From positions 77,757-141,756 of the forward strand of contig CAXXJS010000050.1 in assembly GCA_963662665.2 (NCBI GenBank): a stretch of DNA of 64,000 nt, read 5' to 3'. Under the pieces are notes generated by a model. That model did not search any database and had not been told where the DNA came from. It was given only the letters and a program-made list of their open reading frames with translations. The stretch comes from Candidatus Latescibacterota bacterium (lineage in GTDB: Bacteria > Latescibacterota > UBA2968 > GCA-2709665). This document shows positions 1-64,000 of the stretch, piece by piece (the stretch's first letter is position 1; every line of letters starts with the position of its first letter). Position numbers and translations under genes: made by a program.

Positions 1-538
1 ACCGCACGGGCTCCTCCCGGTACACCGACGCCATCGCGGGCACGTCGTCCGGAGATGCCTCCACCAGTTCCACGCTCGCGTCGTCGAAATCTCCGGCCCT
101 TTCCGCGGACACGGAAAATTCCCAGTCGCGGCCCACGTACCGGCAACCGAACCGGTGGTACATCTTGCGATACCCTGAAACCAGCATGAAGTCCACCCCG
201 TCTTCCCGGCAGACGCGCATCGTGTCTTCAAACAGGGCCGTTGCGTACCCATTGCCGCGGTGTTCTTCGTACGTGGCCACCCCGCCCAGGGACGACGCGC
301 GCACCGTGCATCCGAATATGGACGCGTTCCGCCGCAGCGCGCCGATGTGGGAAACGACCCGGCCGTTTGCCACCACCACCCGCATTTCCCCGGCGTGCGC
401 CGGGGTGTAGAAGTGGGGGTATTCTTCCGCGAGTCCGGGCCGGAACACCGTGTGGACCAGGTCGCACAGACTCTGGAATTCACCGGGATGCAGGCTGCGC
501 ATGCCATCGCGCCAGGAAGAATCGGGTTCTCTGGGCAT
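1..538 (-). CDS. GNAT family N-acetyltransferase (Eis-like), 3' end cut by the window edge
   Basis: Not in the ORF track. Manual translation from ATG 538 (RBS GGGAGG) gives MPREPDSSW...LGGVATYEEHRGNGYATALF..., containing the GNAT acetyl-CoA motif RGxGYA. The frame stays open to position 1. Confidence 0.8.
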   Translation of the reverse strand, partial: MPREPDSSWRDGMRSLHPGEFQSLCDLVHTVFRPGLAEEYPHFYTPAHAGEMRVVVANGRVVSHIGALRRNASIFGCTVRASSLGGVATYEEHRGNGYATALFEDTMRVCREDGVDFMLVSGYRKMYHRFGCRYVGRDWEFSVSAERAGDFDDASVELVEASPDDVPAMASVYREEPVR

Positions 539-669
539 TCTGGCCTCCCTTCACCTGGAAACGGGTAGTCTCCAACGAGTCAGACTTACTGCTAAAAAAT
601 GATTTGAAACCGAATTCACCCGGGCCGGGACGGACAGACGGGGATTATGGCAGTATCCGACGCCGTCGT

Positions 670-1617
670 CTACGCCTCTTCCCCCGACATAAAACCAGGC
701 ACGCTGAAATATCGTTCCGCCGAATCGCAGATCACCGTGATAACGCGCCGGCCTTCGCCCAATTCCTCCGCCACCTGTAGCGCGGCCCAGACGTTTGCCC
801 CGGCCGAAATGCCGCTCAGGATACCCTCTTCGGCCGCAAGGCGTCTGGAGGTTTCGAACGCATCCGCCGCGGTCGCGCAAATCACGCTATCGTAGACTCC
901 CCGGTTCAGAACCTCGGGAACGAACCCCGCGCCGATGCCCTGGATGTCGTGAAGCCCCGGCGCACCGCCGGACAGCACGTTGGACCGCTCCGGTTCCACC
1001 GCCACCACCAGGACGCCGGGCATTTCCGCTTTCAGGACCTCGCCCACGCCCGTGATGGTGCCGCCGGTGCCCACGCCGGCCACGAACGCGTCCAACCGCC
1101 CCTGGACCGCATCCATGATCTCGCGCGCGGTTGTGCGCCGGTGCACCTCCGGATTGGCGGGATTGGCGAACTGCTGCGGCATGAACGTGTTGTCGGGGGC
1201 TTCACGCGCGATGCGCAACGCCTCGTCCACGGCGCCCTGCATGTCCTCCACGCCCGGCGTGAGCACCACCTCGGCCCCAAAGCTCTGCAAAAGGTCCCGC
1301 CTCTCACGGCTCATGGAATCCGGCATGGTGAGAACCAGCCGGTATCCCTTTGCCGCCGCCACCAGCGCCAGGCCGATGCCCGTATTCCCGCTGGTGGGCT
1401 CAACAATGGTCATACCGGGCTTCAGACTGCCGTCCTGCTGTGCCGCATCGACCATGGCGTACGCAATCCGGTCCTTCACGGAAGCCACGGGGTTGGCGGC
1501 CTCGATTTTAACGGCAACCTCGGCCATGCCCGGTTCCACCATCCGGTTCAGCTGCACCATCGGCGTGTCGCCGATCAGTTCAAGAATATCGTCCGCCACC
1601 GCATTCGCCAATGGCAT
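670..1617 (-). CDS. cysK: cysteine synthase A (PLP-dependent)
   Basis: NPVASVKDRIA (PLP lysine), EPTSGNTGIG, GVGTGGT and IQGIGAGF motifs. Confidence 0.95.
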   Translation of the reverse strand: MPLANAVADDILELIGDTPMVQLNRMVEPGMAEVAVKIEAANPVASVKDRIAYAMVDAAQQDGSLKPGMTIVEPTSGNTGIGLALVAAAKGYRLVLTMPDSMSRERRDLLQSFGAEVVLTPGVEDMQGAVDEALRIAREAPDNTFMPQQFANPANPEVHRRTTAREIMDAVQGRLDAFVAGVGTGGTITGVGEVLKAEMPGVLVVAVEPERSNVLSGGAPGLHDIQGIGAGFVPEVLNRGVYDSVICATAADAFETSRRLAAEEGILSGISAGANVWAALQVAEELGEGRRVITVICDSAERYFSVPGFMSGEEA

Positions 1618-1695
1618 GTTGTTCCTCTCGAAGCCTTCAGCCGGTTCCGGTCAGCGCGTTTGATCCGGCAATCCGGTAGGGTACAAATCCATCGA

Positions 1696-2154
1696 TCAGA
1701 CGTCCTCTGTTCTGACACTGCTGTTTGCCACGGCCTGGATCGCCATTTTTCCCAGCCGCTGGATATCTTCGGCGATCGTATCGTCCTCCAGGTCGGCAGG
1801 GCCGCACCAACGGAAACCCTCCGCCTCGGAGGCGGCCACTTTCAGGCTGCCCCCCGTCACGCGGGCGAAATAGATCAGGTCTATGTGCTGATGATCGGCG
1901 GAAATCTGTTCCAGGAGAATACACTCGGGGCGGCTCAGCACGTCCACGGTGCCCATCCGGGACCGCGGCGAAAGCAGGGCCACCTCCAGGCCGCATTCTT
2001 CCAGGACCTCACGGACGGCCGCATCGCACGGCAGTTCGTCCTTATCGATATGCCCGCCCGGCGGAAGCCAAAGCCTGAGCCGCTTGTGAAAAAGCAACAA
2101 CGTTCTGCCGTCCTGAACGATAAACGTGGTTGCGGTGAAATCTCGCGTTGTCAT
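1696..2154 (-). CDS. NUDIX hydrolase
   Basis: Nudix box GGHIDKDELPCDAAVREVLEECG. Start moved to ATG 2154 (MTTRDFTATTF). Confidence 0.88.
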   Translation of the reverse strand: MTTRDFTATTFIVQDGRTLLLFHKRLRLWLPPGGHIDKDELPCDAAVREVLEECGLEVALLSPRSRMGTVDVLSRPECILLEQISADHQHIDLIYFARVTGGSLKVAASEAEGFRWCGPADLEDDTIAEDIQRLGKMAIQAVANSSVRTEDV

Positions 2155-2346
2155 CCTTCCGAATATACCTTGCGTCGTCCATGGGGGAAAGAAAAAAGCG
2201 ACTGTGATTTGTGTGATTAGAACCTGATTAGCGTGATTGAGGCAATGGCGTTTAATAAGAATGGAAAGGATGAACAGGATAAAACCAGCCGCGGCTACGC
2301 GTCGTTCAGGCGCAAATAGACGGACGGTGTGGCAGCACATCCGTAT

Positions 2347-2431
2347 CACTCCCCCCTTGAGGGGGAGTCGCAGAAGCCGAGCCGATCCCTGAGCCTGTCG
2401 AAGGGCCGGCGACGGCTGATGCGGTGGGGGG
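2347..2431. repeat. REP-like palindromic element containing a second palindrome
   Basis: ACTCCCCCCTTGAGGGGGAGT hairpin at 2348-2368, internal CCCTGAGCCTGTCGAAGGG at 2387-2405, G-run at the end. Confidence 0.55.
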
Positions 2432-2543
2432 AATTCAACAACGAATGGTGCATGTTTCAGTTTTGGTCGTAATCCTGCCTATCCTGTGCATCCATGTAGT
2501 GTATTGTTTTGGGAGGCGGGTAGGGGGTGACGTTAATCTGTGT

Positions 2544-2924
2544 CTACCAGATGGTCTGTGAATAGAACGCCTGGATTATTGAATTGGAGGTGACGATGGG
2601 GCAGGCGTTCAGGCTGGCGGTTGCGACAATGATCCGATCGGCAGGGTCGCGATGGTCCCAGTCGAGTTCGAGGCTTTTGATCCAGGTCCGCGTGCATACG
2701 GGCAGGATATCGATACGGTCGACTTGCTCCAGTTTATCCGTGAATTCCTGAATCGAAACCGGAATTAGTAGCTGTTCCTTCTTGACTTTAATACCGATTT
2801 CCCATATCGATATGTCGCTCAGGGCAATCCTGTCGTAGTCGGAGATCGCCTGTTCGGCAGCCTGAGACAGCCGATCCGGATCCAGTGTCCAGAACACAAG
2901 GGCCGACGTGTCCAACAGGACCAT
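2544..2924 (-). CDS. vapC: type II TA toxin, VapC/PIN domain
   Basis: VLLDTSALVFW, SIWEI and HRDPADRIIVATA PIN motifs. TGATG overlap with the upstream antitoxin. Confidence 0.9.
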   Translation of the reverse strand: MVLLDTSALVFWTLDPDRLSQAAEQAISDYDRIALSDISIWEIGIKVKKEQLLIPVSIQEFTDKLEQVDRIDILPVCTRTWIKSLELDWDHRDPADRIIVATASLNACPIVTSNSIIQAFYSQTIW

Positions 2925-3154
2925 CACAGGTCAGTCCATTCATCGGTGGTTGGCAAATTGACGTCTTCGCGGTAGATCGCGCCCCCCTGAATGGCGCCGA
3001 ACACCTCTTCTACGGTCTTTTTTGGTTCAATAGGCTGAATGCGCAAAACCGGCCGCCTTCGATCCGTGACAATCAGTTCTTCGCCGGTTTTCTCAAGCTC
3101 GCGAAAGACTCGTAGCATATTGGCTTTCAGCTTGCTCTTCGAAATGGATTGCAT
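2924..3154 (-). CDS. type II TA antitoxin, Phd/YefM family
   Basis: MQSISKSKLKANMLRVFRELEKTGEELIVTDRRRPV is a Phd-like N-terminus. Translationally coupled to the PIN toxin. Confidence 0.88.
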   Translation of the reverse strand: MQSISKSKLKANMLRVFRELEKTGEELIVTDRRRPVLRIQPIEPKKTVEEVFGAIQGGAIYREDVNLPTTDEWTDL

Positions 3155-3176
3155 GCGTTCTCCCAGGCTGAATAAG

Positions 3177-3228
3177 TGACTATAGTCATAACCATAGTCA
3201 TTATACACAGAAATAAAATTCCTGTCAA
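3177..3228 (-). promoter_or_regulatory. sigma70 promoter and tandem operator of the TA operon
   Basis: Perfect TTGACA(3228-3223)-N17-TATAAT(3205-3200). Palindrome TGACTATAGTCA at 3177-3188 plus an imperfect copy TAACCATAGTCA at 3189-3200. Confidence 0.85.
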
Positions 3229-3442
3229 CGAATTGTCTTACATAGTTTGACAGGGTTAACAAGATATATTGGCATTTTGCCACGAGGCTCGAAATTTGGG
3301 TCGTTTATATTATCGGCTGAATCTGGTTTTTCCGGATGCTATACTGACTATCCCGAGCATCCATGTTTCCCACGTCTTCACGCGGGCCGGTAGCCGAATG
3401 CTGGCGCGCGGCCAACCGCTACCGCCATTTGTGACAACACCA

Positions 3443-3641
3443 CTAACCTTGATTAGTAATTCTTCGGGGAAGTAAAACCGAATATATGCAAGTAGATAAA
3501 GGCGATTTGACTTCGGATTACCAGGATACACCAGGTCACTGGACGTGAATTGAAAAAACGTCCTTTTTGACGACCGTTACGCCCCGTTTCAGGGGTTTTC
3601 GTCGCGTCGCCTTGTTGCTGTTTTTTTCGAATTGGGGCTAA
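3443..3641. mobile_element. MITE-like element, copy 1
   Basis: Close reverse-complement match to 50041-50237. Imperfect terminal inverted repeats, with TAA at both ends. Confidence 0.75.
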
Positions 3642-3823
3642 TCGCGCAGCCGGAACTTGATTTCGTCTACAGAAGCCGTCTCGAGGAACGATTCCAGTTC
3701 TTTCTTCAGGTTTTCCTTCGATTCGGCTATCGTGTTCCCCTGGCTCGCGATATCCAACTCTGGACAGAGCGCGACGTACCCTTCGCCGACTCGCTCAATA
3801 AATGCCGTCAACTGCCTTGCCAT
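3638..3823 (-). CDS. HicB-like antitoxin, short and without HicA
   Basis: LTAFIERVGEGYVALCPELDIASQGNTIAESKENLK is the HicB partial RNase H fold pattern. RBS GGAG. Confidence 0.8.
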   Translation of the reverse strand: MARQLTAFIERVGEGYVALCPELDIASQGNTIAESKENLKKELESFLETASVDEIKFRLRD

Positions 3824-4223
3824 CACCAACTCCGATCGGTCGAAACCGATTCTCCAACACGGATATACAGGATGTACAGGATTATAACCCTCGAAAACCA
3901 GCTAACCCTGTGTACAGCCGCTGAGGGGTGCCGCTAATTTACAGACGCCCGAACACCGTCATGGATTCACTGGAAATTCCCAAAAAAAAACCATCAGAAC
4001 AGAGATGGACAGGATAAACGGGGCAACACACAGTCGAATCAATACCTGCTCAACGAAAAAAGTGTTCCGGAAGTAAGGGATTTTAGCCCTGATCGAACGA
4101 TGAACATCGAAGGGCTGCACGTCCGCTGCAAGAATTGCCAACGGACTTTTGATTTTGTCCTGCCTATCCTGCCTGTGGGTACGCACGCAGACAGGTGCAA
4201 CCATGTTCCCCTATTTCAATTCT

Positions 4224-4406
4224 TCAATGCAACCGTTGCTTGATCTCAGAATCTGAGGCCGTCTCCAGGAACAACTCCAGCGCCTCTTTCAAATTATCCC
4301 TTGCTTCCGACACGGCTGTTCCCTGACTGGCGACGTACAGCTCAGGGCAGCGTGCGACGAAGCCGTCGTCTTCACGTTCGATAATCCTTGTCAGTTGCCG
4401 TGTCAT
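4224..4406 (-). CDS. HicB-like antitoxin, short and without HicA; paralog of 3638-3823
   Basis: IIEREDDGFVARCPELYVASQGTAVSEARDNLKEALELFLE. Confidence 0.82.
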   Translation of the reverse strand: MTRQLTRIIEREDDGFVARCPELYVASQGTAVSEARDNLKEALELFLETASDSEIKQRLH

Positions 4407-4523
4407 CGCAAGCTCCCGACATGCGGATTACGTAGCTTCGCGGTTTGTTTCATCCTTCGCTTTTGCAGTCGACGTTAATCACAGTCCATCATTTTAATCA
4501 TACGAATCACAGGCCTATCCTGT

Positions 4524-5138
<615 letters not shown>

Positions 5139-5449
5139 CAAGCGACCCCCTTCTCTTCGCCAGAGTCAACACCACCAAACATGGATGGACAGGATTATAA
5201 CTAAAAGAGACACTAAGACTATTCAAACATGGGCATCAATTTACCAGCTTTTCAGTCCGTCTTCTCAGATCCGAAAACTGTCACGTCGTCATCCGTTTTC
5301 GCCCGAGCCATGCTGTACCCCGTCTGAATGGTTCTACCGCTTTTCTGGCCTTTTGCCTTTATCCTGCCTATCCTGCCTGCCTGTGCGTGTGGCACGCACG
5401 CAGACAGGTCTATCCATGTTCCCCTGCATCAATCCTCGATGGTCTTTTG

Positions 5450-5947
5450 CTACCAACCTCCAACCTGAGTCCGGTCCACGACATCCCGTGTCAGGATCTC
5501 GAACGCCGCGCCGAGGCCCTCCAGGCGGGCTTCTTCGCGATGGCCGGCGGCGCTGTAGATGCCGTATCCCTTCAGGCGTTTCTCCTCCCACAGCAGTTTC
5601 TTGTTTTTTACGTCGTAGCAACTGACGTCCAGATAGACCGATATCTGGAACTGGTCCTCCTGACCCCGGTAGGTGAACGGGTCGTCCCGCACCTCTACAA
5701 TCGTGCCGCGAAGCACCACGTCGGCACGGTCTTCGTCCATCACGCGCAGCGCCGCGTCCTGCAGGAACGCCTGGATCAGGCTGTCCGTGAGCGCCTGCTG
5801 TATTTCCGGCTCCAGACTCTCATTCTCCATCAGCGGAATGGCCACCGAGCGAAAGCCGGAGCCACCTGTCGCGGAGGTCGAATAGTACGCACATCCGCCA
5901 AGCCAGAACATCACCAGCATGGCGCAGGGAAGGAGGGAACGCTTCAA
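5450..5947 (-). CDS. LptE family lipoprotein
   Basis: Lipobox LGGC followed by AY, then SVAIPLMENESLEPEIQQALTDSL...ADVVLRGTI, typical of LptE-like proteins. Confidence 0.75.
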   Translation of the reverse strand: MKRSLLPCAMLVMFWLGGCAYYSTSATGGSGFRSVAIPLMENESLEPEIQQALTDSLIQAFLQDAALRVMDEDRADVVLRGTIVEVRDDPFTYRGQEDQFQISVYLDVSCYDVKNKKLLWEEKRLKGYGIYSAAGHREEARLEGLGAAFEILTRDVVDRTQVGGW

Positions 5948-6432
5948 TCCGATTCCTCCGTCGCGTCTCCGGATTCCTCCTCGGTCGCCTCGGTGGACGC
6001 TTCTTCCTTCGGTGCTTCCGCGGACGCCTCCTGCTCCGGCGCCTCGGCTTCGGCGCTTTCGGCGGCATCGTCGCCGCTTTCCTCCGCGGCTGCTTCGCCG
6101 TCGGCCGTTGGCGCCTCGGCCTCATCGCCGGGTGCTTCCGTCTCGTCAGGCACCTTGTTCACTTCGTCGATGTAGTTCATTCTCAATTCGTACAGCGCGT
6201 GCTCGAGAAACTTCTGTTCGTTGTCGCTGAGATTGCCCTTCGTTTTCGCCTGCAGCATGCCCAGGATGTCAATCGTGTTTTTCGCCTGGGCAAGGTCCCG
6301 TTCCACCTTGTTGGACGCAGGGTTCATCACCTTGCCAAGATGCTGCCAGGCCGCCCCCTGAAACATCAGTACGATCTGCGTAAACAGAAACTCGTTTATC
6401 TGCTCCTGGGTAATGGGTTCACTTTCAGCCAT
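5944..6432 (-). CDS. DUF1844 domain protein with acidic tail
   Basis: AWQHLGKVMNP...DLAQAKNTIDILGMLQAKTKGNLSDNEQKFLEHALYELRMNY. Confidence 0.8.
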   Translation of the reverse strand: MAESEPITQEQINEFLFTQIVLMFQGAAWQHLGKVMNPASNKVERDLAQAKNTIDILGMLQAKTKGNLSDNEQKFLEHALYELRMNYIDEVNKVPDETEAPGDEAEAPTADGEAAAEESGDDAAESAEAEAPEQEASAEAPKEEASTEATEEESGDATEESD

Positions 6433-6635
6433 GTGGATAACCTCCTTTGGATAAATGATTTAAGCACTTCGTGGCCATGTATCTACAAGACTTGAATCAA
6501 TAAGAGTAAGACGGAAGAGGGGAGAGGGGAGAGATCGCCTGCCTTGTAATGTTTCATCTCAGGCCGCAGGCAAGTCGGAGGCACAAATCGGGCAAGGATT
6601 TCCTCTACCGTCTCACGTCTCCCTTCTCCCCGACT

Positions 6636-7289
6636 TCAGGTTTTTCCGCTACCGTCTCCCGTCTCCCCGTTTAACGCGGCTGTCAGCCGCGCGATCGCCG
6701 TTTCAGCGTTCGCCCACCCTCGTACAATGTCCATCTGCCGCTCCCCGTGTTTCACGACCACGCTTGGAAACTCCCGGACGCCCATCGAGCGGCGAAGGTT
6801 GAAGCCTTCCTGCAATTCCGCCTCTATCTCAGGTGATCTGATGTCCCGCTCAAACCGGTCCGCGTCCAGCGGCGGCGAAAGCGATCCGGCAATCGCGGTC
6901 AGCGTCTCAATATCCGAGGGGTTCCGCGCCTCCCGGTAATACGCACGCTGGATGGCGTCGAACATATCTGGCACGGCGTCCACTCGCTGCGCCCTCGCCG
7001 CCAGCACCGCGCGGCAGGCGGGGTAGGTCGACCGGCGGGGATCGCATTCGCGCCAGAAGTCCCAGTTGAATTCCGCCCCGGTCGCTGCCGCGACTTCCCG
7101 CCAGTTCCGCTTAACGTACTCACGTGTCTCCTCGGGCATCGGTTCGTTCGAATCCCTTGCCAGACCGCCCATCACGTACACCGTCTGAACAGCCTCCGGA
7201 AGGGCCGAAACGATCTCCCGCAGCACCGGCCTGAACCCCCAGCACCACGAACACATCGGGTCTGCCACGTAATAGAGTCGTTGGTCCAT
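6636..7289 (-). CDS. DsbA family thioredoxin-fold protein
   Basis: YYVADPMCSWCWGF CxxC motif and GVREFP cis-Pro loop. Confidence 0.88.
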   Translation of the reverse strand: MDQRLYYVADPMCSWCWGFRPVLREIVSALPEAVQTVYVMGGLARDSNEPMPEETREYVKRNWREVAAATGAEFNWDFWRECDPRRSTYPACRAVLAARAQRVDAVPDMFDAIQRAYYREARNPSDIETLTAIAGSLSPPLDADRFERDIRSPEIEAELQEGFNLRRSMGVREFPSVVVKHGERQMDIVRGWANAETAIARLTAALNGETGDGSGKT

Positions 7290-7564
7290 TTTTCGCTCCC
7301 TGGCAAAGAGGCGACGGGCACTTTCAGCGGGCTGTTAAGGTACAATATTAAAGACGCGGGTTGAAAAAGGCAAGCGTATCGATCCTGTCTGAATCCGCGC
7401 GGCGACGATTTAGTGCGCCTTTCCGGCGGCGCGATAGAATCCGCTTGCGCTGGTGCGATGATTATTTGTACTTTCATCCCCGCTGAATTTGCCAGCCTCC
7501 GTCCCGTGCGGGAATCCGGTAGCGGGACCTCGAAATCGGAAAACACACAAAAAGGAGGTCGCCC

Positions 7565-8029
7565 GTGAACGTGGAAGTCACAATTAACGGCGAGCGCCAC
7601 AGCCACGACGTGGAGCCCAGGCTGCTGCTTGTGCATTATCTGCGCGACGTTTTGGGCCTCACAGGCACCCACGTTGGCTGCGAAACCAGCCTCTGCGGCG
7701 CCTGTACCGTGATGCTCAACGGGCAGGCGGTCAAATCCTGTACATTGCTCACGGTACAGGCCAACGGCGCCGAAATCACCACCATCGAAGGCCTGGCCGA
7801 AAATGGCGAGCTTCACCCGGTCCAGGAGGGCTTCTGGGAGTGCCACGGCCTGCAGTGCGGCTTCTGCACCCCCGGGATGATTATTGCCGCCCACCAGTTG
7901 CTGGAGCGCAACTCACGGCCCACCGAGGCGCAGATTCGGCGCGGCATCGAGGGCAACCTCTGCCGCTGCACCGGGTACCAGCACATTGTGGACGCCGTCC
8001 AGTACGCAGCCAGGAAAATGAGATCCTAA
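7565..8029 (+). CDS. coxS: CO dehydrogenase-like molybdoenzyme, small (2Fe-2S) subunit
   Basis: [10 protein letters not shown]...C, QCGFC and [17 protein letters not shown]. Confidence 0.9.
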
Positions 8030-8042
8030 GAGGAGGTCTTCC

Positions 8043-10373
8043 ATGCCTGTCAGCAAATCAGTAGGCGCGAGAATCAAGCGCAGGGAAGATCCCCGGCTGA
8101 TTCAGGGCCTTGCGCAGTACGTAGACGACATTCAAATGCCCGGAACGCTGCACGTGGCCGTCCTGCGCAGTCCGTACGGACACGCGCACATCCGGAGCAT
8201 CGACACCGCCGCCGCTGCGGATCACCCAGGGGTAGTCGCCGTGGTGACCGGCGACGATCTCAAAGATAATATCGGCACCATTCCATGCGCCACCACCGAC
8301 CCCGAAGCTTTTCCCGGCATCCAGGTTCCGGAGCATCCGGTCCTGGCCCATGGCAAAGTGCGGTTCGTCGGGGAACCGGTTGCGGCCGTTGTGGCCGACA
8401 GTCCCTACACCGCCAGTGACGCGGCCGAACTCATCGAGGTCGACTACGACCCGCTCGACGCCGTCAACTCCGCGGAGTCCGCGCTGAGTGAAGGCGCACC
8501 CATTCTGCACGAACAGTTCGGCAGCAACCAGGCCTTCACCTGGGCTATTGCCGGCGGCGACATCGACGATGCATTCGCCCAGGCCGACCGCGTGGTCAAA
8601 CAGCGTTTCGACCACCAGCGCCTGGTGCCCAATCCGCTGGAAACCCGCGGCGTGGTCGCACGGTTTGAGCCCGGCCGCGGCAAACTCACGGTCTGGTCCT
8701 CTACCCAGATCCCGCATCTGCTCAAGACCCAGTTGTCGGTGATTCTCAACCGGCCGGAGCAACTCGTCCAGGTCATCGCCCCTGAAGTGGGCGGCGGGTT
8801 CGGCTGCAAACTGAACGTGTACGCCGAGGAAGCCCTGGTCGGTCACCTCGCGATCCAGCTAAAAAAGCCGGTCAAGTGGATCGAGAGCAGGCGGGAGAAC
8901 TTCCTTCACACGATCCACGGCCGCGACCAGGTAGGCGACGTGGAGATCCCCGTAAAAAACGACGGGACCATCCTGGGTCTCAAATACTCCGTGCAGGCCG
9001 ACGTGGGCGCCTATTATCAGTTGCTCACACCGGCAATTCCAACCCTCACGGGATTGATGCTCTGCGGCTGTTACAAGTTCCAGAACGTCTCCATGGAACT
9101 TACCGCCGCGTTTACCAACAAAATGTCCACCGATGCCTACCGGGGGGCGGGAAGGCCGGAGGCCACTTACCTCATCGAACGCATGCTGGACTGCGTGGCC
9201 TTCGATCTGGACATGGATCCCCTGGAGGTCCGCCGCAGGAACTTTATCGGCAAGGACGAATTCCCCTTCACCACCGGTACGGCCGTTGCGTACGACAGCG
9301 GCGACTACGACATTGCACTGAACAAGGCGCTCAGGAAGATCGATTACGAGGGATTCCGCAAGGAGCAGGCGGAAGCCCGCGAACAGGGCCGGTACCTGGG
9401 GCTGGGCTTCTCAACCTACGTTGAAATCTGCGGGATGGGCCCCTCGGCGGCCATGCCGGCAGGCGGCTGGGAAAGCGGCACCGTGCGCGTGGACCCCACG
9501 GGCACGGTCACCGTTCTCACCGGCGTCTCGCCCCACGGCCAGGGCCAGGAAACCACGTTTGCGCAACTCATCGCCGACGGCCTTGGGGTGGACATCGACG
9601 ACGTGCGGATCATCCACGGCGATACCGAAGCCGTGCAATACGGCATCGGGACGTTCGGCTCCCGCGCGACCGCGGTGGGCGGCACGGCCATGGTCATGGC
9701 CATGGAAAAGGTTAAGGAAAAAGCCGTCAATATCGCCGCGCATCTCCTGGAGAGCAATCCGCATGACATCGTCCTCGAAGACGGAAAATACGGCGTAAAG
9801 GGCTCGCCCGACCAGGGCGTGACCCTGATGGAAATATCCATGGCCGCCCACGGGGGCGTGAACCTGCCGCCGGATACCGAGCCGGGTATGGCTGCCACAC
9901 ACTTCTTCGAACCCTCCAACTTCACGTACCCGTTCGGCACCCATATCGCCATCGTGGAAGTGGACGCGGATACCGGCGAAGTGGACATCCTGCGCTATAT
10001 CGCCGTTGACGACTGCGGCAATATCATCAACCCGCTGATCGTCGAGGGTCAGATCCACGGGGGCATCGCGCAGGGCCTGGGCCAGGCGCTCTACGAAGAG
10101 GCCATCTACGACGAGAGCGGCCAGATGCTCACCGGCTCGTTCATGGACTACGCCCTGCCAAAGGCGCACAACTTCCCCCGCTTCGAACTGGACAACACGG
10201 TCACGCCCTCTCCTGTGAACCCCATGGGCGTCAAGGGCGTGGGTGAGGCGGGCACCATCGGCTCAACGCCGTCCATTGTGAATGCGGTGGTCGACGCGCT
10301 CAAGCCATTCGGCGTACGTCATATCGATATGCCGCTGCGTCCTGAAAAACTCTGGAAGCTGATGCAGGGGTAG
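8043..10373 (+). CDS. coxL: xanthine dehydrogenase family molybdopterin-binding large subunit (form II CoxL-like)
   Basis: Active-site loop AYRGAGR (form II), VGGGFG, HGQGQET and KGVGEAG. Gene order is S-L-M. Confidence 0.9.
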   Translation: MPVSKSVGARIKRREDPRLIQGLAQYVDDIQMPGTLHVAVLRSPYGHAHIRSIDTAAAADHPGVVAVVTGDDLKDNIGTIPCATTDPEAFPGIQVPEHPVLAHGKVRFVGEPVAAVVADSPYTASDAAELIEVDYDPLDAVNSAESALSEGAPILHEQFGSNQAFTWAIAGGDIDDAFAQADRVVKQRFDHQRLVPNPLETRGVVARFEPGRGKLTVWSSTQIPHLLKTQLSVILNRPEQLVQVIAPEVGGGFGCKLNVYAEEALVGHLAIQLKKPVKWIESRRENFLHTIHGRDQVGDVEIPVKNDGTILGLKYSVQADVGAYYQLLTPAIPTLTGLMLCGCYKFQNVSMELTAAFTNKMSTDAYRGAGRPEATYLIERMLDCVAFDLDMDPLEVRRRNFIGKDEFPFTTGTAVAYDSGDYDIALNKALRKIDYEGFRKEQAEAREQGRYLGLGFSTYVEICGMGPSAAMPAGGWESGTVRVDPTGTVTVLTGVSPHGQGQETTFAQLIADGLGVDIDDVRIIHGDTEAVQYGIGTFGSRATAVGGTAMVMAMEKVKEKAVNIAAHLLESNPHDIVLEDGKYGVKGSPDQGVTLMEISMAAHGGVNLPPDTEPGMAATHFFEPSNFTYPFGTHIAIVEVDADTGEVDILRYIAVDDCGNIINPLIVEGQIHGGIAQGLGQALYEEAIYDESGQMLTGSFMDYALPKAHNFPRFELDNTVTPSPVNPMGVKGVGEAGTIGSTPSIVNAVVDALKPFGVRHIDMPLRPEKLWKLMQG

Positions 10374-10473
10374 GCTGTCTGCCCGGCCCATCGGGTGGCG
10401 CGAAAAACCGGGCGGCGAACGGTTGAACGCGCTCGCACGGAAGTTCAAATTTTCGATACCTGGAGAGATTACA

Positions 10474-11340
10474 ATGATTCCTAGCCCATTCGACTATCAT
10501 GCGCCGAAGACCCTGAGAAAGGCGCTCAGCCTGCTTCAGGAACACGGAGACGACGCAAAGATCCTGGCTGGCGGCCACAGCCTCATCCCGCTGATGAAAC
10601 TGCGGTTCGCCTCTCCGGCAACCCTCATCGACCTTGGCGGCATCACGGGTCTGCGGAAGGTCGTGGCCGGAAACGAAACCATTTCGATCGGCGCCCTGGC
10701 GACTCACTACGCGGTTGAGAGCCACCGTCTGCTGAAGTCCAGGTGCGGCCTGCTACCTGAAACCGCCTCGGCAATAGGAGACGTCCAGGTGCGCAATCGC
10801 GGCACGGTAGGCGGCAGCCTGGTCCACGCGGACCCGGCTGCAGACTGGCCCGCCACGATGCTGGCGTTGAACGCCGAACTCGACGTCTCCGGCCCCGATG
10901 GCGTGAGGAGCGTTGCCATTGGCGATTTCTTCGAAGATCTGCTCACCACCGCCATTGGCGACGACGAAATCCTCACCCGGGTCCGCATCGCCACGCCGCC
11001 GGACAACTCGGGCGGTGCGTACGTCAAGATGCACCAGTCCGCCTCGGGATTCGCTATCTGCGGCGTTGCCGCCCAGGTTACGCGGGACAACGGCAGCTGC
11101 GCCTCGGTCGGCGTCGGCGTCACTGGGGTATCGCCGGTGGCTTACAGAGCCTCGGCCGTTGAGGCAGCGCTGCAGGGGGGACCGCTCAACGACGAGTCCA
11201 TCGCGTCGGCAGCCGAATTGGCCGCCGACGGCGTCGAGGAACTCCAGGAAGACCACCACGCTTCGGGCGACTACCGCGTGCACCTGGCGCGGGTCTATAC
11301 CCGGCAGGCGCTCACGCTTGCTGCCCAGCGGGCTGCCTGA
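10474..11340 (+). CDS. coxM: FAD-binding medium subunit
   Basis: LAGGHSLIPLMKLR and VRNRGTVGGS. Start at ATG 10474. Confidence 0.9.
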   Translation: MIPSPFDYHAPKTLRKALSLLQEHGDDAKILAGGHSLIPLMKLRFASPATLIDLGGITGLRKVVAGNETISIGALATHYAVESHRLLKSRCGLLPETASAIGDVQVRNRGTVGGSLVHADPAADWPATMLALNAELDVSGPDGVRSVAIGDFFEDLLTTAIGDDEILTRVRIATPPDNSGGAYVKMHQSASGFAICGVAAQVTRDNGSCASVGVGVTGVSPVAYRASAVEAALQGGPLNDESIASAAELAADGVEELQEDHHASGDYRVHLARVYTRQALTLAAQRAA

Positions 11341-11444
11341 CCGCGTCCGCACTTTGTAACCGTCAAACGCGTGCGTTCGGTTAAGGCGGCCGGGCGCGCG
11401 CCCGCACGTACCCACCACCCCCGTAGATTGCGGAGGAAGCGCTC

Positions 11445-11954
11445 TTGAAAATAACGGGCACGCACACCATCAACGCGTCCCGCGAGCGGGTCTTCGGAAT
11501 ACTCACGGACCCCGATGCCCTCGCCAGGTGTATACCGGGCGCCCGGAAGCTGGAACTTGCCGGCGAGAACACGTACGAACTGGAAATCAACGCCGGCGTA
11601 GGACCCATTAAGGGCAGTTACAGCGGCACGGTCCGGCTGGAAGACCTGAATCCGCCCGAATGCTATCGAATGATCGTCGACGCGAAGGGCAAGACCGGGT
11701 TTGTCAAAGGTGAGGGCAGTATCGATCTCGCAACCGAAGGCGACGGTACCCAGGTCTCGTACAGCGGCAACGTGCAACTGGGCGGCCCCGTTGCGGCCGT
11801 GGGCCAGCGGCTGCACATGAGCGTTTCGAAGATGATGACGCGGCAGCTGTTCGGCGCTATAGAGGCCGAGGCCAATGCCACTCCCGGCGAAACCGTGAAG
11901 CACGGCATCCTGCGGGACTATCTCCGCGGCAAGAGGCCGGGCGCCGGACAATAG
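11445..11954 (+). CDS. coxG: CoxG/SRPBCC family protein
   Basis: LTDPDALARCIPG...GVGPIKGSYSG, directly after coxM. Confidence 0.85.
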   Translation: MKITGTHTINASRERVFGILTDPDALARCIPGARKLELAGENTYELEINAGVGPIKGSYSGTVRLEDLNPPECYRMIVDAKGKTGFVKGEGSIDLATEGDGTQVSYSGNVQLGGPVAAVGQRLHMSVSKMMTRQLFGAIEAEANATPGETVKHGILRDYLRGKRPGAGQ

Positions 11955-12018
11955 CGGTTCCCGTCCGGACCGGCTGAGATAACCAAAAACGCGCGAGTTC
12001 TGCAATCCGGAATCCCGT

Positions 12019-12384
12019 ATGCCCCATATCAACTGGAACGACGTCCCCGTCAACGACCTGGCGCCCGGCGTGCGAATCCGCGCGCCCTATGGCGAAAACC
12101 TCATGATCTCCCTGCTGGAAATGGATGAGGGTGCGGTCGTGCCGCTGCACCATCACCCCCACGAACAGGGCGGCATCATGCTCGAGGGGCGGGTCGAACT
12201 CACGATTGGGGACGTTACCCGTACGGTTGAGAAGGACGCCGCGTATCTCATTCCGCCCAATGTGCCCCATCGCGCGGTTGCCGTGGACGGTCCCGCCGTT
12301 GTGCTGGACATCTTCAGCCCCGTCCGGGAAGACTACGTGGAACTGGGCAACCGCTACATCCCGCCTGACGACGCGCCCGGATAA
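12019..12384 (+). CDS. cupin domain protein
   Basis: PLHHHPHEQ and IPPNVPH cupin motifs. Confidence 0.88.
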   Translation: MPHINWNDVPVNDLAPGVRIRAPYGENLMISLLEMDEGAVVPLHHHPHEQGGIMLEGRVELTIGDVTRTVEKDAAYLIPPNVPHRAVAVDGPAVVLDIFSPVREDYVELGNRYIPPDDAPG

Positions 12385-12425
12385 ACGCACAGGCCGCCGT
12401 GTCGCAGATCGAGAATTGAAAAAAA

Positions 12426-12454
12426 CAGAGGGTCGGGAGTGATTCCCGACCCTC
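12426..12454. terminator. hairpin terminator between convergent genes
   Basis: AGAGGGTCGGGA-GTGAT-TCCCGACCCTCT, preceded by an A-run. Confidence 0.7.
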
Positions 12455-12491
12455 TTCTCGTTCCTCCGCGTGGCCCTCATCCCTCTTCATT

Positions 12492-15400
12492 CTACCCGAT
12501 TGATCGCGAACCGAGAATAGAACCTGCAAACCCCCTCATAAAACCCCGCAGGTCGTCCAGATACGTATAGAACAGAGGTACGACGAAGAGCGTCAATATC
12601 GTGGATGAAACCAGGCCGCCGATCATCGTGATGCCCAGCGGGGCGTAGGGGGTTCCGAGCATGGTCGCCGATCCGGCGGCCATCGGGAACAATCCGAAGA
12701 TGGTCGTAAAAGTTGTCATCAGAATAGGCCGGAACCGGTTGTATCCGGCCTCCTCGATCGCCTCCGCGCGGCTCATGCCTTGCGTACGCAACCGGTTGAT
12801 CATATCCACCAGAACGATCGCGTTGTTCACCACGACGCCGATGAGGAGAATGATGCCCATCTGGGACATTTTTCCCATAACGGTACCCGTGAGGAAAAGA
12901 CCCCAGTACACCCCCAGAAAGGCGAACGGGATCGACAGCAGCACCGCGAACGGCAGAACGAAAGACTCGAACAGCACGCCCATCAGCAGGAAGACACAGG
13001 TTATCGCCATCGCGATTGCGAACGACATCGTATCGTCTGCCTCCCGGAACCTTGAATAGGTCTCCCCCTTGTTCCAGGAATATCCCCGCGGCATGGCGAA
13101 ACCATCCATCGCCCGGTCGATCTGCGCCCACAGCCCTTTCAGGTCCTCCTTCGTTGTGTACGCCCGCACCCGCATCCGCATCTTCCCGTCCTCCCGTCGA
13201 ATGGTGCCGCTGCCTTCCGTTAACCTGAACGTGGCGAATGCCGAAAGGGGTACCTGGGTCCCGGCTTTCGAATGAAAAGGAAAACTCTTGAGTTGCGCCA
13301 GCGTCCGGCGGTCGTCTTCGTCCATAAACAACCGGACCGAAATCCTCCGGTCGTCCTCGTAATACGGCGCCAGGTTGACCCCGCGCAACTGGTATGAAAT
13401 GCTCTGCCCAACGGCCTGGGCCGTGATCCCGTAGGTGTGGGCCTGCTCCTTGTTGATGAGCACCTGCACCTCTTTTTCCGCAAATTCCAGGTCGCTGTCC
13501 ACACTCACAACGTCCGGAATTGCTTCCACCCGCTGCCGCACGGTCTCCGAAAGCCGCGCCAGCAGTTCGATGTCCTCTCCGTAAAGAAAGACCGAGACTC
13601 CCGGTTCGCTGCGCCACCGCGTCTGAACCATCACCCGCACACCAACGAATTGCGGTATGTGTTTTTTGGCGTCCTCGATCACCTCCGCCCGCGTCATCCG
13701 TCCCTTTATTGGGATACCGGCCTTCTTTCGAACGCTCTTGTAAAACTGATACCACCAGTCCTTGTTAGGCTCCTCTTCCAGATAGACACGGATAAAGCCG
13801 CGTTGCCTCCAGTAACCCAGCCGCACCGTTTCAATGCGGTACGTCTCCCGCTTGCTTTCCAGGAAATCCTCGATCTGCGTAGCAATCCGCTCCATCTCCG
13901 CCCGCTTGAAAAACGGAGCGGCCGTGAAACGGATGTAGAACTCATTATTCACGCGGGCGCGCCCGGTTGTCTTCTTGATGTTCGACGCAGGATAGAGAAT
14001 CGAAATGAACAGGATGATGAAGATCAGCGAAGCGTCCCGCCGGTGTGCAAGAATCCATCTCAAACCGCCATGGTATCTGCGCCGCAACCACCGGACCGAT
14101 CCCGGATCTTCCGTGGCGGCGCGCCTGCCAAGCAACTTCGCGGCGAGGGGGATGAAAATCAGCGCCACAAACAGAGACCCCAGCAGCGATACGACCACCG
14201 GAATGCCGACCCTCGTGAGTTCGAACGTCAGCCCGACGTCTCCCGTCATGAACATCAGCGGCATAAAGACTACGACCGTGGTCAACGTCGCCATCGAGAT
14301 GGCCATACCCACCTCGCTCGCCCCGGCAACCGACGCCTCGTCCACGTCCATTCCCTTTGCACGCATCCGATAGATGTTTTCCACAATGACAATCGCGTTG
14401 TCCACCACCATTCCCATCCCCACCATCAGGCCCATCATTGTGAGCAGATTCAGCGACCAGTCCAGAAAATAGAGCACGGAAATCGTCATCATGATACACA
14501 GCGGAATCGAAAGGGTGATGAGGGCCGTCATCCGGATCGCGCGCAGGAAATACAGCAGGATCAGGGAGGCGAAAAGGGCGCCCCATATTGCGGTCGTCCG
14601 GATATTGTCTATGGAGTCCCGCACCGCCGCCCCCTGGTCCCACATGACGTTGAACTGTGCGCCGGTTTCACGGCCGATCAGGTCCAATTCCTTCTTCACC
14701 AGGCTGGACACGTCCACCACATTGGCGCTGGACTCCTTGTATACATCCAGGCCGACGGCTTCCTTTCCATTGATTCGCCACGATCCCAGGTCCGGCGGTC
14801 TCCCGAAAAGCACGCCCCCACGTCGCCTACACTGACGTGTCCCTGGCCGCTCGAGCGTATGATGGGAATCCGCCGGATCTCGTCCATGTCCTTATACCGC
14901 GCCAGGGAGCGGATGAAATACTTCTTGTCGCCCTCATGTACGTAACCTCCGGCCAGCGCGAAATTCTCCCCCTGCAACGCCTGAACCACGTCGGCGGGCC
15001 GGACGCCCAGCGAACGCATGCGCTCCTGGAACACGACTACCATGATCTCCTTCCTGAAACGGCCCCAGAAAGAGATTTTCGCCACCCCGTCGATTCGTTC
15101 GAGACGTCGCTGTACCTTGTTTTCAATGAATGACTGGATATCCTCGACACCCGCCGGCGGCGCAAGCCCCATCCAAATAATCTCCTGGTCGGTCTCTTCG
15201 TTATACTTCCAGACGCCCGTGCGATCGCGCTTCTCGGGCGGCAGTTCCAGTTTGAGGCGGTCCAGCCGGTCCATTACCTGGTTGTAGGCCAGAGACATAT
15301 CGGTTTCCGGTCGAAACCTCAGACCTGCATTCGCCCAGTCCTTGCCGGCCCATGTTCGCATATTCCTGAGGTTTTTTACGGTACCCAGGTAGGTTTCGAA

Positions 15401-15616
15401 CAGCCGGCAGATTTCCTGGTCGTTCTCCTTGGGCGACGTGTCCCGGCTGTCCACCCACACCCACAGTCGCTTCCACTCCCATCCGGAAGGAAAGGCCTGC
15501 AGGCGTATTTTCATGTACGACACGCAACCAATCACCAGCAGCGCCACGAGACACATGGCCACCGTGACCGGTCGTGAAATGGAAAACCTCGGCAACAGCG
15601 CATGTCGGTCCTTCAC
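12492..15616 (-). pseudogene. RND efflux permease (AcrB-like), split by a 1-nt frameshift
   Basis: The N-terminal ORF (14696-15616) and C-terminal ORF (12492-14813; GMVVDNAIV, RFRPILMT) join if one G is added to the G5 run at 14815-14819. Confidence 0.75.
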
Positions 15617-15774
15617 GTGAAACTCCTGCGGGAATCAGAGCCGAACATCAGGTATTTCCGCATTGGTTCTGATAAAAGATACACATCCGGGGTTTCAAAT
15701 GGTAATAATTCCATTATCACAGGCAGGCGCGACGCATGCGTCGCGCCTGCCTACTGATTTTCGAACATTTGCGC

Positions 15775-15803
15775 TTGACATAAATCGTCCAAAATCCTAT
15801 TTT
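15775..15803 (+). promoter_or_regulatory. sigma70 promoter of the T-box-pheST transcript
   Basis: TTGACA-N17-TATTTT immediately upstream of the T-box. Confidence 0.65.
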
Positions 15804-15810
15804 CTCACCC

Positions 15811-16122
15811 AAAGCGATGACGGAGGAAAGTAAGCCGTCCCCAACCGGAAAGGGAGGGGGCGCCCCGGACTGAAAGCGCCCCTGCGGCATGAACGGCCGA
15901 AGTTCCCTCCCGAGCTGCAACGCTGAATGCGATTGCCGGAATCAGTCCCTGGCCTGAAGGTCGTTCGCGGCAATCGTTACTAGGCGAAGCCGGCAACTCT
16001 CGCCGATAACGGAGAGGGGCGGTTGTGGCCGTCCGTCAAGCGGCGCCTGTCCGGCGCAAACAGGGTGGTACCGCGGAAGGCATCACGTCCTTTCGTCCCT
16101 GCGGGGATGAAAGGTTTTTTTT
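15811..16122 (+). promoter_or_regulatory. T-box riboswitch, Phe specifier, transcriptional type
   Basis: Stem I AGGGAG and GACTGAAA motifs, specifier TTC at 15903-15905, T-box AAACAGGGTGGTACCGCG at 16058-16075, and terminator CCTTTCGTCCC...GGGATGAAAGG followed by T8. Confidence 0.92.
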
Positions 16123-16196
16123 GTTGCCGGGGGCCAAATCCGGGCGTCGTACCCTCTTCCGCCAGTCGCGGACCCCCGATTCCAGGGAGCATTCAC

Positions 16197-17783
16197 GTGA
16201 GTCAACCGATCGACCTGTCGTCTCTTCACGCACTCGAAGTCAAGACGCTGCGCGCCTTCGATGGGCGTGAGGACACCGAAATCAACGACGCCGGGCTACC
16301 GGCAGCCGCGGGCCTCGGCCCGGGCCAGGTCCGGCGCGCCGTGGAATGGCTGCGTTCCAAAGGTCTCCTCGAGGTCGCCGGCGAAGCCACGGTCTCTACC
16401 GTCAGCCTCACCGAATCGGGCGTTGCCCAGGCTGCCATAGGCGCCACCCCTGAAGTCGCGCTGTTGATCAGGGCCGGAAAAGAACCCGCGCCAACGCTCA
16501 AGGACATCCAGGCAGACACCCGCTTCGACCGGGGAGACTGGGGCAGCGCCTTCGGCGGCCTGAAGGCCGAAGGCACGATCCGGCAGGAAGGCGCCGCCAT
16601 CGGTATCGCCGATCCCGAAAGAGCCGCGTTCTATACGCAAAGGCTATTGCCGGGGCTTTTTCATCGCTTCGGAGATGACGCCGACAAGGCTGTCCTGAAT
16701 CTCTCAGACCTTACAGAAGAAATACAGACCTATATCCGTCAAAAAACGAGCAAACGTGGCAAGGGCAAGGGCGCCATCCGCGTGGACGAACGCCTCGAAC
16801 GCACGTACCGGCTCACGCCGTCGGGCGCCCGGACGCTTCGCCGCATTCTGGAAACCAACTTGTCCGGTGAAGAGGTCTCTCGCCTCACGCAGGAAATGCT
16901 CCAGTCCGGCGACTGGCGGAACGTCTCGTTCCGCCGTTATGACATCAGTATCAAGCCCCCGCGCATTCTCATCGGTCGCCTCCACCCCTACCGCGCCTAC
17001 CTCGACGGCGTCCGGCGAAAACTGCTCTCCCTGGGGTTCGAAGAAATGAAGGGACCGCTGGTGGAAACCGAGTTCTGGAACATGGATGCCCTGTTCATGC
17101 CGCAGTTCCACGCGGCACGCAATATCCACGACGCCTATTACGTGAAGGAACCCACGCGTTCGAAAGCGGTCGAAGAACCCTTCTTTTCGAATGTGGCTGC
17201 GGCCCACGCGAACGGCGGCGACACGGGCTCCCGCGGTTGGCGATACGAATTCAACCCGGGCCGGGCGCGCCGGCTCATTCTGCGCAGCCAGGGAACCGCG
17301 CTGTCGGGCCGTACGCTGGCTTCCGGCCCGAATATCCCGGGGAAATACTTCGCTGTCGCGCGCTGTTTCCGTTACGATGACGTCGACGCCACCCACGCGG
17401 CGGACTTTTTCCAGGTGGAGGGTATCGTACTGGGAGAGAGCATAAACTTCCGGAGTCTGCTCGGCCTGCTCAAGCTCTTTGCGCTGGAAATCGCGCAGTC
17501 GGAGGAGTGCCGGTTTGTGCCGGACTATTTCCCGTTCACCGAGCCCTCGGTCGAACTTCAGGCCAGGCACCCGACGCTGGGCTGGATCGAATTCGGCGGC
17601 GCGGGCCTCTTCCGACCCGAACTCACGCGCCCGCTCGGCGTAGAGGTCCCCGTTATCGCATGGGGACTCGGCATCGACCGTATGGCCATGGTTGCCCTGG
17701 GTATTGACGATATCCGTGACCTTTTCAGCACCGACCTGGACCTGATCCGTAACGAGAGAGAAAACATGCCAGCGTCGAGGTAA
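16197..17783 (+). CDS. pheS: phenylalanine--tRNA ligase alpha subunit, archaeal/eukaryotic type
   Basis: EFWNMDALFMPQFHAARNIHD, CFRYDDVDATH, YFPFTEPS and AWGLGIDR. About 528 aa with a long N-terminal extension. GTG start. Confidence 0.93.
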   Translation: MSQPIDLSSLHALEVKTLRAFDGREDTEINDAGLPAAAGLGPGQVRRAVEWLRSKGLLEVAGEATVSTVSLTESGVAQAAIGATPEVALLIRAGKEPAPTLKDIQADTRFDRGDWGSAFGGLKAEGTIRQEGAAIGIADPERAAFYTQRLLPGLFHRFGDDADKAVLNLSDLTEEIQTYIRQKTSKRGKGKGAIRVDERLERTYRLTPSGARTLRRILETNLSGEEVSRLTQEMLQSGDWRNVSFRRYDISIKPPRILIGRLHPYRAYLDGVRRKLLSLGFEEMKGPLVETEFWNMDALFMPQFHAARNIHDAYYVKEPTRSKAVEEPFFSNVAAAHANGGDTGSRGWRYEFNPGRARRLILRSQGTALSGRTLASGPNIPGKYFAVARCFRYDDVDATHAADFFQVEGIVLGESINFRSLLGLLKLFALEIAQSEECRFVPDYFPFTEPSVELQARHPTLGWIEFGGAGLFRPELTRPLGVEVPVIAWGLGIDRMAMVALGIDDIRDLFSTDLDLIRNERENMPASR

Positions 17784-17899
17784 TAACCGGCGCGGTCCGG
17801 CCCAAATTGTCTTTCGTGTTTCGCCTTTTCTAACGACTTCCGTCTGCCGTCTTCCCCGGGCCGGGCTGGACGGGCGGTGTTTCGGTTGCAGGAGTCCCC

Positions 17900-19576
17900 A
17901 TGCCCACCATTTCCGTCATCAGGAAAGACCTGGAACGACTCGCGGGCCATACCTACGACCTGACCGAACTCGAACACGCCCTCGAGACCGTCAAAGCCGA
18001 GGTCAGGGTCGAAGACGACTCCCGCTTAAGGATCCAGCTGAAGGATACCAACCGGCCGGACCTCTGGTCGTCCGAGGGCGTCGCCCGGCTGCTCAAGGGC
18101 CATCGGAACGGCGGGCACCCGTCTTACCCATTTTTCGATGATCCCGCAGCCGGCCTCGAACTGCGGGTTGACCCCGCGCTGAACCGTATCCGGCCCTATA
18201 TAGCCGCTTTCGCGTGTGAAGGGATTACGGTGGACGAATCGGCCCTGGAGCAACTCATAGAGGCCCAGGAAAAACTGGCGGAAGGATACGGTCGCGGACG
18301 GAGCGCCGTGGCCATCGGCATCTACGACGCTTCCGACGTCGTCTTTCCCGTCCACTACGCGGCCGCAGATCCGGACGCCGCGCGCTTTGTGCCGCTGGGG
18401 ATGGATACCGGGTTGACGCTCCGGGAAATCCTGAGCGAGCATCCGACCGGCGAAACGTACGCGCATCTTCTTGAAGACTTCGACAGATTTCCCCTCATCA
18501 CCGACAGCGGCGGAAGCGTGCTTTCCATGCCGCCTGTGATCAACAGCCGGGACCCGGGCGCCGTGGAAACAGGCGATACGTTTCTGTTCTGCGAGGCCAC
18601 AGGCACCGAGCTCGACGCCGTGCTGCTTTCCGTTTCCATAATGGCCGCCAACATGGCCGACCGCGGCGGGCGCATACTGCCCGTAAACACCATCTATCCA
18701 TACGATACGCCGCGAGGGCGAGAGATCCAGTGCCCTCTCGACATGACGGAATCCGTCGAGGTCAATCTCGACGACTTGCGGAGTGTCATCGGCGGCGACA
18801 TCGACAGCGGGAAAATTGAAAGCGCCCTGTCCGGCATGGGGTACCGGGACATCACTCTCGACCACGCCAGCGTCCGGGCGCGGCCTGCGCCCTACCGGGA
18901 CGACATCCTCCATCCCGTGGACCTCATAGAGGACGTTATCGTGGCCGTGGGCTTCGACAACTTCGAGCCCGAAATGCCCCAGGATTTCACCGTGGGCAAG
19001 GCGGCGCCCGAGGAGGACCTCTCCGACCGCATCCGCGGCCTGATGGTGGGTTGCGGGTTCCAGGAACTCTTTTTGCCCATTCTCTCCTCGCGCACCGACC
19101 TGACGGAGCGCATGCGCGACGCGGACGCCGAAATTGTCGAGATCTCCAACCCGATGTCCGAGAACTACAGCGCGGTTCGCAGCGCGCTCCTACCCGGGCT
19201 GCTCCGCGTGGAAGGGGCCAGCCGAAAGGCCCCATATCCCCACCGCGTCTTCGAAGTGGGCGAGGTCTCCGTTCTTGCGCCGGACGACCTCTATGGAACC
19301 CGTACCGAGATCCGAATTGCCGCGCTGGAAGCCCACGCCGAAGCCAATCTCTCGGGGGTCCAGAGCCACCTGGAAGCCCTGGCCTACTACCTCGGATTCG
19401 ACTACAGTCTCACGCCGTTGGAGCATCCCACTTTCCTGACGGGTCGGGCGGGCGAGATTCGCGTGGACGGGAAGAGCTACGGCATCATCGGAGAAGTCCA
19501 TCCCGAAGTCCTGGAAAACTGGGGCGTTTCCATACCGGTCAGCGCGTTCGAGATCAGCATTGCTATCGCCCGATAA
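17900..19576 (+). CDS. pheT: phenylalanine--tRNA ligase beta subunit, archaeal/eukaryotic type
   Basis: MPTI start, DTNRPDLWSSEG, SMPPVINS and RDDILHPVDLIED. At 558 aa it lacks the bacterial B2 and B8 domains. Confidence 0.93.
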   Translation: MPTISVIRKDLERLAGHTYDLTELEHALETVKAEVRVEDDSRLRIQLKDTNRPDLWSSEGVARLLKGHRNGGHPSYPFFDDPAAGLELRVDPALNRIRPYIAAFACEGITVDESALEQLIEAQEKLAEGYGRGRSAVAIGIYDASDVVFPVHYAAADPDAARFVPLGMDTGLTLREILSEHPTGETYAHLLEDFDRFPLITDSGGSVLSMPPVINSRDPGAVETGDTFLFCEATGTELDAVLLSVSIMAANMADRGGRILPVNTIYPYDTPRGREIQCPLDMTESVEVNLDDLRSVIGGDIDSGKIESALSGMGYRDITLDHASVRARPAPYRDDILHPVDLIEDVIVAVGFDNFEPEMPQDFTVGKAAPEEDLSDRIRGLMVGCGFQELFLPILSSRTDLTERMRDADAEIVEISNPMSENYSAVRSALLPGLLRVEGASRKAPYPHRVFEVGEVSVLAPDDLYGTRTEIRIAALEAHAEANLSGVQSHLEALAYYLGFDYSLTPLEHPTFLTGRAGEIRVDGKSYGIIGEVHPEVLENWGVSIPVSAFEISIAIAR

Positions 19577-19621
19577 CAACCCTGAATGCGATTAAACGCA
19601 CAGCAGCGATCGGATAACAGG

Positions 19622-19658
19622 AACGGGTTACGCCAAAATGACGTAACCCGTTGTTTTT
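19622..19658. terminator. terminator hairpin between pheT and the tRNA
   Basis: AACGGGTTACG-N9-CGTAACCCGTT followed by a T-run. Confidence 0.7.
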
Positions 19659-19746
19659 TGGTGCCGAAGGGGGGACTCGAACCCCCACGAGCACAAGGCT
19701 CACTGCGCCCTGAACGCAGCGCGTCTACCAATTCCACCACTTCGGC
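19659..19746 (-). tRNA. tRNA-Leu(CAG)
   Basis: GCCGAAG acceptor stem, GGAATTGGTAGAC D-arm, anticodon loop TT-CAG-GG, long variable arm, GTTCGAGTC and encoded CCA. Confidence 0.97.
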
Positions 19747-19817
19747 ATCTGATCCTGAGGCCTGCGGATTGGACCCCGCAAACGCGAATCAAAATATATA
19801 GAATCGCCATATGGTTG

Positions 19818-20252
19818 TCAAGAATCGTCGGTCGCAAACAGAGATCGGAATCCCTCGGGCATCCGCTTGGGTTTCCGCGTGGCGTAGTCCAGAAAGGCGA
19901 TGCCGGTTTTGGCGCGGGCGACTTCCCGGCCCGTGTCCCTGTCGGTAATGCGGTAGAGGACGTCGCATCCGATGCGGCTGATTCCGTCGACGGCGACTTC
20001 GAAAGTCAGCGTCTGGCCGTAGAAAGCTTCGGACTTGTACTGGATGACGGCGTCGACCATAATGATGCCCACCCCGTCCACGTCCAGTTCGCTGAAGCCG
20101 TAGCTTTCCAGAAAACGCACCCGCGCCTCGTGGACGAGCGAGAGCACGGCGTTGTTGTCCATGTGTCCGCCGTAGTTGATGTCGGAGACACGAAGGCGGA
20201 CGTCGGTGGCGTATATGAAGGTCTCGGGGAGCCCGAGTTTGACGCGGGACAT
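19818..20252 (-). CDS. acyl-CoA thioesterase (hotdog fold)
   Basis: RVSDINYGGHMDNNAVLSLVHEAR. Confidence 0.88.
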   Translation of the reverse strand: MSRVKLGLPETFIYATDVRLRVSDINYGGHMDNNAVLSLVHEARVRFLESYGFSELDVDGVGIIMVDAVIQYKSEAFYGQTLTFEVAVDGISRIGCDVLYRITDRDTGREVARAKTGIAFLDYATRKPKRMPEGFRSLFATDDS

Positions 20253-20320
20253 AGCGGGAGCGGGGTATCCTTTCTTTCTGTCCGTAGACGGCCCCTTCGT
20301 CGCACCGGCGGCGTCGCGCC

Positions 20321-23300
20321 TCAGGGCAACGTCAGCCGCCAGACGTCGTTCACGACCGGCCACGTGTTCCCCGCGACAACCCAGAGGCTGTTCCGGAATA
20401 CGTAGCAGGTGGATTCGTGGCGGGGCGCAAAGCGGGTATCGGGTTTGAATTCGTGCCACTCTCTGCCGTCTTCAGTATACCAGACGTCCCCCAGGTTGAC
20501 GGAATTGGCGTTGTCGTACCCTCCGATGATCCAGAGTCTGCCCGCGTAGACTTTCGAAATAAACCACATCCGCGGCGACCAGGGGGCGTGTTCGAGCACG
20601 CGGGTCCAGATGACGCCGTCTTCCGAACACCAGACGTCGTTCAGGGTCGTGTAGTCGGCGTAGCCCTTTTCGGGGGGGTCGTTACGTTGAACGATGCGGC
20701 CCCCCATCACCCAAAGCCTGTCGTTGTACGCAGCCACGGCGGCTGCGGACCGGTTTCCGTACGGGGCGCTGGGCGTTGCCCGCGTCCACGCGATGCCGTC
20801 ACCCGAATGCCAAACGTCACGTCCGCTGCCAAGCTGCCACATGCGTTCGCGGTGGACCACCAGTTCGCCGTATCCCCGCGGGCCGAAGGGGGTCTCTTCC
20901 AGTACGCGGGTCCATTCAACGCCGTTCCGGGAGTTCCAGACGCTTCCCTTGACGGCCCAGATTCTGTCCTTGTAGGCCGTCATTTCGCTGTACCCGTCAT
21001 AGGGGGTGGCTTCGCTCACCAGATGCCAGCTGATGCCGTCGGATGAATTCCAGAGATCCCTGGAAAGGATGCCGGAGTGGTAGTAGGCGTTGCTGATCCA
21101 GAGTTTGTCCTGAAAGACCACGTCTTCGGAGGTGTCGCGCGGCGTGAACGGCGCGTTGTGAACCAGGTTGATCCAGTCGCCGGTTCTGGTGGCGTTTACG
21201 CCGGACGTGTTGATGCGCAGGCTGGCCACGGTGGGGATTTCTGCGGTCGCCGGGCCGGCCCATGAACGCCCGGGAAAGAACAGGAGCCGTCCGCCGTCCG
21301 CCGTTATTTCGTATCCGGGGTCATCCTCCAGTTCCAGCAGGGTACCGCCTTCCTCCTGGTGATGTATGGTTTTGATTTTGTGGCCGTAGGTGAATCCGTC
21401 GCCGTCCGCGACAATGGCGGTGAGGCCCGCGAGATCTACGCCGGTAGGAAGATCGGTATCGATGAGGAGCCCGTCGACGTCGTCGCCCGCGGCTTTGCGC
21501 CTGGTCTTGAGAACAACGCCGGTGCGCGTGCCCCGTCCCCCAAGTGCACGGTTGCCCTTTTCGAGAAGCGTACCCCCGATGAGGATCATCTGTTCGACTT
21601 CGCCGTTTCGTACTCTGACAAAGCCGACGCGGCCGCGGAAGCTGATGTCTCCGTACGTAAGCGTGCGGTCGGCGTCTGTCGCCGAAAGGATGTAGTCGGT
21701 GACGTCGCCGGATACAATTCTGAGCGCGATATCCATGTCGGTACCGCCATCCAGCTCCAGACGGTCCGCGCTGGAAATGTCGGGACCTTCGCCACCGGGT
21801 TCCAGTACCGTGCTGAAGAGCGTGGCGAGGTTTTCTCCTTCCCGGCGATGGACCAGCATCGGCATGGTGATCTCGTCGAGGCGAGTGTCGTCCTCGTCGG
21901 CATTCCGGATGGAGGGCGCCCGGGCGGCGAAAAGGTCTCCGTCGGGGTGGGTCAGGCTGTGTACGCGTATTGAACCCGCGGGCTTCGCCTGGCTTGTGAA
22001 CGTCGCGTTCCACTCTCGGGTGACGTTGGCGCGCCGCACGTCGCGGATGAACGCGTATCCCAGGTTGTGTCCCCCGGCGTCGCCCTTGACGCTCTCTCCG
22101 GTGGGCAGGTTGGCGTTCACGCCCGCCGGGAGCAGCGTGTTCCCGTGGTCTTCTGCCGGAAGGTCGACTTCAACGGCGCCGTCGTGGTCGGCATCGCCCG
22201 TCAGGATGTATTCGTGGCGATGGCCGCCGGCAACCCTGAACAGATCGACGACGTACGTCTGTCCGGACGACAGGCCGATCTGAATCAGCAGCCGCCGGTA
22301 GGTTGAGGTGACGCCCGGATAGGCGCGGTCGCCAGAGGCTTCGATGGCCTGAAAAGTGTCGCTGTGCGGCGCGAAAAGCAGGAGGTTTCCGTCCGAAGGC
22401 GTGTTTTCGGAGCCGTATGCCTGGTCCTCGCCGTCCACGGCCACCGTATTGTGCGACAGCGTGGAGATGGTCCAGCACCGGTGGCGCGTGTGGGTATAGC
22501 CGATATCGCTCAGGCGCTCCTGCCCGCGCGCGTAAAGGGTGAGGCTCAACAGGTCCGCGTGCTGGTGTCCGTAACCTCCTGAGAAGTGGAGATAGGTCTG
22601 GGTCCGGTTTTCGCCCTTTCCCATATCCAGGCGGGCGTGTCCCATGCCGGGCAGGAGCATGGGCCCGGACGATTCAGGCGCCGCCCTTTTGTCCTTTGCC
22701 CAGGTGTCGTGCGTGGGCACCACCCGGCCGTTGGGATAACGGAGAAGGTCGGGGATGCCCGCTGCCTTTACCAGAATGGGAAAACGGGCGTTCAGGTCCA
22801 GATTGTCGTAGCGTTCGCCGTCGACGGGATGGACGTATCCGTCCGGGTCGCTGTAACCGTTCAGCCTCTCCATCACCTGCCTGAGCCCGCCGATGGTCTG
22901 GTTGTGATAGGAAACCGCGCCTTCGCGCCACACGCCGTCCACGAGGAAGTTGGCGGCGACGAGTCTCTCGACGCGGTCGACCGCGTCGTGGATATAGTCC
23001 GGTTCATTCAGGACCCGTCCGGCGGCGACCATACCGCGCAGCAGCGTGGGGTCCATATTGCCCAGTGCGGGCGGGAAGCCCCGGATGAAGGACACGCTGG
23101 CGCGGAAGAACCCGTCTTCGATACGTCGGACCATCGTACTGTCAAGTTCCCCGCTGTCCCGGATGAGGTCGTAAGCGTAGATGAGGTTCTCCGGAATGTC
23201 CATGTACGCCCACCAGTCCCACTTGGATGCGCGGTAGTCCTGAACCGGATACGGAAACCCCTGGTTGCCCGGGAAGATGATCTTCTGCCGGAAGGGCAGG

Positions 23301-23866
23301 TCGTGGTGGACGCAGTACCCCGGATAGACTTCGGCGAAGCGGTTCAGAATGAGGGCCGCGCGGCGGGCATAGGATCGATCTCCGGTGGCGCAATAGAGTA
23401 CCGACAGGTCGTGGGCGGTCCCGGCAAAATACGCCCGAGCCAGGTACCAGCCCTTGGCCTGAAAGAAATGCCGGTATCCGGTGTCGTCCGCCCAGAAAGG
23501 ATATTCCTGGGTCTGGCCCACGGGGTTGACGACGCTCAGGATCTCGGTATCGGGGAACTGCGCGTTGGGATACCTGAGCCCGCAGTATTTGCAGAAGACG
23601 CGGTCCGGGTCCTGGATCGACCAGTCGATCTGGCCCTCCTGCGCCCCGCCGTCGCAATTTGGGCAGTCTACAAAGTAGATGCCGGACCGTTCGGGGATGA
23701 GGCGCAGTATTTCGTCCTCTGAAAGTGTGAGAACCGGTTCGAGGTTTCGACGCAGCCGCTCCACGTCGGATTCGTCCAGGTCCGGCGGAAAGACTGGGTC
23801 CGCCTCCGCGGGGTTCGGCCGGAATGCGAGAAGGAACAGAAGGAGTACGGCCGCGAAAACGAGCAT
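20321..23866 (-). CDS. secreted heparinase II/III-like lyase with an N-terminal Cys-pair knuckle and C-terminal kelch-like repeats
   Basis: Signal peptide, CPNC/CKYC, DGVWREGAVSYH, GHQHADLLSL and HNTVAVDG. C-terminal repeats such as LWVMGG, DVWCSEDG and LWIIGG. Confidence 0.75.
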   Translation of the reverse strand: MLVFAAVLLLFLLAFRPNPAEADPVFPPDLDESDVERLRRNLEPVLTLSEDEILRLIPERSGIYFVDCPNCDGGAQEGQIDWSIQDPDRVFCKYCGLRYPNAQFPDTEILSVVNPVGQTQEYPFWADDTGYRHFFQAKGWYLARAYFAGTAHDLSVLYCATGDRSYARRAALILNRFAEVYPGYCVHHDLPFRQKIIFPGNQGFPYPVQDYRASKWDWWAYMDIPENLIYAYDLIRDSGELDSTMVRRIEDGFFRASVSFIRGFPPALGNMDPTLLRGMVAAGRVLNEPDYIHDAVDRVERLVAANFLVDGVWREGAVSYHNQTIGGLRQVMERLNGYSDPDGYVHPVDGERYDNLDLNARFPILVKAAGIPDLLRYPNGRVVPTHDTWAKDKRAAPESSGPMLLPGMGHARLDMGKGENRTQTYLHFSGGYGHQHADLLSLTLYARGQERLSDIGYTHTRHRCWTISTLSHNTVAVDGEDQAYGSENTPSDGNLLLFAPHSDTFQAIEASGDRAYPGVTSTYRRLLIQIGLSSGQTYVVDLFRVAGGHRHEYILTGDADHDGAVEVDLPAEDHGNTLLPAGVNANLPTGESVKGDAGGHNLGYAFIRDVRRANVTREWNATFTSQAKPAGSIRVHSLTHPDGDLFAARAPSIRNADEDDTRLDEITMPMLVHRREGENLATLFSTVLEPGGEGPDISSADRLELDGGTDMDIALRIVSGDVTDYILSATDADRTLTYGDISFRGRVGFVRVRNGEVEQMILIGGTLLEKGNRALGGRGTRTGVVLKTRRKAAGDDVDGLLIDTDLPTGVDLAGLTAIVADGDGFTYGHKIKTIHHQEEGGTLLELEDDPGYEITADGGRLLFFPGRSWAGPATAEIPTVASLRINTSGVNATRTGDWINLVHNAPFTPRDTSEDVVFQDKLWISNAYYHSGILSRDLWNSSDGISWHLVSEATPYDGYSEMTAYKDRIWAVKGSVWNSRNGVEWTRVLEETPFGPRGYGELVVHRERMWQLGSGRDVWHSGDGIAWTRATPSAPYGNRSAAAVAAYNDRLWVMGGRIVQRNDPPEKGYADYTTLNDVWCSEDGVIWTRVLEHAPWSPRMWFISKVYAGRLWIIGGYDNANSVNLGDVWYTEDGREWHEFKPDTRFAPRHESTCYVFRNSLWVVAGNTWPVVNDVWRLTLP

Positions 23867-24030
23867 GATAATTCTTCCTTTCGAATCTGAGCGTTCCACA
23901 ACGGTTGCGACGCGGATCTGGCCTGACTCATTCATGCACTAATTGGCGCGGATAGCTGTCTGATTCGCGCATCAACTCAGGCACGCCCGCGCACATCGAC
24001 CGGTCGAGCCGTTGAGGAAGCGGGTGCGTA

Positions 24031-25590
24031 TCAGACCGCCGACGATGCGTTGCGGCGCAGGACCCGCCCATGGAGCGCCCCGGTGGGGACGCCGCCTTCC
24101 ACCGCCGGCTTTCCGTTGACCATCACACAGGAGATACCAACGGGACCCCCGGTTGGGTTTTCGAACGTGGCGGTTGAGTCAATGGTACGAGGATCGAAGA
24201 TCACAATGTCGGCGGCTTTGCCGGCGGCAATCTCGCCCCGATCGGCAAGCCCGAATCGCCGGGCGGGGAAACCGCTCATTTTATGGATGGCTTCGGCGAG
24301 AGACACCAGGTTTTTCTCCCGGACGAATACGCCCGGTACGCGCGCGAAACAGCCGAAGCCCCTGGGGTGGGGATGGCGCACGTTATATATGCCGTCGCTC
24401 GCAAGCATCATCCGGGGGTGCGTGACGGTGTTCTCAACTGTGTTTTCGTTGATTTCGGGTGGGTCCTGCCACGGGAAGACGTAGGTGGACAGGCCTTCTT
24501 CCTCCAGGATCAGATCGTAGGCGAAGTCCTCCGGAGCAACGCCGGCCCCGGCAGCCAGGTCCGATAGCGTGGCGCCTACGTATCGCCCCGATCGCGTGTG
24601 GCCGACCACCTGGTTGCAGAGGCCCAACCAGCCGCGGAGATGGGGAAGGATCCGTTCCTTCGCCGCTGGGTCCGACAGGTGTTCCAGTACGTCGGATGGG
24701 GCGCCGACCTGGTCTTCAACGGGCAGCATGATTGTCATGTGCGACATCCCTGCAGGGTAGAGGTAGGACTCGAAGCTGAGGTCTATGTCTTCCCTTTCGG
24801 CAAGCTCGAGAAGCTCGGCGCCTTCCCGGTCCGCCCGTTCGTGCGAATGGTGAACCGGAATGCCGGATTGCCGGAAGATCTCAAAGGTTTCCTTCCAGGC
24901 CTCCGCCCGGCCGAGAATGTGGTTGCGGATGTGCGCCGCGTAAATGCCCCCGTAGGACGCCGCCACCTTGCACAGCTCAACGAGTTCGCGCAGGTCGGAA
25001 TTGGCGCTGGGCTGGTAGTCCAGACCCAGACAGAGGCAGCCGGCGCCCGCTTCCATCCATTGCCGCACCAGGTCAGCCATGGCGTCAATCTGCGCGTCGG
25101 TGGCCGGGCCCGGCGCCCAGCCGCAGACCTTGAGGCGCACGGCGCAGTGGGGTACCTGCGGGTAGACGTTGCACGGGCTGTTGCCGGGAAAAAGATCCAG
25201 GTACTCTTCGATGGTTTCCCAGGTGAGGTCGATATCCGCCGCGCCGGCGGCGAAGCGGGTGTATTCCCACATCTGGCCGCGCAGGTCCGGAGGCAACGGC
25301 GCCCATCCGAATCCGTCCGGCGCCAGAAGCTGGGTGGTAACGCCCTGTACAACGCCCGAAAACCGGTGGCTTCCGGTCAGAAGGGCGGGTTCGCAGTGCA
25401 CGTGGACGTCGATGAATCCGGGGCAGACTACGTGGCCGCGGGCATCGACCTCCCGTTCCGCGCGGGCATCGGCCAGATCGCCCACGGCGGCGATTCGGTC
25501 GCCCGTGACGGCGATATCCGCCAGGAACGGTTCACGTGCGCCAGTGCCGTCAACTACGAGGCCGTTACGTATGAGAATGTCAAATGCCAT
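24031..25590 (-). CDS. N-acyl-D-amino-acid deacylase family amidohydrolase
   Basis: PGFIDVHVH, HPRGFGCF and GKAADIVIFDP. Confidence 0.88.
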   Translation of the reverse strand: MAFDILIRNGLVVDGTGAREPFLADIAVTGDRIAAVGDLADARAEREVDARGHVVCPGFIDVHVHCEPALLTGSHRFSGVVQGVTTQLLAPDGFGWAPLPPDLRGQMWEYTRFAAGAADIDLTWETIEEYLDLFPGNSPCNVYPQVPHCAVRLKVCGWAPGPATDAQIDAMADLVRQWMEAGAGCLCLGLDYQPSANSDLRELVELCKVAASYGGIYAAHIRNHILGRAEAWKETFEIFRQSGIPVHHSHERADREGAELLELAEREDIDLSFESYLYPAGMSHMTIMLPVEDQVGAPSDVLEHLSDPAAKERILPHLRGWLGLCNQVVGHTRSGRYVGATLSDLAAGAGVAPEDFAYDLILEEEGLSTYVFPWQDPPEINENTVENTVTHPRMMLASDGIYNVRHPHPRGFGCFARVPGVFVREKNLVSLAEAIHKMSGFPARRFGLADRGEIAAGKAADIVIFDPRTIDSTATFENPTGGPVGISCVMVNGKPAVEGGVPTGALHGRVLRRNASSAV

Positions 25591-25705
25591 GGGGTTCACC
25601 CTCCGGTCTTCCTGGCGACTCCTGTATTGCCCCGTCGTGACGATTGAGGATACCGGCGGAAGATAAGCACGATTCTCTTCAGACGCACCGAAATTGTGGC
25701 GGAGG

Positions 25706-27673
25706 CTACCAGTCGTTCAGTTTGTGCCCGTCTCCGTTGAACCAGATAACGTCCGTGACGACCCCCAGACCCACGCCAACGAGATAACCCATGAACATTC
25801 CCAGAAACAGGGGAGCCATTCGTCTGTAGCTGTTGAGGCCTCCGTACCTCAGTATCAGGGCCTTGGTGAGCCAGGCAATGAAAATGGAGGTGACGCTGCT
25901 TCTGAGCACGTTGGATGCTGAAATGGTGAAGCCGATGGGATGGATGGGGAATCCCGGGAATCGGAATCTAAGGAATAACAGGAGTCCGGTGAAAGCGGCG
26001 CCAATACCGAAGAAACCGACGCGGTCCCAGCTTGTGGCGGCGGTTCCCTGCTGGATGCGGGCGGTGGTATACCGCCAGATGCCCACCGCGCCGTCTCCGG
26101 AGCCGTTGAAGCTGACCACGCCGAAGTTGTAACTGCCCGCGCCGTAATACCCCTGATAGAGAATGAACGCAATTACGGAAAGGGCGCCGCCCAGGGCGCC
26201 CATCAGTACGCCGGGCGCAAGCAGGCGTCGACGTTCGGCCCGCATAGCCATACCCAGCCGGGGGATGTGGGCGAGGGCCGTGATACCCCAGGTCTTGGCG
26301 TCGCAGAAAAACGTGTAAGTCAGGCCCAGGGCCACCGCGCTGTGCGCGCCCATCCCTGAAATGCCGAAGAGGTGCCACGTGAATGCCTGGGCCGTGATGG
26401 GACCGCGCAGGTACACGAGACCGCTCTCGACAATGATGCGCGCAAGGCCCAGGTAGAGCACGAGGGTTGCGAACCAGAAAGCGAGCAGGGGGCCGGCAGC
26501 CATTCCTGCGTGGAAGAGCCACAGCAGAAGATACGCGCAACCGGCCAGGAGCAGGTACACGGCCGTGCGGTAGGAGATGAGTTCGTGCGTGTCGTCGATG
26601 AGGTTGTCCGCGTCCCCGCGTTCGGCAAGCGCCGTGCGCGTAAATGCCTTCCTGAATACGGCGGCCAGATGGCTCCGTGCAACCCAGAGGCCCCAGCCCA
26701 CAAAAACAGCGAGACCGCCGAAACTCTGCCAGCCGATGGCGGGATCGAACGAGCACCACATATCCGAACCGCCGATGCTGAATCCCGTGCGATTGAAGAC
26801 GCCGACCTGCAGGATGGCCAGCAGGTGGAAGAGCCAGATACTGAACAGGACGCTCGATTCCGTGAAGTACGCGAACGCGATCGTCATCGGATGGACCGAA
26901 AAGGCGAAGTAGGGGAAGCCCTGGCCGATGCGGATAATCTTGCGGCTCAGGACGGTCATGGGCACGTCCAGGACGGGTATGGCTCTTACGAACCAGGTCG
27001 CGATATTCCAGCAGAAGATGGCAACGATCAGCCAGAACCCGATTTGGAACAGGCGCGACCGGACCAGGGTCGCCAGGCTCCTTTCCGTGCCGGTTACCCC
27101 CGTGAGTTCCAGCACGGCGGTGGCGATCGGGAACGTCAGGCGTTCGTTGTCCATCCACTGTTTGCGAAGGATCACAACCAGGCAGAAACTGACGGTGAGC
27201 ACGGATCCGAGAAACCCGGCCCACCAGAAAAAGGGCGCGGCCCAGGCGGCCCAAGGAAATTTCTGGCCTTTAAATAGACTCTCATAAAAGCCGGTGGCGG
27301 CCGCCGGATCAGAGACAATGGCCCAGGATGGGATCCTTGCGAGCAGGTGTTCCGTCCATTGATTCTCGGGGGTTGCGAAGTAGGTGGGCGCGGTGACCAC
27401 ACCCAGGAGATAGCCCGAGAGCCATTCGCCCTGCATGGTTGAGGCAACCATTCCGATGCAGCAGATGGCGAGCAATTCCGAGGCCGACAGGCCGCGGCCG
27501 CGCCGATACAGCGGGAGATTGAGCCCCAGCAGGCAAACGAAGGGTATGAGCAGGGCCACGGACAGGTGCGCGTAGTCGGCCCGCGATGAATGGGCGATCA
27601 GGCTGGAGTACGTGGGCCAGAGGTTGACCCACACGGCCATGGCCAGGCCAACGAGGAGTGCGCGCAGCGTCAT
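25706..27673 (-). CDS. polytopic membrane protein, DUF6785/DUF6784-like
   Basis: Many TM segments, with LRKQWMDNERLTFP, FPIHPIG and ILRYGG..YRR..PLFLG motifs. Confidence 0.7.
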   Translation of the reverse strand: MTLRALLVGLAMAVWVNLWPTYSSLIAHSSRADYAHLSVALLIPFVCLLGLNLPLYRRGRGLSASELLAICCIGMVASTMQGEWLSGYLLGVVTAPTYFATPENQWTEHLLARIPSWAIVSDPAAATGFYESLFKGQKFPWAAWAAPFFWWAGFLGSVLTVSFCLVVILRKQWMDNERLTFPIATAVLELTGVTGTERSLATLVRSRLFQIGFWLIVAIFCWNIATWFVRAIPVLDVPMTVLSRKIIRIGQGFPYFAFSVHPMTIAFAYFTESSVLFSIWLFHLLAILQVGVFNRTGFSIGGSDMWCSFDPAIGWQSFGGLAVFVGWGLWVARSHLAAVFRKAFTRTALAERGDADNLIDDTHELISYRTAVYLLLAGCAYLLLWLFHAGMAAGPLLAFWFATLVLYLGLARIIVESGLVYLRGPITAQAFTWHLFGISGMGAHSAVALGLTYTFFCDAKTWGITALAHIPRLGMAMRAERRRLLAPGVLMGALGGALSVIAFILYQGYYGAGSYNFGVVSFNGSGDGAVGIWRYTTARIQQGTAATSWDRVGFFGIGAAFTGLLLFLRFRFPGFPIHPIGFTISASNVLRSSVTSIFIAWLTKALILRYGGLNSYRRMAPLFLGMFMGYLVGVGLGVVTDVIWFNGDGHKLNDW

Positions 27674-27729
27674 GATGTCCGCCGTCGGATGTCGGAAGGG
27701 GTTGCGCCCGTGTCAAGCCGGAGACGGGA

Positions 27730-28782
27730 CTACAGATTTCCGGATACCGCGATTTTAACTGCGTCCTTTCCGTCCAGACGGTAGCTGCCCGCAAGGGCAT
27801 TGAAGCCTTCAGGCACCCGGTCCAGCGGGATGGTGTGGCTGACCATGTCGGCAAAGGGAAACTCGTTTTTTTCCAGGATGGGCAGGCCGCGCACGAAGTG
27901 TTCGGGTGAACTCGCCCAGACGGCTTCGAAGCGCAGGTTCTTTCGCATGAACATGCGATTGGGGTTGCATTCGAATGACCCGACGTCGACGAAATGGCCC
28001 ATTTCAACGTAGGTGCCGTCCTGTCGAAGGTAATCCAGACCTTCCGGTATGGCGGGCAGAAAGCCCGCACACTCAAAGACGACGTCGGCCCCGGCGCCTT
28101 TGGGGGTGCCGTCTCGAACCAGTCGCTTGCGTTCCTGGGGTTCCGGGACTTCTGCGATGTCGACGGTGACGTCCGCCCCCATCTCGCGCGCGAGATCCAG
28201 GCGGCCGGGCGGGCCCCCGACCATGATGAGACGCCCGGCGCCGCTGACTTTCGCGCAGATGAGGGTGACGAGGCCAATGGCGCCGGAGCCCTGAACGACG
28301 ACGGTATCGCCGAATTGAATCCCGGCCCGCATAACGCCGTGTACGCCGATTGTGAAGGGCTCTAGAAGTACGGCGACCTCCGCCGGCAGATCGGTCCTGA
28401 AGAAAACCGTCTCCGGATTCCAGAGATAGATGTATTCGGCAAAGCCGCCGCGAAGATAGGGCTGCATTCCTGCGGGGATGAAGCCATAGGCGCCCTGAGA
28501 CGTACCTGGCACAAGGGCGATCCGGTCACCGGCTTTCACCGGGCGCCCGAGGTGGTCGTGGGTAACGCCTTCTCCGAGTGTGTCGACGATTCCGACGTTT
28601 TCGTGTCCCAGGATGATCTCGTCTTTCAGTCTCTGATGTTCCCAGTTGTGCAGGTCGGTGCCGCAAATGCCGGCCAGTTCCTGTCTTAACAGGACGGTGC
28701 CGGGCGCGGGATCGGGGACGGGGTACTCACGGACTTCAAAGCGTTCGCCAACGACAACCGAAGCACGACCGGTTCTGGGCAT
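27730..28782 (-). CDS. zinc-binding alcohol dehydrogenase (MDR family)
   Basis: GICGTD, GHE and VQGSGAIG motifs. Confidence 0.88.
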   Translation of the reverse strand: MPRTGRASVVVGERFEVREYPVPDPAPGTVLLRQELAGICGTDLHNWEHQRLKDEIILGHENVGIVDTLGEGVTHDHLGRPVKAGDRIALVPGTSQGAYGFIPAGMQPYLRGGFAEYIYLWNPETVFFRTDLPAEVAVLLEPFTIGVHGVMRAGIQFGDTVVVQGSGAIGLVTLICAKVSGAGRLIMVGGPPGRLDLAREMGADVTVDIAEVPEPQERKRLVRDGTPKGAGADVVFECAGFLPAIPEGLDYLRQDGTYVEMGHFVDVGSFECNPNRMFMRKNLRFEAVWASSPEHFVRGLPILEKNEFPFADMVSHTIPLDRVPEGFNALAGSYRLDGKDAVKIAVSGNL

Positions 28783-28817
28783 GGGTAAGCCCCTCCTCCG
28801 ACTTTCGGTCGGATGTG

Positions 28818-29618
28818 TCAGGATTGCGCGTAGAAACGTATTTCCGGGATGTCTCCGATACTGCCCATTTCGCGTGCGTATCTGTAAAAGAGGTTCAGGC
28901 CCTCGAGTTCAGCCTCGCCAAAGTCGTAACGGATTTTGTTGGCAAGGAAATCGGCATAGAATCCGGCCGAACCCTGACGTGACGACGCGCAAGTCGCCGC
29001 AATATGGGGGATTTCCCGTACCCCCAGCGCCCTTGCCCTGATCAGCTGCCTGGTCTGCTCGGGATCCAGCGCGTGAGACCGGCCCGCCCAGCAGGCGTAG
29101 ACGAACGGAAGCCTCGTAAGTTCGGCCCAGGCACTACCCAGGTCGATCGCGCAAAAGGACGTCGTATCCACGGCGAGCGCCGCGTCTCCGATGATGACGG
29201 CGGCATCGGCTTGATCCAGCATGCCTCCGGCGTCGGGAGACGTGTAGAAGACGTCGGGCGTGCACCGGTATCGTTTCTGCAATACAATGCGGCTGAGGAC
29301 GGCCGACGTCCGGGAGTTGCCGTCCACGGCGAGCGTCCGGATATCGGCCGGGTCTTTACGGTGCAGGAGCAGTACGCTTCTGACCGGGCCCCGGGAGGAG
29401 ACGCCGACTTCGGGCACGACACTGTATGCAACAGGCCCGCGGGCGATTTCGATGGAGGGGATGAGGGCCACGTCGGCTTCGCCGCTGTGAAGGCGTTGGG
29501 CGCAGCGGGCGGGCACGTTGTAGGAAAGATCGAAGCGGTGTTCGATTAGGCCGGTCTCCAGGGCGTGCACCAGCGGACGGGTGTTCAGGAACGAGACCAC
29601 ATCGAGGCGGGTTGCCAT
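28818..29618 (-). CDS. mqnA: chorismate dehydratase (futalosine pathway)
   Basis: VSFLNTRPL, SRTS, IIGDAAL and DLGSAW...LPFVYACW. Follows mqnC. Confidence 0.88.
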   Translation of the reverse strand: MATRLDVVSFLNTRPLVHALETGLIEHRFDLSYNVPARCAQRLHSGEADVALIPSIEIARGPVAYSVVPEVGVSSRGPVRSVLLLHRKDPADIRTLAVDGNSRTSAVLSRIVLQKRYRCTPDVFYTSPDAGGMLDQADAAVIIGDAALAVDTTSFCAIDLGSAWAELTRLPFVYACWAGRSHALDPEQTRQLIRARALGVREIPHIAATCASSRQGSAGFYADFLANKIRYDFGEAELEGLNLFYRYAREMGSIGDIPEIRFYAQS

Positions 29619-29629
29619 TCGCACGGCCT

Positions 29630-30730
29630 TCAGTTCACCATTTCGTACCGGGTGTTGCGTCTCACCGGCCGGTAGCCGGCGCCCCGGATGAGGCGTAACA
29701 TCGTGGGAAGGCTCATGTCGTCGGTGTGGTTGGTGCCTGCGGCGGAAACAACGTTTTCCTCCATCATGGTGCTGCCGAAGTCGTTGACGCCGTATTTGAG
29801 GCCGACCTGGGCAATCTTGGGGCCCTGAGTCACCCACGAGGCCTGAAAACTTGGAATATTGTCCAGAAACAGGCGAGAGACCGCAATGGTTCGCAGGTAA
29901 TCGTATCCTGTGGCTGTCTTGCCGTTCCAGCGGGCGTTGTCGGCGGCCAGGTCGGTATCGTCCGGCTGGAAATTCCACGCAATGAACGCGGTCAGACCTC
30001 CGGTGTCGTCCTGGAGGTCCCGGATGTGTTTCAGGTGTTCGAGGCGCTGGTCGACGGATTCGACGTGGCCGTACATCATGGTGGCGGTGGTGTGCATGCC
30101 CAGTTCGTGTGCCGCGCGATGCACCTCCAGCCATTCGTGCACCCGGTCTTTGCGGAAGCCGATGATGTCGCGAACCTCGTCCGACAGAATTTCGGCTCCT
30201 GCGCCAGGAATGGAATCCAGGCCGGCGTCCCGCAGGCGGCGGATGCAGTCCGAAATGGAGAGACGCGAGATGTGCGCGACATAGATGATCTCCGTGGCCG
30301 AAAGGCAGTGCTGGTGCACGGAAGGATAGCGCTCGCGGATACTTGAGAATAAACCTTCGTAGTAGTCGATGCGCAGCCTGGGATTCAGGCCCCCCTGCAT
30401 CAGGATTTCGTTCGATTTTGGAGTTTGCCCGCCCGCGGCAACCAATTCGTCGATCTTCCGGAAAATTTGTTCCCGGGGCAGGACGTATCCTTCGTCGGAT
30501 CCGGGAGGGCGGTAGAACGCGCAGAAATCGCATCGTACCCAGCAGACGTTGGTGTAGTTGATGTTGCGGCCGATGTTGTAGGTGACCACGTCTTCCGGCC
30601 ATCTGCGCCGGCGCGCGGCGTCTGCCAGCATGCCCAGTTCCGTGACGTTGGGATGAGCCATCAGGCGCCGGGCGTCATCTACAGTGATACGCGCTTCCGC
30701 GTCGATCTTTTCGGCAATATCGTCGATCAT
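29630..30730 (-). CDS. mqnC: cyclic dehypoxanthine futalosine synthase (radical SAM)
   Basis: RNINYTNVCWVRCDFCAF, LMQGG, QASWVTQG and DFGSTMMEENVV. Confidence 0.9.
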   Translation of the reverse strand: MIDDIAEKIDAEARITVDDARRLMAHPNVTELGMLADAARRRRWPEDVVTYNIGRNINYTNVCWVRCDFCAFYRPPGSDEGYVLPREQIFRKIDELVAAGGQTPKSNEILMQGGLNPRLRIDYYEGLFSSIRERYPSVHQHCLSATEIIYVAHISRLSISDCIRRLRDAGLDSIPGAGAEILSDEVRDIIGFRKDRVHEWLEVHRAAHELGMHTTATMMYGHVESVDQRLEHLKHIRDLQDDTGGLTAFIAWNFQPDDTDLAADNARWNGKTATGYDYLRTIAVSRLFLDNIPSFQASWVTQGPKIAQVGLKYGVNDFGSTMMEENVVSAAGTNHTDDMSLPTMLRLIRGAGYRPVRRNTRYEMVN

Positions 30731-30928
30731 CGATCCGTTCTCCGCGTCCAATGATGCTTAACCTCAATACAAATAAGAATAACCGTTAAATCGGCCACAA
30801 AAAGCACAAAAGGCACAGAAGGTATCGGTGCGAAACGACGTGGGTCATCCCTGCACCTCATGCATCCACGATGCTCCCAACGGCCGATTTAATTCACGCA
30901 CCTACGATCACCACAATGAGAAGCAGTC

Positions 30929-32491
30929 TTAAACCCGGGAAAGTCGATCGAGTATGCGATCAACGAGGCACTTTGCAGCCACTCTGTTCAAAGAGCACAC
31001 GTAAATGAGATCGAAAACTTCCTTGTAGGTCGCCCTTTTTGGTGATGGGAGGTATTCGAGGATGTCGCCATCAACCTTGGTCGTGTGAGTATCGACAGCA
31101 TTCTCAATCGAGGCAAGACGCCCCCTGAGCGCACCACGATCGTCATCCTCAAATAGATCAAAATCGATCGCTTTTCTCATTTCGGACAATAGAGTGGCGA
31201 CCTCGGCTTTGATGGACTTGGCGTATTGCTCCGAGACGGCGCCTTGCTTGATCACGTCCAGCTTCTCGAAAATCTTGTCAGCACTTAGCTCGAATGTCTT
31301 GAGACGGTTTCGCTTTTGAGAGGAAACACGGCATTCACGCGCGATTTGAGCCCCCACGGGGCGCAAATGCGCAATGATATTGTCTAAGTGTGCATTGCTT
31401 TCGAACTCATCCCGTCGTCCGTTCGGCACGATCCGCGTATCTAGAACGTGAATCTCTCCTATCGCCCAGGAACAGAAACGATCCTCGGGAAATATATCGA
31501 GAAAAAGACGATCATGGCCGACCTGGATGTTACCCACACGAGCGCGGAGTCCGCGAACTCCCTGAGATACCGGGATCGCGCCTTGATAGTCATGGTTGAC
31601 CAGCCATCCTACGGCAGCGATATCACCATCGATACTCTCGATCTTGAATGACTCAAGATTGAGCAGGTTCGCCTTTTTCGTGTCCGAATACACAACCTCA
31701 TCGCGATAGGGGCGAAAGACCGGCTCTTCTGCACCATTAATGTGAATGTTATAGGACTTGCCCGCTCGGCCGTGAGTCGCGAGGAGCGTCGCTATTTCGG
31801 GTCCGAATGAAAACTCGGGCGAGAACGGACACGGACAAACTTGACTGATGAAGGCTTCGATCTCCACTTCATTCAAGAGCCTGTCATTGGAAATCCGCCG
31901 CGGCTTGACGAACTCAACCTCGAAGAAATGAGTAGGATAGTCATCGGGATTAAGCAACTTCAATGTGACAGCCTCTCTCACGATCGTTGGTAGGTCCGTA
32001 ACTCTGTCAGTTGACGCTAGCATCGACTTGACCACGCGTCCGTCCCACATCGCCTCCATGACCTTTGTATCGCCGTCGGTCCTAGAGCGAAACAGGAGCT
32101 GTTGCACATAGCCTAGCCCAGAAAGTCGCCCGACACCGCGTAAACCCCGCGCATCCGTGCCACGCTTCTCGCTCGCCCCAATGGAAAGCATACGTGCTGG
32201 GAAATCCTCGTTGGAAATGCCCTTTCCATTGTCCCGGATCACGACTCGACGGTCAATATGATCGAGATTGATCTCGATCAGCCCGTCATCGATTGAAGGC
32301 AATAGGCCCAAAACCACAGCATCATCAATGGAGTCGGTGGCGTTTTGCACATACTCCCGGAAGATCGAAAGTGGATTGACATACATAGAGCTACTCAAGA
32401 TCTCCAGTACGTCCTTGCCTACGAAAACTTCGTGCTCCTCAAGAACCTCAGCATTAGCCCTTTTGACCTCGATCATCCCCTCGATCCCCAC
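30929..32491 (-). CDS. GHKL (Hsp90/MORC-like) ATPase
   Basis: Bergerat motifs FREYVQNATDS, IRDNGKGI and GLRGVGRLS, then GEIHV...PNGRRDEF in the second domain. Confidence 0.85.
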   Translation of the reverse strand: MGIEGMIEVKRANAEVLEEHEVFVGKDVLEILSSSMYVNPLSIFREYVQNATDSIDDAVVLGLLPSIDDGLIEINLDHIDRRVVIRDNGKGISNEDFPARMLSIGASEKRGTDARGLRGVGRLSGLGYVQQLLFRSRTDGDTKVMEAMWDGRVVKSMLASTDRVTDLPTIVREAVTLKLLNPDDYPTHFFEVEFVKPRRISNDRLLNEVEIEAFISQVCPCPFSPEFSFGPEIATLLATHGRAGKSYNIHINGAEEPVFRPYRDEVVYSDTKKANLLNLESFKIESIDGDIAAVGWLVNHDYQGAIPVSQGVRGLRARVGNIQVGHDRLFLDIFPEDRFCSWAIGEIHVLDTRIVPNGRRDEFESNAHLDNIIAHLRPVGAQIARECRVSSQKRNRLKTFELSADKIFEKLDVIKQGAVSEQYAKSIKAEVATLLSEMRKAIDFDLFEDDDRGALRGRLASIENAVDTHTTKVDGDILEYLPSPKRATYKEVFDLIYVCSLNRVAAKCLVDRILDRLSRV

Positions 32492-32496
32492 TTTTC

Positions 32497-34125
32497 CTAC
32501 ACATATACTTGGGTGGCAGTTTTTACCTGCTGTTTTGCCCTTGTACCCGGCTGCACATCCTGATCCGTCAGCGTCGCATCTTCCACGCGCTCATCTTCAG
32601 GCACCAGAATGGCATTGATGTCCTCGACTCGTCGTCGTTTTTGTGCCTCCCAGATCAGCACCTCATCGGCCTTGGGCATCGGCACGAAGTATCGTGCGGC
32701 CTCCCGCAATCTGCCTGCAGCAAGCAAACTCAGGTCGCGCTCATAGTCACTTTTTTCGCGACTACACAGATAACTAAGGAGCTCCGTACGCTCATCTGCC
32801 GATAGGGTCTCCATCACGGCCTGGAAGGAGTCGAACTCCGCCCGGCCATCAAACTGCTCGTACCAGTTGCGGTTGAAGATGTAATGGTGTGGCCGGAACA
32901 GAATCCCTTCGAATTGCTCGAAAGTGTCTCCGAAGGCCTTTCTGAAGAACTCAGGTGCACCGCTAACAATCCCGTGTGTCGCTTGCAGGATGACCTGCAT
33001 CGAGCGGAGATAATAGGAATTCCAGTTCTCACCGACATGGCCTCTGTCCTTACGCGTGACCGGCTGATAGCGCATCGGGAAAGAGAAGATGCGAATACCT
33101 AGCTCCTCATTCAGTGTCACGTTGAGACGCATACGTTCAAAGAGATCGTTCGGACTGTCATAAAAGTTGTAGAGCATATAGTTCGATAGCTCTGTAATCC
33201 CGGCCTCGGCAGCAAACCGGATGGCTTGTTCATAGGGCTTCCTAACGCCGAGATGGTCGAAGGCAATTCGCAATGGCTTCAGCGCAATACGCGAAAGCTG
33301 CTGCAAAAACATCGGATGTTTGCAGAGTATGCGGGCATCGACACCTTGATTGAAGTCCACCCGGCGTTGGTGGTCGTAGCGTCCGCGCTTGAGCGTCGCC
33401 CCGCGCTCAAAGCCAAGATCAATGATTTCCGCGATGATGTCCTTGAAGTTAGCGGAAGCGACGACATTGTTATCCATCAAGATCAGATCCCGCTTCTCAC
33501 CGTAGAGACGATTGACGCCCTCAATGATCTCGCTCAGCGAGTTTGTATCCCTCTGATCACCTTCAAGTTTCGGGACACCGCAGAACGCACATTTTCGAAC
33601 GCAGCCGCGCGAGGCGTAAGTGAAGTAGGCATCTGTTACAGGGTACTTATACTCAATATGGTCCAGAATGCTGTAATCCGGCACCAAGTCTTCGATGGGC
33701 TTGCCGTCTACATCATCCGCATAAAGTTCTTCTTCGAACGGGTCGAGGCATAACGAGATGGCGGGTGCGTCACCCAACAACCCCTTGATAAAACGGACGC
33801 CGCGCCACTTCGGCTCTTCGAGATACTTCTCATGCATTAGCGATGCAGCAATCCCACCGACAAAGACGCGGTGCGCCTGGCCGCCAGCCAAATCAAGCGC
33901 ATAATCGATGCTGCGTGCCGTGCGCTCCCACTCAAAGGAGAACAGCGTGGTAATATAGACGCGGTCCCAGGCTGTCTCGTGAGCTGAAGGGTCTTCACCC
34001 TTCACAAAGCGAACATTGTCCTTCTTGCCGTTGGGGCCATGATACTGGGCAATTTTCATCAGCCCTAGTGGTGGGTATTTGTTCCTGTAACCCGGTTCGA
34101 CAAGAAGGATGTTCTTGTTTGCCAT
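32497..34125 (-). CDS. radical SAM protein with a B12-binding-like N-terminal region
   Basis: SRGCVRKCAFC (CxxxCxxC at 33580-33603), N-terminal ILLVEP...YPPLGLMKIA, then LMDNN and DFNQGVDAR. Confidence 0.88.
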   Translation of the reverse strand: MANKNILLVEPGYRNKYPPLGLMKIAQYHGPNGKKDNVRFVKGEDPSAHETAWDRVYITTLFSFEWERTARSIDYALDLAGGQAHRVFVGGIAASLMHEKYLEEPKWRGVRFIKGLLGDAPAISLCLDPFEEELYADDVDGKPIEDLVPDYSILDHIEYKYPVTDAYFTYASRGCVRKCAFCGVPKLEGDQRDTNSLSEIIEGVNRLYGEKRDLILMDNNVVASANFKDIIAEIIDLGFERGATLKRGRYDHQRRVDFNQGVDARILCKHPMFLQQLSRIALKPLRIAFDHLGVRKPYEQAIRFAAEAGITELSNYMLYNFYDSPNDLFERMRLNVTLNEELGIRIFSFPMRYQPVTRKDRGHVGENWNSYYLRSMQVILQATHGIVSGAPEFFRKAFGDTFEQFEGILFRPHHYIFNRNWYEQFDGRAEFDSFQAVMETLSADERTELLSYLCSREKSDYERDLSLLAAGRLREAARYFVPMPKADEVLIWEAQKRRRVEDINAILVPEDERVEDATLTDQDVQPGTRAKQQVKTATQVYV

Positions 34126-34232
34126 GATCTGCCTCGACCGATATTTCGTACATCTAATCTACAGAGATTGGGTTTATCGAACCAGTTTCTGCGGTTCCTT
34201 GAGATCTCCTTAACCAACCGTGCCGGGATCGG

Positions 34233-36566
34233 TTATGAAACCACCGGAGTTTCTGAGATATCCTTAGGGAAAAACTCCTCAACTCTATCGTAGATTTTTT
34301 TAACTTTCGTGACTTGCTTTGAGTTCAGAGCGCCTTGCTCGGGATGTGCGACTATATTACGTATTTTATTGAGGTCCGTAATCCATTTCGTGTTTACTCT
34401 TTTCGCTTCTTTGTCTTTGGCGTCTAGCGAAATTACGTTTTTAACCAAGTCCCAGTTTTGAATGCATATTTCAACGTAGTTCTGCAGGTAGAGTTGACTT
34501 TCTTCGTCGCCCACACGGTTTTTTTCCTCCCACCGGCTACTACAATCCACACGAATTTTGGAAGGCACTCCCTGAACCCACCAAGCCTTGTCTTGTGTCC
34601 CATATTCCTCTTTCAACACGCCAATGACGTACTCGAATATTCTCTTCTGAATCCGGAGAACATTCGTGCGTGCTTCCTCGGTGCCCGCCTCATCACGCGA
34701 GTCAATGTACTTCTGCAGCCCTGCTGGTTTGAACTCGGGATACTCTTTCCGGATTTGGGCTTCCATGCCATAGGCCTGTTGCCGAACGGCTGTCAGGGAC
34801 GAGCCAATGCGTCGGAAAGCCTGGACATCTTGGTCGGAGGCACTCTTGAAAAAGGCGATCAGCACTTGAAGATATGGACTTATTGCGGTGAATGTCTCTT
34901 CGGCACTGAAGAGATAAAGGTCCGTGCCGTCTTCTTGCCGAATATGATCAGCAATGTCCTCGATGACATGAAATAGAGCTCGGATGCCGTTATTCGTGCA
35001 CAGATACCCCCCTCGACCATCACCGATCTCCCAGTGATACGTAAGCTCGGTCGAGAACATCGTGAGGCAGTCCGAGAGCACTGATAAGGCTTTCTTCAGG
35101 TTCGCCTCATATTGGTCCGTCCTGATCGTGGACAGCGGGCCCGGTACAACTGCGCCCTTGGTGAACATTCCTAATAGCTTGGAAACGCGGAGGCCGTCTC
35201 GAATCGAGGTCTGCGTCAGGCAGCGAAACTGGGTCTTCCTCGTTCCGGTGACTACCATGCGGTCATGAAGCGGCGAGGAACCCTCGCTGTTGAGACGCGA
35301 GGCGATACGCGAGAGTAGGGCCTGGAACGCTTCTTCACGGTCGGATGAGCACCAGTGAAGGTCCGCGTAAAGCTCAACCAACAGGCCTGTACTCACCTTG
35401 ACTTGCTTGCTGTTGATATCGATGAAGAGGTTCATCTCCTTGTCGGAAGGGAGGTTTTCAAAAGCAAGTACGGGCAAGACCGTCGAATCCTGCTTGAAGG
35501 CTTTTTGCTCACGCGCATAGGCATAGCCGTAGAGCCTATGTTGGCCATCGATGATCCAGGCGGAGGCATAAAGCGGCGGCAGATGCAGTACGCCCAAGGC
35601 CTCATCACCGTAGTTCTCCTTTACATCGAACCGCAATTTGTTCTTCCTTCCAGTCTTCAGGTTGGCAACGATATTCGTCGGAAACTTGTTACCATCATTG
35701 ATGTATTCTGCGATCTTTTTCAGGCGGCGCGGCTGGAGCATGCGCTGGTATGTTTCCAAGTTCTCGATGTCGCGGCTTGCTTTGTGGCCGACGTAGGCAA
35801 TCTTCAAGAGTTCATCGGGGCGGATAAGGAAAGTGTAGAAGGTCTCACCGCCCATCTTACCGCGGGTTGCTACGACTTCTTTTGTTAGGCCGTCAATCTT
35901 CTGGCCTGCAAACATGTGCCCCAAAAACTGGTAGCGCGCCGCTTGCTTGAGGTGCTGCGCTAGCAACGCATAGTAATTGAGTTCGCCGTCGGAGATTACC
36001 GAAATCTGCGCTTGCTTGCACTTTTCAAGGTCCACGTCACTCCAAGAGATGTTTCTTGTTGCGATGACATATTTAACTTTGAGCTTACTGTATTGGCCGT
36101 AGACCTTGCGGATCGATTTGTGCAGGTTCTCGCGGATTGCCCTGATCTTCTCGATCAGCTGCGCCATGCTTTTTTTGCTCGGCGTGTCGCGCCGCGTGCA
36201 CTCCACGATTATGACAGTTTCATCATCTTTGGCGAACACGTCGATCTGGCGGGATGGCAGGCCATCTCCGACGGCAATGGTGAACTGGCGTCCTTTGCTC
36301 ATCTCCTTGAAGCCCATCTGGGCTAGGACGCTCCAGACTTCGTCTTCAAGTTGCTCGTCAGCAGGCTTCGGCTTGGCCATGCGCGTTGACTTGGCGTTTC
36401 TTCTGACTATCCGCCAACCGTCAGCTTCTTCGAGCTTCACCTTTGCAGCAATGATCTTTCTCGACGAACCCGATACAGTCTTGTATATATCCTTCCTTTT
36501 TCGGCTTCTGAGCTCTGTTGTGATCTCATCGCCGGAGACGAGGGGTCCTAGGTATTCATCCGTCAT
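34233..36566 (-). CDS. DGQHR/DndB-like domain protein with an N-terminal PD-(D/E)xK-like domain and a C-terminal HEPN-like domain
   Basis: QIDVFAKDDETVIIVEC; YQR...FPTNI...IIDGQHRL...FIDINSKQ; C-terminal WW...NW...RNIVAH (Rx4H). Confidence 0.85.
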   Translation of the reverse strand: MTDEYLGPLVSGDEITTELRSRKRKDIYKTVSGSSRKIIAAKVKLEEADGWRIVRRNAKSTRMAKPKPADEQLEDEVWSVLAQMGFKEMSKGRQFTIAVGDGLPSRQIDVFAKDDETVIIVECTRRDTPSKKSMAQLIEKIRAIRENLHKSIRKVYGQYSKLKVKYVIATRNISWSDVDLEKCKQAQISVISDGELNYYALLAQHLKQAARYQFLGHMFAGQKIDGLTKEVVATRGKMGGETFYTFLIRPDELLKIAYVGHKASRDIENLETYQRMLQPRRLKKIAEYINDGNKFPTNIVANLKTGRKNKLRFDVKENYGDEALGVLHLPPLYASAWIIDGQHRLYGYAYAREQKAFKQDSTVLPVLAFENLPSDKEMNLFIDINSKQVKVSTGLLVELYADLHWCSSDREEAFQALLSRIASRLNSEGSSPLHDRMVVTGTRKTQFRCLTQTSIRDGLRVSKLLGMFTKGAVVPGPLSTIRTDQYEANLKKALSVLSDCLTMFSTELTYHWEIGDGRGGYLCTNNGIRALFHVIEDIADHIRQEDGTDLYLFSAEETFTAISPYLQVLIAFFKSASDQDVQAFRRIGSSLTAVRQQAYGMEAQIRKEYPEFKPAGLQKYIDSRDEAGTEEARTNVLRIQKRIFEYVIGVLKEEYGTQDKAWWVQGVPSKIRVDCSSRWEEKNRVGDEESQLYLQNYVEICIQNWDLVKNVISLDAKDKEAKRVNTKWITDLNKIRNIVAHPEQGALNSKQVTKVKKIYDRVEEFFPKDISETPVVS

Positions 36567-36777
36567 GCCACAGAACGCTCCTGAATCAAAAAGCCGTTGA
36601 GAGAAGGTTCAAATTTACACGCGATTATAAGATATGAGCTTGACGGATTTACCCCTTGCCCATACCGGACGCCAGCCAACCAAGAAACACAACAACCGCC
36701 ACTGGTATTGCCAGCAACGGATAATGCCACCAATCAAATCTCTGCATTGTAACCGTCCGTTTTCGACATTTGGACAA

Positions 36778-37023
36778 TTACTCCACACGCTCATATACAT
36801 CATAACTGTGACGCAGAAGCCAGGTACCTTTCGTGTGGTCTTTGAGGACGCCACGGACATTCCGTTTCCATTTTGGTTCTGACGTCCAAGGAACTGGATC
36901 GAAATCTTCATCATCGAGCGAAGCCCGGTTTTCAACTATGTCGTATAATTCAGAAACATCGTAACGTCTTCCCATTTGCATACGCCTTTGAAGAATATCT
37001 CGGATCTGTGGGTATCTGGTCAT
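36778..37023 (-). CDS. small hypothetical protein, possibly a winged-helix domain like those N-terminal to restriction/HNH nucleases
   Basis: YDVSELYDIVE...EPKWKRNVRGVLK pattern. Co-oriented with the island genes. Confidence 0.5.
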   Translation of the reverse strand: MTRYPQIRDILQRRMQMGRRYDVSELYDIVENRASLDDEDFDPVPWTSEPKWKRNVRGVLKDHTKGTWLLRHSYDVYERVE

Positions 37024-37028
37024 AAGGC

Positions 37029-37400
37029 TTACCCTGAACGATATTGCAATTTAAGTTGTGGTTGATTGAGTCCGAGCCCGACAGTGCCGGGCGCATTGAA
37101 GCGCTTGCCCGCGAATATATCGTCCACAGTGAGTATTTGCAGAATCTGATATGCGGCTTGCCCGTTTTGAACGTCTCCCGCGTGTGCCGTTTCCCGCCTG
37201 AAGTTGTGTTCCTTTCGGTCGCCGAGGCGCTCCAGAACGATTCGCCCGCCCACCATGCCCAAGTAATTTACTAAAATGCTGCGCAACCCCCGCAAGTCGC
37301 AAATACCGACATTCTTACCCCCTTGACTTCTATGGCTATGCATTGCAGGTCCGGTTTCCTTGGACAGTCGAAATTCAGCCGGCCGTCGAAATGGTTGCCA
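37029..37400 (-). pseudogene. C-terminal relic of a restriction-endonuclease-like domain, of the type fused to DNA methyltransferases
   Basis: DGRLNFD...IAIEVKG shifts frame at the G5 run (37318-37322) into GKNVGICDLRGLR...LQILTVDDIFAGKRF. No 5' part is present. Confidence 0.55.
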
Positions 37401-37421
37401 CTTTGATGACCATGACCGCCT

Positions 37422-38573
37422 TCACGGAAGCACGGGCAATTCGCCGGGGACGCCAACGGGTTCGTCGTCTCCAGGAATGTCCTGTTCCGTGTGCAGTTCG
37501 TTGTAGAGATTGTCTCGTTCCGCCGGCTCCCTTCCGGCTTCGATAATGCGTTCCACCAGCTGTTTCCGGGCGAGGACCTGCCGGGTCTCCTCGTACGTGC
37601 GTCTCGTAATTTCGTATTCCTGGATGGTGCCGTCGATGTCATCCGCGCCGTACCATAGGGCGACCTGCGAGATTTCGATGGTGTTCATGATCCAGAAAGA
37701 CTTGATGTGCGGAAAATTGTCCAGCATGAGTCGGGCGACGGCGATTTCCCGCAGGTCTGCTTCGCCGGTGGGGGTGGGCAGGTCTTCCAGTTCGGTGCGT
37801 TCGGGGTGGAAGGAAAGCGGAATATATGCCAGAAAACCGCGGGTCTCGTCCTGGAGTTCCCGGAGGCTTACCAGATGCTGAACCCTTTCGTCCGGATTCT
37901 CTATGTGGCCGTAGAGCATCGTGGCGTTGGTGGGCAGGCCCACTTCGTGCGCGGTGCGGGCAACCCGCATCCATTCGTCGGAGTCGGCCTTGGTCCAGAA
38001 CATCTCCGCCTGGACCCGGTCGCTGAAGACTTCGGCGCCACCGCCGGGGACCGACGACACGCCAGACGCCTTGAGTTCCAGCATGACGTCCCGGAGCGGT
38101 TTCTTTGCGGCTCTTGCGATCTGTACCCATTCGATCGCCGTAAAGGCCTTTACGGCGACGTCCGGGCGGACTTCCTTCACGGCGCGTACGATGTCGATGT
38201 AGTAGGAATAGGGCAGCTTCGGGTTGATTCCCGCCACCATGTGGATTTCGGTGATGGGGATGTGCAGATATTGTCTTACCCTCTCCCGGACGTCTTCCGG
38301 GGAGAGGACATATCCCCGACGGTCTTTCGGCGGTACGTAAAAGGAGCAGAATCTGCAGAGTTTATTGCAGATGTTGGTGTAGTTGATGTGCTGGTTGCGC
38401 ACGTACCAGGCCACGTTCCCGCATAGACGCTCGCGGACGATATTGGCCATGAACCCCACCGCGTTGAGATTCGACGTCTTGTAAAGCCGCATCCCGTCGT
38501 CGGCGGAGAGGCGTTCGCCGGCGACGACTTTCTCGTAGATGTCGTAGAGTTCGCGTGGAATCTTCGGTTTCAC
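37422..38573 (-). CDS. mqnE: aminofutalosine synthase (radical SAM)
   Basis: HINYTNICNKLCRFCSF, KAFTAIE, PGGGAE, NATMLYGHIE and HIKSFW. Confidence 0.9.
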   Translation of the reverse strand: MKPKIPRELYDIYEKVVAGERLSADDGMRLYKTSNLNAVGFMANIVRERLCGNVAWYVRNQHINYTNICNKLCRFCSFYVPPKDRRGYVLSPEDVRERVRQYLHIPITEIHMVAGINPKLPYSYYIDIVRAVKEVRPDVAVKAFTAIEWVQIARAAKKPLRDVMLELKASGVSSVPGGGAEVFSDRVQAEMFWTKADSDEWMRVARTAHEVGLPTNATMLYGHIENPDERVQHLVSLRELQDETRGFLAYIPLSFHPERTELEDLPTPTGEADLREIAVARLMLDNFPHIKSFWIMNTIEISQVALWYGADDIDGTIQEYEITRRTYEETRQVLARKQLVERIIEAGREPAERDNLYNELHTEQDIPGDDEPVGVPGELPVLP

Positions 38574-38637
38574 CGGGTACTCCTTCCAGTTGCGGCAATC
38601 GGGACGACCCGACAGGTACGGGTCCGCCGGCGGGCGT

Positions 38638-40338
38638 TCAGTTCTGGCTCAGCAGTTCGCGGGCGTGTTCCATGGTTACGGCCGATATTTTTTCTCCGCC
38701 CAGCAGCTTTGCAAGTTCCCGGGCGCGGTCTTCGTCGCCCAGGTGGTTCACCCGCGTTACGGTGCGGCCGTTCGATACGCCTTTGTGCACGGCCAGATGG
38801 GAGTCCGCCATTCTGGCGATCTGCGGCAGATGGGTAATGCAGATGGTCTGGCGCGCACGTGACAGGCTCTTGAGTTTCCGTCCCACGACGTCGGCGATAC
38901 GGCCGGATATGCCGATATCGATCTCGTCAAAGATGAGCACCTGAACCGGATCGGATTGGGAGAGCACGGACTTGAGGGCAAGCATGATGCGTGACACTTC
39001 GCCGCCGGAAGCCACCTTGACCAGCGGCCTGAGGGCCTCGCCCGGGTTTGTGGAGATGTGGAATTCCACGCGCTCGATGCCCTTCGGGCCCGCTCGATAC
39101 CGCCGCCCGTCCATGCTTATCCAACCGTCGGGCGACGCTTCCCGCACTAGCTCAACGTGAAATTCGGCCCTCGGAATCCCCAGGTCGCTCAGCGCCTCCG
39201 TCGTTTTGCGAGAGAGGTCGCGGGCGGCGGCTTCACGCGCTTTGGAAAGCCCGGCGCAGGCTTGCGTCAGTCCCTCGCGGGCCGAATCGATTTCCCCTTC
39301 CACCGCGGCCAGCGAACGGTCCAATCGCTTCGATTGCGCGAGTTCCTCTTCCGCGTTTTCGCGGAACTCAAGTACCGTCTCGAGGCTGTCGCCGTATTTC
39401 TTCTTCAGGTGCGCCAGGAGATCCAGACGTCCGGTGACTTCGGCAAGGCGTTCCGGGTTGTGTTCGACGCTGCGTGCATAGTCCGAAAAAAAACGGGCCA
39501 GTTCTTCAATCGCATAGCGTTGGGCGGCCAGTTCGTCGGCCCGGATGCCTAGCGATTCGTCCATCTGTGCGGCGTCTTTCAGGAGATGCTCCGCGGCGCC
39601 AAGACGATCCACAATGGAGTCGTCCCCCTGGTAGAGCAACGTTTCCAGGTGCGTGGCGGTTTCGATAAGCCGCTCGGCATGCGTAAGCATAGACCTTTCC
39701 TGCAGGAGGCGCTCGTCCTCGTCCGGTTCCGGATCGGCCGAAGCGATTTCTTCCACCTGAAACTCGAGAAGCTCCCGCCGGTCCCGCATCCGTTGCGCCT
39801 CGGCGTCGGCGTTTCTCCGCTTCGCAAGGAGGTCGGACAGGCGCATGTGCGCAATACCAACCGATTCCCGGAGTTCTCCGAGTCCGGCGAACCCGTCCAG
39901 AAAGTCGATATGCCGCTCTGTGTAGAGAAGAGACTGGTGATCGTGTTGTCCGTGAAGGTCAACCAGGGCTCTGGCCAGGTTGAGCAGGCTGCGCAGGGGT
40001 ACGGCGAGGCCATTGACGAAACAGCGGCTTCGGCCATTCACAACGACTTCCCGGCGGATAATGAGTTCGCCCTCATCGGCCTCGACGCCCATGGCGTCCA
40101 GGAGCGGCAGACACCGGTGATCGGGTTGCAACTGGAAAATGGCCTCGACAAGACACCGTTTTTCTCTGGTTCGTACCACTTCCGGGCTTGCCCGCATACC
40201 GAGAACCAGACCCAGGGCGCCAATGAGGATCGATTTGCCCGCGCCGGTCTCCCCGGTAATGATGTTCAATCCGGGCCCGAATTCGATTTCAACTCTGTCG
40301 ATCAACGCGTAGTTGACGACCAGCAGTCGGCAGAGCAC
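38638..40338 (-). CDS. recN: DNA repair protein RecN
   Basis: TGETGAGKS, ASGGEVSR, IFDEID and ITHLPQ. Confidence 0.95.
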   Translation of the reverse strand: MLCRLLVVNYALIDRVEIEFGPGLNIITGETGAGKSILIGALGLVLGMRASPEVVRTREKRCLVEAIFQLQPDHRCLPLLDAMGVEADEGELIIRREVVVNGRSRCFVNGLAVPLRSLLNLARALVDLHGQHDHQSLLYTERHIDFLDGFAGLGELRESVGIAHMRLSDLLAKRRNADAEAQRMRDRRELLEFQVEEIASADPEPDEDERLLQERSMLTHAERLIETATHLETLLYQGDDSIVDRLGAAEHLLKDAAQMDESLGIRADELAAQRYAIEELARFFSDYARSVEHNPERLAEVTGRLDLLAHLKKKYGDSLETVLEFRENAEEELAQSKRLDRSLAAVEGEIDSAREGLTQACAGLSKAREAAARDLSRKTTEALSDLGIPRAEFHVELVREASPDGWISMDGRRYRAGPKGIERVEFHISTNPGEALRPLVKVASGGEVSRIMLALKSVLSQSDPVQVLIFDEIDIGISGRIADVVGRKLKSLSRARQTICITHLPQIARMADSHLAVHKGVSNGRTVTRVNHLGDEDRARELAKLLGGEKISAVTMEHARELLSQN

Positions 40339-40340
40339 GG

Positions 40341-41207
40341 TCAGGACTCCTGAGGTTCGCGCCGATCCAGGCTCCAATCCAGTTTGCGCCTGAGCAACTG
40401 ATAGAAAGATAGCCCCTGGAGATTGATCAGACGGGTGGTATGAGCGGCCTGTCGGATGTGAACGCGTTCTTCGGGCTGTATGGGTGAGACGATCTGTCCG
40501 TCGGCGGTTACCATGAAATCGCTGTGTTCGGCGATCACCTGGACGGTGATCGATTGATTTCCCGGGATCACCGCGGGACGCAGCGAGAGCGAATGCGCGC
40601 AGATAGGTGTGACAATGAATGCCCGCAGGTCGGGATGGAGGATGGGACCTCCCGCGGAGAGGCTGTAGCTGGTCGATCCGGTTGGGGTGGATACAATAAT
40701 GCCGTTCCCGAAAAAGGAACTGAACGGTGTGTCGGAAATCCAGGACTTCACCTGTACGAGGCGGGCGAGTACCCTTTTTTCAATGACGAATTCATTGAGC
40801 GCGAAGAAGGTCCTGTTTCCAATTTCCGCTTCCAGTGCCATGCGTTCTTCAAGCTGATACTCGCCCCGCTTCAACCGGCCCAGACTCTCGCGCAACTCTT
40901 CGGGCGCGGCCCCCGCCAGAAATCCCAGGCGACCGAGATTGACGCCCAGAATGGGTTTTTGCGTGGTTTCGACCAGTCTGGCCGCCCTGAGAATGGTGCC
41001 GTCCCCACCCAGTGCAACCACTATATCCGAAAAGCGAGCGAGGTCGGCGGTCGGGCGAAAGGTGACCCGGTTGAACGCGCAGATTTTTCTTAACGGTTCC
41101 TCCAGAATGAGTTCGATGCCCTGATCGTGCGCGAGATTCACGAAATTCTGGATGATGGGACCGATGCCGTCCCGTTCTACATATGCAAGAATGCCAATGC
41201 GTTTCAT
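40341..41207 (-). CDS. nadK: NAD kinase
   Basis: GGDGT, NE and TPTGSTSYSLSAGG. Confidence 0.93.
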   Translation of the reverse strand: MKRIGILAYVERDGIGPIIQNFVNLAHDQGIELILEEPLRKICAFNRVTFRPTADLARFSDIVVALGGDGTILRAARLVETTQKPILGVNLGRLGFLAGAAPEELRESLGRLKRGEYQLEERMALEAEIGNRTFFALNEFVIEKRVLARLVQVKSWISDTPFSSFFGNGIIVSTPTGSTSYSLSAGGPILHPDLRAFIVTPICAHSLSLRPAVIPGNQSITVQVIAEHSDFMVTADGQIVSPIQPEERVHIRQAAHTTRLINLQGLSFYQLLRRKLDWSLDRREPQES

Positions 41208-41287
41208 AGGGTCCGGATGCCAGTGGGGGATGTATTCTGATTCAACTGTATAAATGTACCCTGAATACCCGGATCTCGCAACCGTCG

Positions 41288-41536
41288 TTACTCTGCCGGT
41301 TGTTCCTCACCGGCATCCAGGTCGGTGAGCCTGAAGTCGTTTCCGCTCTCGGCGGCGAGAACTTCGACGCGCTGCTTCGCCTCTTCCAGCCGGGCGCGAC
41401 AAAGGTTTGACGCTCTCAGTCCCTCTTCGAAGAGACGGAGCGCTTCCGCCAGGGGCAGGTTTCCGGATTCCAGGATCTCAACCGCGGACTCCAGTTGCTT
41501 GAGTGCATCTTCGAACGTGGGTTTACCTTCAGCCAT
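41288..41536 (-). CDS. xseB: exodeoxyribonuclease VII small subunit
   Basis: TFEDALKQLE...LESGNLPLAEALRLFEEG. Confidence 0.92.
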   Translation of the reverse strand: MAEGKPTFEDALKQLESAVEILESGNLPLAEALRLFEEGLRASNLCRARLEEAKQRVEVLAAESGNDFRLTDLDAGEEQPAE

Positions 41537-41574
41537 TTGACTCCTCAGAGGGTGAACGGACAAAAAACCCCTCG

Positions 41575-42786
41575 TCAACGATCTGCCGGGCTCCTGTCCC
41601 GAATACCGTCGACCGTGCAGGTTATTTCGCCTTCCGACAGGCGCACGCGGACCCGATCGTCTTCGGCAAGTGACCCGGCGCGGGTGACCAGTTCATTGTT
41701 GTCGGCCCGGTGCGTGAGGCTGTATCCGCGGCTCAGTACGGAGAGCGGGCTTAGCGCCCCGAGTTCGCCGGTGTGCCGGCGGTACGATTCCAGGCGCCCT
41801 TCGAAAACGCGCCGGACGCTGTTCTGGAGACCCTTCTGAAGGTCGTCGACGGCCTGGATGCTCTGGAGGATGTTGTCTTCCACCTTTCGCAATCCATAGC
41901 GCCCCAGGTAGCCGTCGAGAAGACTTTCATTTTCTTTCAGATAACGGTTCAGGGCGCCGTACGAACGCCTGACGAGATTTTGCATCCGGGCGCGCAACTC
42001 AACCGCGTCGCGAACGGCCAGTTCGGCCGCCGCGGATGGCGTAGGTGCCCTGCAATCGGCGGCCAGGTCGGCCAGGGTGACGTCGATTTCGTGGCCGACC
42101 GCGGAAATCACGGGGATGTTGGAGCCGCAGATGGCCCGAACGACGATTTCGGTGTTGAAGGCTGCCAGGTCTTCGGCGGAACCCCCGCCGCGACCCACAA
42201 TCAGTACGTCGGCCTTTCCGCAGGCGTTCTGTTCATTTATGGCCAGCGCGATATCTTCGGGGGCGCCAACGCCCTGAACCAGCGCCGGCCGAAGGACGAT
42301 TCCAACTCCGGAGAAACGCCGCGCCATGACGTTAAGTATGTCTCGAATCGCTGCGCCCGTGCGCGAGGTGACCACGCCTACCGTGAGGGGGAACGCCGGC
42401 AGCGGGCGTTTCCGCGCCTGATCGAACAGACCCTCCTCCTGAAGCTTGAGTTTCAGCGCTTCCAGGGCGAGTTGCTGCTGACCGCTGCCCGCCGGGAAAA
42501 GCCGTGTGACGTTCAACTGGTACTCGCCGTTGCGTTCGTAGACCGTAATTCGTCCCCGGGCGAGTACCTTGACCCCGGATTCGGGCCTGAAGGCCGGCGC
42601 GGCGGACCGCCACATGATACAGCGAAGCTGACAGGTCTTGTCTGCCAGGGTGAAATACCGATGGCCGGAGGCAGCCTGATTATACTGCGATATCTCGCCG
42701 ACGATCCAGAGGACGGGGAATTCTGCTTCAAGGTTCTGCCGGATTGCCTGCGTTATCTCTGTAACTGTAAAGGGCCGTTCCGCCAC
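41575..42786 (-). CDS. xseA: exodeoxyribonuclease VII large subunit
   Basis: SGHRYFTL, RGGGSAEDL, SAVGHEID and APTPSAAAE. Confidence 0.95.
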   Translation of the reverse strand: MAERPFTVTEITQAIRQNLEAEFPVLWIVGEISQYNQAASGHRYFTLADKTCQLRCIMWRSAAPAFRPESGVKVLARGRITVYERNGEYQLNVTRLFPAGSGQQQLALEALKLKLQEEGLFDQARKRPLPAFPLTVGVVTSRTGAAIRDILNVMARRFSGVGIVLRPALVQGVGAPEDIALAINEQNACGKADVLIVGRGGGSAEDLAAFNTEIVVRAICGSNIPVISAVGHEIDVTLADLAADCRAPTPSAAAELAVRDAVELRARMQNLVRRSYGALNRYLKENESLLDGYLGRYGLRKVEDNILQSIQAVDDLQKGLQNSVRRVFEGRLESYRRHTGELGALSPLSVLSRGYSLTHRADNNELVTRAGSLAEDDRVRVRLSEGEITCTVDGIRDRSPADR

Positions 42787-42788
42787 GC

Positions 42789-43577
42789 TCAAGGCTCCTG
42801 CCAGTCGATTCGCAGCCGTTCGATGCGGGTCGCTTTTCCGGTTTCGTCTTCCACTTCCACGATGACGCCGCAAAGCTTGATGTCGTTTTCAGCCGGTTCA
42901 AACCGGACGGGAGTACGGTCCAGAAACCGATGGATCACGGCTTCCTTCCGGGCGCCGATGACGGAGTCGTGGGGGCCGGTCATGCCGGCATCCGACACGA
43001 AGGCGGTACCGCCCGGCAGAATGCGCTCATCCGCGGTCTGTACGTGCGTGTGCGTACCCAGGACGGCGCTGGCGCGGCCGTCCATGAACCATCCGTACGC
43101 GATCTTTTCGGAACTTGCTTCCGCGTGAAAGTCGATGACGATCACCGGGGTCTGCCGGCGGAGGCGGTCCACAATATCTCTACCGATGCGGAACGGACAG
43201 TCCAGGTCGAGCATGTGCACGCGGCCCTGTATGCAGACAACACCGATCGGGATGCCCGATGAGGCGGCGAAAACGCCGTAGCCAACGCCGCCGACGCTTT
43301 CCGGGAAATTCGCCGGACGCAATACCCTTTCGGCGCCCAGTATAAACGGGATGGCGTCCTTTCGGTCCCAGACGTGGTTTCCCGTGGTGACGACATCGGC
43401 CCCGTAGGCGAAGAGCTTCTTCGCGATATTTTCGGTGATACCGAAGCCCCCGGCGGCATTTTCTCCATTGGCTATACAGAAATCGATCCCGTAGCTCTCC
43501 CTGAGTCGCGGTATCAGATCCGCCGCCGCTTTTCTGCCCGGCCTGCCGTATATATCGCCGACAAACAAGATATTCAA
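42789..43577 (-). CDS. ymdB: YmdB-like metallophosphoesterase
   Basis: GDIYG, NGENAAGG, DFHAEASSEK and GTHTHVQTAD. Follows rny. Confidence 0.92.
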   Translation of the reverse strand: MNILFVGDIYGRPGRKAAADLIPRLRESYGIDFCIANGENAAGGFGITENIAKKLFAYGADVVTTGNHVWDRKDAIPFILGAERVLRPANFPESVGGVGYGVFAASSGIPIGVVCIQGRVHMLDLDCPFRIGRDIVDRLRRQTPVIVIDFHAEASSEKIAYGWFMDGRASAVLGTHTHVQTADERILPGGTAFVSDAGMTGPHDSVIGARKEAVIHRFLDRTPVRFEPAENDIKLCGVIVEVEDETGKATRIERLRIDWQEP

Positions 43578-43744
43578 ATGGACACCTGTGAAAAACAGTC
43601 AGTGAATGACAGCGCGAACCCTGCGGGAAGGCGGATTTCTCGTCTCGTGGAAATTATGGCCGGAAACGGACAGCAGGAAAACCGGGCGCCAGGAATGCGG
43701 TTGCGGCGGTACGCAGGGAAGCGCCCGGAATCGAGGGGCGCGCG

Positions 43745-45331
43745 TCATCGCGCAAAATCCACCGAGCGCGTTTCTCTGATTACGGTAACCTTTACGGGCC
43801 CCGGGCATGTGGCGTCTTCGGTGAGCCGCGAGACGATCTGCGTGGCCAGCCGTTCGGTGTCCGCGTCGCTCATCATATCGGAGTCCGCAACCACGCGGAC
43901 TTCCTGTCCGGCCTTGATGGCGAAGACCGATTCCACGCCCTGTACCATCTTGGCGATGGACTCCAGTCGTTCCAGCCGTCTTACGTAATTCTCGATCTGT
44001 TCCCGCTGCGCGCCCGGCCGCGACCGGGATATGGAGTCGGCTGCGTCGACCAGCACGGCAACGGGCGAAATCGGATCCGAGTCTCCGTGATGGGACTCGA
44101 TGGCGTTGATCACAACTGCGTCTTCACCATATTTGCGCGCAAGGTCAGCGCCATTCTCTCCGTACGTGCCCTCGGATTCGTGCGCCAGGCCCTTGCCAAT
44201 GTCGTGAAGCAGACCCGCGCGTTTGGCAAACTGGGCGTCGAGACCCAGCGACGTGGCCATCATGCCCGCAAGAAACGCCACTTCCTTACTGTGATTCAGC
44301 AGATTCTGACCGTAGCTCGTACGGTATTTAAGGCGTCCCAGGCAGGCAATGAGGCGATCGTGCAGGCCCGGCACGCCAACATCGAACGCCGCCTGAACGC
44401 CGGCGTCGTGCATGACCTCGCGAATCGACTCTCTCGACTTCTGCACGATTTCTTCGATCCGGCCCGGGTGTATGCGTCCATCCAGAATCAGTTGTTCCAT
44501 GGCAATCTGGGCAGTCGCCCTGCGTATGGGGTCGAATCCCGACAGGATCACGGCTTCCGGCGTGTCGTCGATCGTGACATCCACGCCCGTAGCCATCTCA
44601 AAGGCGCGGATGTTCCGCCCCTCGCGTCCGATGATCCGCCCCTTCATCTCGTCGGAAGGCAGGCGAACTACCGCAACGGTGGATTCGATCGTATGGTCTG
44701 CGGCCAATCTTTGAATTGCCGCGGCTATAATTTCCCGTGCTTCATCGTTGGCGCGGACGAGCGCGTCGTCGCGGATTTCCTTTAGCCGCCACTCCGCATC
44801 GCGTTCAGCCTCGTCTTCCATGTTGGCCATCAGAACACGTTTTGCCTCTTCCTTTGTGAGCCCTGCGATCTGTTCCAGGCGCTTGTTCTGTCTCAGCCGG
44901 CTCTGTTCCAGCTCCCGTTCCCGGTCGGCCAGTTGCGCCTCCAGCAACCGGAGTTGCTCGTCTTTCCCGGTAGCCAGCTTTTCCTTATCGTTCAACAGAT
45001 CCGCGCGTTTGTCGAGCTGCCGCCTCAGGCTGCTCAGCTTCATCTCTTCCCGGGCGGTTCGTTCGCGCTTTTCTTCCAGTTCCTGTTCAAACCGGAGCCG
45101 TTCCTGCTGTATCCTGTCTTTGGCTTCCAGGACCGCCGTCCGCTTCATTGCGTCCGCTTCGGTCTGGGCATCTTCAAGGATCTTTTCCGCGGAGAGTTCG
45201 GCGCGATGGATCTTGCTGTGCGCGATCTTGCCGCTGATAAGCCATCCCAGGAGATAACCCAGTATAAGCAGGCCGGCCGACAGCATCGTCACCGTCACGA
45301 CTTCCAGGGTCGTATCTATCGGCAGGTTCAT
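43745..45331 (-). CDS. rny: ribonuclease Y
   Basis: N-terminal TM and coiled coil, KH domain (KGRIIGREGRNIR) and HD domain (LLHDIGK). Confidence 0.95.
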   Translation of the reverse strand: MNLPIDTTLEVVTVTMLSAGLLILGYLLGWLISGKIAHSKIHRAELSAEKILEDAQTEADAMKRTAVLEAKDRIQQERLRFEQELEEKRERTAREEMKLSSLRRQLDKRADLLNDKEKLATGKDEQLRLLEAQLADRERELEQSRLRQNKRLEQIAGLTKEEAKRVLMANMEDEAERDAEWRLKEIRDDALVRANDEAREIIAAAIQRLAADHTIESTVAVVRLPSDEMKGRIIGREGRNIRAFEMATGVDVTIDDTPEAVILSGFDPIRRATAQIAMEQLILDGRIHPGRIEEIVQKSRESIREVMHDAGVQAAFDVGVPGLHDRLIACLGRLKYRTSYGQNLLNHSKEVAFLAGMMATSLGLDAQFAKRAGLLHDIGKGLAHESEGTYGENGADLARKYGEDAVVINAIESHHGDSDPISPVAVLVDAADSISRSRPGAQREQIENYVRRLERLESIAKMVQGVESVFAIKAGQEVRVVADSDMMSDADTERLATQIVSRLTEDATCPGPVKVTVIRETRSVDFAR

Positions 45332-45370
45332 TCTGGTCTCTCCGTCCTGTTAAATCCATGCACAAAAAAA

Positions 45371-45450
45371 CCCGCTTGCATCATCCGGTTCCGTACATCC
45401 CGTCCGGTTTACAATGTTCGTTCCGGATGGTTACAGATGAACGCAGCAGG
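45371..45450 (-). ncRNA. structured RNA in the zapA-rny spacer, possibly a short 6S-like RNA or a terminator
   Basis: The 5' CCTGCTGCGTTCATCTG pairs with the 3' CGGATGATGCAAGCGGG, followed by T8. It lies in the syntenic ssrS position. Confidence 0.4.
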
Positions 45451-45521
45451 CAGCACCGGAATTGTCGATCCGGCAGGCGCGCCGGGAATCGCTGGCGCGC
45501 CCTCACTGTTTGAGGTTGTCT

Positions 45522-45806
45522 TTACGCAATCCGGTTTGTGAAAGACGCCAGATTGTGGGTGTGTTCCGTCAGGGTGTCTCCCAACTTCCGACTGGCTTCT
45601 TCCTCTTTGTGCAGTTCGTGGGCAAGATTGACGGCCGCAACGACTGCAACTTTGGCAACCGAACGAAGCGAAATGCAGTTCGCCACGTCACGCATTTTCC
45701 GGTCGACGTACCGTGCCGCGGCCCGGGCATGATCCGGGTCGCCTTCCGCGTAGATGCTGTATTCGGTGCCGAAGATCTGGACGCGTATTACCGGTTGGTC
45801 AGACAT
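45522..45806 (-). CDS. zapA: cell division protein ZapA
   Basis: VQIFGTEYSI...YVDRKMRDV...VAVVAAVNLAHE. Confidence 0.88.
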   Translation of the reverse strand: MSDQPVIRVQIFGTEYSIYAEGDPDHARAAARYVDRKMRDVANCISLRSVAKVAVVAAVNLAHELHKEEEASRKLGDTLTEHTHNLASFTNRIA

Positions 45807-45888
45807 GAAACCTCGGGTCATCCGGAGGCAATGTGAAACTCTGTCAACGGACTGCCAGGGTTCGGTGTGGTAATTCGGCAGCGCTGTT

Positions 45889-46440
45889 TTACGCTGTATT
45901 GATTGAATCCAGACGCGTAATCATGGTTTCGATTTTGCGTTGGATTTCCTCCTTGTTCTCAATAAGGGAAGCATTATTGTCGTAAATGGACCGGAGGCGT
46001 TCCCTATCGGCCCGCAATCCGGAAATGACCTGGTCCTGGTTTCCCAGCCGTTCCTCTTGTTCCCTGTTGCTCTGCTGGAGGTCTGTGATTTCCTGCCGTA
46101 ACTGCTGTATCATATCCACGGCACGATCGATTTCACCAATAAGCAGATCCAGCTGTTCTGAAACTCGATTTTCCGACTCCAGTGGATCCTCTTCCGGGTC
46201 TTCGGTTACGGGCTGTCCGTCTGCCTCGGCGGGGGTTTCTTCCGCATCGTGCGACGCGGGCGGTTCGTTTGCGGGTTCGACGGTTCCGAATGGTTGTTCT
46301 TGCGTGTCTTGAAGATCGAGTTGCGCGTCTTCCGGATCGTCCGGTTTCACCTGTTCGTCGGTCGGATGGACGGGTTCGAACGGCTCGTTGTCTAAAATCC
46401 CGGAATCCAGCTGTTCATTTACCCGGTCTTGCGCTTCCAT
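45889..46440 (-). CDS. ZapB-like coiled-coil protein with acidic N-terminal extension
   Basis: C-terminal heptads ending KEEIQRKIETMITRLD. Directly upstream of zapA. Confidence 0.6.
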   Translation of the reverse strand: MEAQDRVNEQLDSGILDNEPFEPVHPTDEQVKPDDPEDAQLDLQDTQEQPFGTVEPANEPPASHDAEETPAEADGQPVTEDPEEDPLESENRVSEQLDLLIGEIDRAVDMIQQLRQEITDLQQSNREQEERLGNQDQVISGLRADRERLRSIYDNNASLIENKEEIQRKIETMITRLDSINTA

Positions 46441-46529
46441 GTAGTCACCCTTTCATCGCTGACGGTAATTCCCGATGCGTTTTTTTCGTTGAGGGAACAC
46501 AAGTACGCTTGCATAATACCACACTACGC

Positions 46530-46558
46530 AATGTAATACCTACATGGCCTGAAGTCAA
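46530..46558 (-). promoter_or_regulatory. putative sigma70 promoter for the zapB-like/zapA/rny operon
   Basis: TTGACT-N17-TACATT. Confidence 0.5.
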
Positions 46559-46651
46559 GGGTGGGTTACCTGAAGCAGGGGGGAGGGTAATCGGAATCGG
46601 AACCGGCGCAAGGAGACGCTTTTCCGACGAATTCCGTGTCCTGAAGGCCAT

Positions 46652-47005
46652 TTACAGGTGTTGTCGGGCCTGGTCCGTCAGCGCTGTGAAGGCCGCTGCA
46701 TCCGTGACGGCGAGGTTGGCCAGAACTTTCCTGTCAACCGAAATATCGGCCTTTTTCAGGCCATTGATCAGGCTGCTGTAGGACAGTCCGTTAAGCCGGG
46801 CGGCGGCGTTGATTCGAACGATCCACAGGGCGCGGAAATTTCTCTTCTTCTGACGACGGTCCCTGTATGCATAGGAAAGCGCCCGGTTTACGGCGTCGTC
46901 TGCGGTGCGGTACAGCTTGCTGCGCCCGCCCCTGTAACCGCGCGCGGCTTTCAGTACTTTTTTCCGCCTGCGCCGCGAAGCGACGCTATTTGTCGATCTG
47001 GACAT
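46652..47005 (-). CDS. rplT: 50S ribosomal protein L20
   Basis: [15 protein letters not shown]...[24 protein letters not shown]. Confidence 0.98.
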
Positions 47006-47132
47006 GTCGATGGTCTCCTGGTAGCGTCAGGCCGTGTTGCGTGCCGTCGTTGCCGCCCGCCAGCGCCCTCTATTGAAAATCCGACTTACTCTGAATGGAA
47101 AGGAATTTTCAAATTGAAATCGCAATGGTCCG

Positions 47133-47327
47133 TCAGTTAGGAAGCAGGCGTTTTACACGGTCCTCGTCGGATTTGTGTACCTCGGTGGGTTTGCGCAGAT
47201 GCATCTTGCGTTTGCTGCTCTTGCTTGTCAGGTTATGCGTGACCGTTGACTTCTTGCGGCCGATCGAACCGGACTTCCGGCGCTTGAACCGTTTCGCTGC
47301 GCCCCGGTGGGTTTTCATTTTGGGCAC
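47133..47327 (-). CDS. rpmI: 50S ribosomal protein L35
   Basis: [16 protein letters not shown] start. Confidence 0.96.
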
Positions 47328-47459
47328 GTTAAACTCCTTGGCAAAATTCGTGGTTGCCATCCGAATGGAAACAGCAAACGAACAGTCCGGAGCAAAGAAA
47401 CGGCGGGATTGAAATTCCCCATGCTCCCGCGTTCCTGCTCCAGGGGTTATCGGCGGATG

Positions 47460-47996
47460 CTATTTCGGCGCGATGATGATAATGATGTTGCGGCCTTCGT
47501 CTTTGATGGGTAATTCGGCCACGCCGGCATCCTGAAGGTCGTCGATCGCGCGTTCGAGAAGCACCCTGCCCTGCGCGCGGTACATATTCTGACGACCGCG
47601 AAATTCCACGGAAATCCTGACTTTGTGGCGGTGCTTTAAAAAGTTCTCGGCGTGGCGGATCTTGAATTCGTAATCGTGATCGCTGATTCTGGGACCCAGC
47701 CGGATCTCTTTCAGTTGCGACGCGGTTTTCTTGCCCTTTTTCTGTTTCTTGCTCTGTTCATACCGATACTTGCCGTAATTCATGATTCGGCATACGGGAG
47801 GTCGGGCGTTAGGCGCGACTTCGACCAGGTCGAGGTCGACCTCCATTGCCATTTCAATTGCCCTGCCGGTTTCAACGATGCCGACCTGTTCGCCCTCGTT
47901 GTCGACCAGGCGAACCTGCGGAATGCGGATCTGCTCATTTACACGAGGTGCTCTTTCCTGCTTTCGATCTCGAAAACCTCTTGGACCTCTGTTGAT
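47460..47996 (-). CDS. infC: translation initiation factor IF-3, probable non-canonical ATC start
   Basis: RVNEQIR, DLVEVAPNARPPVCRIMNYGK and FRGRQ. The SD GGAGGTG lies 6 nt upstream of an in-frame ATC. Confidence 0.95.
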   Translation of the reverse strand: MNRGPRGFRDRKQERAPRVNEQIRIPQVRLVDNEGEQVGIVETGRAIEMAMEVDLDLVEVAPNARPPVCRIMNYGKYRYEQSKKQKKGKKTASQLKEIRLGPRISDHDYEFKIRHAENFLKHRHKVRISVEFRGRQNMYRAQGRVLLERAIDDLQDAGVAELPIKDEGRNIIIIIAPK

Positions 47997-48056
47997 ACCT
48001 ATCACCTCCGAATTTGATTCGAGCCGATGTTGGCCAAAATGGAGTATCGAGGGGGT

Positions 48057-49994
48057 TTACGCGACACTTTTCGTCTCTACCTCCTTTTGCATCCTGGCAA
48101 TCAGGTCCGTAGTGGACATGCTTCCCAGGTCACCGGCGCCATGTCGGCGAACCGAGATGGATTGTGCGTCGAGTTCCTGCTTGCCCACGATGACCATGTA
48201 TGGAATTTTCTGAACTTCCGCCTCGCGAATCTTGAAACCGAGTTTGGCGTCCTGGGGATCGACTTCGGCGCGGAGCCCCGCTCGTTTGAGATGGTTGGCA
48301 ACCTCTCCGGCATAGTCGGCAAAGGGATCGGAAACCGGAAGCACGACAACCTGCACCGGCGCGAGCCAGAGCGGGAAGTTTCCAGCGTAGTGTTCGATCA
48401 GGAGGCCGAAGAACCGCTCCACGGCGCCCAGGAGGGCTCGATGCACCATGTAGGGCCGATGAAATTTTCCGTCGGAACCGACAAAACTCAGGTCGAATCT
48501 TTCAGGCAGATTGAAATCGAACTGAATCGTGGTACACTGCCATTCCCTGTTCAGGGCATCGTTGATGGTCACGTCGATCTTTGGCCCGTAAAAGGCGCCT
48601 GCGCCCTCGTCGATCCGGTAGGGCAGGCGCTGCCTGTCAACCGCACGCTTGAGAGCGTCGGTGGCTCTCTCCCAGTCCGCCGGATCTCCAACCGACTTTC
48701 CCGGCCGGGTTGAGATATAGACGTTAAAATCCTCAAAACCGAAAGACTTGAGGATGAAAAGCGTGAAGTCGATAACCCGGGCGACTTCGTCTTCCACCTG
48801 GTCGGGACGACAGAAGATATGGGCGTCGTCCTGGGTGAATCCTCGCACCCGCAGCAGCCCGTGCAGCGTGCCGACCATTTCGTAGCGGTAGACGGTACCC
48901 AGTTCGGCCCAGCGAAAGGGAAGCTCGCGATAGCTTCGCCTTCGGGATTTGTAGATGAGGCTGTGGAAGGGACAATTCATCGGTTTGGCGAAATACGCCT
49001 GGCCGTCGATGTCCATTGGCGGGTACATGTTTTCCTGAAAGAAATCCAGGTGTCCGCTGGTTTCCCAGAGCCTGGACCTGCCGAGATGGGGCGAACCGAC
49101 CAGGTCGTAGCCGCCGCCGTAATGTGCTTCCCGCCAGAAATCTTCAATCTGATTCCTGATTCGGGCGCCTTTGGGGTGCCAGAGGACGAGACCCGGGCCG
49201 GCCGTATCGTTGATTGAGAAGAGGTCGAGGCGCGCGCCCAGGGTGCGGTGGTCTCGATTCCTGGCTTCTTCGAGGTACTCGAGATAGGCGTTGAGGTCCT
49301 TCTTGCCCGGAAAGGAGATACCGTAGATGCGCTGTAGCATCACGTTGTTTTCGTCCCCCCGCCAGTATGCGCCCGATGAACTCAGCAACTTGACCGCCCT
49401 GATGCGGCCGGTGTCCGGCACATGCGGCCCACGGCACAGGTCCAGCCATTTGTCTGCATTCTTGTAGATGCTGATGGTTTCGCCGGGTTCGATTTCCTCC
49501 AGGATTTCCAGTTTGTAGGTTTCACCGCGTTCCCCGAAGAGATTGATTGCGGCTTCCCTCGTGATTTCCTGGCGCTCGAATGGCTGGGCTTCCGCAATAA
49601 GCTCCCGCATGCGGACTTCGATCCGGTGCAATTCGTCCGGCGTGAACGGTTTTTCCCGGTCGAAGTCGTAGTAGAAACCACTCTCGATGGGCGGACCCAG
49701 CGTGACTTTGACGTCCGGAAACAGATCCTGCACCGCCTGTGCCATAATATGTGCGGTGCTGTGCCAGTACACTTCTTTGCCTGCATCGCTGGAGAAGGTG
49801 AGGATTTCCAGTTCGACGTTGGCGTCCAGAGCACTCGTCAGATCAACCGCCCGGCCGTCGACCTTGCCGGCCAGCGCCGCGCGGGCAAGGCCGGAGCCGA
49901 TGGATTCGGCCACCTGCAGGATGGTGACGCCGGCGCGGAAATCTTTCCGGGAGCCGTCTGGCAGGGTAACCGTTATGTTGCCGGTTTCAGGCAT
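48057..49994 (-). CDS. thrS: threonine--tRNA ligase
   Basis: TGS domain, HSTAHIMAQA, DLCRGPH, KPMNCP and RVRGFTQDDAH. Confidence 0.98.
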   Translation of the reverse strand: MPETGNITVTLPDGSRKDFRAGVTILQVAESIGSGLARAALAGKVDGRAVDLTSALDANVELEILTFSSDAGKEVYWHSTAHIMAQAVQDLFPDVKVTLGPPIESGFYYDFDREKPFTPDELHRIEVRMRELIAEAQPFERQEITREAAINLFGERGETYKLEILEEIEPGETISIYKNADKWLDLCRGPHVPDTGRIRAVKLLSSSGAYWRGDENNVMLQRIYGISFPGKKDLNAYLEYLEEARNRDHRTLGARLDLFSINDTAGPGLVLWHPKGARIRNQIEDFWREAHYGGGYDLVGSPHLGRSRLWETSGHLDFFQENMYPPMDIDGQAYFAKPMNCPFHSLIYKSRRRSYRELPFRWAELGTVYRYEMVGTLHGLLRVRGFTQDDAHIFCRPDQVEDEVARVIDFTLFILKSFGFEDFNVYISTRPGKSVGDPADWERATDALKRAVDRQRLPYRIDEGAGAFYGPKIDVTINDALNREWQCTTIQFDFNLPERFDLSFVGSDGKFHRPYMVHRALLGAVERFFGLLIEHYAGNFPLWLAPVQVVVLPVSDPFADYAGEVANHLKRAGLRAEVDPQDAKLGFKIREAEVQKIPYMVIVGKQELDAQSISVRRHGAGDLGSMSTTDLIARMQKEVETKSVA

Positions 49995-50040
49995 GTTATT
50001 CGACACTTCCCGGTATTGACGGGACAAATCGGCTGAGACG

Positions 50041-50237
50041 TTAACCTCAATCGGAAAAAAAGCAACTCGGCAACGCGACGAAAACCCCTTAAACGGGGCG
50101 TAACGGTTGTCAAAAAGGACGTTTTTTCAGTTCACGTCCAGTGACCTGGTGTATCCTGGTAATCAGCCGTCAAATCGCCTTTATCTACTTGCATATATTC
50201 GGTTTTACTTCCCCGAAGAATTGCGAATCAAGGTTAA
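50041..50237. mobile_element. MITE-like element, copy 2, in the thrS 5' region
   Basis: TTAACCTCAATC...GAATCAAGGTTAA. Reverse-complement match to 3443-3641. Confidence 0.75.
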
Positions 50238-50333
50238 TGACGATCGAACAATGAGAGTTTTCTTGAAAAACGCGCGGAACCGACACTGCGAAAGGACCGT
50301 CGCGACCGTCGACGCCAGACTTTCCTTTCGTAT

Positions 50334-50487
50334 AAAAAAAAACGCGCGACCTGTCTACTTGCGCGTCGTATTAAGCAAAGCACCAGGTGACAAACGATCC
50401 TTTCCGTTGACACTCCTCCGCAAGTAGGTTGGTGGGCATATACTTATGGCATTTGACAAATTTAATTTATCGGGATCGGGTTGTCAA
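50334..50487 (-). promoter_or_regulatory. putative promoter and attenuator-like leader of thrS
   Basis: TTGACA-N17-TAAATT, then an ACGCGC/GCGCGT hairpin followed by a U-run, with a competing 9-bp pairing between 50419-50427 and 50355-50363. Confidence 0.45.
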
Positions 50488-50618
50488 GGGAAAACTCCCC
50501 TTTCGACAGGGTAATTCAACGCGGATTCGTCCCGCGAGGATGGCCCGCGGCAACCGCCGTTTCGAGTTCCGTGTTGTGTATACCGATGGCGCTCTCTTGT
50601 GGAATGCCCTCCGTGTCG

Positions 50619-51251
50619 TTACGGGAGGTCGAGCATCTTGTGGACCCGGCACGACAGTCGCCAGGCGGGGTGGCGTTTGAGGATATCGAGGGTCTTGCTG
50701 AGGTATTCGGGTTTGCTCGACTCGGGTTGGAGGTAGACGTACCCGGCGCGGCCTTCTTCCACGACATCCTCGTGAAAGTGTTTTCCAACCACGTATTTGA
50801 GCTCGGTAATGTACCTGAGGCCGCGCGCGATGGTTTTTCTCTTGGGGGAAACGGTCCAATGCTCAATGAGATCGTAGAGGGCGGGATCCGGATCGATGGC
50901 GCCGTTGGTTTCTATGTGGATTCGGTAATTCGCGGCCCGAAGTTCCCGGCAGAGCAGGCCGATGTTCTGGCCGAGGGGTTCGCCGCCCGTCAGGCATACC
51001 CATGAGGCGCTGTGGCGGCCGACTTCAGCCAGGATTTCGCCGACGTCGAGTTCGGTGTACGTATCGAATTCAGTGTCGCAGAAGAAGCAGCGCAGGTTGC
51101 ATCGGGCGAGGCGAACAAAAGTGGTGGGCTGGCCGACGCGCAGGCCCTCGCCTTCGATGGAGTAGAAGATCTCGTTGATCTGCAGCGTCCGGGCTTCTTC
51201 GCGCCAGAGCGGCATCCGGTCGGGCGGTGCTGGAGGGATGCCTTCCGGCAT
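50619..51251 (-). CDS. queE: 7-carboxy-7-deazaguanine synthase (radical SAM)
   Basis: INEIFYSIEGEG, FVRLARCNLRCFFCDT, TGGEP, ETNG and SPK. Start uncertain. Confidence 0.88.
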   Translation of the reverse strand: MPEGIPPAPPDRMPLWREEARTLQINEIFYSIEGEGLRVGQPTTFVRLARCNLRCFFCDTEFDTYTELDVGEILAEVGRHSASWVCLTGGEPLGQNIGLLCRELRAANYRIHIETNGAIDPDPALYDLIEHWTVSPKRKTIARGLRYITELKYVVGKHFHEDVVEEGRAGYVYLQPESSKPEYLSKTLDILKRHPAWRLSCRVHKMLDLP

Positions 51252-51526
51252 GTCGGGGTCTCTCGGGGACAAGACAGGCTCCGGTGGGTCGGCGTGATGG
51301 CGTTGTGTCCGGCAAGAGAGAAATAATGGAAAACCGGGACCCTGGACAAGGAAAATCCTTGACAGCGTGTACCGTGATTTCAATATTCCCGACCGTTCGG
51401 GGCATCCACCGGGGAACGCTCCGTTTTCTTGACGATTCCGTTTGGTGACCGGCGCACCCGCGTGCGCGTCGACGTGGAATTGTTTGAGCCGGGTTGCAGT
51501 CCGCGGCGTTATTGAAGGGCAATCGT

Positions 51527-52207
51527 GTGTCAGACCGGACCTATGAATCGGTGATATTCGACGTGGACGGTGTGATCGTGGATTCCGAAACGGTGTACTG
51601 CGAGACGTTCAACATGACATTGGCCGATTACGGCGCAGGAATCAGCCGCGACGATTATGCGGTTTGCGTGGGACATCCGGTGGAAGAAAACAGCGCGTAC
51701 GCCGTCGAACGATACGGATTGGACGTGGCGCCCGACCGGTTCCTCGGGATCTGGATGGGTCGATTCGAGGAAGCGATCGCAAATCCAGACCGGGTGATGC
51801 TGATGCCGGGAATCCTGGAACTGTTGGCGTACGTCCGGTCCCGCGGCTACATGCTCGGCCTGGCTTCGTCCACGCAGCGTTGCCGGATGACGAAGACGCT
51901 GGGCAGTGGCCTGCTATCCAGACTGGAAGCCGTACATGAACTGGCCGACGTGTTTGACGCCGTGCTGTCCGGCAGCGACGTCGAACGGCTGAAACCGGCG
52001 CCCGATATCTATTTGATGGCGGCCGAAAAACTTGCGGTCGAACCGGAGCGATGCGCGGTCATCGAAGATAGTGAGGCGGGCGTTAAAGCCGGCAAGGCCG
52101 CCGGGATGACCGTGTTCGCCGTGCCGAATTTCTTCACCGCAAGACAAGACCACGGCGACGCCGATTTCGTCCTTGGCGGACTCACGGACGCATTGCCATA
52201 TTTATGA
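51527..52207 (+). CDS. HAD family phosphatase (beta-PGM/CbbY-like)
   Basis: FDVDGVIVDSE, KPAPDIY and IEDS. Confidence 0.9.
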   Translation: MSDRTYESVIFDVDGVIVDSETVYCETFNMTLADYGAGISRDDYAVCVGHPVEENSAYAVERYGLDVAPDRFLGIWMGRFEEAIANPDRVMLMPGILELLAYVRSRGYMLGLASSTQRCRMTKTLGSGLLSRLEAVHELADVFDAVLSGSDVERLKPAPDIYLMAAEKLAVEPERCAVIEDSEAGVKAGKAAGMTVFAVPNFFTARQDHGDADFVLGGLTDALPYL

Positions 52208-52256
52208 AATTGCCGACGATGCCGGGTTGGAAACGATCGATCGTCATCGGGGGACC

Positions 52257-52979
52257 TCACGCGTAGGTTTCGGCGTCGTCCTCGGGGGCGTAGCCGAGTT
52301 CCTCGCGGGCGTTTCGGAGGTCCCAGTATGCGCGGGTATTGTTCGATATGCCGTAGTAAATGCCGAAATGAACATCGGTTTCGATGCTGCACCGCACGAG
52401 TTGAACGGTGTCGCGGTGGCTGAGCCAGGACGCGAGGATGCGGTCGTTCGTGCGGTTGATGACCGAGTCAGCGGGCTGGAAGGAACCGATCCGCAGACAG
52501 ATAACCGACAGCCCGAAAGCATCCGCGTAGTACCGGCCCAGGTCTTCTCCGTAGGCCTTGCTGGCGCCGTAGAAGCTGTCCGGCCGCGCGTTCACCTCGG
52601 TCGTGGTACCGATGCCGTTTTTTTCGTAGTAACCGGTCACGTGGTTGCTGCTGGCAAACACGACGCGGGGCACGCCCCTCCGGCGGGCCGCTTCGTAAAC
52701 GGTGTACGTACCGCGGATATTGGCTTCGAGGATGTCTTCGAAGGAGGCATTCCCGTTCGGATTACCTGCCATGTGCACAATGGCGTCCACCCCGTCAGCT
52801 GCTTCCGCCACCTTGTCCATTTCCGTAATATTTGAAACGAGCACCTCTTCGCCGGGCCGGGCCGGCAGGACGGTGTTGTGATAAAGCAGTCTGATGACGT
52901 AGTCGTCCTTCAATCCCTCGTGCAGAACACGGCCGATCCTGCCGGCAGCGCCGGTGATGAGAATTTTCTTTTTTTGCAC
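52257..52979 (-). CDS. NAD-dependent epimerase/dehydrogenase (uronate dehydrogenase-like)
   Basis: ITGAAGRIG, FASSNH, YGASK and WLSHRD. Confidence 0.85.
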   Translation of the reverse strand: MQKKKILITGAAGRIGRVLHEGLKDDYVIRLLYHNTVLPARPGEEVLVSNITEMDKVAEAADGVDAIVHMAGNPNGNASFEDILEANIRGTYTVYEAARRRGVPRVVFASSNHVTGYYEKNGIGTTTEVNARPDSFYGASKAYGEDLGRYYADAFGLSVICLRIGSFQPADSVINRTNDRILASWLSHRDTVQLVRCSIETDVHFGIYYGISNNTRAYWDLRNAREELGYAPEDDAETYA

Positions 52980-53052
52980 GTGAAGCCTTTCGGTTGAACT
53001 GTACGTCAACAGAGGATGACTGCGTGGAATGGCCTGCACGTCCGGCGGGGAC

Positions 53053-53889
53053 TTACAACGGTTTGACATCCGCCCATTCGGGAAGGAGCCTGGCGGCATT
53101 GTTCCAGAGAATGTCTCTCATGGTCTGTTCGGGGAGATCGGCGCCCAGGATCTTTCCCAGACACTGGCCGAACAGGCGGACCGGCAGGTCCGACGCGTAG
53201 ACGACGCGACCGCCTCCCAGGGCGTCAACTGCGGTTTCGACGATGCCGGCCTCCGGGTCGCCGCCGCCGGTGTCCACCACCAGGTTGGGACAGTGGACAA
53301 CGTGCTCGATGCCGCGGAGCCCGCATCCATTCAGGTGGGCCATGATGATTTTCGCGCCGGGATGCCTGCGCGCCAGGTCGGCCACGTCCTGAGGAAAGGA
53401 TTCGCCGGGCAGGTTGCCGGAGGTTTTGTCCCACGCGTGCTGCAGGACCGGGACGCCGAGTTCGGCGGCGCGTTGTATTATCGGATCCAGACCCGGGTCG
53501 GTGGCACGTCGCGCCACCCAGAGCTTGATTCCGCACATGCGTTCTTTTATGATACAGCGGTCAATTTCGTCGACGGAATCGTCGGGATAGGCCGGATTCA
53601 CGTAGCAGAAGGGCAGGAAGGCTCCGGGCGCCCGATCACGCATCCGCAGGTTGTAATCGTTGCCGTCGCGGCAGTGTTGCATCGCGGGTTCGTGCAGGCG
53701 GCTGCCCGCGCCCGATGCGGGATGCAGCAGAAAGATGCACATTTTCGTAATCCCGGCGCGTCCGGCGGCTTCCAGGATTCTCCCGGCGTCTGCCTTCACG
53801 GAAGCCGCGCCGGGTCCGAGAGGGTGGACGTGCACGTCCAGGACGTCGCAGGGCGGCTTCAGCTTGTCTCTCAACGTCGAAAGGTCCAC
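53053..53889 (-). CDS. amidohydrolase_2 family protein
   Basis: DVHVH, GIKLW, LQH, MAH and YASD. Confidence 0.85.
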   Translation of the reverse strand: MDLSTLRDKLKPPCDVLDVHVHPLGPGAASVKADAGRILEAAGRAGITKMCIFLLHPASGAGSRLHEPAMQHCRDGNDYNLRMRDRAPGAFLPFCYVNPAYPDDSVDEIDRCIIKERMCGIKLWVARRATDPGLDPIIQRAAELGVPVLQHAWDKTSGNLPGESFPQDVADLARRHPGAKIIMAHLNGCGLRGIEHVVHCPNLVVDTGGGDPEAGIVETAVDALGGGRVVYASDLPVRLFGQCLGKILGADLPEQTMRDILWNNAARLLPEWADVKPL

Positions 53890-53921
53890 GGCGACTCCTG
53901 TGTTCCGGGACGGAACACGGG

Positions 53922-54674
53922 TTACCAGGTGACGATCCGCTCGGCATTCCCGCCCAGGATGGCCGCGGCGTCGTCGTCCGAGAGGTCGGTGACCACGCGC
54001 GAAAGGGCCGAATAGGGGATGAAAAGCGGAGCGTGTGAGCCGAACAGCAATTTGTCCCTCAGGCCGTCTTCGACCAGCACCTTTACCGCATCCATGCCAT
54101 CGGCCTGGGAAACGTCGGCGAAGAGGTTGGGCAGGTCAGGAAGCCTGTCTCCAAGCGCCCTGATTTCGCCCGTGCGCGGGCCTCCGATGATTACGGGAAG
54201 ATCGGGATACCGTTCCGCGGCATCCGCGATTTCGGCGGCCGGGACGTCGGGTACCTGGCCGAGGGGATGTTGCCGGCGGGGATCCTCGAGACGGGTCTGG
54301 ACGATAACACCCAACCCCGTGTCGGAGAGGGCCGTGAACAGGTCGCCGGCGACGGCAAGTTCGTAGCACGAGTAGGCGGGCAGGAGCTTGACCAGCCGTA
54401 CCCGGGGTTGCTCTTTCGCCCGCTCCAGTTCGTCTCGCCACGTGGCGATGGTTGGATCCAGGACAGGTACGGGATAGACGTCTTCGGTAGCGTGCGACGC
54501 GGCGTAGATACCGTCGTTGAACCGATGGGGGTTGCGGCACCACGCGGCGTCGAGCGGGGAGACGCAGATGCGTTCCACGCCGTATTCGGTGAGGGAGGCT
54601 CGCACGCGGTCCAGGGCGCCTTCAACGGGATGCGAGGGCCAGTGACCGGCGTAGGCGTTAATGTCGATGATCAT
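53922..54674 (-). CDS. amidohydrolase_2-like protein with degenerate metal ligands
   Basis: IIDINAY replaces DxHxH, and FGSH replaces FGSD. Confidence 0.75.
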   Translation of the reverse strand: MIIDINAYAGHWPSHPVEGALDRVRASLTEYGVERICVSPLDAAWCRNPHRFNDGIYAASHATEDVYPVPVLDPTIATWRDELERAKEQPRVRLVKLLPAYSCYELAVAGDLFTALSDTGLGVIVQTRLEDPRRQHPLGQVPDVPAAEIADAAERYPDLPVIIGGPRTGEIRALGDRLPDLPNLFADVSQADGMDAVKVLVEDGLRDKLLFGSHAPLFIPYSALSRVVTDLSDDDAAAILGGNAERIVTW

Positions 54675-54746
54675 CGGGTTCTCCGTGCGTAAACTGCATA
54701 AATATCAGATGAGAACGAACCGCCGTACCGGAGCGGCAGCGATCGG

Positions 54747-55580
54747 TCAGAGGGTTTCAACGCCGGCCCACGCCGGCAGAAGGCGGGCCGTGTTGTTCCA
54801 CAGGATGTCCTTTATTGCGGTGTCCGGAAGATCGGTGCCGAGCGTCTTGCCGAGTTGTACCCCGAAGTGGCGGATCGGGGCGTCGGAGCCGTAGACGATG
54901 CGCTCCGATCCGATGGTTGACGCCGCCGCTTCGACGATTCCGCTGTCCGGATCACCTCCGGAGGTGTCGACGTAGACGTTCGGACAGTCCGCCACGTCTT
55001 CCATGCCGGCAAGCCCGCATCCGTTCATATGCGCCATGATGATGTTCGCCCGGGGGTGACGGCGCGCCAGGTGCGCCACGTCGGACGGAAAGGACTCGCC
55101 CACAAGATTGCCGTCTGTTTTGATCCACGCGTGTTGAAGCACCGGAACTCCGAACTGTACGGCGCGTTCCAGGATGGGGTCCAGGCCCGGATCGGTGGCG
55201 CGGCGGGCGACCCACAGCTTGATGCCCCCCATCCGCTCGCGTTCGATGCAGCGGTCTATTTCCGCAACGGATTCCAGAGGGTACATCGGGTTGACGTAAC
55301 AGAAGGGGATGAAGATATCGGGCGCCAGATCCCGCATCGCCAGGGCATAATCGTTGGCCTGCCTGAACGCTTCAACCGATGGTTCTCTGGGGCACGTGGT
55401 GTACAGTGAAAACAGGCACATCTTTGCCACCCCCGCACGCGCGGCGGATTCGATAATGAGGCGTGCGTCTTCCTTGGCGCCGGCTATCCTGTAAAGCCCG
55501 AAGCAATCCAGCGGATGCACGTGGACGTCCAGGGCAGGACAGGGCGGTTTCAGGCGGTCCGACAATTCGGAACGCGTCAT
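54747..55580 (-). CDS. amidohydrolase_2 family protein, paralog of 53053-53889
   Basis: Shares PFCYVNP, GIKLWVARRATDPGLDPI and ILWNN with the first copy. Confidence 0.85.
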   Translation of the reverse strand: MTRSELSDRLKPPCPALDVHVHPLDCFGLYRIAGAKEDARLIIESAARAGVAKMCLFSLYTTCPREPSVEAFRQANDYALAMRDLAPDIFIPFCYVNPMYPLESVAEIDRCIERERMGGIKLWVARRATDPGLDPILERAVQFGVPVLQHAWIKTDGNLVGESFPSDVAHLARRHPRANIIMAHMNGCGLAGMEDVADCPNVYVDTSGGDPDSGIVEAAASTIGSERIVYGSDAPIRHFGVQLGKTLGTDLPDTAIKDILWNNTARLLPAWAGVETL

Positions 55581-55880
55581 CGCGTATCTCCCGGATGAGG
55601 CATTTCGTGTATGCTTATAGCAAGCGCTGCGGGCGTTTTTTTCCAATTTTTCCCCTTGCCCCCGCAACGGGACCCATATATAATTAACTTACGGCGAGTT
55701 GTCAGCAGATTTCGACCCCGCCGGCGCAGATTCAGGACGTCGATGCCGCGATATCAAGGAACCCGAACTGCCTCGACGTTCGGACGGCGGAAATGGATTC
55801 GGTCGACAGGCGGCGCAGGCGCGATAAGCGGCGGTCGGAAGCTCGTGCGTTGAGAGGTCGGACCCGGAACCGGGAAAAAC

Positions 55881-56642
55881 ATGAAAGCAATCGTCATTGC
55901 CGCGGGATACGCCACCCGTCTCTACCCGCTGACGAAGAATTTCCCTAAGGGGCTTCTCAAGGTGGGCGGTCGCGCGATCATGGACTATCTCATGGACCAG
56001 ATCGCGTCCGTTCCCGGGCTGGATGGGGTCTATCTGATCACCAACAGCCGGTTCGCCGGGCATTTCGAACGGTGGTCGGCCGGGTGGAACGGCCGGTTGA
56101 AAATTGACGTGATCGACGACGGGACCACCACGAACGAAAATCGGCTTGGCGCGGTGGGGGACATCCGGTTCGCCGTTCGGGCGCGGTCCATTTCGGACGA
56201 CGTTCTGGTATGCGGATCCGACAATCTGTTCCGGTTTCGACTGAAGGATCTGGTGGCGGATTTCCACGCCAATCCGGTGGCCCATATCTGCGTATGTCGC
56301 GTGGACGACCCGGAGGACCGCAGGCGGCGCGGGATTGCAGTTCTGGATGAAGAGAACAGGGTCGTGAGGTTTAGCGAGAAGCCCGCCGAACCCGAGTCAT
56401 GCTGGGGCTCGGCGGCGTTTTACGTATACCCGGCATCCACGCTAAAGCGGTTCGACGAATACGTCGACAGCGGACGGACGACGGATGCGCCCGGGCACTT
56501 CGTCGAGTGGCTCTGCCACGTGGAGCCTGTGTATGCACACAGGCTCCGGGGAACAGCGATCGATATAGGTAGTCCCGAAACCCTGGAGCAGGCGAGGCGT
56601 GAATACGAGAAGACGGCCGGCCAACTGGATTCTCCTTGGTGA
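55881..56642 (+). CDS. sugar-phosphate nucleotidyltransferase
   Basis: IAAGYATRLYPLTKNFPKGLL, EKP and DIG. Confidence 0.9.
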   Translation: MKAIVIAAGYATRLYPLTKNFPKGLLKVGGRAIMDYLMDQIASVPGLDGVYLITNSRFAGHFERWSAGWNGRLKIDVIDDGTTTNENRLGAVGDIRFAVRARSISDDVLVCGSDNLFRFRLKDLVADFHANPVAHICVCRVDDPEDRRRRGIAVLDEENRVVRFSEKPAEPESCWGSAAFYVYPASTLKRFDEYVDSGRTTDAPGHFVEWLCHVEPVYAHRLRGTAIDIGSPETLEQARREYEKTAGQLDSPW

Positions 56643-56682
56643 ATTGTTGCGGATCAAAGCAGTAGATCGGGGGTGGTCTTTT

Positions 56683-58131
56683 ATGCGCCGTCACTTCTCC
56701 CTGGGCGCGATGTTTCTCCTGTTGATTCCGGCTGCGGGGTTCGCCCACAGTCTGGGGGCCGATTTCGACGGGGACGGCGAGGTGGGGTTTTCGGATTTCC
56801 TGCTGTTCGCGGAAGCGTACGGGTCCTCCAACGTCCGGTTTGATCTGAACGACGACGGCGAGGTGGGATTTAACGACTTTGTGCTGTTCGCGGCAGACTA
56901 CGGCAAAGTCACGCACGAGGAGGGGGAGACGGACGTTGGGGGGGGCCGTTCGACGTTCGAGGCGATACAGGACCATATATTCAATGAAAGCTGCATCAGC
57001 AGTTCCTGCCACAGCTCATCATGGGCGGCTGCCGGACTTTCGCTCGAACCGGACGTGACATACGATCAACTGGTGGGGCGGGTACCGCAGAACGCGAAAG
57101 CGCGGGAAGAGGGAATGCTGCTGGTAAAAGAAGGGGATCCCCAAAAGAGTTTTCTGATGACAAAGCTGACCGGGTCGGGGGTGGGGTACGGCGACCGGAT
57201 GCCGAGGTCGTATTCCAGTCTCAGCGGTGTCGCCATCGACGCGATCCGGGCATGGATCGCGGCAGGGGCGCCCCGGGACAGCGTGGTGGCGGATGCACCC
57301 GACCTGGATCGCGTCCTGCACGGGACGGAGTTCTATTTTCAACCGCCGGCGCCGCCAGCGCGGGGGATTCAGCTTCACCTGAAACCCTTTGCAATCGGGC
57401 CGCGGTCGGAACGGGAGATCTTTTCAACAACGCGGCTGGGTACGGCCGAAGACCTGATGGTGAACAAGATCGAGGTGGTGCAGCCGGAGGGCAGCCATCA
57501 TTTCATTCTTTATCAGACGACGGACGAAAACCCGCCCCCGCCGGGCGTTCGAGACCTGGATCCGATCGAGGCGCTCGGGATCTTCCGCAAACAGTTCGTC
57601 GTGGGCAGCCAGTCGCCGAAGGCCGTTTTCGATTTTCCCGATGGCACTGCGATTCCGATGCCGGCCGATGCGACCTATGAGCTGAACTCCCACTTTGTAA
57701 ATACGTCAGGGGAGAACACGCTCATCGGCGAGGTGTACGTCAATTTGCATACGATTCCGGCCGATAGTGTCAATGTAGTCGCGAAACCCATCTTCGTCAG
57801 CAATTTCGGCATCCGGGTCCCACCGGGTCAGACGGCGACGACCGGCCAGGACTGGACGTTAAGGCAGGACGTTAACGTGATCATGCTGTCCTCGCACATG
57901 CATCGCCACGGCCGCCGGTTCGACATTTTTCTGGGCGAGGAACGGATCTACAGGAGCGAGGAATGGGCCGAGCCGGTGACACTCCTGTTTAATCCGGTGC
58001 TTCAGGTCAAGGCGGGTGAAAGAGTGAGATTCGAGTGCACCCACGAAAACGACGACAAGGACTTCACCATTCAATTCGGATTTACGGCCGAGAACGACGA
58101 GATGTGTATCATGCTGGGGTATTATTATTGA
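56683..58131 (+). CDS. secreted protein: dockerin/EF-hand-like repeats + cytochrome c-like domain + PHM/DBH-like copper monooxygenase
   Basis: Signal peptide; DFDGDGEVGFSDF twice; CISSSCH...RMP...IRAWIAAGA; then SHHFIL, NSHFVN, SHMH and EMC copper ligands. Confidence 0.75.
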   Translation: MRRHFSLGAMFLLLIPAAGFAHSLGADFDGDGEVGFSDFLLFAEAYGSSNVRFDLNDDGEVGFNDFVLFAADYGKVTHEEGETDVGGGRSTFEAIQDHIFNESCISSSCHSSSWAAAGLSLEPDVTYDQLVGRVPQNAKAREEGMLLVKEGDPQKSFLMTKLTGSGVGYGDRMPRSYSSLSGVAIDAIRAWIAAGAPRDSVVADAPDLDRVLHGTEFYFQPPAPPARGIQLHLKPFAIGPRSEREIFSTTRLGTAEDLMVNKIEVVQPEGSHHFILYQTTDENPPPPGVRDLDPIEALGIFRKQFVVGSQSPKAVFDFPDGTAIPMPADATYELNSHFVNTSGENTLIGEVYVNLHTIPADSVNVVAKPIFVSNFGIRVPPGQTATTGQDWTLRQDVNVIMLSSHMHRHGRRFDIFLGEERIYRSEEWAEPVTLLFNPVLQVKAGERVRFECTHENDDKDFTIQFGFTAENDEMCIMLGYYY

Positions 58132-58201
58132 CAAACCCGGAACCGAATTCCCGTACGGGATTCGCGCCGGAGGCAGTCTCGGTAAGGCGGATCGGGATCT
58201 C

Positions 58202-58972
58202 TCAGGCGACGTTCCGCAGTACCTCATCCAAAAGAACACCGTTGGTGGAAATGGCTTCTCTGCCCCGAATGGTCGGTTTTCCGCGCCAGTCCGTAAACGT
58301 TCCGCCCGCTTCTTCCAGAATAGGCTGCAGCGCGGCGCAGTCCCACACCTCCATTACGGGGTCCAGCATGATTTCCGCACGCCCTGTGGCCACCAGGACG
58401 TGGCCGTAACAGTCGCCCCATCCCCGGCAGTACGCGACCCTTCCGGCGAGGTTCAGGTACGCGCCATCCTTGCCGTATTCCGCGAACGACTCGAAGTCCG
58501 TGGCGCACAACAGGGCGTCTTCCATGCGTGAGACACTCGAGACTCGTGCAGGCCGGCCGTTCCACGTGCAGCCCAGTCCCCTGGCGGCGCAGACCATCTC
58601 ATTCATGGCGGGGAGGTTGACCACGCCCACGGACGGCACGTCGTCGATTTCCACGCAGATCATCACTCCGTAAAGTGGCACGCCGTGAACAAAGGACTTT
58701 GTACCGTCAATCGGATCGATGATCCAGCGACGCCCCGTCCGCCCGTCCCGGTCGCCGAATTCCTCTCCGACGATGGCATCGTCCGGAAAACGGTCCTGTA
58801 TCAGACCGGCTATCTCTCGTTCGGCGGCGCGGTCGGCTTCCGTAACGGGGCTGTCGTCGGATTTCCTGTCTACGGCTATGCCGGTCTGAAAATGCCGCAG
58901 GGTGATGCGGCCCGCCTGCCAGGCCGCGTGGGTGCTGAATGCCAGAAGATCCTGGAGTGCAGGCTGTGCCAT
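58202..58972 (-). CDS. hisN: histidinol-phosphatase (inositol monophosphatase family)
   Basis: KSDDSPVTEAD, GEE, IDPIDGTKSF, GDCYG and WDCAAL. Confidence 0.85.
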   Translation of the reverse strand: MAQPALQDLLAFSTHAAWQAGRITLRHFQTGIAVDRKSDDSPVTEADRAAEREIAGLIQDRFPDDAIVGEEFGDRDGRTGRRWIIDPIDGTKSFVHGVPLYGVMICVEIDDVPSVGVVNLPAMNEMVCAARGLGCTWNGRPARVSSVSRMEDALLCATDFESFAEYGKDGAYLNLAGRVAYCRGWGDCYGHVLVATGRAEIMLDPVMEVWDCAALQPILEEAGGTFTDWRGKPTIRGREAISTNGVLLDEVLRNVA

Positions 58973-59128
58973 GGGCGTCCCTTTCTCTGTCCCGAGCGGC
59001 ACAATGGCTCCGCGGGGTTGTAGGCCTCTACACGGCGGAATGGAGACCGCGTTGTCTCGATTGTGGCTGAAATGTATGCAGGCGTGAGAAGGATGTCAAG
59101 TTCGGGCCCGCGGTGTGCAGAGTTCTGC

Positions 59129-59302
59129 TTGCGTTTTTTGAACGGAATGGTTATATTTGCGGTGGAGGCTGGATCTTCAGGATTCAACCTCTAAAAGTGC
59201 CTTGAATCTACATTGAGGGTGACCCAACCGGAAGTTATTCCACAGGTTACTGTGGAACTTCGTCAATAATTTTCGGCACCTGGTAGGTTAGGCGCTTTTT
59301 TT
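59129..59302 (+). ncRNA. putative structured small RNA or leader with its own promoter
   Basis: TTGCGT-N17-TATATT promoter, a 5' hairpin at 59165-59191, a long interrupted stem at 59193-59299, then T7. Confidence 0.55.
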
Positions 59303-59369
59303 ATTTGATGCGCCGGACCTCAAAGCGTGTGTACCGCTGGCCGCGCGTGCGGATTGACGGGAGGCATTT

Positions 59370-60143
59370 ATGCTGGACGTCGAGTTTGTCGAACCTGTGG
59401 AAGTGGAAAGAGCCGCCCGGATTTTTCATCGGGACGGGTTTGTCGTGATGCGAAATGCATTGACGGCACAACAACTGGCCTATGCACGGTCGGGTGCGGA
59501 CCGGGTGATCGCGCAGCAGACGGCGGCGATTCCATTGGAGGATGCGAACCGCGGATACGCGCGCTACTCCTTCGGTCCTCAACACCACCACCCGGAGTGG
59601 GCTCAACTGATTGATTTGCAGACGGTTCTACCAGTCCTGGAAGCGATCTGGACAAGCAGTGAATTCCACTGTTGGGGCGCCGGAGGAGATTACTCGCTGC
59701 CCGGCGCAAGGATTCAGAAGCTGCATGCGGATATCACGGATATGCTCCGCGATCCCCAGGGTCGGGTGAATGTAATGGACCTGCCAACGCCGGTAATCGT
59801 GGTGAATTTCCCCATGGTGGATTTTACGGAGATCAATGGCGCCACACGGTTTGTGCCCGGCACCCACCGCAATCGGGATCCGGTGCCCGGGCTGGAGGAG
59901 GAGCCGGACTGGATGAAGCGGTCGATCGTATGCGGGCCCGCGGGTGGAGCGGTGATTCGTGATATCCGTTGCTGGCACGGGGGTACGGCCAACCGGTCGG
60001 GTGAGATTCGCGCGATGACCAGCGTGGGTTATTCGGCGCCGTGGTTCGTGTGGCTCAGAAGGGAACACCCCTTGCCCCGGCCCGTGTACGATTCCCTTTC
60101 GGATCGGGCGAAGGACCTGACACGATTTATCGTGGAAGTTTGA
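59370..60143 (+). CDS. phytanoyl-CoA dioxygenase (PhyH) family Fe/2OG enzyme
   Basis: QKLHAD, NGATRFVPGTH and WHGGTANRS...R. Confidence 0.88.
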   Translation: MLDVEFVEPVEVERAARIFHRDGFVVMRNALTAQQLAYARSGADRVIAQQTAAIPLEDANRGYARYSFGPQHHHPEWAQLIDLQTVLPVLEAIWTSSEFHCWGAGGDYSLPGARIQKLHADITDMLRDPQGRVNVMDLPTPVIVVNFPMVDFTEINGATRFVPGTHRNRDPVPGLEEEPDWMKRSIVCGPAGGAVIRDIRCWHGGTANRSGEIRAMTSVGYSAPWFVWLRREHPLPRPVYDSLSDRAKDLTRFIVEV

Positions 60144-60297
60144 GTGGCAGGCAACCGGGACGCGATCCGGTGATGAAAGGGCAGCATCGCATGGCAATAC
60201 GATTGGCCCCGCAACGTTGCGGGGCCCGAGTCATGCCGGATTGAAATAAGCCGCACACGCGGGCCGCAACCACAGGTTGCGGCCCGCTTTCAGTGTA

Positions 60298-61317
60298 TCA
60301 AAGTTTGAATCCGATGTCCCGCAGGGAGACCTGTTTTCCTGTATTGTGGGCTTGGTCCGCTGCGGTGGAAATTGCGACGCTTTCCAGGATTTCGGGGTAG
60401 GGGACCGGGGGTTGGCGGGTTTCAACCAGCTCTTTGATAAGCTTGATGTTTTCGTGAGCGCCGTAGGGAAAGACGTAGTCTCCAAGGGGCGCTGAATGTA
60501 TATCGCCCATGTTTCCATACGCGCTGGCGTAGAACGCGCAGTGATAGGTTTCTCCCGTGTCGCAACACAGCATGGCGCCGCATCGCGGAAAACCGGGTTC
60601 GTCCGGATAAACGAGGTGCATGAAGCCGCCGGTGTTTTCCCCCATGGATTCCACGGCGCGCACGCCCGGTCCGAAGAAGTTCTGCGCCAGGCAGATGGCG
60701 TGGATCTGACCCGCCAGTGAGGGGCCTCCCCCACGGATGGAGACGAATTCCAGGTTTCCGACTTCCGGAAAGCGGGCGGCGAATTGCCTGGCCTGCGGGA
60801 GCGTATTGAGGATGGACCGCGATAGCAACGGTGCATTGTTTTCCTGCGCCAGGCTGACAATGGCGTTCGCGTTTTCCAGGCTGTTCGCGAGCGGTTTGTC
60901 GATGAACGTGGGTACGCCTTTCTCGAGGCCCGGCGTGGCCAGTTCGAGATGGTCGGAGCCGTCGTAATTGCAGTCGGCAACCAGAACAACGTCCACGTCG
61001 TCCGAGACTTCATGAAAATGGTCGCATACCCGCGGCCTGGACGTGAAGACTTGCGCGAAAATGTCTCCGACGCCCGGGTGTTCGTCCCAGACGCGTGCGA
61101 TTTCGAATTCGTGCAGGCAGGGAACGGTCATACGGGCGGGGTCGCTGTAGAACGTATAGAAATAGAAGTGGGCGCCGCCGCTCATCCACGTGTACGGGGC
61201 GCCGGCGCTGTCTGCCATGGGTTTCTGCAGTCGCAAGGGGTCGTGCTCGGCCATCAGAGCGCCGTAATACATACCGTGCATGTCGCAGCGGATCAGACCG
61301 ACTCGGATTTTCTTCAT
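60298..61317 (-). CDS. Gfo/Idh/MocA-like oxidoreductase
   Basis: VDVVLVADC...HLELA...PTFIDKPLA. The N-terminal Rossmann Gly motif is degenerate. Confidence 0.75.
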   Translation of the reverse strand: MKKIRVGLIRCDMHGMYYGALMAEHDPLRLQKPMADSAGAPYTWMSGGAHFYFYTFYSDPARMTVPCLHEFEIARVWDEHPGVGDIFAQVFTSRPRVCDHFHEVSDDVDVVLVADCNYDGSDHLELATPGLEKGVPTFIDKPLANSLENANAIVSLAQENNAPLLSRSILNTLPQARQFAARFPEVGNLEFVSIRGGGPSLAGQIHAICLAQNFFGPGVRAVESMGENTGGFMHLVYPDEPGFPRCGAMLCCDTGETYHCAFYASAYGNMGDIHSAPLGDYVFPYGAHENIKLIKELVETRQPPVPYPEILESVAISTAADQAHNTGKQVSLRDIGFKL

Positions 61318-61434
61318 GGTATGTCTCCTCAATTCAACCGCACGAACAGGCTCGACTAATGAATACAGGCTTTTTCCCGCGGATGCAGGCGCGAAAAGTA
61401 TGAAAAAAAATCCACGAAGACAAGGAGATTCTGC

Positions 61435-61463
61435 TTGAATACTGAACAAATGTTCAGTATATT
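61435..61463 (+). promoter_or_regulatory. sigma70 promoter with a palindromic LexA-like operator covering the spacer
   Basis: TTGAAT-ACTGAACAAATGTTCAG-TATATT, containing the palindrome TACTGAACA-AA-TGTTCAGTA. Confidence 0.7.
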
Positions 61464-61549
61464 GGATGTACTGAAGAACAATACAAATTTCTATGGTGTG
61501 TCATTCATTCGCAACCGGTCGGGTTACTTCAGTTCACGGAGGAAAAAAT

Positions 61550-62404
61550 ATGTTCGCCGAAACGTCACCATGTCGTCTCGCGTCTGAAGAGAGGTCCCTG
61601 CAACACTACTACAACGATGTGGATCGCCACCCGCGCATAAATTCGGCCGAAGAACGGGTTCTCGCCGCCAGAATTGAAGCTGGGGATGAAGCGGCGCTGG
61701 AGGCGCTTGTAAATGCCAACCTTCGATTTGTCATTCACATTGCCAGGGGGTTCCGGAATCGGGGTCTGTCGATGGGGGATCTCATCAACGAGGGCAATTA
61801 CGGGTTGTTCGTTGCGGCTCGGAAATTCGATTTGCGCAAGGGCTGCAGGTTCATCACCTATGCGGTCTGGTGGATCCGGCAGCACATTCTCAAGGCGCTG
61901 GACGTTCAAACCCGTACGGTCCGCCTGCCCGCCAGTGTCCTGAACGATTTCGGCCGCATGCGAAAAACTGAAGATCGTCTGATGCAGCACCTGGAAGGGA
62001 TCCCGGCGCGGGAGGAAACCGCTGCAGCGTCCGGCCTGCCGTTGAAGAGGCTGAACCGCTGCCTGGATGCGGCTGAAAACGCCGTTTCACTCGACAATAT
62101 AGATGATGGGGGCAGCCTGAGTCTCGCAGAGACACTGCCGGACCGGCGCGTCCCACCGGCAGACGAAATATTAAACGAGCGGTGCAGATTCCGCGCCGTA
62201 GAGGAATCGCTGGATGGTCTTTCCGAACGACACCGGAACGTCCTTACGCTCTATTTCGGGATGCGCGGAGAGGAACCCGCCACGTACCAGGAGATCGGCC
62301 GCCGGCTGGGAATCAGCCGGGAGCGGGTGAGGCAGCTGAAAGAGGATGCATTCGGAAAATTGAGACAGCCTTCGGTACGGAAACGTCTGAAGGCGTATTT
62401 ATGA
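61550..62404 (+). CDS. RNA polymerase sigma-70 factor, short RpoD/RpoS-like
   Basis: NANLRFVIHIA, DLINEGN, FITYAVWWIRQ and EIGRRLGISRERVRQ. No region 1.1. Confidence 0.92.
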   Translation: MFAETSPCRLASEERSLQHYYNDVDRHPRINSAEERVLAARIEAGDEAALEALVNANLRFVIHIARGFRNRGLSMGDLINEGNYGLFVAARKFDLRKGCRFITYAVWWIRQHILKALDVQTRTVRLPASVLNDFGRMRKTEDRLMQHLEGIPAREETAAASGLPLKRLNRCLDAAENAVSLDNIDDGGSLSLAETLPDRRVPPADEILNERCRFRAVEESLDGLSERHRNVLTLYFGMRGEEPATYQEIGRRLGISRERVRQLKEDAFGKLRQPSVRKRLKAYL

Positions 62405-62682
62405 CACGGTATTCAGGGCGGCCTCGCAGCATGAACAGCGGATTCGATTTCCAAAAATTCGGGTCACCTGCCTGACCGGCAGACCTGTTGCGGCCTTTTT
62501 TATGTGAAAAACCCCGGGGCAGGACCCACCAGCGTCAAGCGTCAACGCGGGAGTTCCATCCCCGAATCCAGGAATCTGTTTGAGGGATGGAACACCGGTT
62601 TCCGGAGGTTTGCCCTTGACGAATCCCGCGAAATGCTTCAACTTATATCCGTTCGCGCCGTTTAACCCATCTCAAAGGCCGT

Positions 62683-63474
62683 TTGCCCGTGCTGGTCATC
62701 GTTTACGCAGTTCTTGGCGCCCTGGCGTTGATTTGGGGCGGAATACTTGCGCTGATTTACTGGGTGAAACTCCTGTCGCAGAAACATCTGCTGGGGTTTG
62801 GCGTTTATGTCAGTGTCGTCTCGGGTCTGGCGATTTTCCTCGTGATTCAAACGGCGCTCCAGCAGCAGGACGTCGCAATGAAAGACACCCGCGAGCGCCT
62901 GGCCAGGACGGTCGATACGTTCCGTGAGAAGCTGGACGAGCAGGGCGCGAAACTTCTGGATCGAACCATTGAAAAGGTGGACCTGACGAAATCGGAATGG
63001 GAAGTGAGGGCCGACCTGCAGGAGGAGCAGTCGCGCCATGCCAGCACAAAGGCCGACCTGGAAGACACGCGAATCCGGCTGCGGCAGACGATGACGGCGT
63101 TGACAAGGGAAACGGTGTCCCGCGGCGCCTATTCAGACAGTTTGAATACGGAACGCGCGCTGAAGCGGGACTCGCAGACCCGCCTGGCAAGCGAAGAGGC
63201 GCGCCACAAGACCACGCTCAAGAGTCTCTCGCGGGCGCGAGAAAGCCTCGCGGCCGCAAAGGTTCGCGCAGATCGGCAAGAAAACGAACTGGCCCTGCTG
63301 CGCTCGTCCCTGCAACGCGCACAACAGCGGGTTCAGGAGGCATTGAGGAACGCGTCCACGGCACAAAACCAACTCATCAACACGATGGCAAGGCAGGTCA
63401 AGGCGGCCAGCACCCTTCAGGCCGCCGTGGACTCCATCTACGGCAAGGTGATGAAACGACCGCGTAATCCCTAA
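62683..63474 (+). CDS. membrane-anchored coiled-coil hypothetical protein
   Basis: Two N-terminal TM segments followed by a long heptad-rich region. Confidence 0.7.
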   Translation: MPVLVIVYAVLGALALIWGGILALIYWVKLLSQKHLLGFGVYVSVVSGLAIFLVIQTALQQQDVAMKDTRERLARTVDTFREKLDEQGAKLLDRTIEKVDLTKSEWEVRADLQEEQSRHASTKADLEDTRIRLRQTMTALTRETVSRGAYSDSLNTERALKRDSQTRLASEEARHKTTLKSLSRARESLAAAKVRADRQENELALLRSSLQRAQQRVQEALRNASTAQNQLINTMARQVKAASTLQAAVDSIYGKVMKRPRNP

Positions 63475-63575
63475 CCCGCAACGTGGCTGAAGGTTTCGTC
63501 GCTCCGGCCGTTTCTGATTCCACGCACCCTACCGCGGTTCACCCGGCGTGAATCCGCGCACTTTGGAGGCTGCTC

Positions 63576-64000
63576 GTGAACAGAGAACCCGATTCATCCG
63601 GTGATAAGAAGCGGATCATCATTGTCGTTGGCTTTCTGGCCGCGTTGCTTGTCGTTCTCTTGCTGACGATCTGGAAGCCCGAGACCGTTCCGGAAGTCGA
63701 TCCGCAGGTCGTGCAATTGGAAAGCGATATTGCGCTATATACGGGCCAGATCGATTCGTTGAACGCGCTGGTGGATGAAATGGATTCCCGTATCAATGCG
63801 ATGCGCGCCCACGTCGACAGCGCAAAGGTATCCAACCGGAAACTCCTGACGTCTCTGCACCGGGTCACGAGCGAAATGAGGGAGTACCAGGCACTTTACA
63901 GGAAACAGAAGGCAATGAACGAAAAGCTGGTTGCACAGCTCGTACAGTTGAAGGGTGAGAAGGACGTGGCAACCTCGGCGGTCCGGGAGTTGAAGGTGGA
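63576..64000 (+). CDS. membrane-anchored coiled-coil hypothetical protein, cut by the window edge
   Basis: RBS GGAGG and GTG at 63576. Reads ...KKRIIIVVGFLAALLVVLLLTIW then coiled coil, open to the end of the window. Confidence 0.7.
   Translation, partial: MNREPDSSGDKKRIIIVVGFLAALLVVLLLTIWKPETVPEVDPQVVQLESDIALYTGQIDSLNALVDEMDSRINAMRAHVDSAKVSNRKLLTSLHRVTSEMREYQALYRKQKAMNEKLVAQLVQLKGEKDVATSAVRELKV

Follow-up and report, generated by a model that had tools for sequence, protein, structure and literature searches.

Viperins act alone on NTPs. To our knowledge viperin is the only radical SAM (rSAM) enzyme established in phage defence, and it makes nucleotides. DpdB is a DGQHR protein; its ATPase activity is described in the abstract of PMC10164549 as necessary for the insertion of preQ0 into DNA by DpdA. 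Dnd modification genes are accompanied by HEPN and PIN RNases, according to the part of PMC10853773 which deals with them. Among HEPN proteins, Table 1 of Anantharaman et al. 2013 (PMC3710099) lists 'ParB (Saro_3948), mostly active' in the Swt1-like clade. In section 32 of a 2026 bioRxiv preprint (10.64898/2026.10.19.760177), a three-gene neighbourhood of 'HSP90 chaperone + Radical SAM enzyme + PAACC', with a cyclase-like effector, is interpreted as a toxin-antitoxin (TA)-like immune system released on infection; HSP90-like NTPases are there described as switches.

The locus described here lies in a window of 64,000 nucleotides, the whole stretch of DNA that was analysed. It encodes a DGQHR protein (P0001), an rSAM enzyme (P0002) and a GHKL ATPase (P0003). 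The preliminary description knew of no named system with this trio, and the databases agree: PADLOC-DB 2.0 has no specific model for the rSAM enzyme or the ATPase, NCBIfam release 20 has only generic names for them, and only passing mentions of such a system were found in the literature. The HEPN-ParB fusion protein itself is not new, having been catalogued in 2013 as Saro_3948.

The inserted cassette and its proteins

As first described, the three genes are intact and co-oriented on the minus strand, with gaps of 107 nt (P0001/P0002) and 5 nt (P0002/P0003), in an AT-richer block. GC content is 0.47-0.54 in 1-kb windows at 31-37 kb versus 0.61-0.63 at 24-30 kb. The features are:

30847..37419, no strand: inserted block of low GC, 6.57 kb, between two menaquinone (futalosine pathway) genes (congener comparison and GC)
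30847..36607, minus: three-gene transferable cassette with DNA-level matches in other genomes (blastn)
34233..36566, minus: P0001, 777-aa DGQHR and HEPN protein, ATG start (ORF list and profile matches)
35922..36389, minus: N-terminal domain of P0001, aa ~60-215, restriction-endonuclease-like by motif only (weak Card1_endonuc match and invariant residues)
34953..35870, minus: DGQHR (ParB/DndB/DpdB-like) domain of P0001, aa 233-538 (TIGR03187, PADLOC DpdB, invariant DGQHR)
34293..34646, minus: HEPN domain of P0001, aa 641-758, with Rx4H motif R736...H741 (HEPN_Swt1, PDC-M34B, invariant R/H)
32497..34125, minus: P0002, 542-aa radical SAM enzyme, ATG start (ORF list, motif and profiles)
33580..33603, minus: codons of the CxxxCxxC [4Fe-4S]/SAM motif (C175, C179, C182), invariant in 40/40
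30929..32491, minus: P0003, 520-aa Hsp90-like GHKL ATPase, GTG start (ORF list and profiles)
36608..37419, minus: insertion segment beyond the shared cassette, with small ORFs at 36615-36935, 36778-37023 and 37029-37343

The cassette is a horizontally acquired insertion. In all five same-genus genomes examined (L084-L088), positions 30846 and 37420 are about 30 nt apart, leaving an empty site. The cassette itself makes up 5.8 kb of low-GC DNA within the 6.57-kb insertion; a Terriglobia MAG matches it at 84.6% identity over exactly 30847-36607 and a Binatia MAG at 82.5% over 30935-36588 (blastn). Neither an integrase nor a tRNA nor a flanking direct repeat was found. The other ORFs of the insertion, all small, have no Pfam match at E<=1, and tblastx against the fetched loci gave nothing for segment 36608-37419.

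The DGQHR domain of P0001 scores 199.8 bits against TIGR03187 (cut-off 58.85); P0001 also matches the PADLOC DpdB model (6.2e-19) and Pfam DndB (4e-14). D340-G-Q-H-R344 is invariant among aligned relatives, and 2698 relatives of the protein have E<=1e-3 among the scored candidates. Both ends had been called nuclease-like. The HEPN region scores 25.4 bits against HEPN_Swt1 (E 1.9e-5), slightly below the Pfam cut-off of 27.5, and matches PADLOC PDC-M34B at 2.6e-5; within its RNIVAH motif (aa 736-741), R736 and H741 are invariant in 19/19 and 17/17 relatives in two alignments. At the N-terminus, aa 71-150 match a Card1-like endonuclease (Pfam Card1_endonuc) weakly, with E 0.007. Residues E74, D75, D109, K113, D114, E122-C123-T124 and K132 are invariant there in 13/13, with Thr replacing the canonical Lys of (D/E)xK; the domain has no PDB sequence match.

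P0002 had been assigned as an rSAM enzyme from its CxxxCxxC motif. This holds: C175, C179 and C182 are its only invariant cysteines in an alignment of 40 sequences, and two relatives exceed the Pfam Radical_SAM cut-off of 29.5 (29.9 and 31.0 bits), P0002 itself being sub-threshold at 21.4 bits. Its best NCBIfam matches are B12-binding rSAM and MiaB/RimO-type families, all far under cut-off, and two relatives have sub-threshold matches to PF02310 (B12-binding); the N-terminal domain thus appears to be Rossmann/B12-binding-like. Residues 1-440 are conserved, and the last 100 aa are variable and look unstructured.

In P0003 the GHKL profile match (HATPase_c_3, 41.9 bits; Pfam cut-off 25) and Bergerat residues E46, N50, D53, D87 and G89, invariant in 38 sequences, bear out the earlier assignment to the GHKL ATPases. 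Its comparison to MORC needs correction at the sequence level: in a profile search against PDB the HtpG/Hsp90 N-domains rank top (3.9e-12), not MutL/MORC.

Linkage, modules and mobility

The earlier proposal of conserved neighbourhood was followed up in 80 genome loci from six phyla; some measures use subsets of 69 loci, or of the 55 with full 8-kb flanks. The rSAM and GHKL genes are adjacent in 79/80, the sole miss (L060) stopping at a contig edge, and the pair is found by HMM in 55/55 full-flank loci. It also occurs in 27 of 40 closer IMG/VR loci (L091-L130), many in the reverse order GHKL-rSAM. Across 69 loci the pairwise identities of rSAM and GHKL rise and fall together (r 0.82). One protein of 1359 aa (P0394), a single sequence from one contig, fuses DGQHR (6-336), rSAM (377-852) and GHKL (877-1314) in operon order. 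The trio is inherited together as a genuine unit, and its homologues do occur together elsewhere.

What stays constant is the pair of rSAM enzyme and GHKL ATPase. A DGQHR ORF is present in 56/80 loci, usually as a short form immediately upstream of the rSAM gene. That upstream gene is a DGQHR in 43 of 69 loci (35 short form, 8 long form). The long form, with nuclease-like N-terminal domain and HEPN added, occurs in 19/80; in 9/80 it lies directly 5' of rSAM and the short gene is missing. In 24/80 loci a search out to 8 kb detected no DGQHR, and the ParB-like proteins of these loci have no detectable kinship to it (hhalign probability 0.3%). The trio first proposed as one system stands as a linked set, with its DGQHR-HEPN member one of several interchangeable accessory modules.

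The swappable modules are the long DGQHR-HEPN protein, a ParB-like/SNF2 cassette, PIN with a second GHKL, a HerA-like ATPase and a membrane protein. The module upstream of rSAM changes at least 19 times along the rSAM tree. The SNF2 helicase matches ZorD (1e-38) and DpdE (4e-33) models; the HerA-like ATPase matches DndH (2.7e-48; C-terminal region) and mad8. Among the accessory effectors there are several RNases (HEPN, PIN) and a predicted membrane protein.

The system is widespread and horizontally mobile, and its distribution is patchy, strain-level and island-like. The rSAM gene is found in 1/40 relatives and, counting the source genome, in 6/168 genomes of its phylum; the 80 loci span six phyla, and the rSAM tree has at least 10 phylum changes. 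Twelve plasmid records carry the system, seven of them conjugative, and it is also found on prophage-like contigs. Integrases are present in 12/55 loci and adjoin several prophage-like copies. On plasmid pNL1 the order is PIN-GHKL-DGQHR-rSAM-GHKL, accompanied by a long DGQHR, which, from name and host, is probably Saro_3948. The preliminary description had looked to enrichment in defence islands. Once four near-duplicate loci had been dropped, 120 of 312 eligible flanking ORFs were sampled, and known defence genes were not clearly over-represented among them. The sample included integrases (4), DUF5131 (4), small-molecule-type methyltransferases (3), a relaxase, a transposase and housekeeping genes.

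Possible modes of action

The reading that we tentatively favour, as quite possible though far from secure, is that the trio is the minimal form of a widespread, mobile, modular anti-phage or anti-plasmid system, in which the rSAM enzyme marks host DNA and an accessory effector attacks unmarked nucleic acid. The gene roles given earlier are plausible: the rSAM enzyme would be the writer, the GHKL ATPase a loader or regulator, and the DGQHR protein the sensor-effector. We infer a defence role with DNA as substrate; the order of events and the rSAM chemistry would be as follows. As a nucleotide-dependent module for DNA binding, the DGQHR domain would engage DNA with an ATP-gated GHKL dimer, and the two would present it to the rSAM enzyme. 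Using [4Fe-4S] and SAM, and perhaps also a cobalamin-type cofactor bound by the Rossmann-like domain at its N-terminus, this enzyme would put a radical-derived mark on host DNA; the step would parallel the DpdB ATPase requirement of DpdA. The accessory effector would attack nucleic acid without the mark. Here it would lie inside the DGQHR protein, as the restriction-endonuclease-like and HEPN RNase domains; elsewhere it would be one of the other modules.

Counted for this reading were the gene linkage, the frequent DGQHR partner, the intact active sites, the mobility and patchiness, and the Dpd and Dnd precedents. No other writer is seen either: the cassette encodes no DNA methyltransferase of a conventional kind, and neither DpdA nor DndC found a match in the genome, which is 92% complete, in line with their reported absence from the locus. 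The accessory modules, moreover, resemble parts of modification-dependent systems (ZorD/DpdE, DndH, mad8). Counted against it were the absence of a variable target-recognition region from the rSAM conservation profile, the 24/80 loci without DGQHR, the lack of clear defence enrichment in the sampled flanks, the RNase and membrane-protein effectors, the single fusion and the weak N-terminal nuclease assignment.

An abortive-infection-like response without self-marking is conceivable, if on the whole unlikely. The fast-evolving Hsp90-like ATPase would act as sensor or switch, activating the rSAM enzyme to make a modified nucleotide, as viperin does, or a signal; the DGQHR domain, a nucleotide-binding ParB fold, would bind the product and turn on the HEPN and nuclease-like domains fused to it or, elsewhere, other effectors. 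RNase and membrane effectors suit this logic as well as restriction logic. With a nuclease-like domain first, then a ligand-type domain and HEPN, the architecture resembles that of Card1- and Csm6-type sensor-effectors; the N-terminal domain has the weak Card1_endonuc match. Divergence is far quicker in GHKL than in rSAM (0.44 versus 0.68 mean pairwise identity, same 69 loci), and the ATPase, conserved in its middle region, is variable at aa 401-480; the fast divergence and the variable region would be expected of a sensor. The TA-like reading in section 32 of 10.64898/2026.10.19.760177 also fits. However, the commonest partner, the short DGQHR (directly upstream in 35/69), has no effector domain, and the single-chain DGQHR-rSAM-GHKL suits a one-substrate machine better than a generator with a receptor for its diffusible product. 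Both characterised DGQHR proteins function in DNA-modification systems, and P0002 has no viperin-type family match among PADLOC and NCBIfam models.

A role outside defence is improbable: mobile-element maintenance, DNA repair, an anti-restriction or establishment function, or a cofactor or metabolite pathway where the Hsp90-like protein would help the rSAM enzyme to mature. Hsp90-type proteins are chaperones, the sampled flanks are not enriched in known defence genes, and copies on conjugative plasmids lie amid transfer-region cargo (in pNL1 DUF736, DUF1173 and an SOS-response-associated peptidase). Against this, the pair travels across six phyla with nuclease, helicase and RNase modules that match defence components most closely, its distribution is island-like, and the loci and sampled flanks have no recurring biosynthetic neighbours.

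It is very doubtful that the rSAM enzyme is itself the weapon, guided by DGQHR and GHKL to invading DNA (or RNA or protein) for radical damage or block, with the HEPN/nuclease domains only as backup. It is the most conserved, always-present enzyme, and accessory effectors are dispensable and swappable; one of the 55 full-flank loci holds only short DGQHR, rSAM and GHKL. In each of the other 54, one or more separate modules (nuclease, helicase or membrane) are present, which suggests that the core requires an effector. Nor is a mechanism of self/foreign discrimination apparent, and we know of no precedent for such a weapon. Chance adjacency of three functionally unrelated genes is hardly credible: nothing was found to support it, and the 79/80 adjacency, correlated divergence, conservation of both gene orders and triple fusion contradict it.

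Comparison with described systems

As with prokaryotic MORC/paraMORC and Hsp90-like conflict ATPases, a GHKL ATPase is here encoded alongside nucleases and helicases in one operon (as described in parts of the Tiamat preprint and PMC2292703). P0003 differs in matching HtpG/Hsp90 N-domains best, in having no linked DNA methyltransferase and in its rSAM partner; the word 'radical' occurs 0 times in PMC2292703. Prokaryotic viperins (pVips) share a radical SAM enzyme as central catalyst, in a candidate defence system here. P0002, however, has an N-terminal Rossmann/B12-binding-like domain and no viperin-family match, and is always paired with the GHKL ATPase and, in most cases, with ParB-fold proteins that bind DNA.

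Saro_3948 is a HEPN-ParB fusion, probably the long pNL1 protein next to the rSAM-GHKL pair, but the relevant passages of PMC3710099 give the domain fusion only and draw no rSAM or GHKL link. The 'HSP90 chaperone + Radical SAM enzyme + PAACC' neighbourhood, compared by its one-sentence description, is possibly the same pair with another effector; DGQHR and DNA modification go unmentioned in that part of the preprint.

In Dnd phosphorothioation (DndB regulator; DndFGH restriction), DGQHR has the DndB fold, the HerA-like accessory ATPase here matches the DndH C-terminal region, and HEPN and PIN RNases are again companions. However, TIGR04172 scores 83.8 (cut-off 450), the genome has no DndC, and the cassette has no cysteine desulfurase or PP-loop enzyme.

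Dpd (DpdA/B/C modification plus DpdD-K restriction; 7-deazaguanine) differs in that a radical SAM enzyme takes the place of the DpdA/TGT homologue, which the genome lacks, and in that the Hsp90-like ATPase is obligatory here; P0001 scores 62 against the DpdB equivalog (cut-off 300). In both, the catalytic enzyme has a DGQHR/ParB-like protein as its neighbour. P0001 (6.2e-19) and, at 1.7e-17, the short form match DpdB models, an accessory cassette has a DpdE-like SNF2 helicase, and the shared logic would be a modification core with a variable restriction part.

The insertion and its genes

The candidate system in the window is a cassette of three genes, placed between two genes of menaquinone synthesis:

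28818-30602: VitK2_biosynth gene (futalosine pathway), neighbour on one side of the insertion
30929-32491, minus strand: GHKL ATPase P0003, 520 aa, GTG start
32497-34125, minus strand: radical SAM enzyme P0002, 542 aa
34233-36566, minus strand: DGQHR-HEPN protein P0001, 777 aa
37422-38573: MqnC/CofH-type radical SAM gene, neighbour on the other side; beyond it lie genes for a RecN-like protein, NAD kinase, exonuclease VII and RNase Y

The preliminary description reported three co-oriented genes in an AT-richer block, and this is confirmed. The intergenic gaps are 107 and 5 nt, and GC content across the trio is 0.47-0.54 vs 0.61-0.63 in the flanks. Housekeeping genes border the cassette on both sides. 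The two menaquinone genes are directly adjacent in all five same-genus genomes examined; window positions 30846 and 37420 lie about 30 nt apart in these five genomes, so the segment 30847-37419 is inserted. Parts of it are shared with other genomes: 30847-36607 is common to a Terriglobia MAG (L001; 84.6% DNA identity) and 30935-36588 to a Binatia MAG (L002; 82.5%). The inserted DNA beyond the part shared with L001 (36608-37419; 812 nt) contains small minus-strand ORFs of 106, 81 and 104 aa. These ORFs (36615-37343) have no Pfam match and no relatives in the roughly 160 loci fetched. No integrase, tRNA or flanking direct repeats were found at the insertion, and a scan for promoters and terminators returned sites no more numerous than in shuffled sequence.

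The genome of origin (4.86 Mb, 92% complete) has a single copy of each trio gene. A P0002-type radical SAM gene was found in one of 40 relatives; at 58% identity, this copy is probably a separate acquisition. Across the phylum, the gene is found in 6 of 168 genomes, the genome of origin included.

Some further features lie elsewhere in the window. A 1204-aa protein (20321-23935, minus strand), in which Kelch repeats are joined to a heparinase II/III C-terminal domain, is encoded beside tRNA-Leu(CAG) (19659-19746). A 655-aa DUF6785/DUF6784 protein (25706-27673, minus strand; 6.4e-90) is encoded between amidohydrolase and zinc-dehydrogenase genes. GC content falls below the background of about 0.61 at 3001-4000 (0.48) and at 45001-51000 (0.53-0.59); these could be other acquired segments.

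Family assignment of the three proteins

The preliminary description called P0002 a CxxxCxxC radical SAM enzyme, and this holds. C175-x3-C179-x2-C182 are the sole invariant cysteines in an alignment with diverse relatives (40/40). P0002 scores 21.4 bits against PF04055, under the cut-off of 29.5; its relatives P0133 (29.9) and P0131 (31.0) are above it. The motif and the core profile in relatives thus assign P0002 to the radical SAM superfamily on sequence grounds. All named radical SAM families in NCBIfam score far under cut-off, the nearest being B12-binding and MiaB/RimO types. Class B (cobalamin-dependent) enzymes have a B12-binding domain, PF02310, ahead of the radical SAM core; this domain is not detected in P0002, and two of its relatives score under the 32.1 cut-off, P0210 with 21.5 bits and L121 with 25.1. 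A PDB sequence search was uninformative, with RimO/MiaB matches at E 0.014-0.4. Identity as a MiaB/RimO methylthiotransferase is rejected, as there is no invariant cysteine beyond CxxxCxxC and TIGR01125 scores 24.4 vs 357; members of that family have three cysteines for an auxiliary cluster in an N-terminal UPF0004 domain. P0002 is not considered to be a prokaryotic viperin either, since no viperin/pVip family in PADLOC or NCBIfam matches at E<=0.1. A protein-atlas search returned only its own and related 'radical SAM' clusters.

P0003 matches PF13589 at 41.9 bits (cut-off 25), and the Bergerat residues E46, N50, D53, D87, G89, G116, G119 and G121 are invariant in 38/38 sequences. Motifs and profile together predict a GHKL ATPase of the Bergerat fold. 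This part of the preliminary description stands; the comparison with MORC-like ATPases does not. In a profile search of the PDB, HtpG/Hsp90 N-domains are nearest (3.9e-12) and the 60 best matches listed are all of Hsp90 type, which argues against a MORC-like protein. MORC/paraMORC membership is rejected on these Hsp90-family matches, and because the cassette holds no DNA methyltransferase and none recurs in its flanks. Residues 401-480 of the GHKL protein are variable.

P0001 passes the curated cut-off of the DGQHR model (TIGR03187; 199.8 bits vs 58.85, aa 233-538), and the D340-G-Q-H-R344 motif is invariant in its relatives. It is therefore assigned to the DGQHR family, with a predicted DndB/DpdB fold. 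The HEPN end, also claimed previously, is borne out by the Rx4H residues R736 and H741, which are invariant in 19/19 and 17/17 relatives. HEPN_Swt1 (PF18731) scores 25.4 bits at the C-terminus, just short of the 27.5 cut-off, and some relatives have a precomputed PF18731 assignment. Motif and near-threshold match point to a C-terminal domain of the HEPN superfamily. The N-terminal domain gives a weak match to Card1_endonuc (E 0.007). Compared with the PD-(D/E)xK restriction-endonuclease motif, it has a conserved D109...E122-C-T124 in which Thr124 takes the place of the canonical Lys; two other lysines close to this motif, K113 and K132, are invariant. A PDB sequence search gave no match for this domain and nothing informative for the long DGQHR protein.

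A conserved pair with exchangeable partners

Relatives of the radical SAM protein are very numerous: at least 7998 were found among 8000 scored candidates (90%-identity clusters). Identity is 80-96% for the best 120, whose hosts are Alphaproteobacteria and members of other groups. A 50%-identity library yields 1627 clusters at E<=1e-3, of which 278 remain at E<=1e-30. With each species represented by one genome, a pattern scan confirmed 158 relatives; the best 80 loci were kept. The GHKL gene is next after the radical SAM gene in 79 of these 80; the single exception stops at a contig edge. Both genes are detected by HMM in all 55 loci which have full 8-kb flanks. Over 69 loci, mean pairwise identity is 68% for the radical SAM protein and 44% for the GHKL protein; identity in one protein correlates with identity in the other (r 0.82).

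The system moves between hosts and between partners. It spans at least six phyla; along the radical SAM tree (76 rows, six phyla) the minimum number of changes is 10 for the phylum label and 19 for the upstream module. The system was found in twelve plasmid records, seven of them conjugative. Plasmid pNL1 (Novosphingobium aromaticivorans DSM 12444) has, in this order, genes for PIN-like, ATP-binding, DGQHR, radical SAM and ATP-binding proteins, after which a long DGQHR gene lies on the opposite strand; all are annotated under generic names. Among the closer IMG/VR loci the pair is present in 27 of 40, often in GHKL-radical SAM order and beside an integrase. More distant, short phage relatives (23-39% identity) are regarded as other families; GHKL is found in 0/36 of their loci. 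Marinitoga camini virus 1, a temperate phage, encodes a 360-aa radical SAM relative (KP836355.1, 37383-38465; 31% identical across 69% of the query) which adjoins genes annotated as HerA helicase and Rad50/Mre11-associated exonuclease.

The third gene is less constant. The preliminary description treated the trio as the unit. The radical SAM-GHKL association recurs elsewhere and so does a DGQHR partner (56/80 loci); the 777-aa form is not a constant member, with relatives of P0001 in 19/80. No DGQHR gene was found within 8 kb in the other 24 loci. The gene directly upstream of the radical SAM gene encodes a short DGQHR protein (about 346 aa) in 35 of 69 loci, a long DGQHR-HEPN protein in 8/69 and a ParB-like protein in 5-6/69. 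The long form seems to replace the short one, as it occupies the upstream position in nine loci where the short form is absent. ParB-like cassette proteins were considered as divergent DGQHR proteins and rejected (hhalign probability 0.3%). One sequence, P0394 (1359 aa; one contig), joins near-full-length DGQHR, radical SAM and GHKL regions in operon order. Two other joined proteins, P0205 (791 aa, DGQHR-radical SAM) and P0269 (531 aa, partial radical SAM and partial GHKL), are singletons on one contig each and were not counted; they may be assembly or frameshift products.

Several accessory modules are exchanged around the pair, as counted in the 55 full-flank loci:

ParB-like / 135-aa / SNF2 / ParB-like cassette: 28-29 loci
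PIN_8 protein with a second GHKL paralogue: 23
Integrases: 12
Predicted membrane protein module: 7
HerA/FtsK-like ATPase: 5
Long DGQHR as sole accessory, as in the window: 3
Short DGQHR and nothing further: 1

The most compact form of the system is the one in the window. In seven loci (L005, L009, L011, L074, L028, L034 and L072) the pair is accompanied by a protein of about 220 aa with several hydrophobic helices, c11, encoded just downstream of GHKL in the first four; it is probably a membrane effector. DUF5131 (PF07505) is found beside a module of HerA-like ATPase, GHKL and the accessory protein c9 in eight loci (L020, L030, L036, L049, L053, L055, L058 and L077), with 9.8e-98 in L030. A second architecture occurs in 13 prophage-like IMG/VR loci (L102, L108-L110, L120-L122 and L125-L130), several of them beside an integrase. 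Here two genes, v2 and v3 (about 387 and 563 aa), are followed by GHKL and radical SAM genes. Neither has a Pfam match; in profile comparison the ~563-aa protein resembles the HerA-like module only weakly (hhalign probability 20%). In L116, L118 and L124, also from IMG/VR, a ParB-like protein of about 520 aa (hhalign 96% to the ParB-like family c2) and a ~130-aa protein precede the radical SAM gene, and no GHKL gene was detected.

The system is genuine, abundant, mobile and essentially uncharacterised. Its unit is a radical SAM enzyme with an Hsp90-like GHKL ATPase, usually joined by DGQHR, with interchangeable effector modules. The earlier interpretation as a whole is partly supported. Enrichment in defence islands, which it led one to look for, is not clearly seen: 120 of 312 eligible flanking ORFs, sampled after four near-duplicate loci were dropped, include integrases, DUF5131, small-molecule-type methyltransferases, a relaxase, a transposase and housekeeping genes, with no clear signal of known defence genes.

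Possible function and relation to known systems

By analogy with Dpd and Dnd, it is plausible, if still short of probable, that the radical SAM enzyme marks host DNA and that domains fused to DGQHR attack unmarked nucleic acid. The DGQHR NTPase and an ATP-gated Hsp90-like dimer would deliver DNA to the radical SAM enzyme, which would put a radical-chemistry mark on host DNA; the nuclease-like and HEPN domains of the DGQHR protein would attack nucleic acid without the mark. Such logic is favoured because both characterised DGQHR proteins, DpdB and DndB, serve DNA-modifying enzymes, because the accessory modules are similar to components of Dpd, Dnd and MADS, and because a DGQHR-radical SAM-GHKL fusion exists while any other candidate writer is absent. 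The more specific proposal, that the enzyme writes a so far unrecorded, radical-derived covalent mark, with a ParB-fold DGQHR NTPase and an Hsp90-like clamp to load it, is doubtful; C-methylation or another alkylation at an unactivated carbon of base or sugar would be an example. If true, Dnd and Dpd would be joined by a third system of DGQHR-assisted epigenetic self-marking, and radical SAM chemistry would for the first time underlie a defence system that modifies DNA.

The main alternative, itself rather unlikely, is that the system is triggered by infection, with the fast-evolving GHKL protein sensing the invader, the radical SAM enzyme making a nucleotide-type product and DGQHR relaying it to HEPN. 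HEPN, PIN and membrane effectors suit abortive infection and restriction equally. The lack of a clear known-defence signal in the sampled flanks speaks against a simple story of marking and restriction; so do the 24 loci in which no DGQHR was found, where the ParB-like proteins show no detectable relation to DGQHR.

Radical SAM enzymes other than viperins are not known to have an established role in prokaryotic immunity, and none is known to mark DNA for self/non-self discrimination; a literature search gave nothing contrary. The same search, which covered few subscription journals, found no paper on a DGQHR/ParB, radical SAM and GHKL system. Under Swt1-like HEPN fusions, the relevant passage of a 2013 HEPN survey (PMC3710099) has the entry 'ParB (Saro_3948), mostly active'; its name and host suggest that it is probably the long DGQHR protein of pNL1. 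The other passing mention is an 'HSP90 chaperone + Radical SAM enzyme + PAACC' neighbourhood in a 2026 preprint (bioRxiv 10.64898/2026.10.19.760177), whose families may be the same as those of the present pair. The words 'radical', 'ParB' and 'DndB' are absent from the text of the MORC paper PMC2292703.

The system is directly testable, since it is present on pNL1, a classic plasmid of a cultured host. A positive outcome could bring to light new DNA chemistry and the involvement of Hsp90-like ATPases in nucleic-acid conflict, and could lead to tools of a new class. Even with a negative outcome, a function would be gained for a large family annotated 'radical SAM protein / ATP-binding protein / DGQHR domain-containing protein'.

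The core genes do not match the models of any one named system in PADLOC-DB 2.0.0, in line with the earlier claim of novelty, and membership in any system of that database is rejected. P0002 matches LmuB alone (E 0.04), P0003 matches REase_II (0.008) and TmtA (0.028) and no others, and P0001 matches DpdB and PDC-M34B. Dpd is defined by the TGT-like DpdA, and the DpdB ATPase is required for DpdA action according to the passage concerned in PMC10164549. As previously stated, DpdA (NF041059) and DndC (TIGR03183) are missing, with no matches in the 92%-complete genome of origin. P0001 is also under equivalog level for DpdB (NF041060; 62.2 bits vs 300), and membership in Dpd is rejected. DndB is described as a regulator in the part of PMC12839542 that treats it. 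Against TIGR04172 (DGQHR_dnd_1) P0001 scores 83.8 vs 450; with DndC missing, Dnd membership is rejected also. Likeness to Dpd, Dnd and MADS is seen in the accessory modules too: the SNF2 helicase has matches to the models of ZorD and DpdE, the HerA-like ATPase to those of DndH and mad8.
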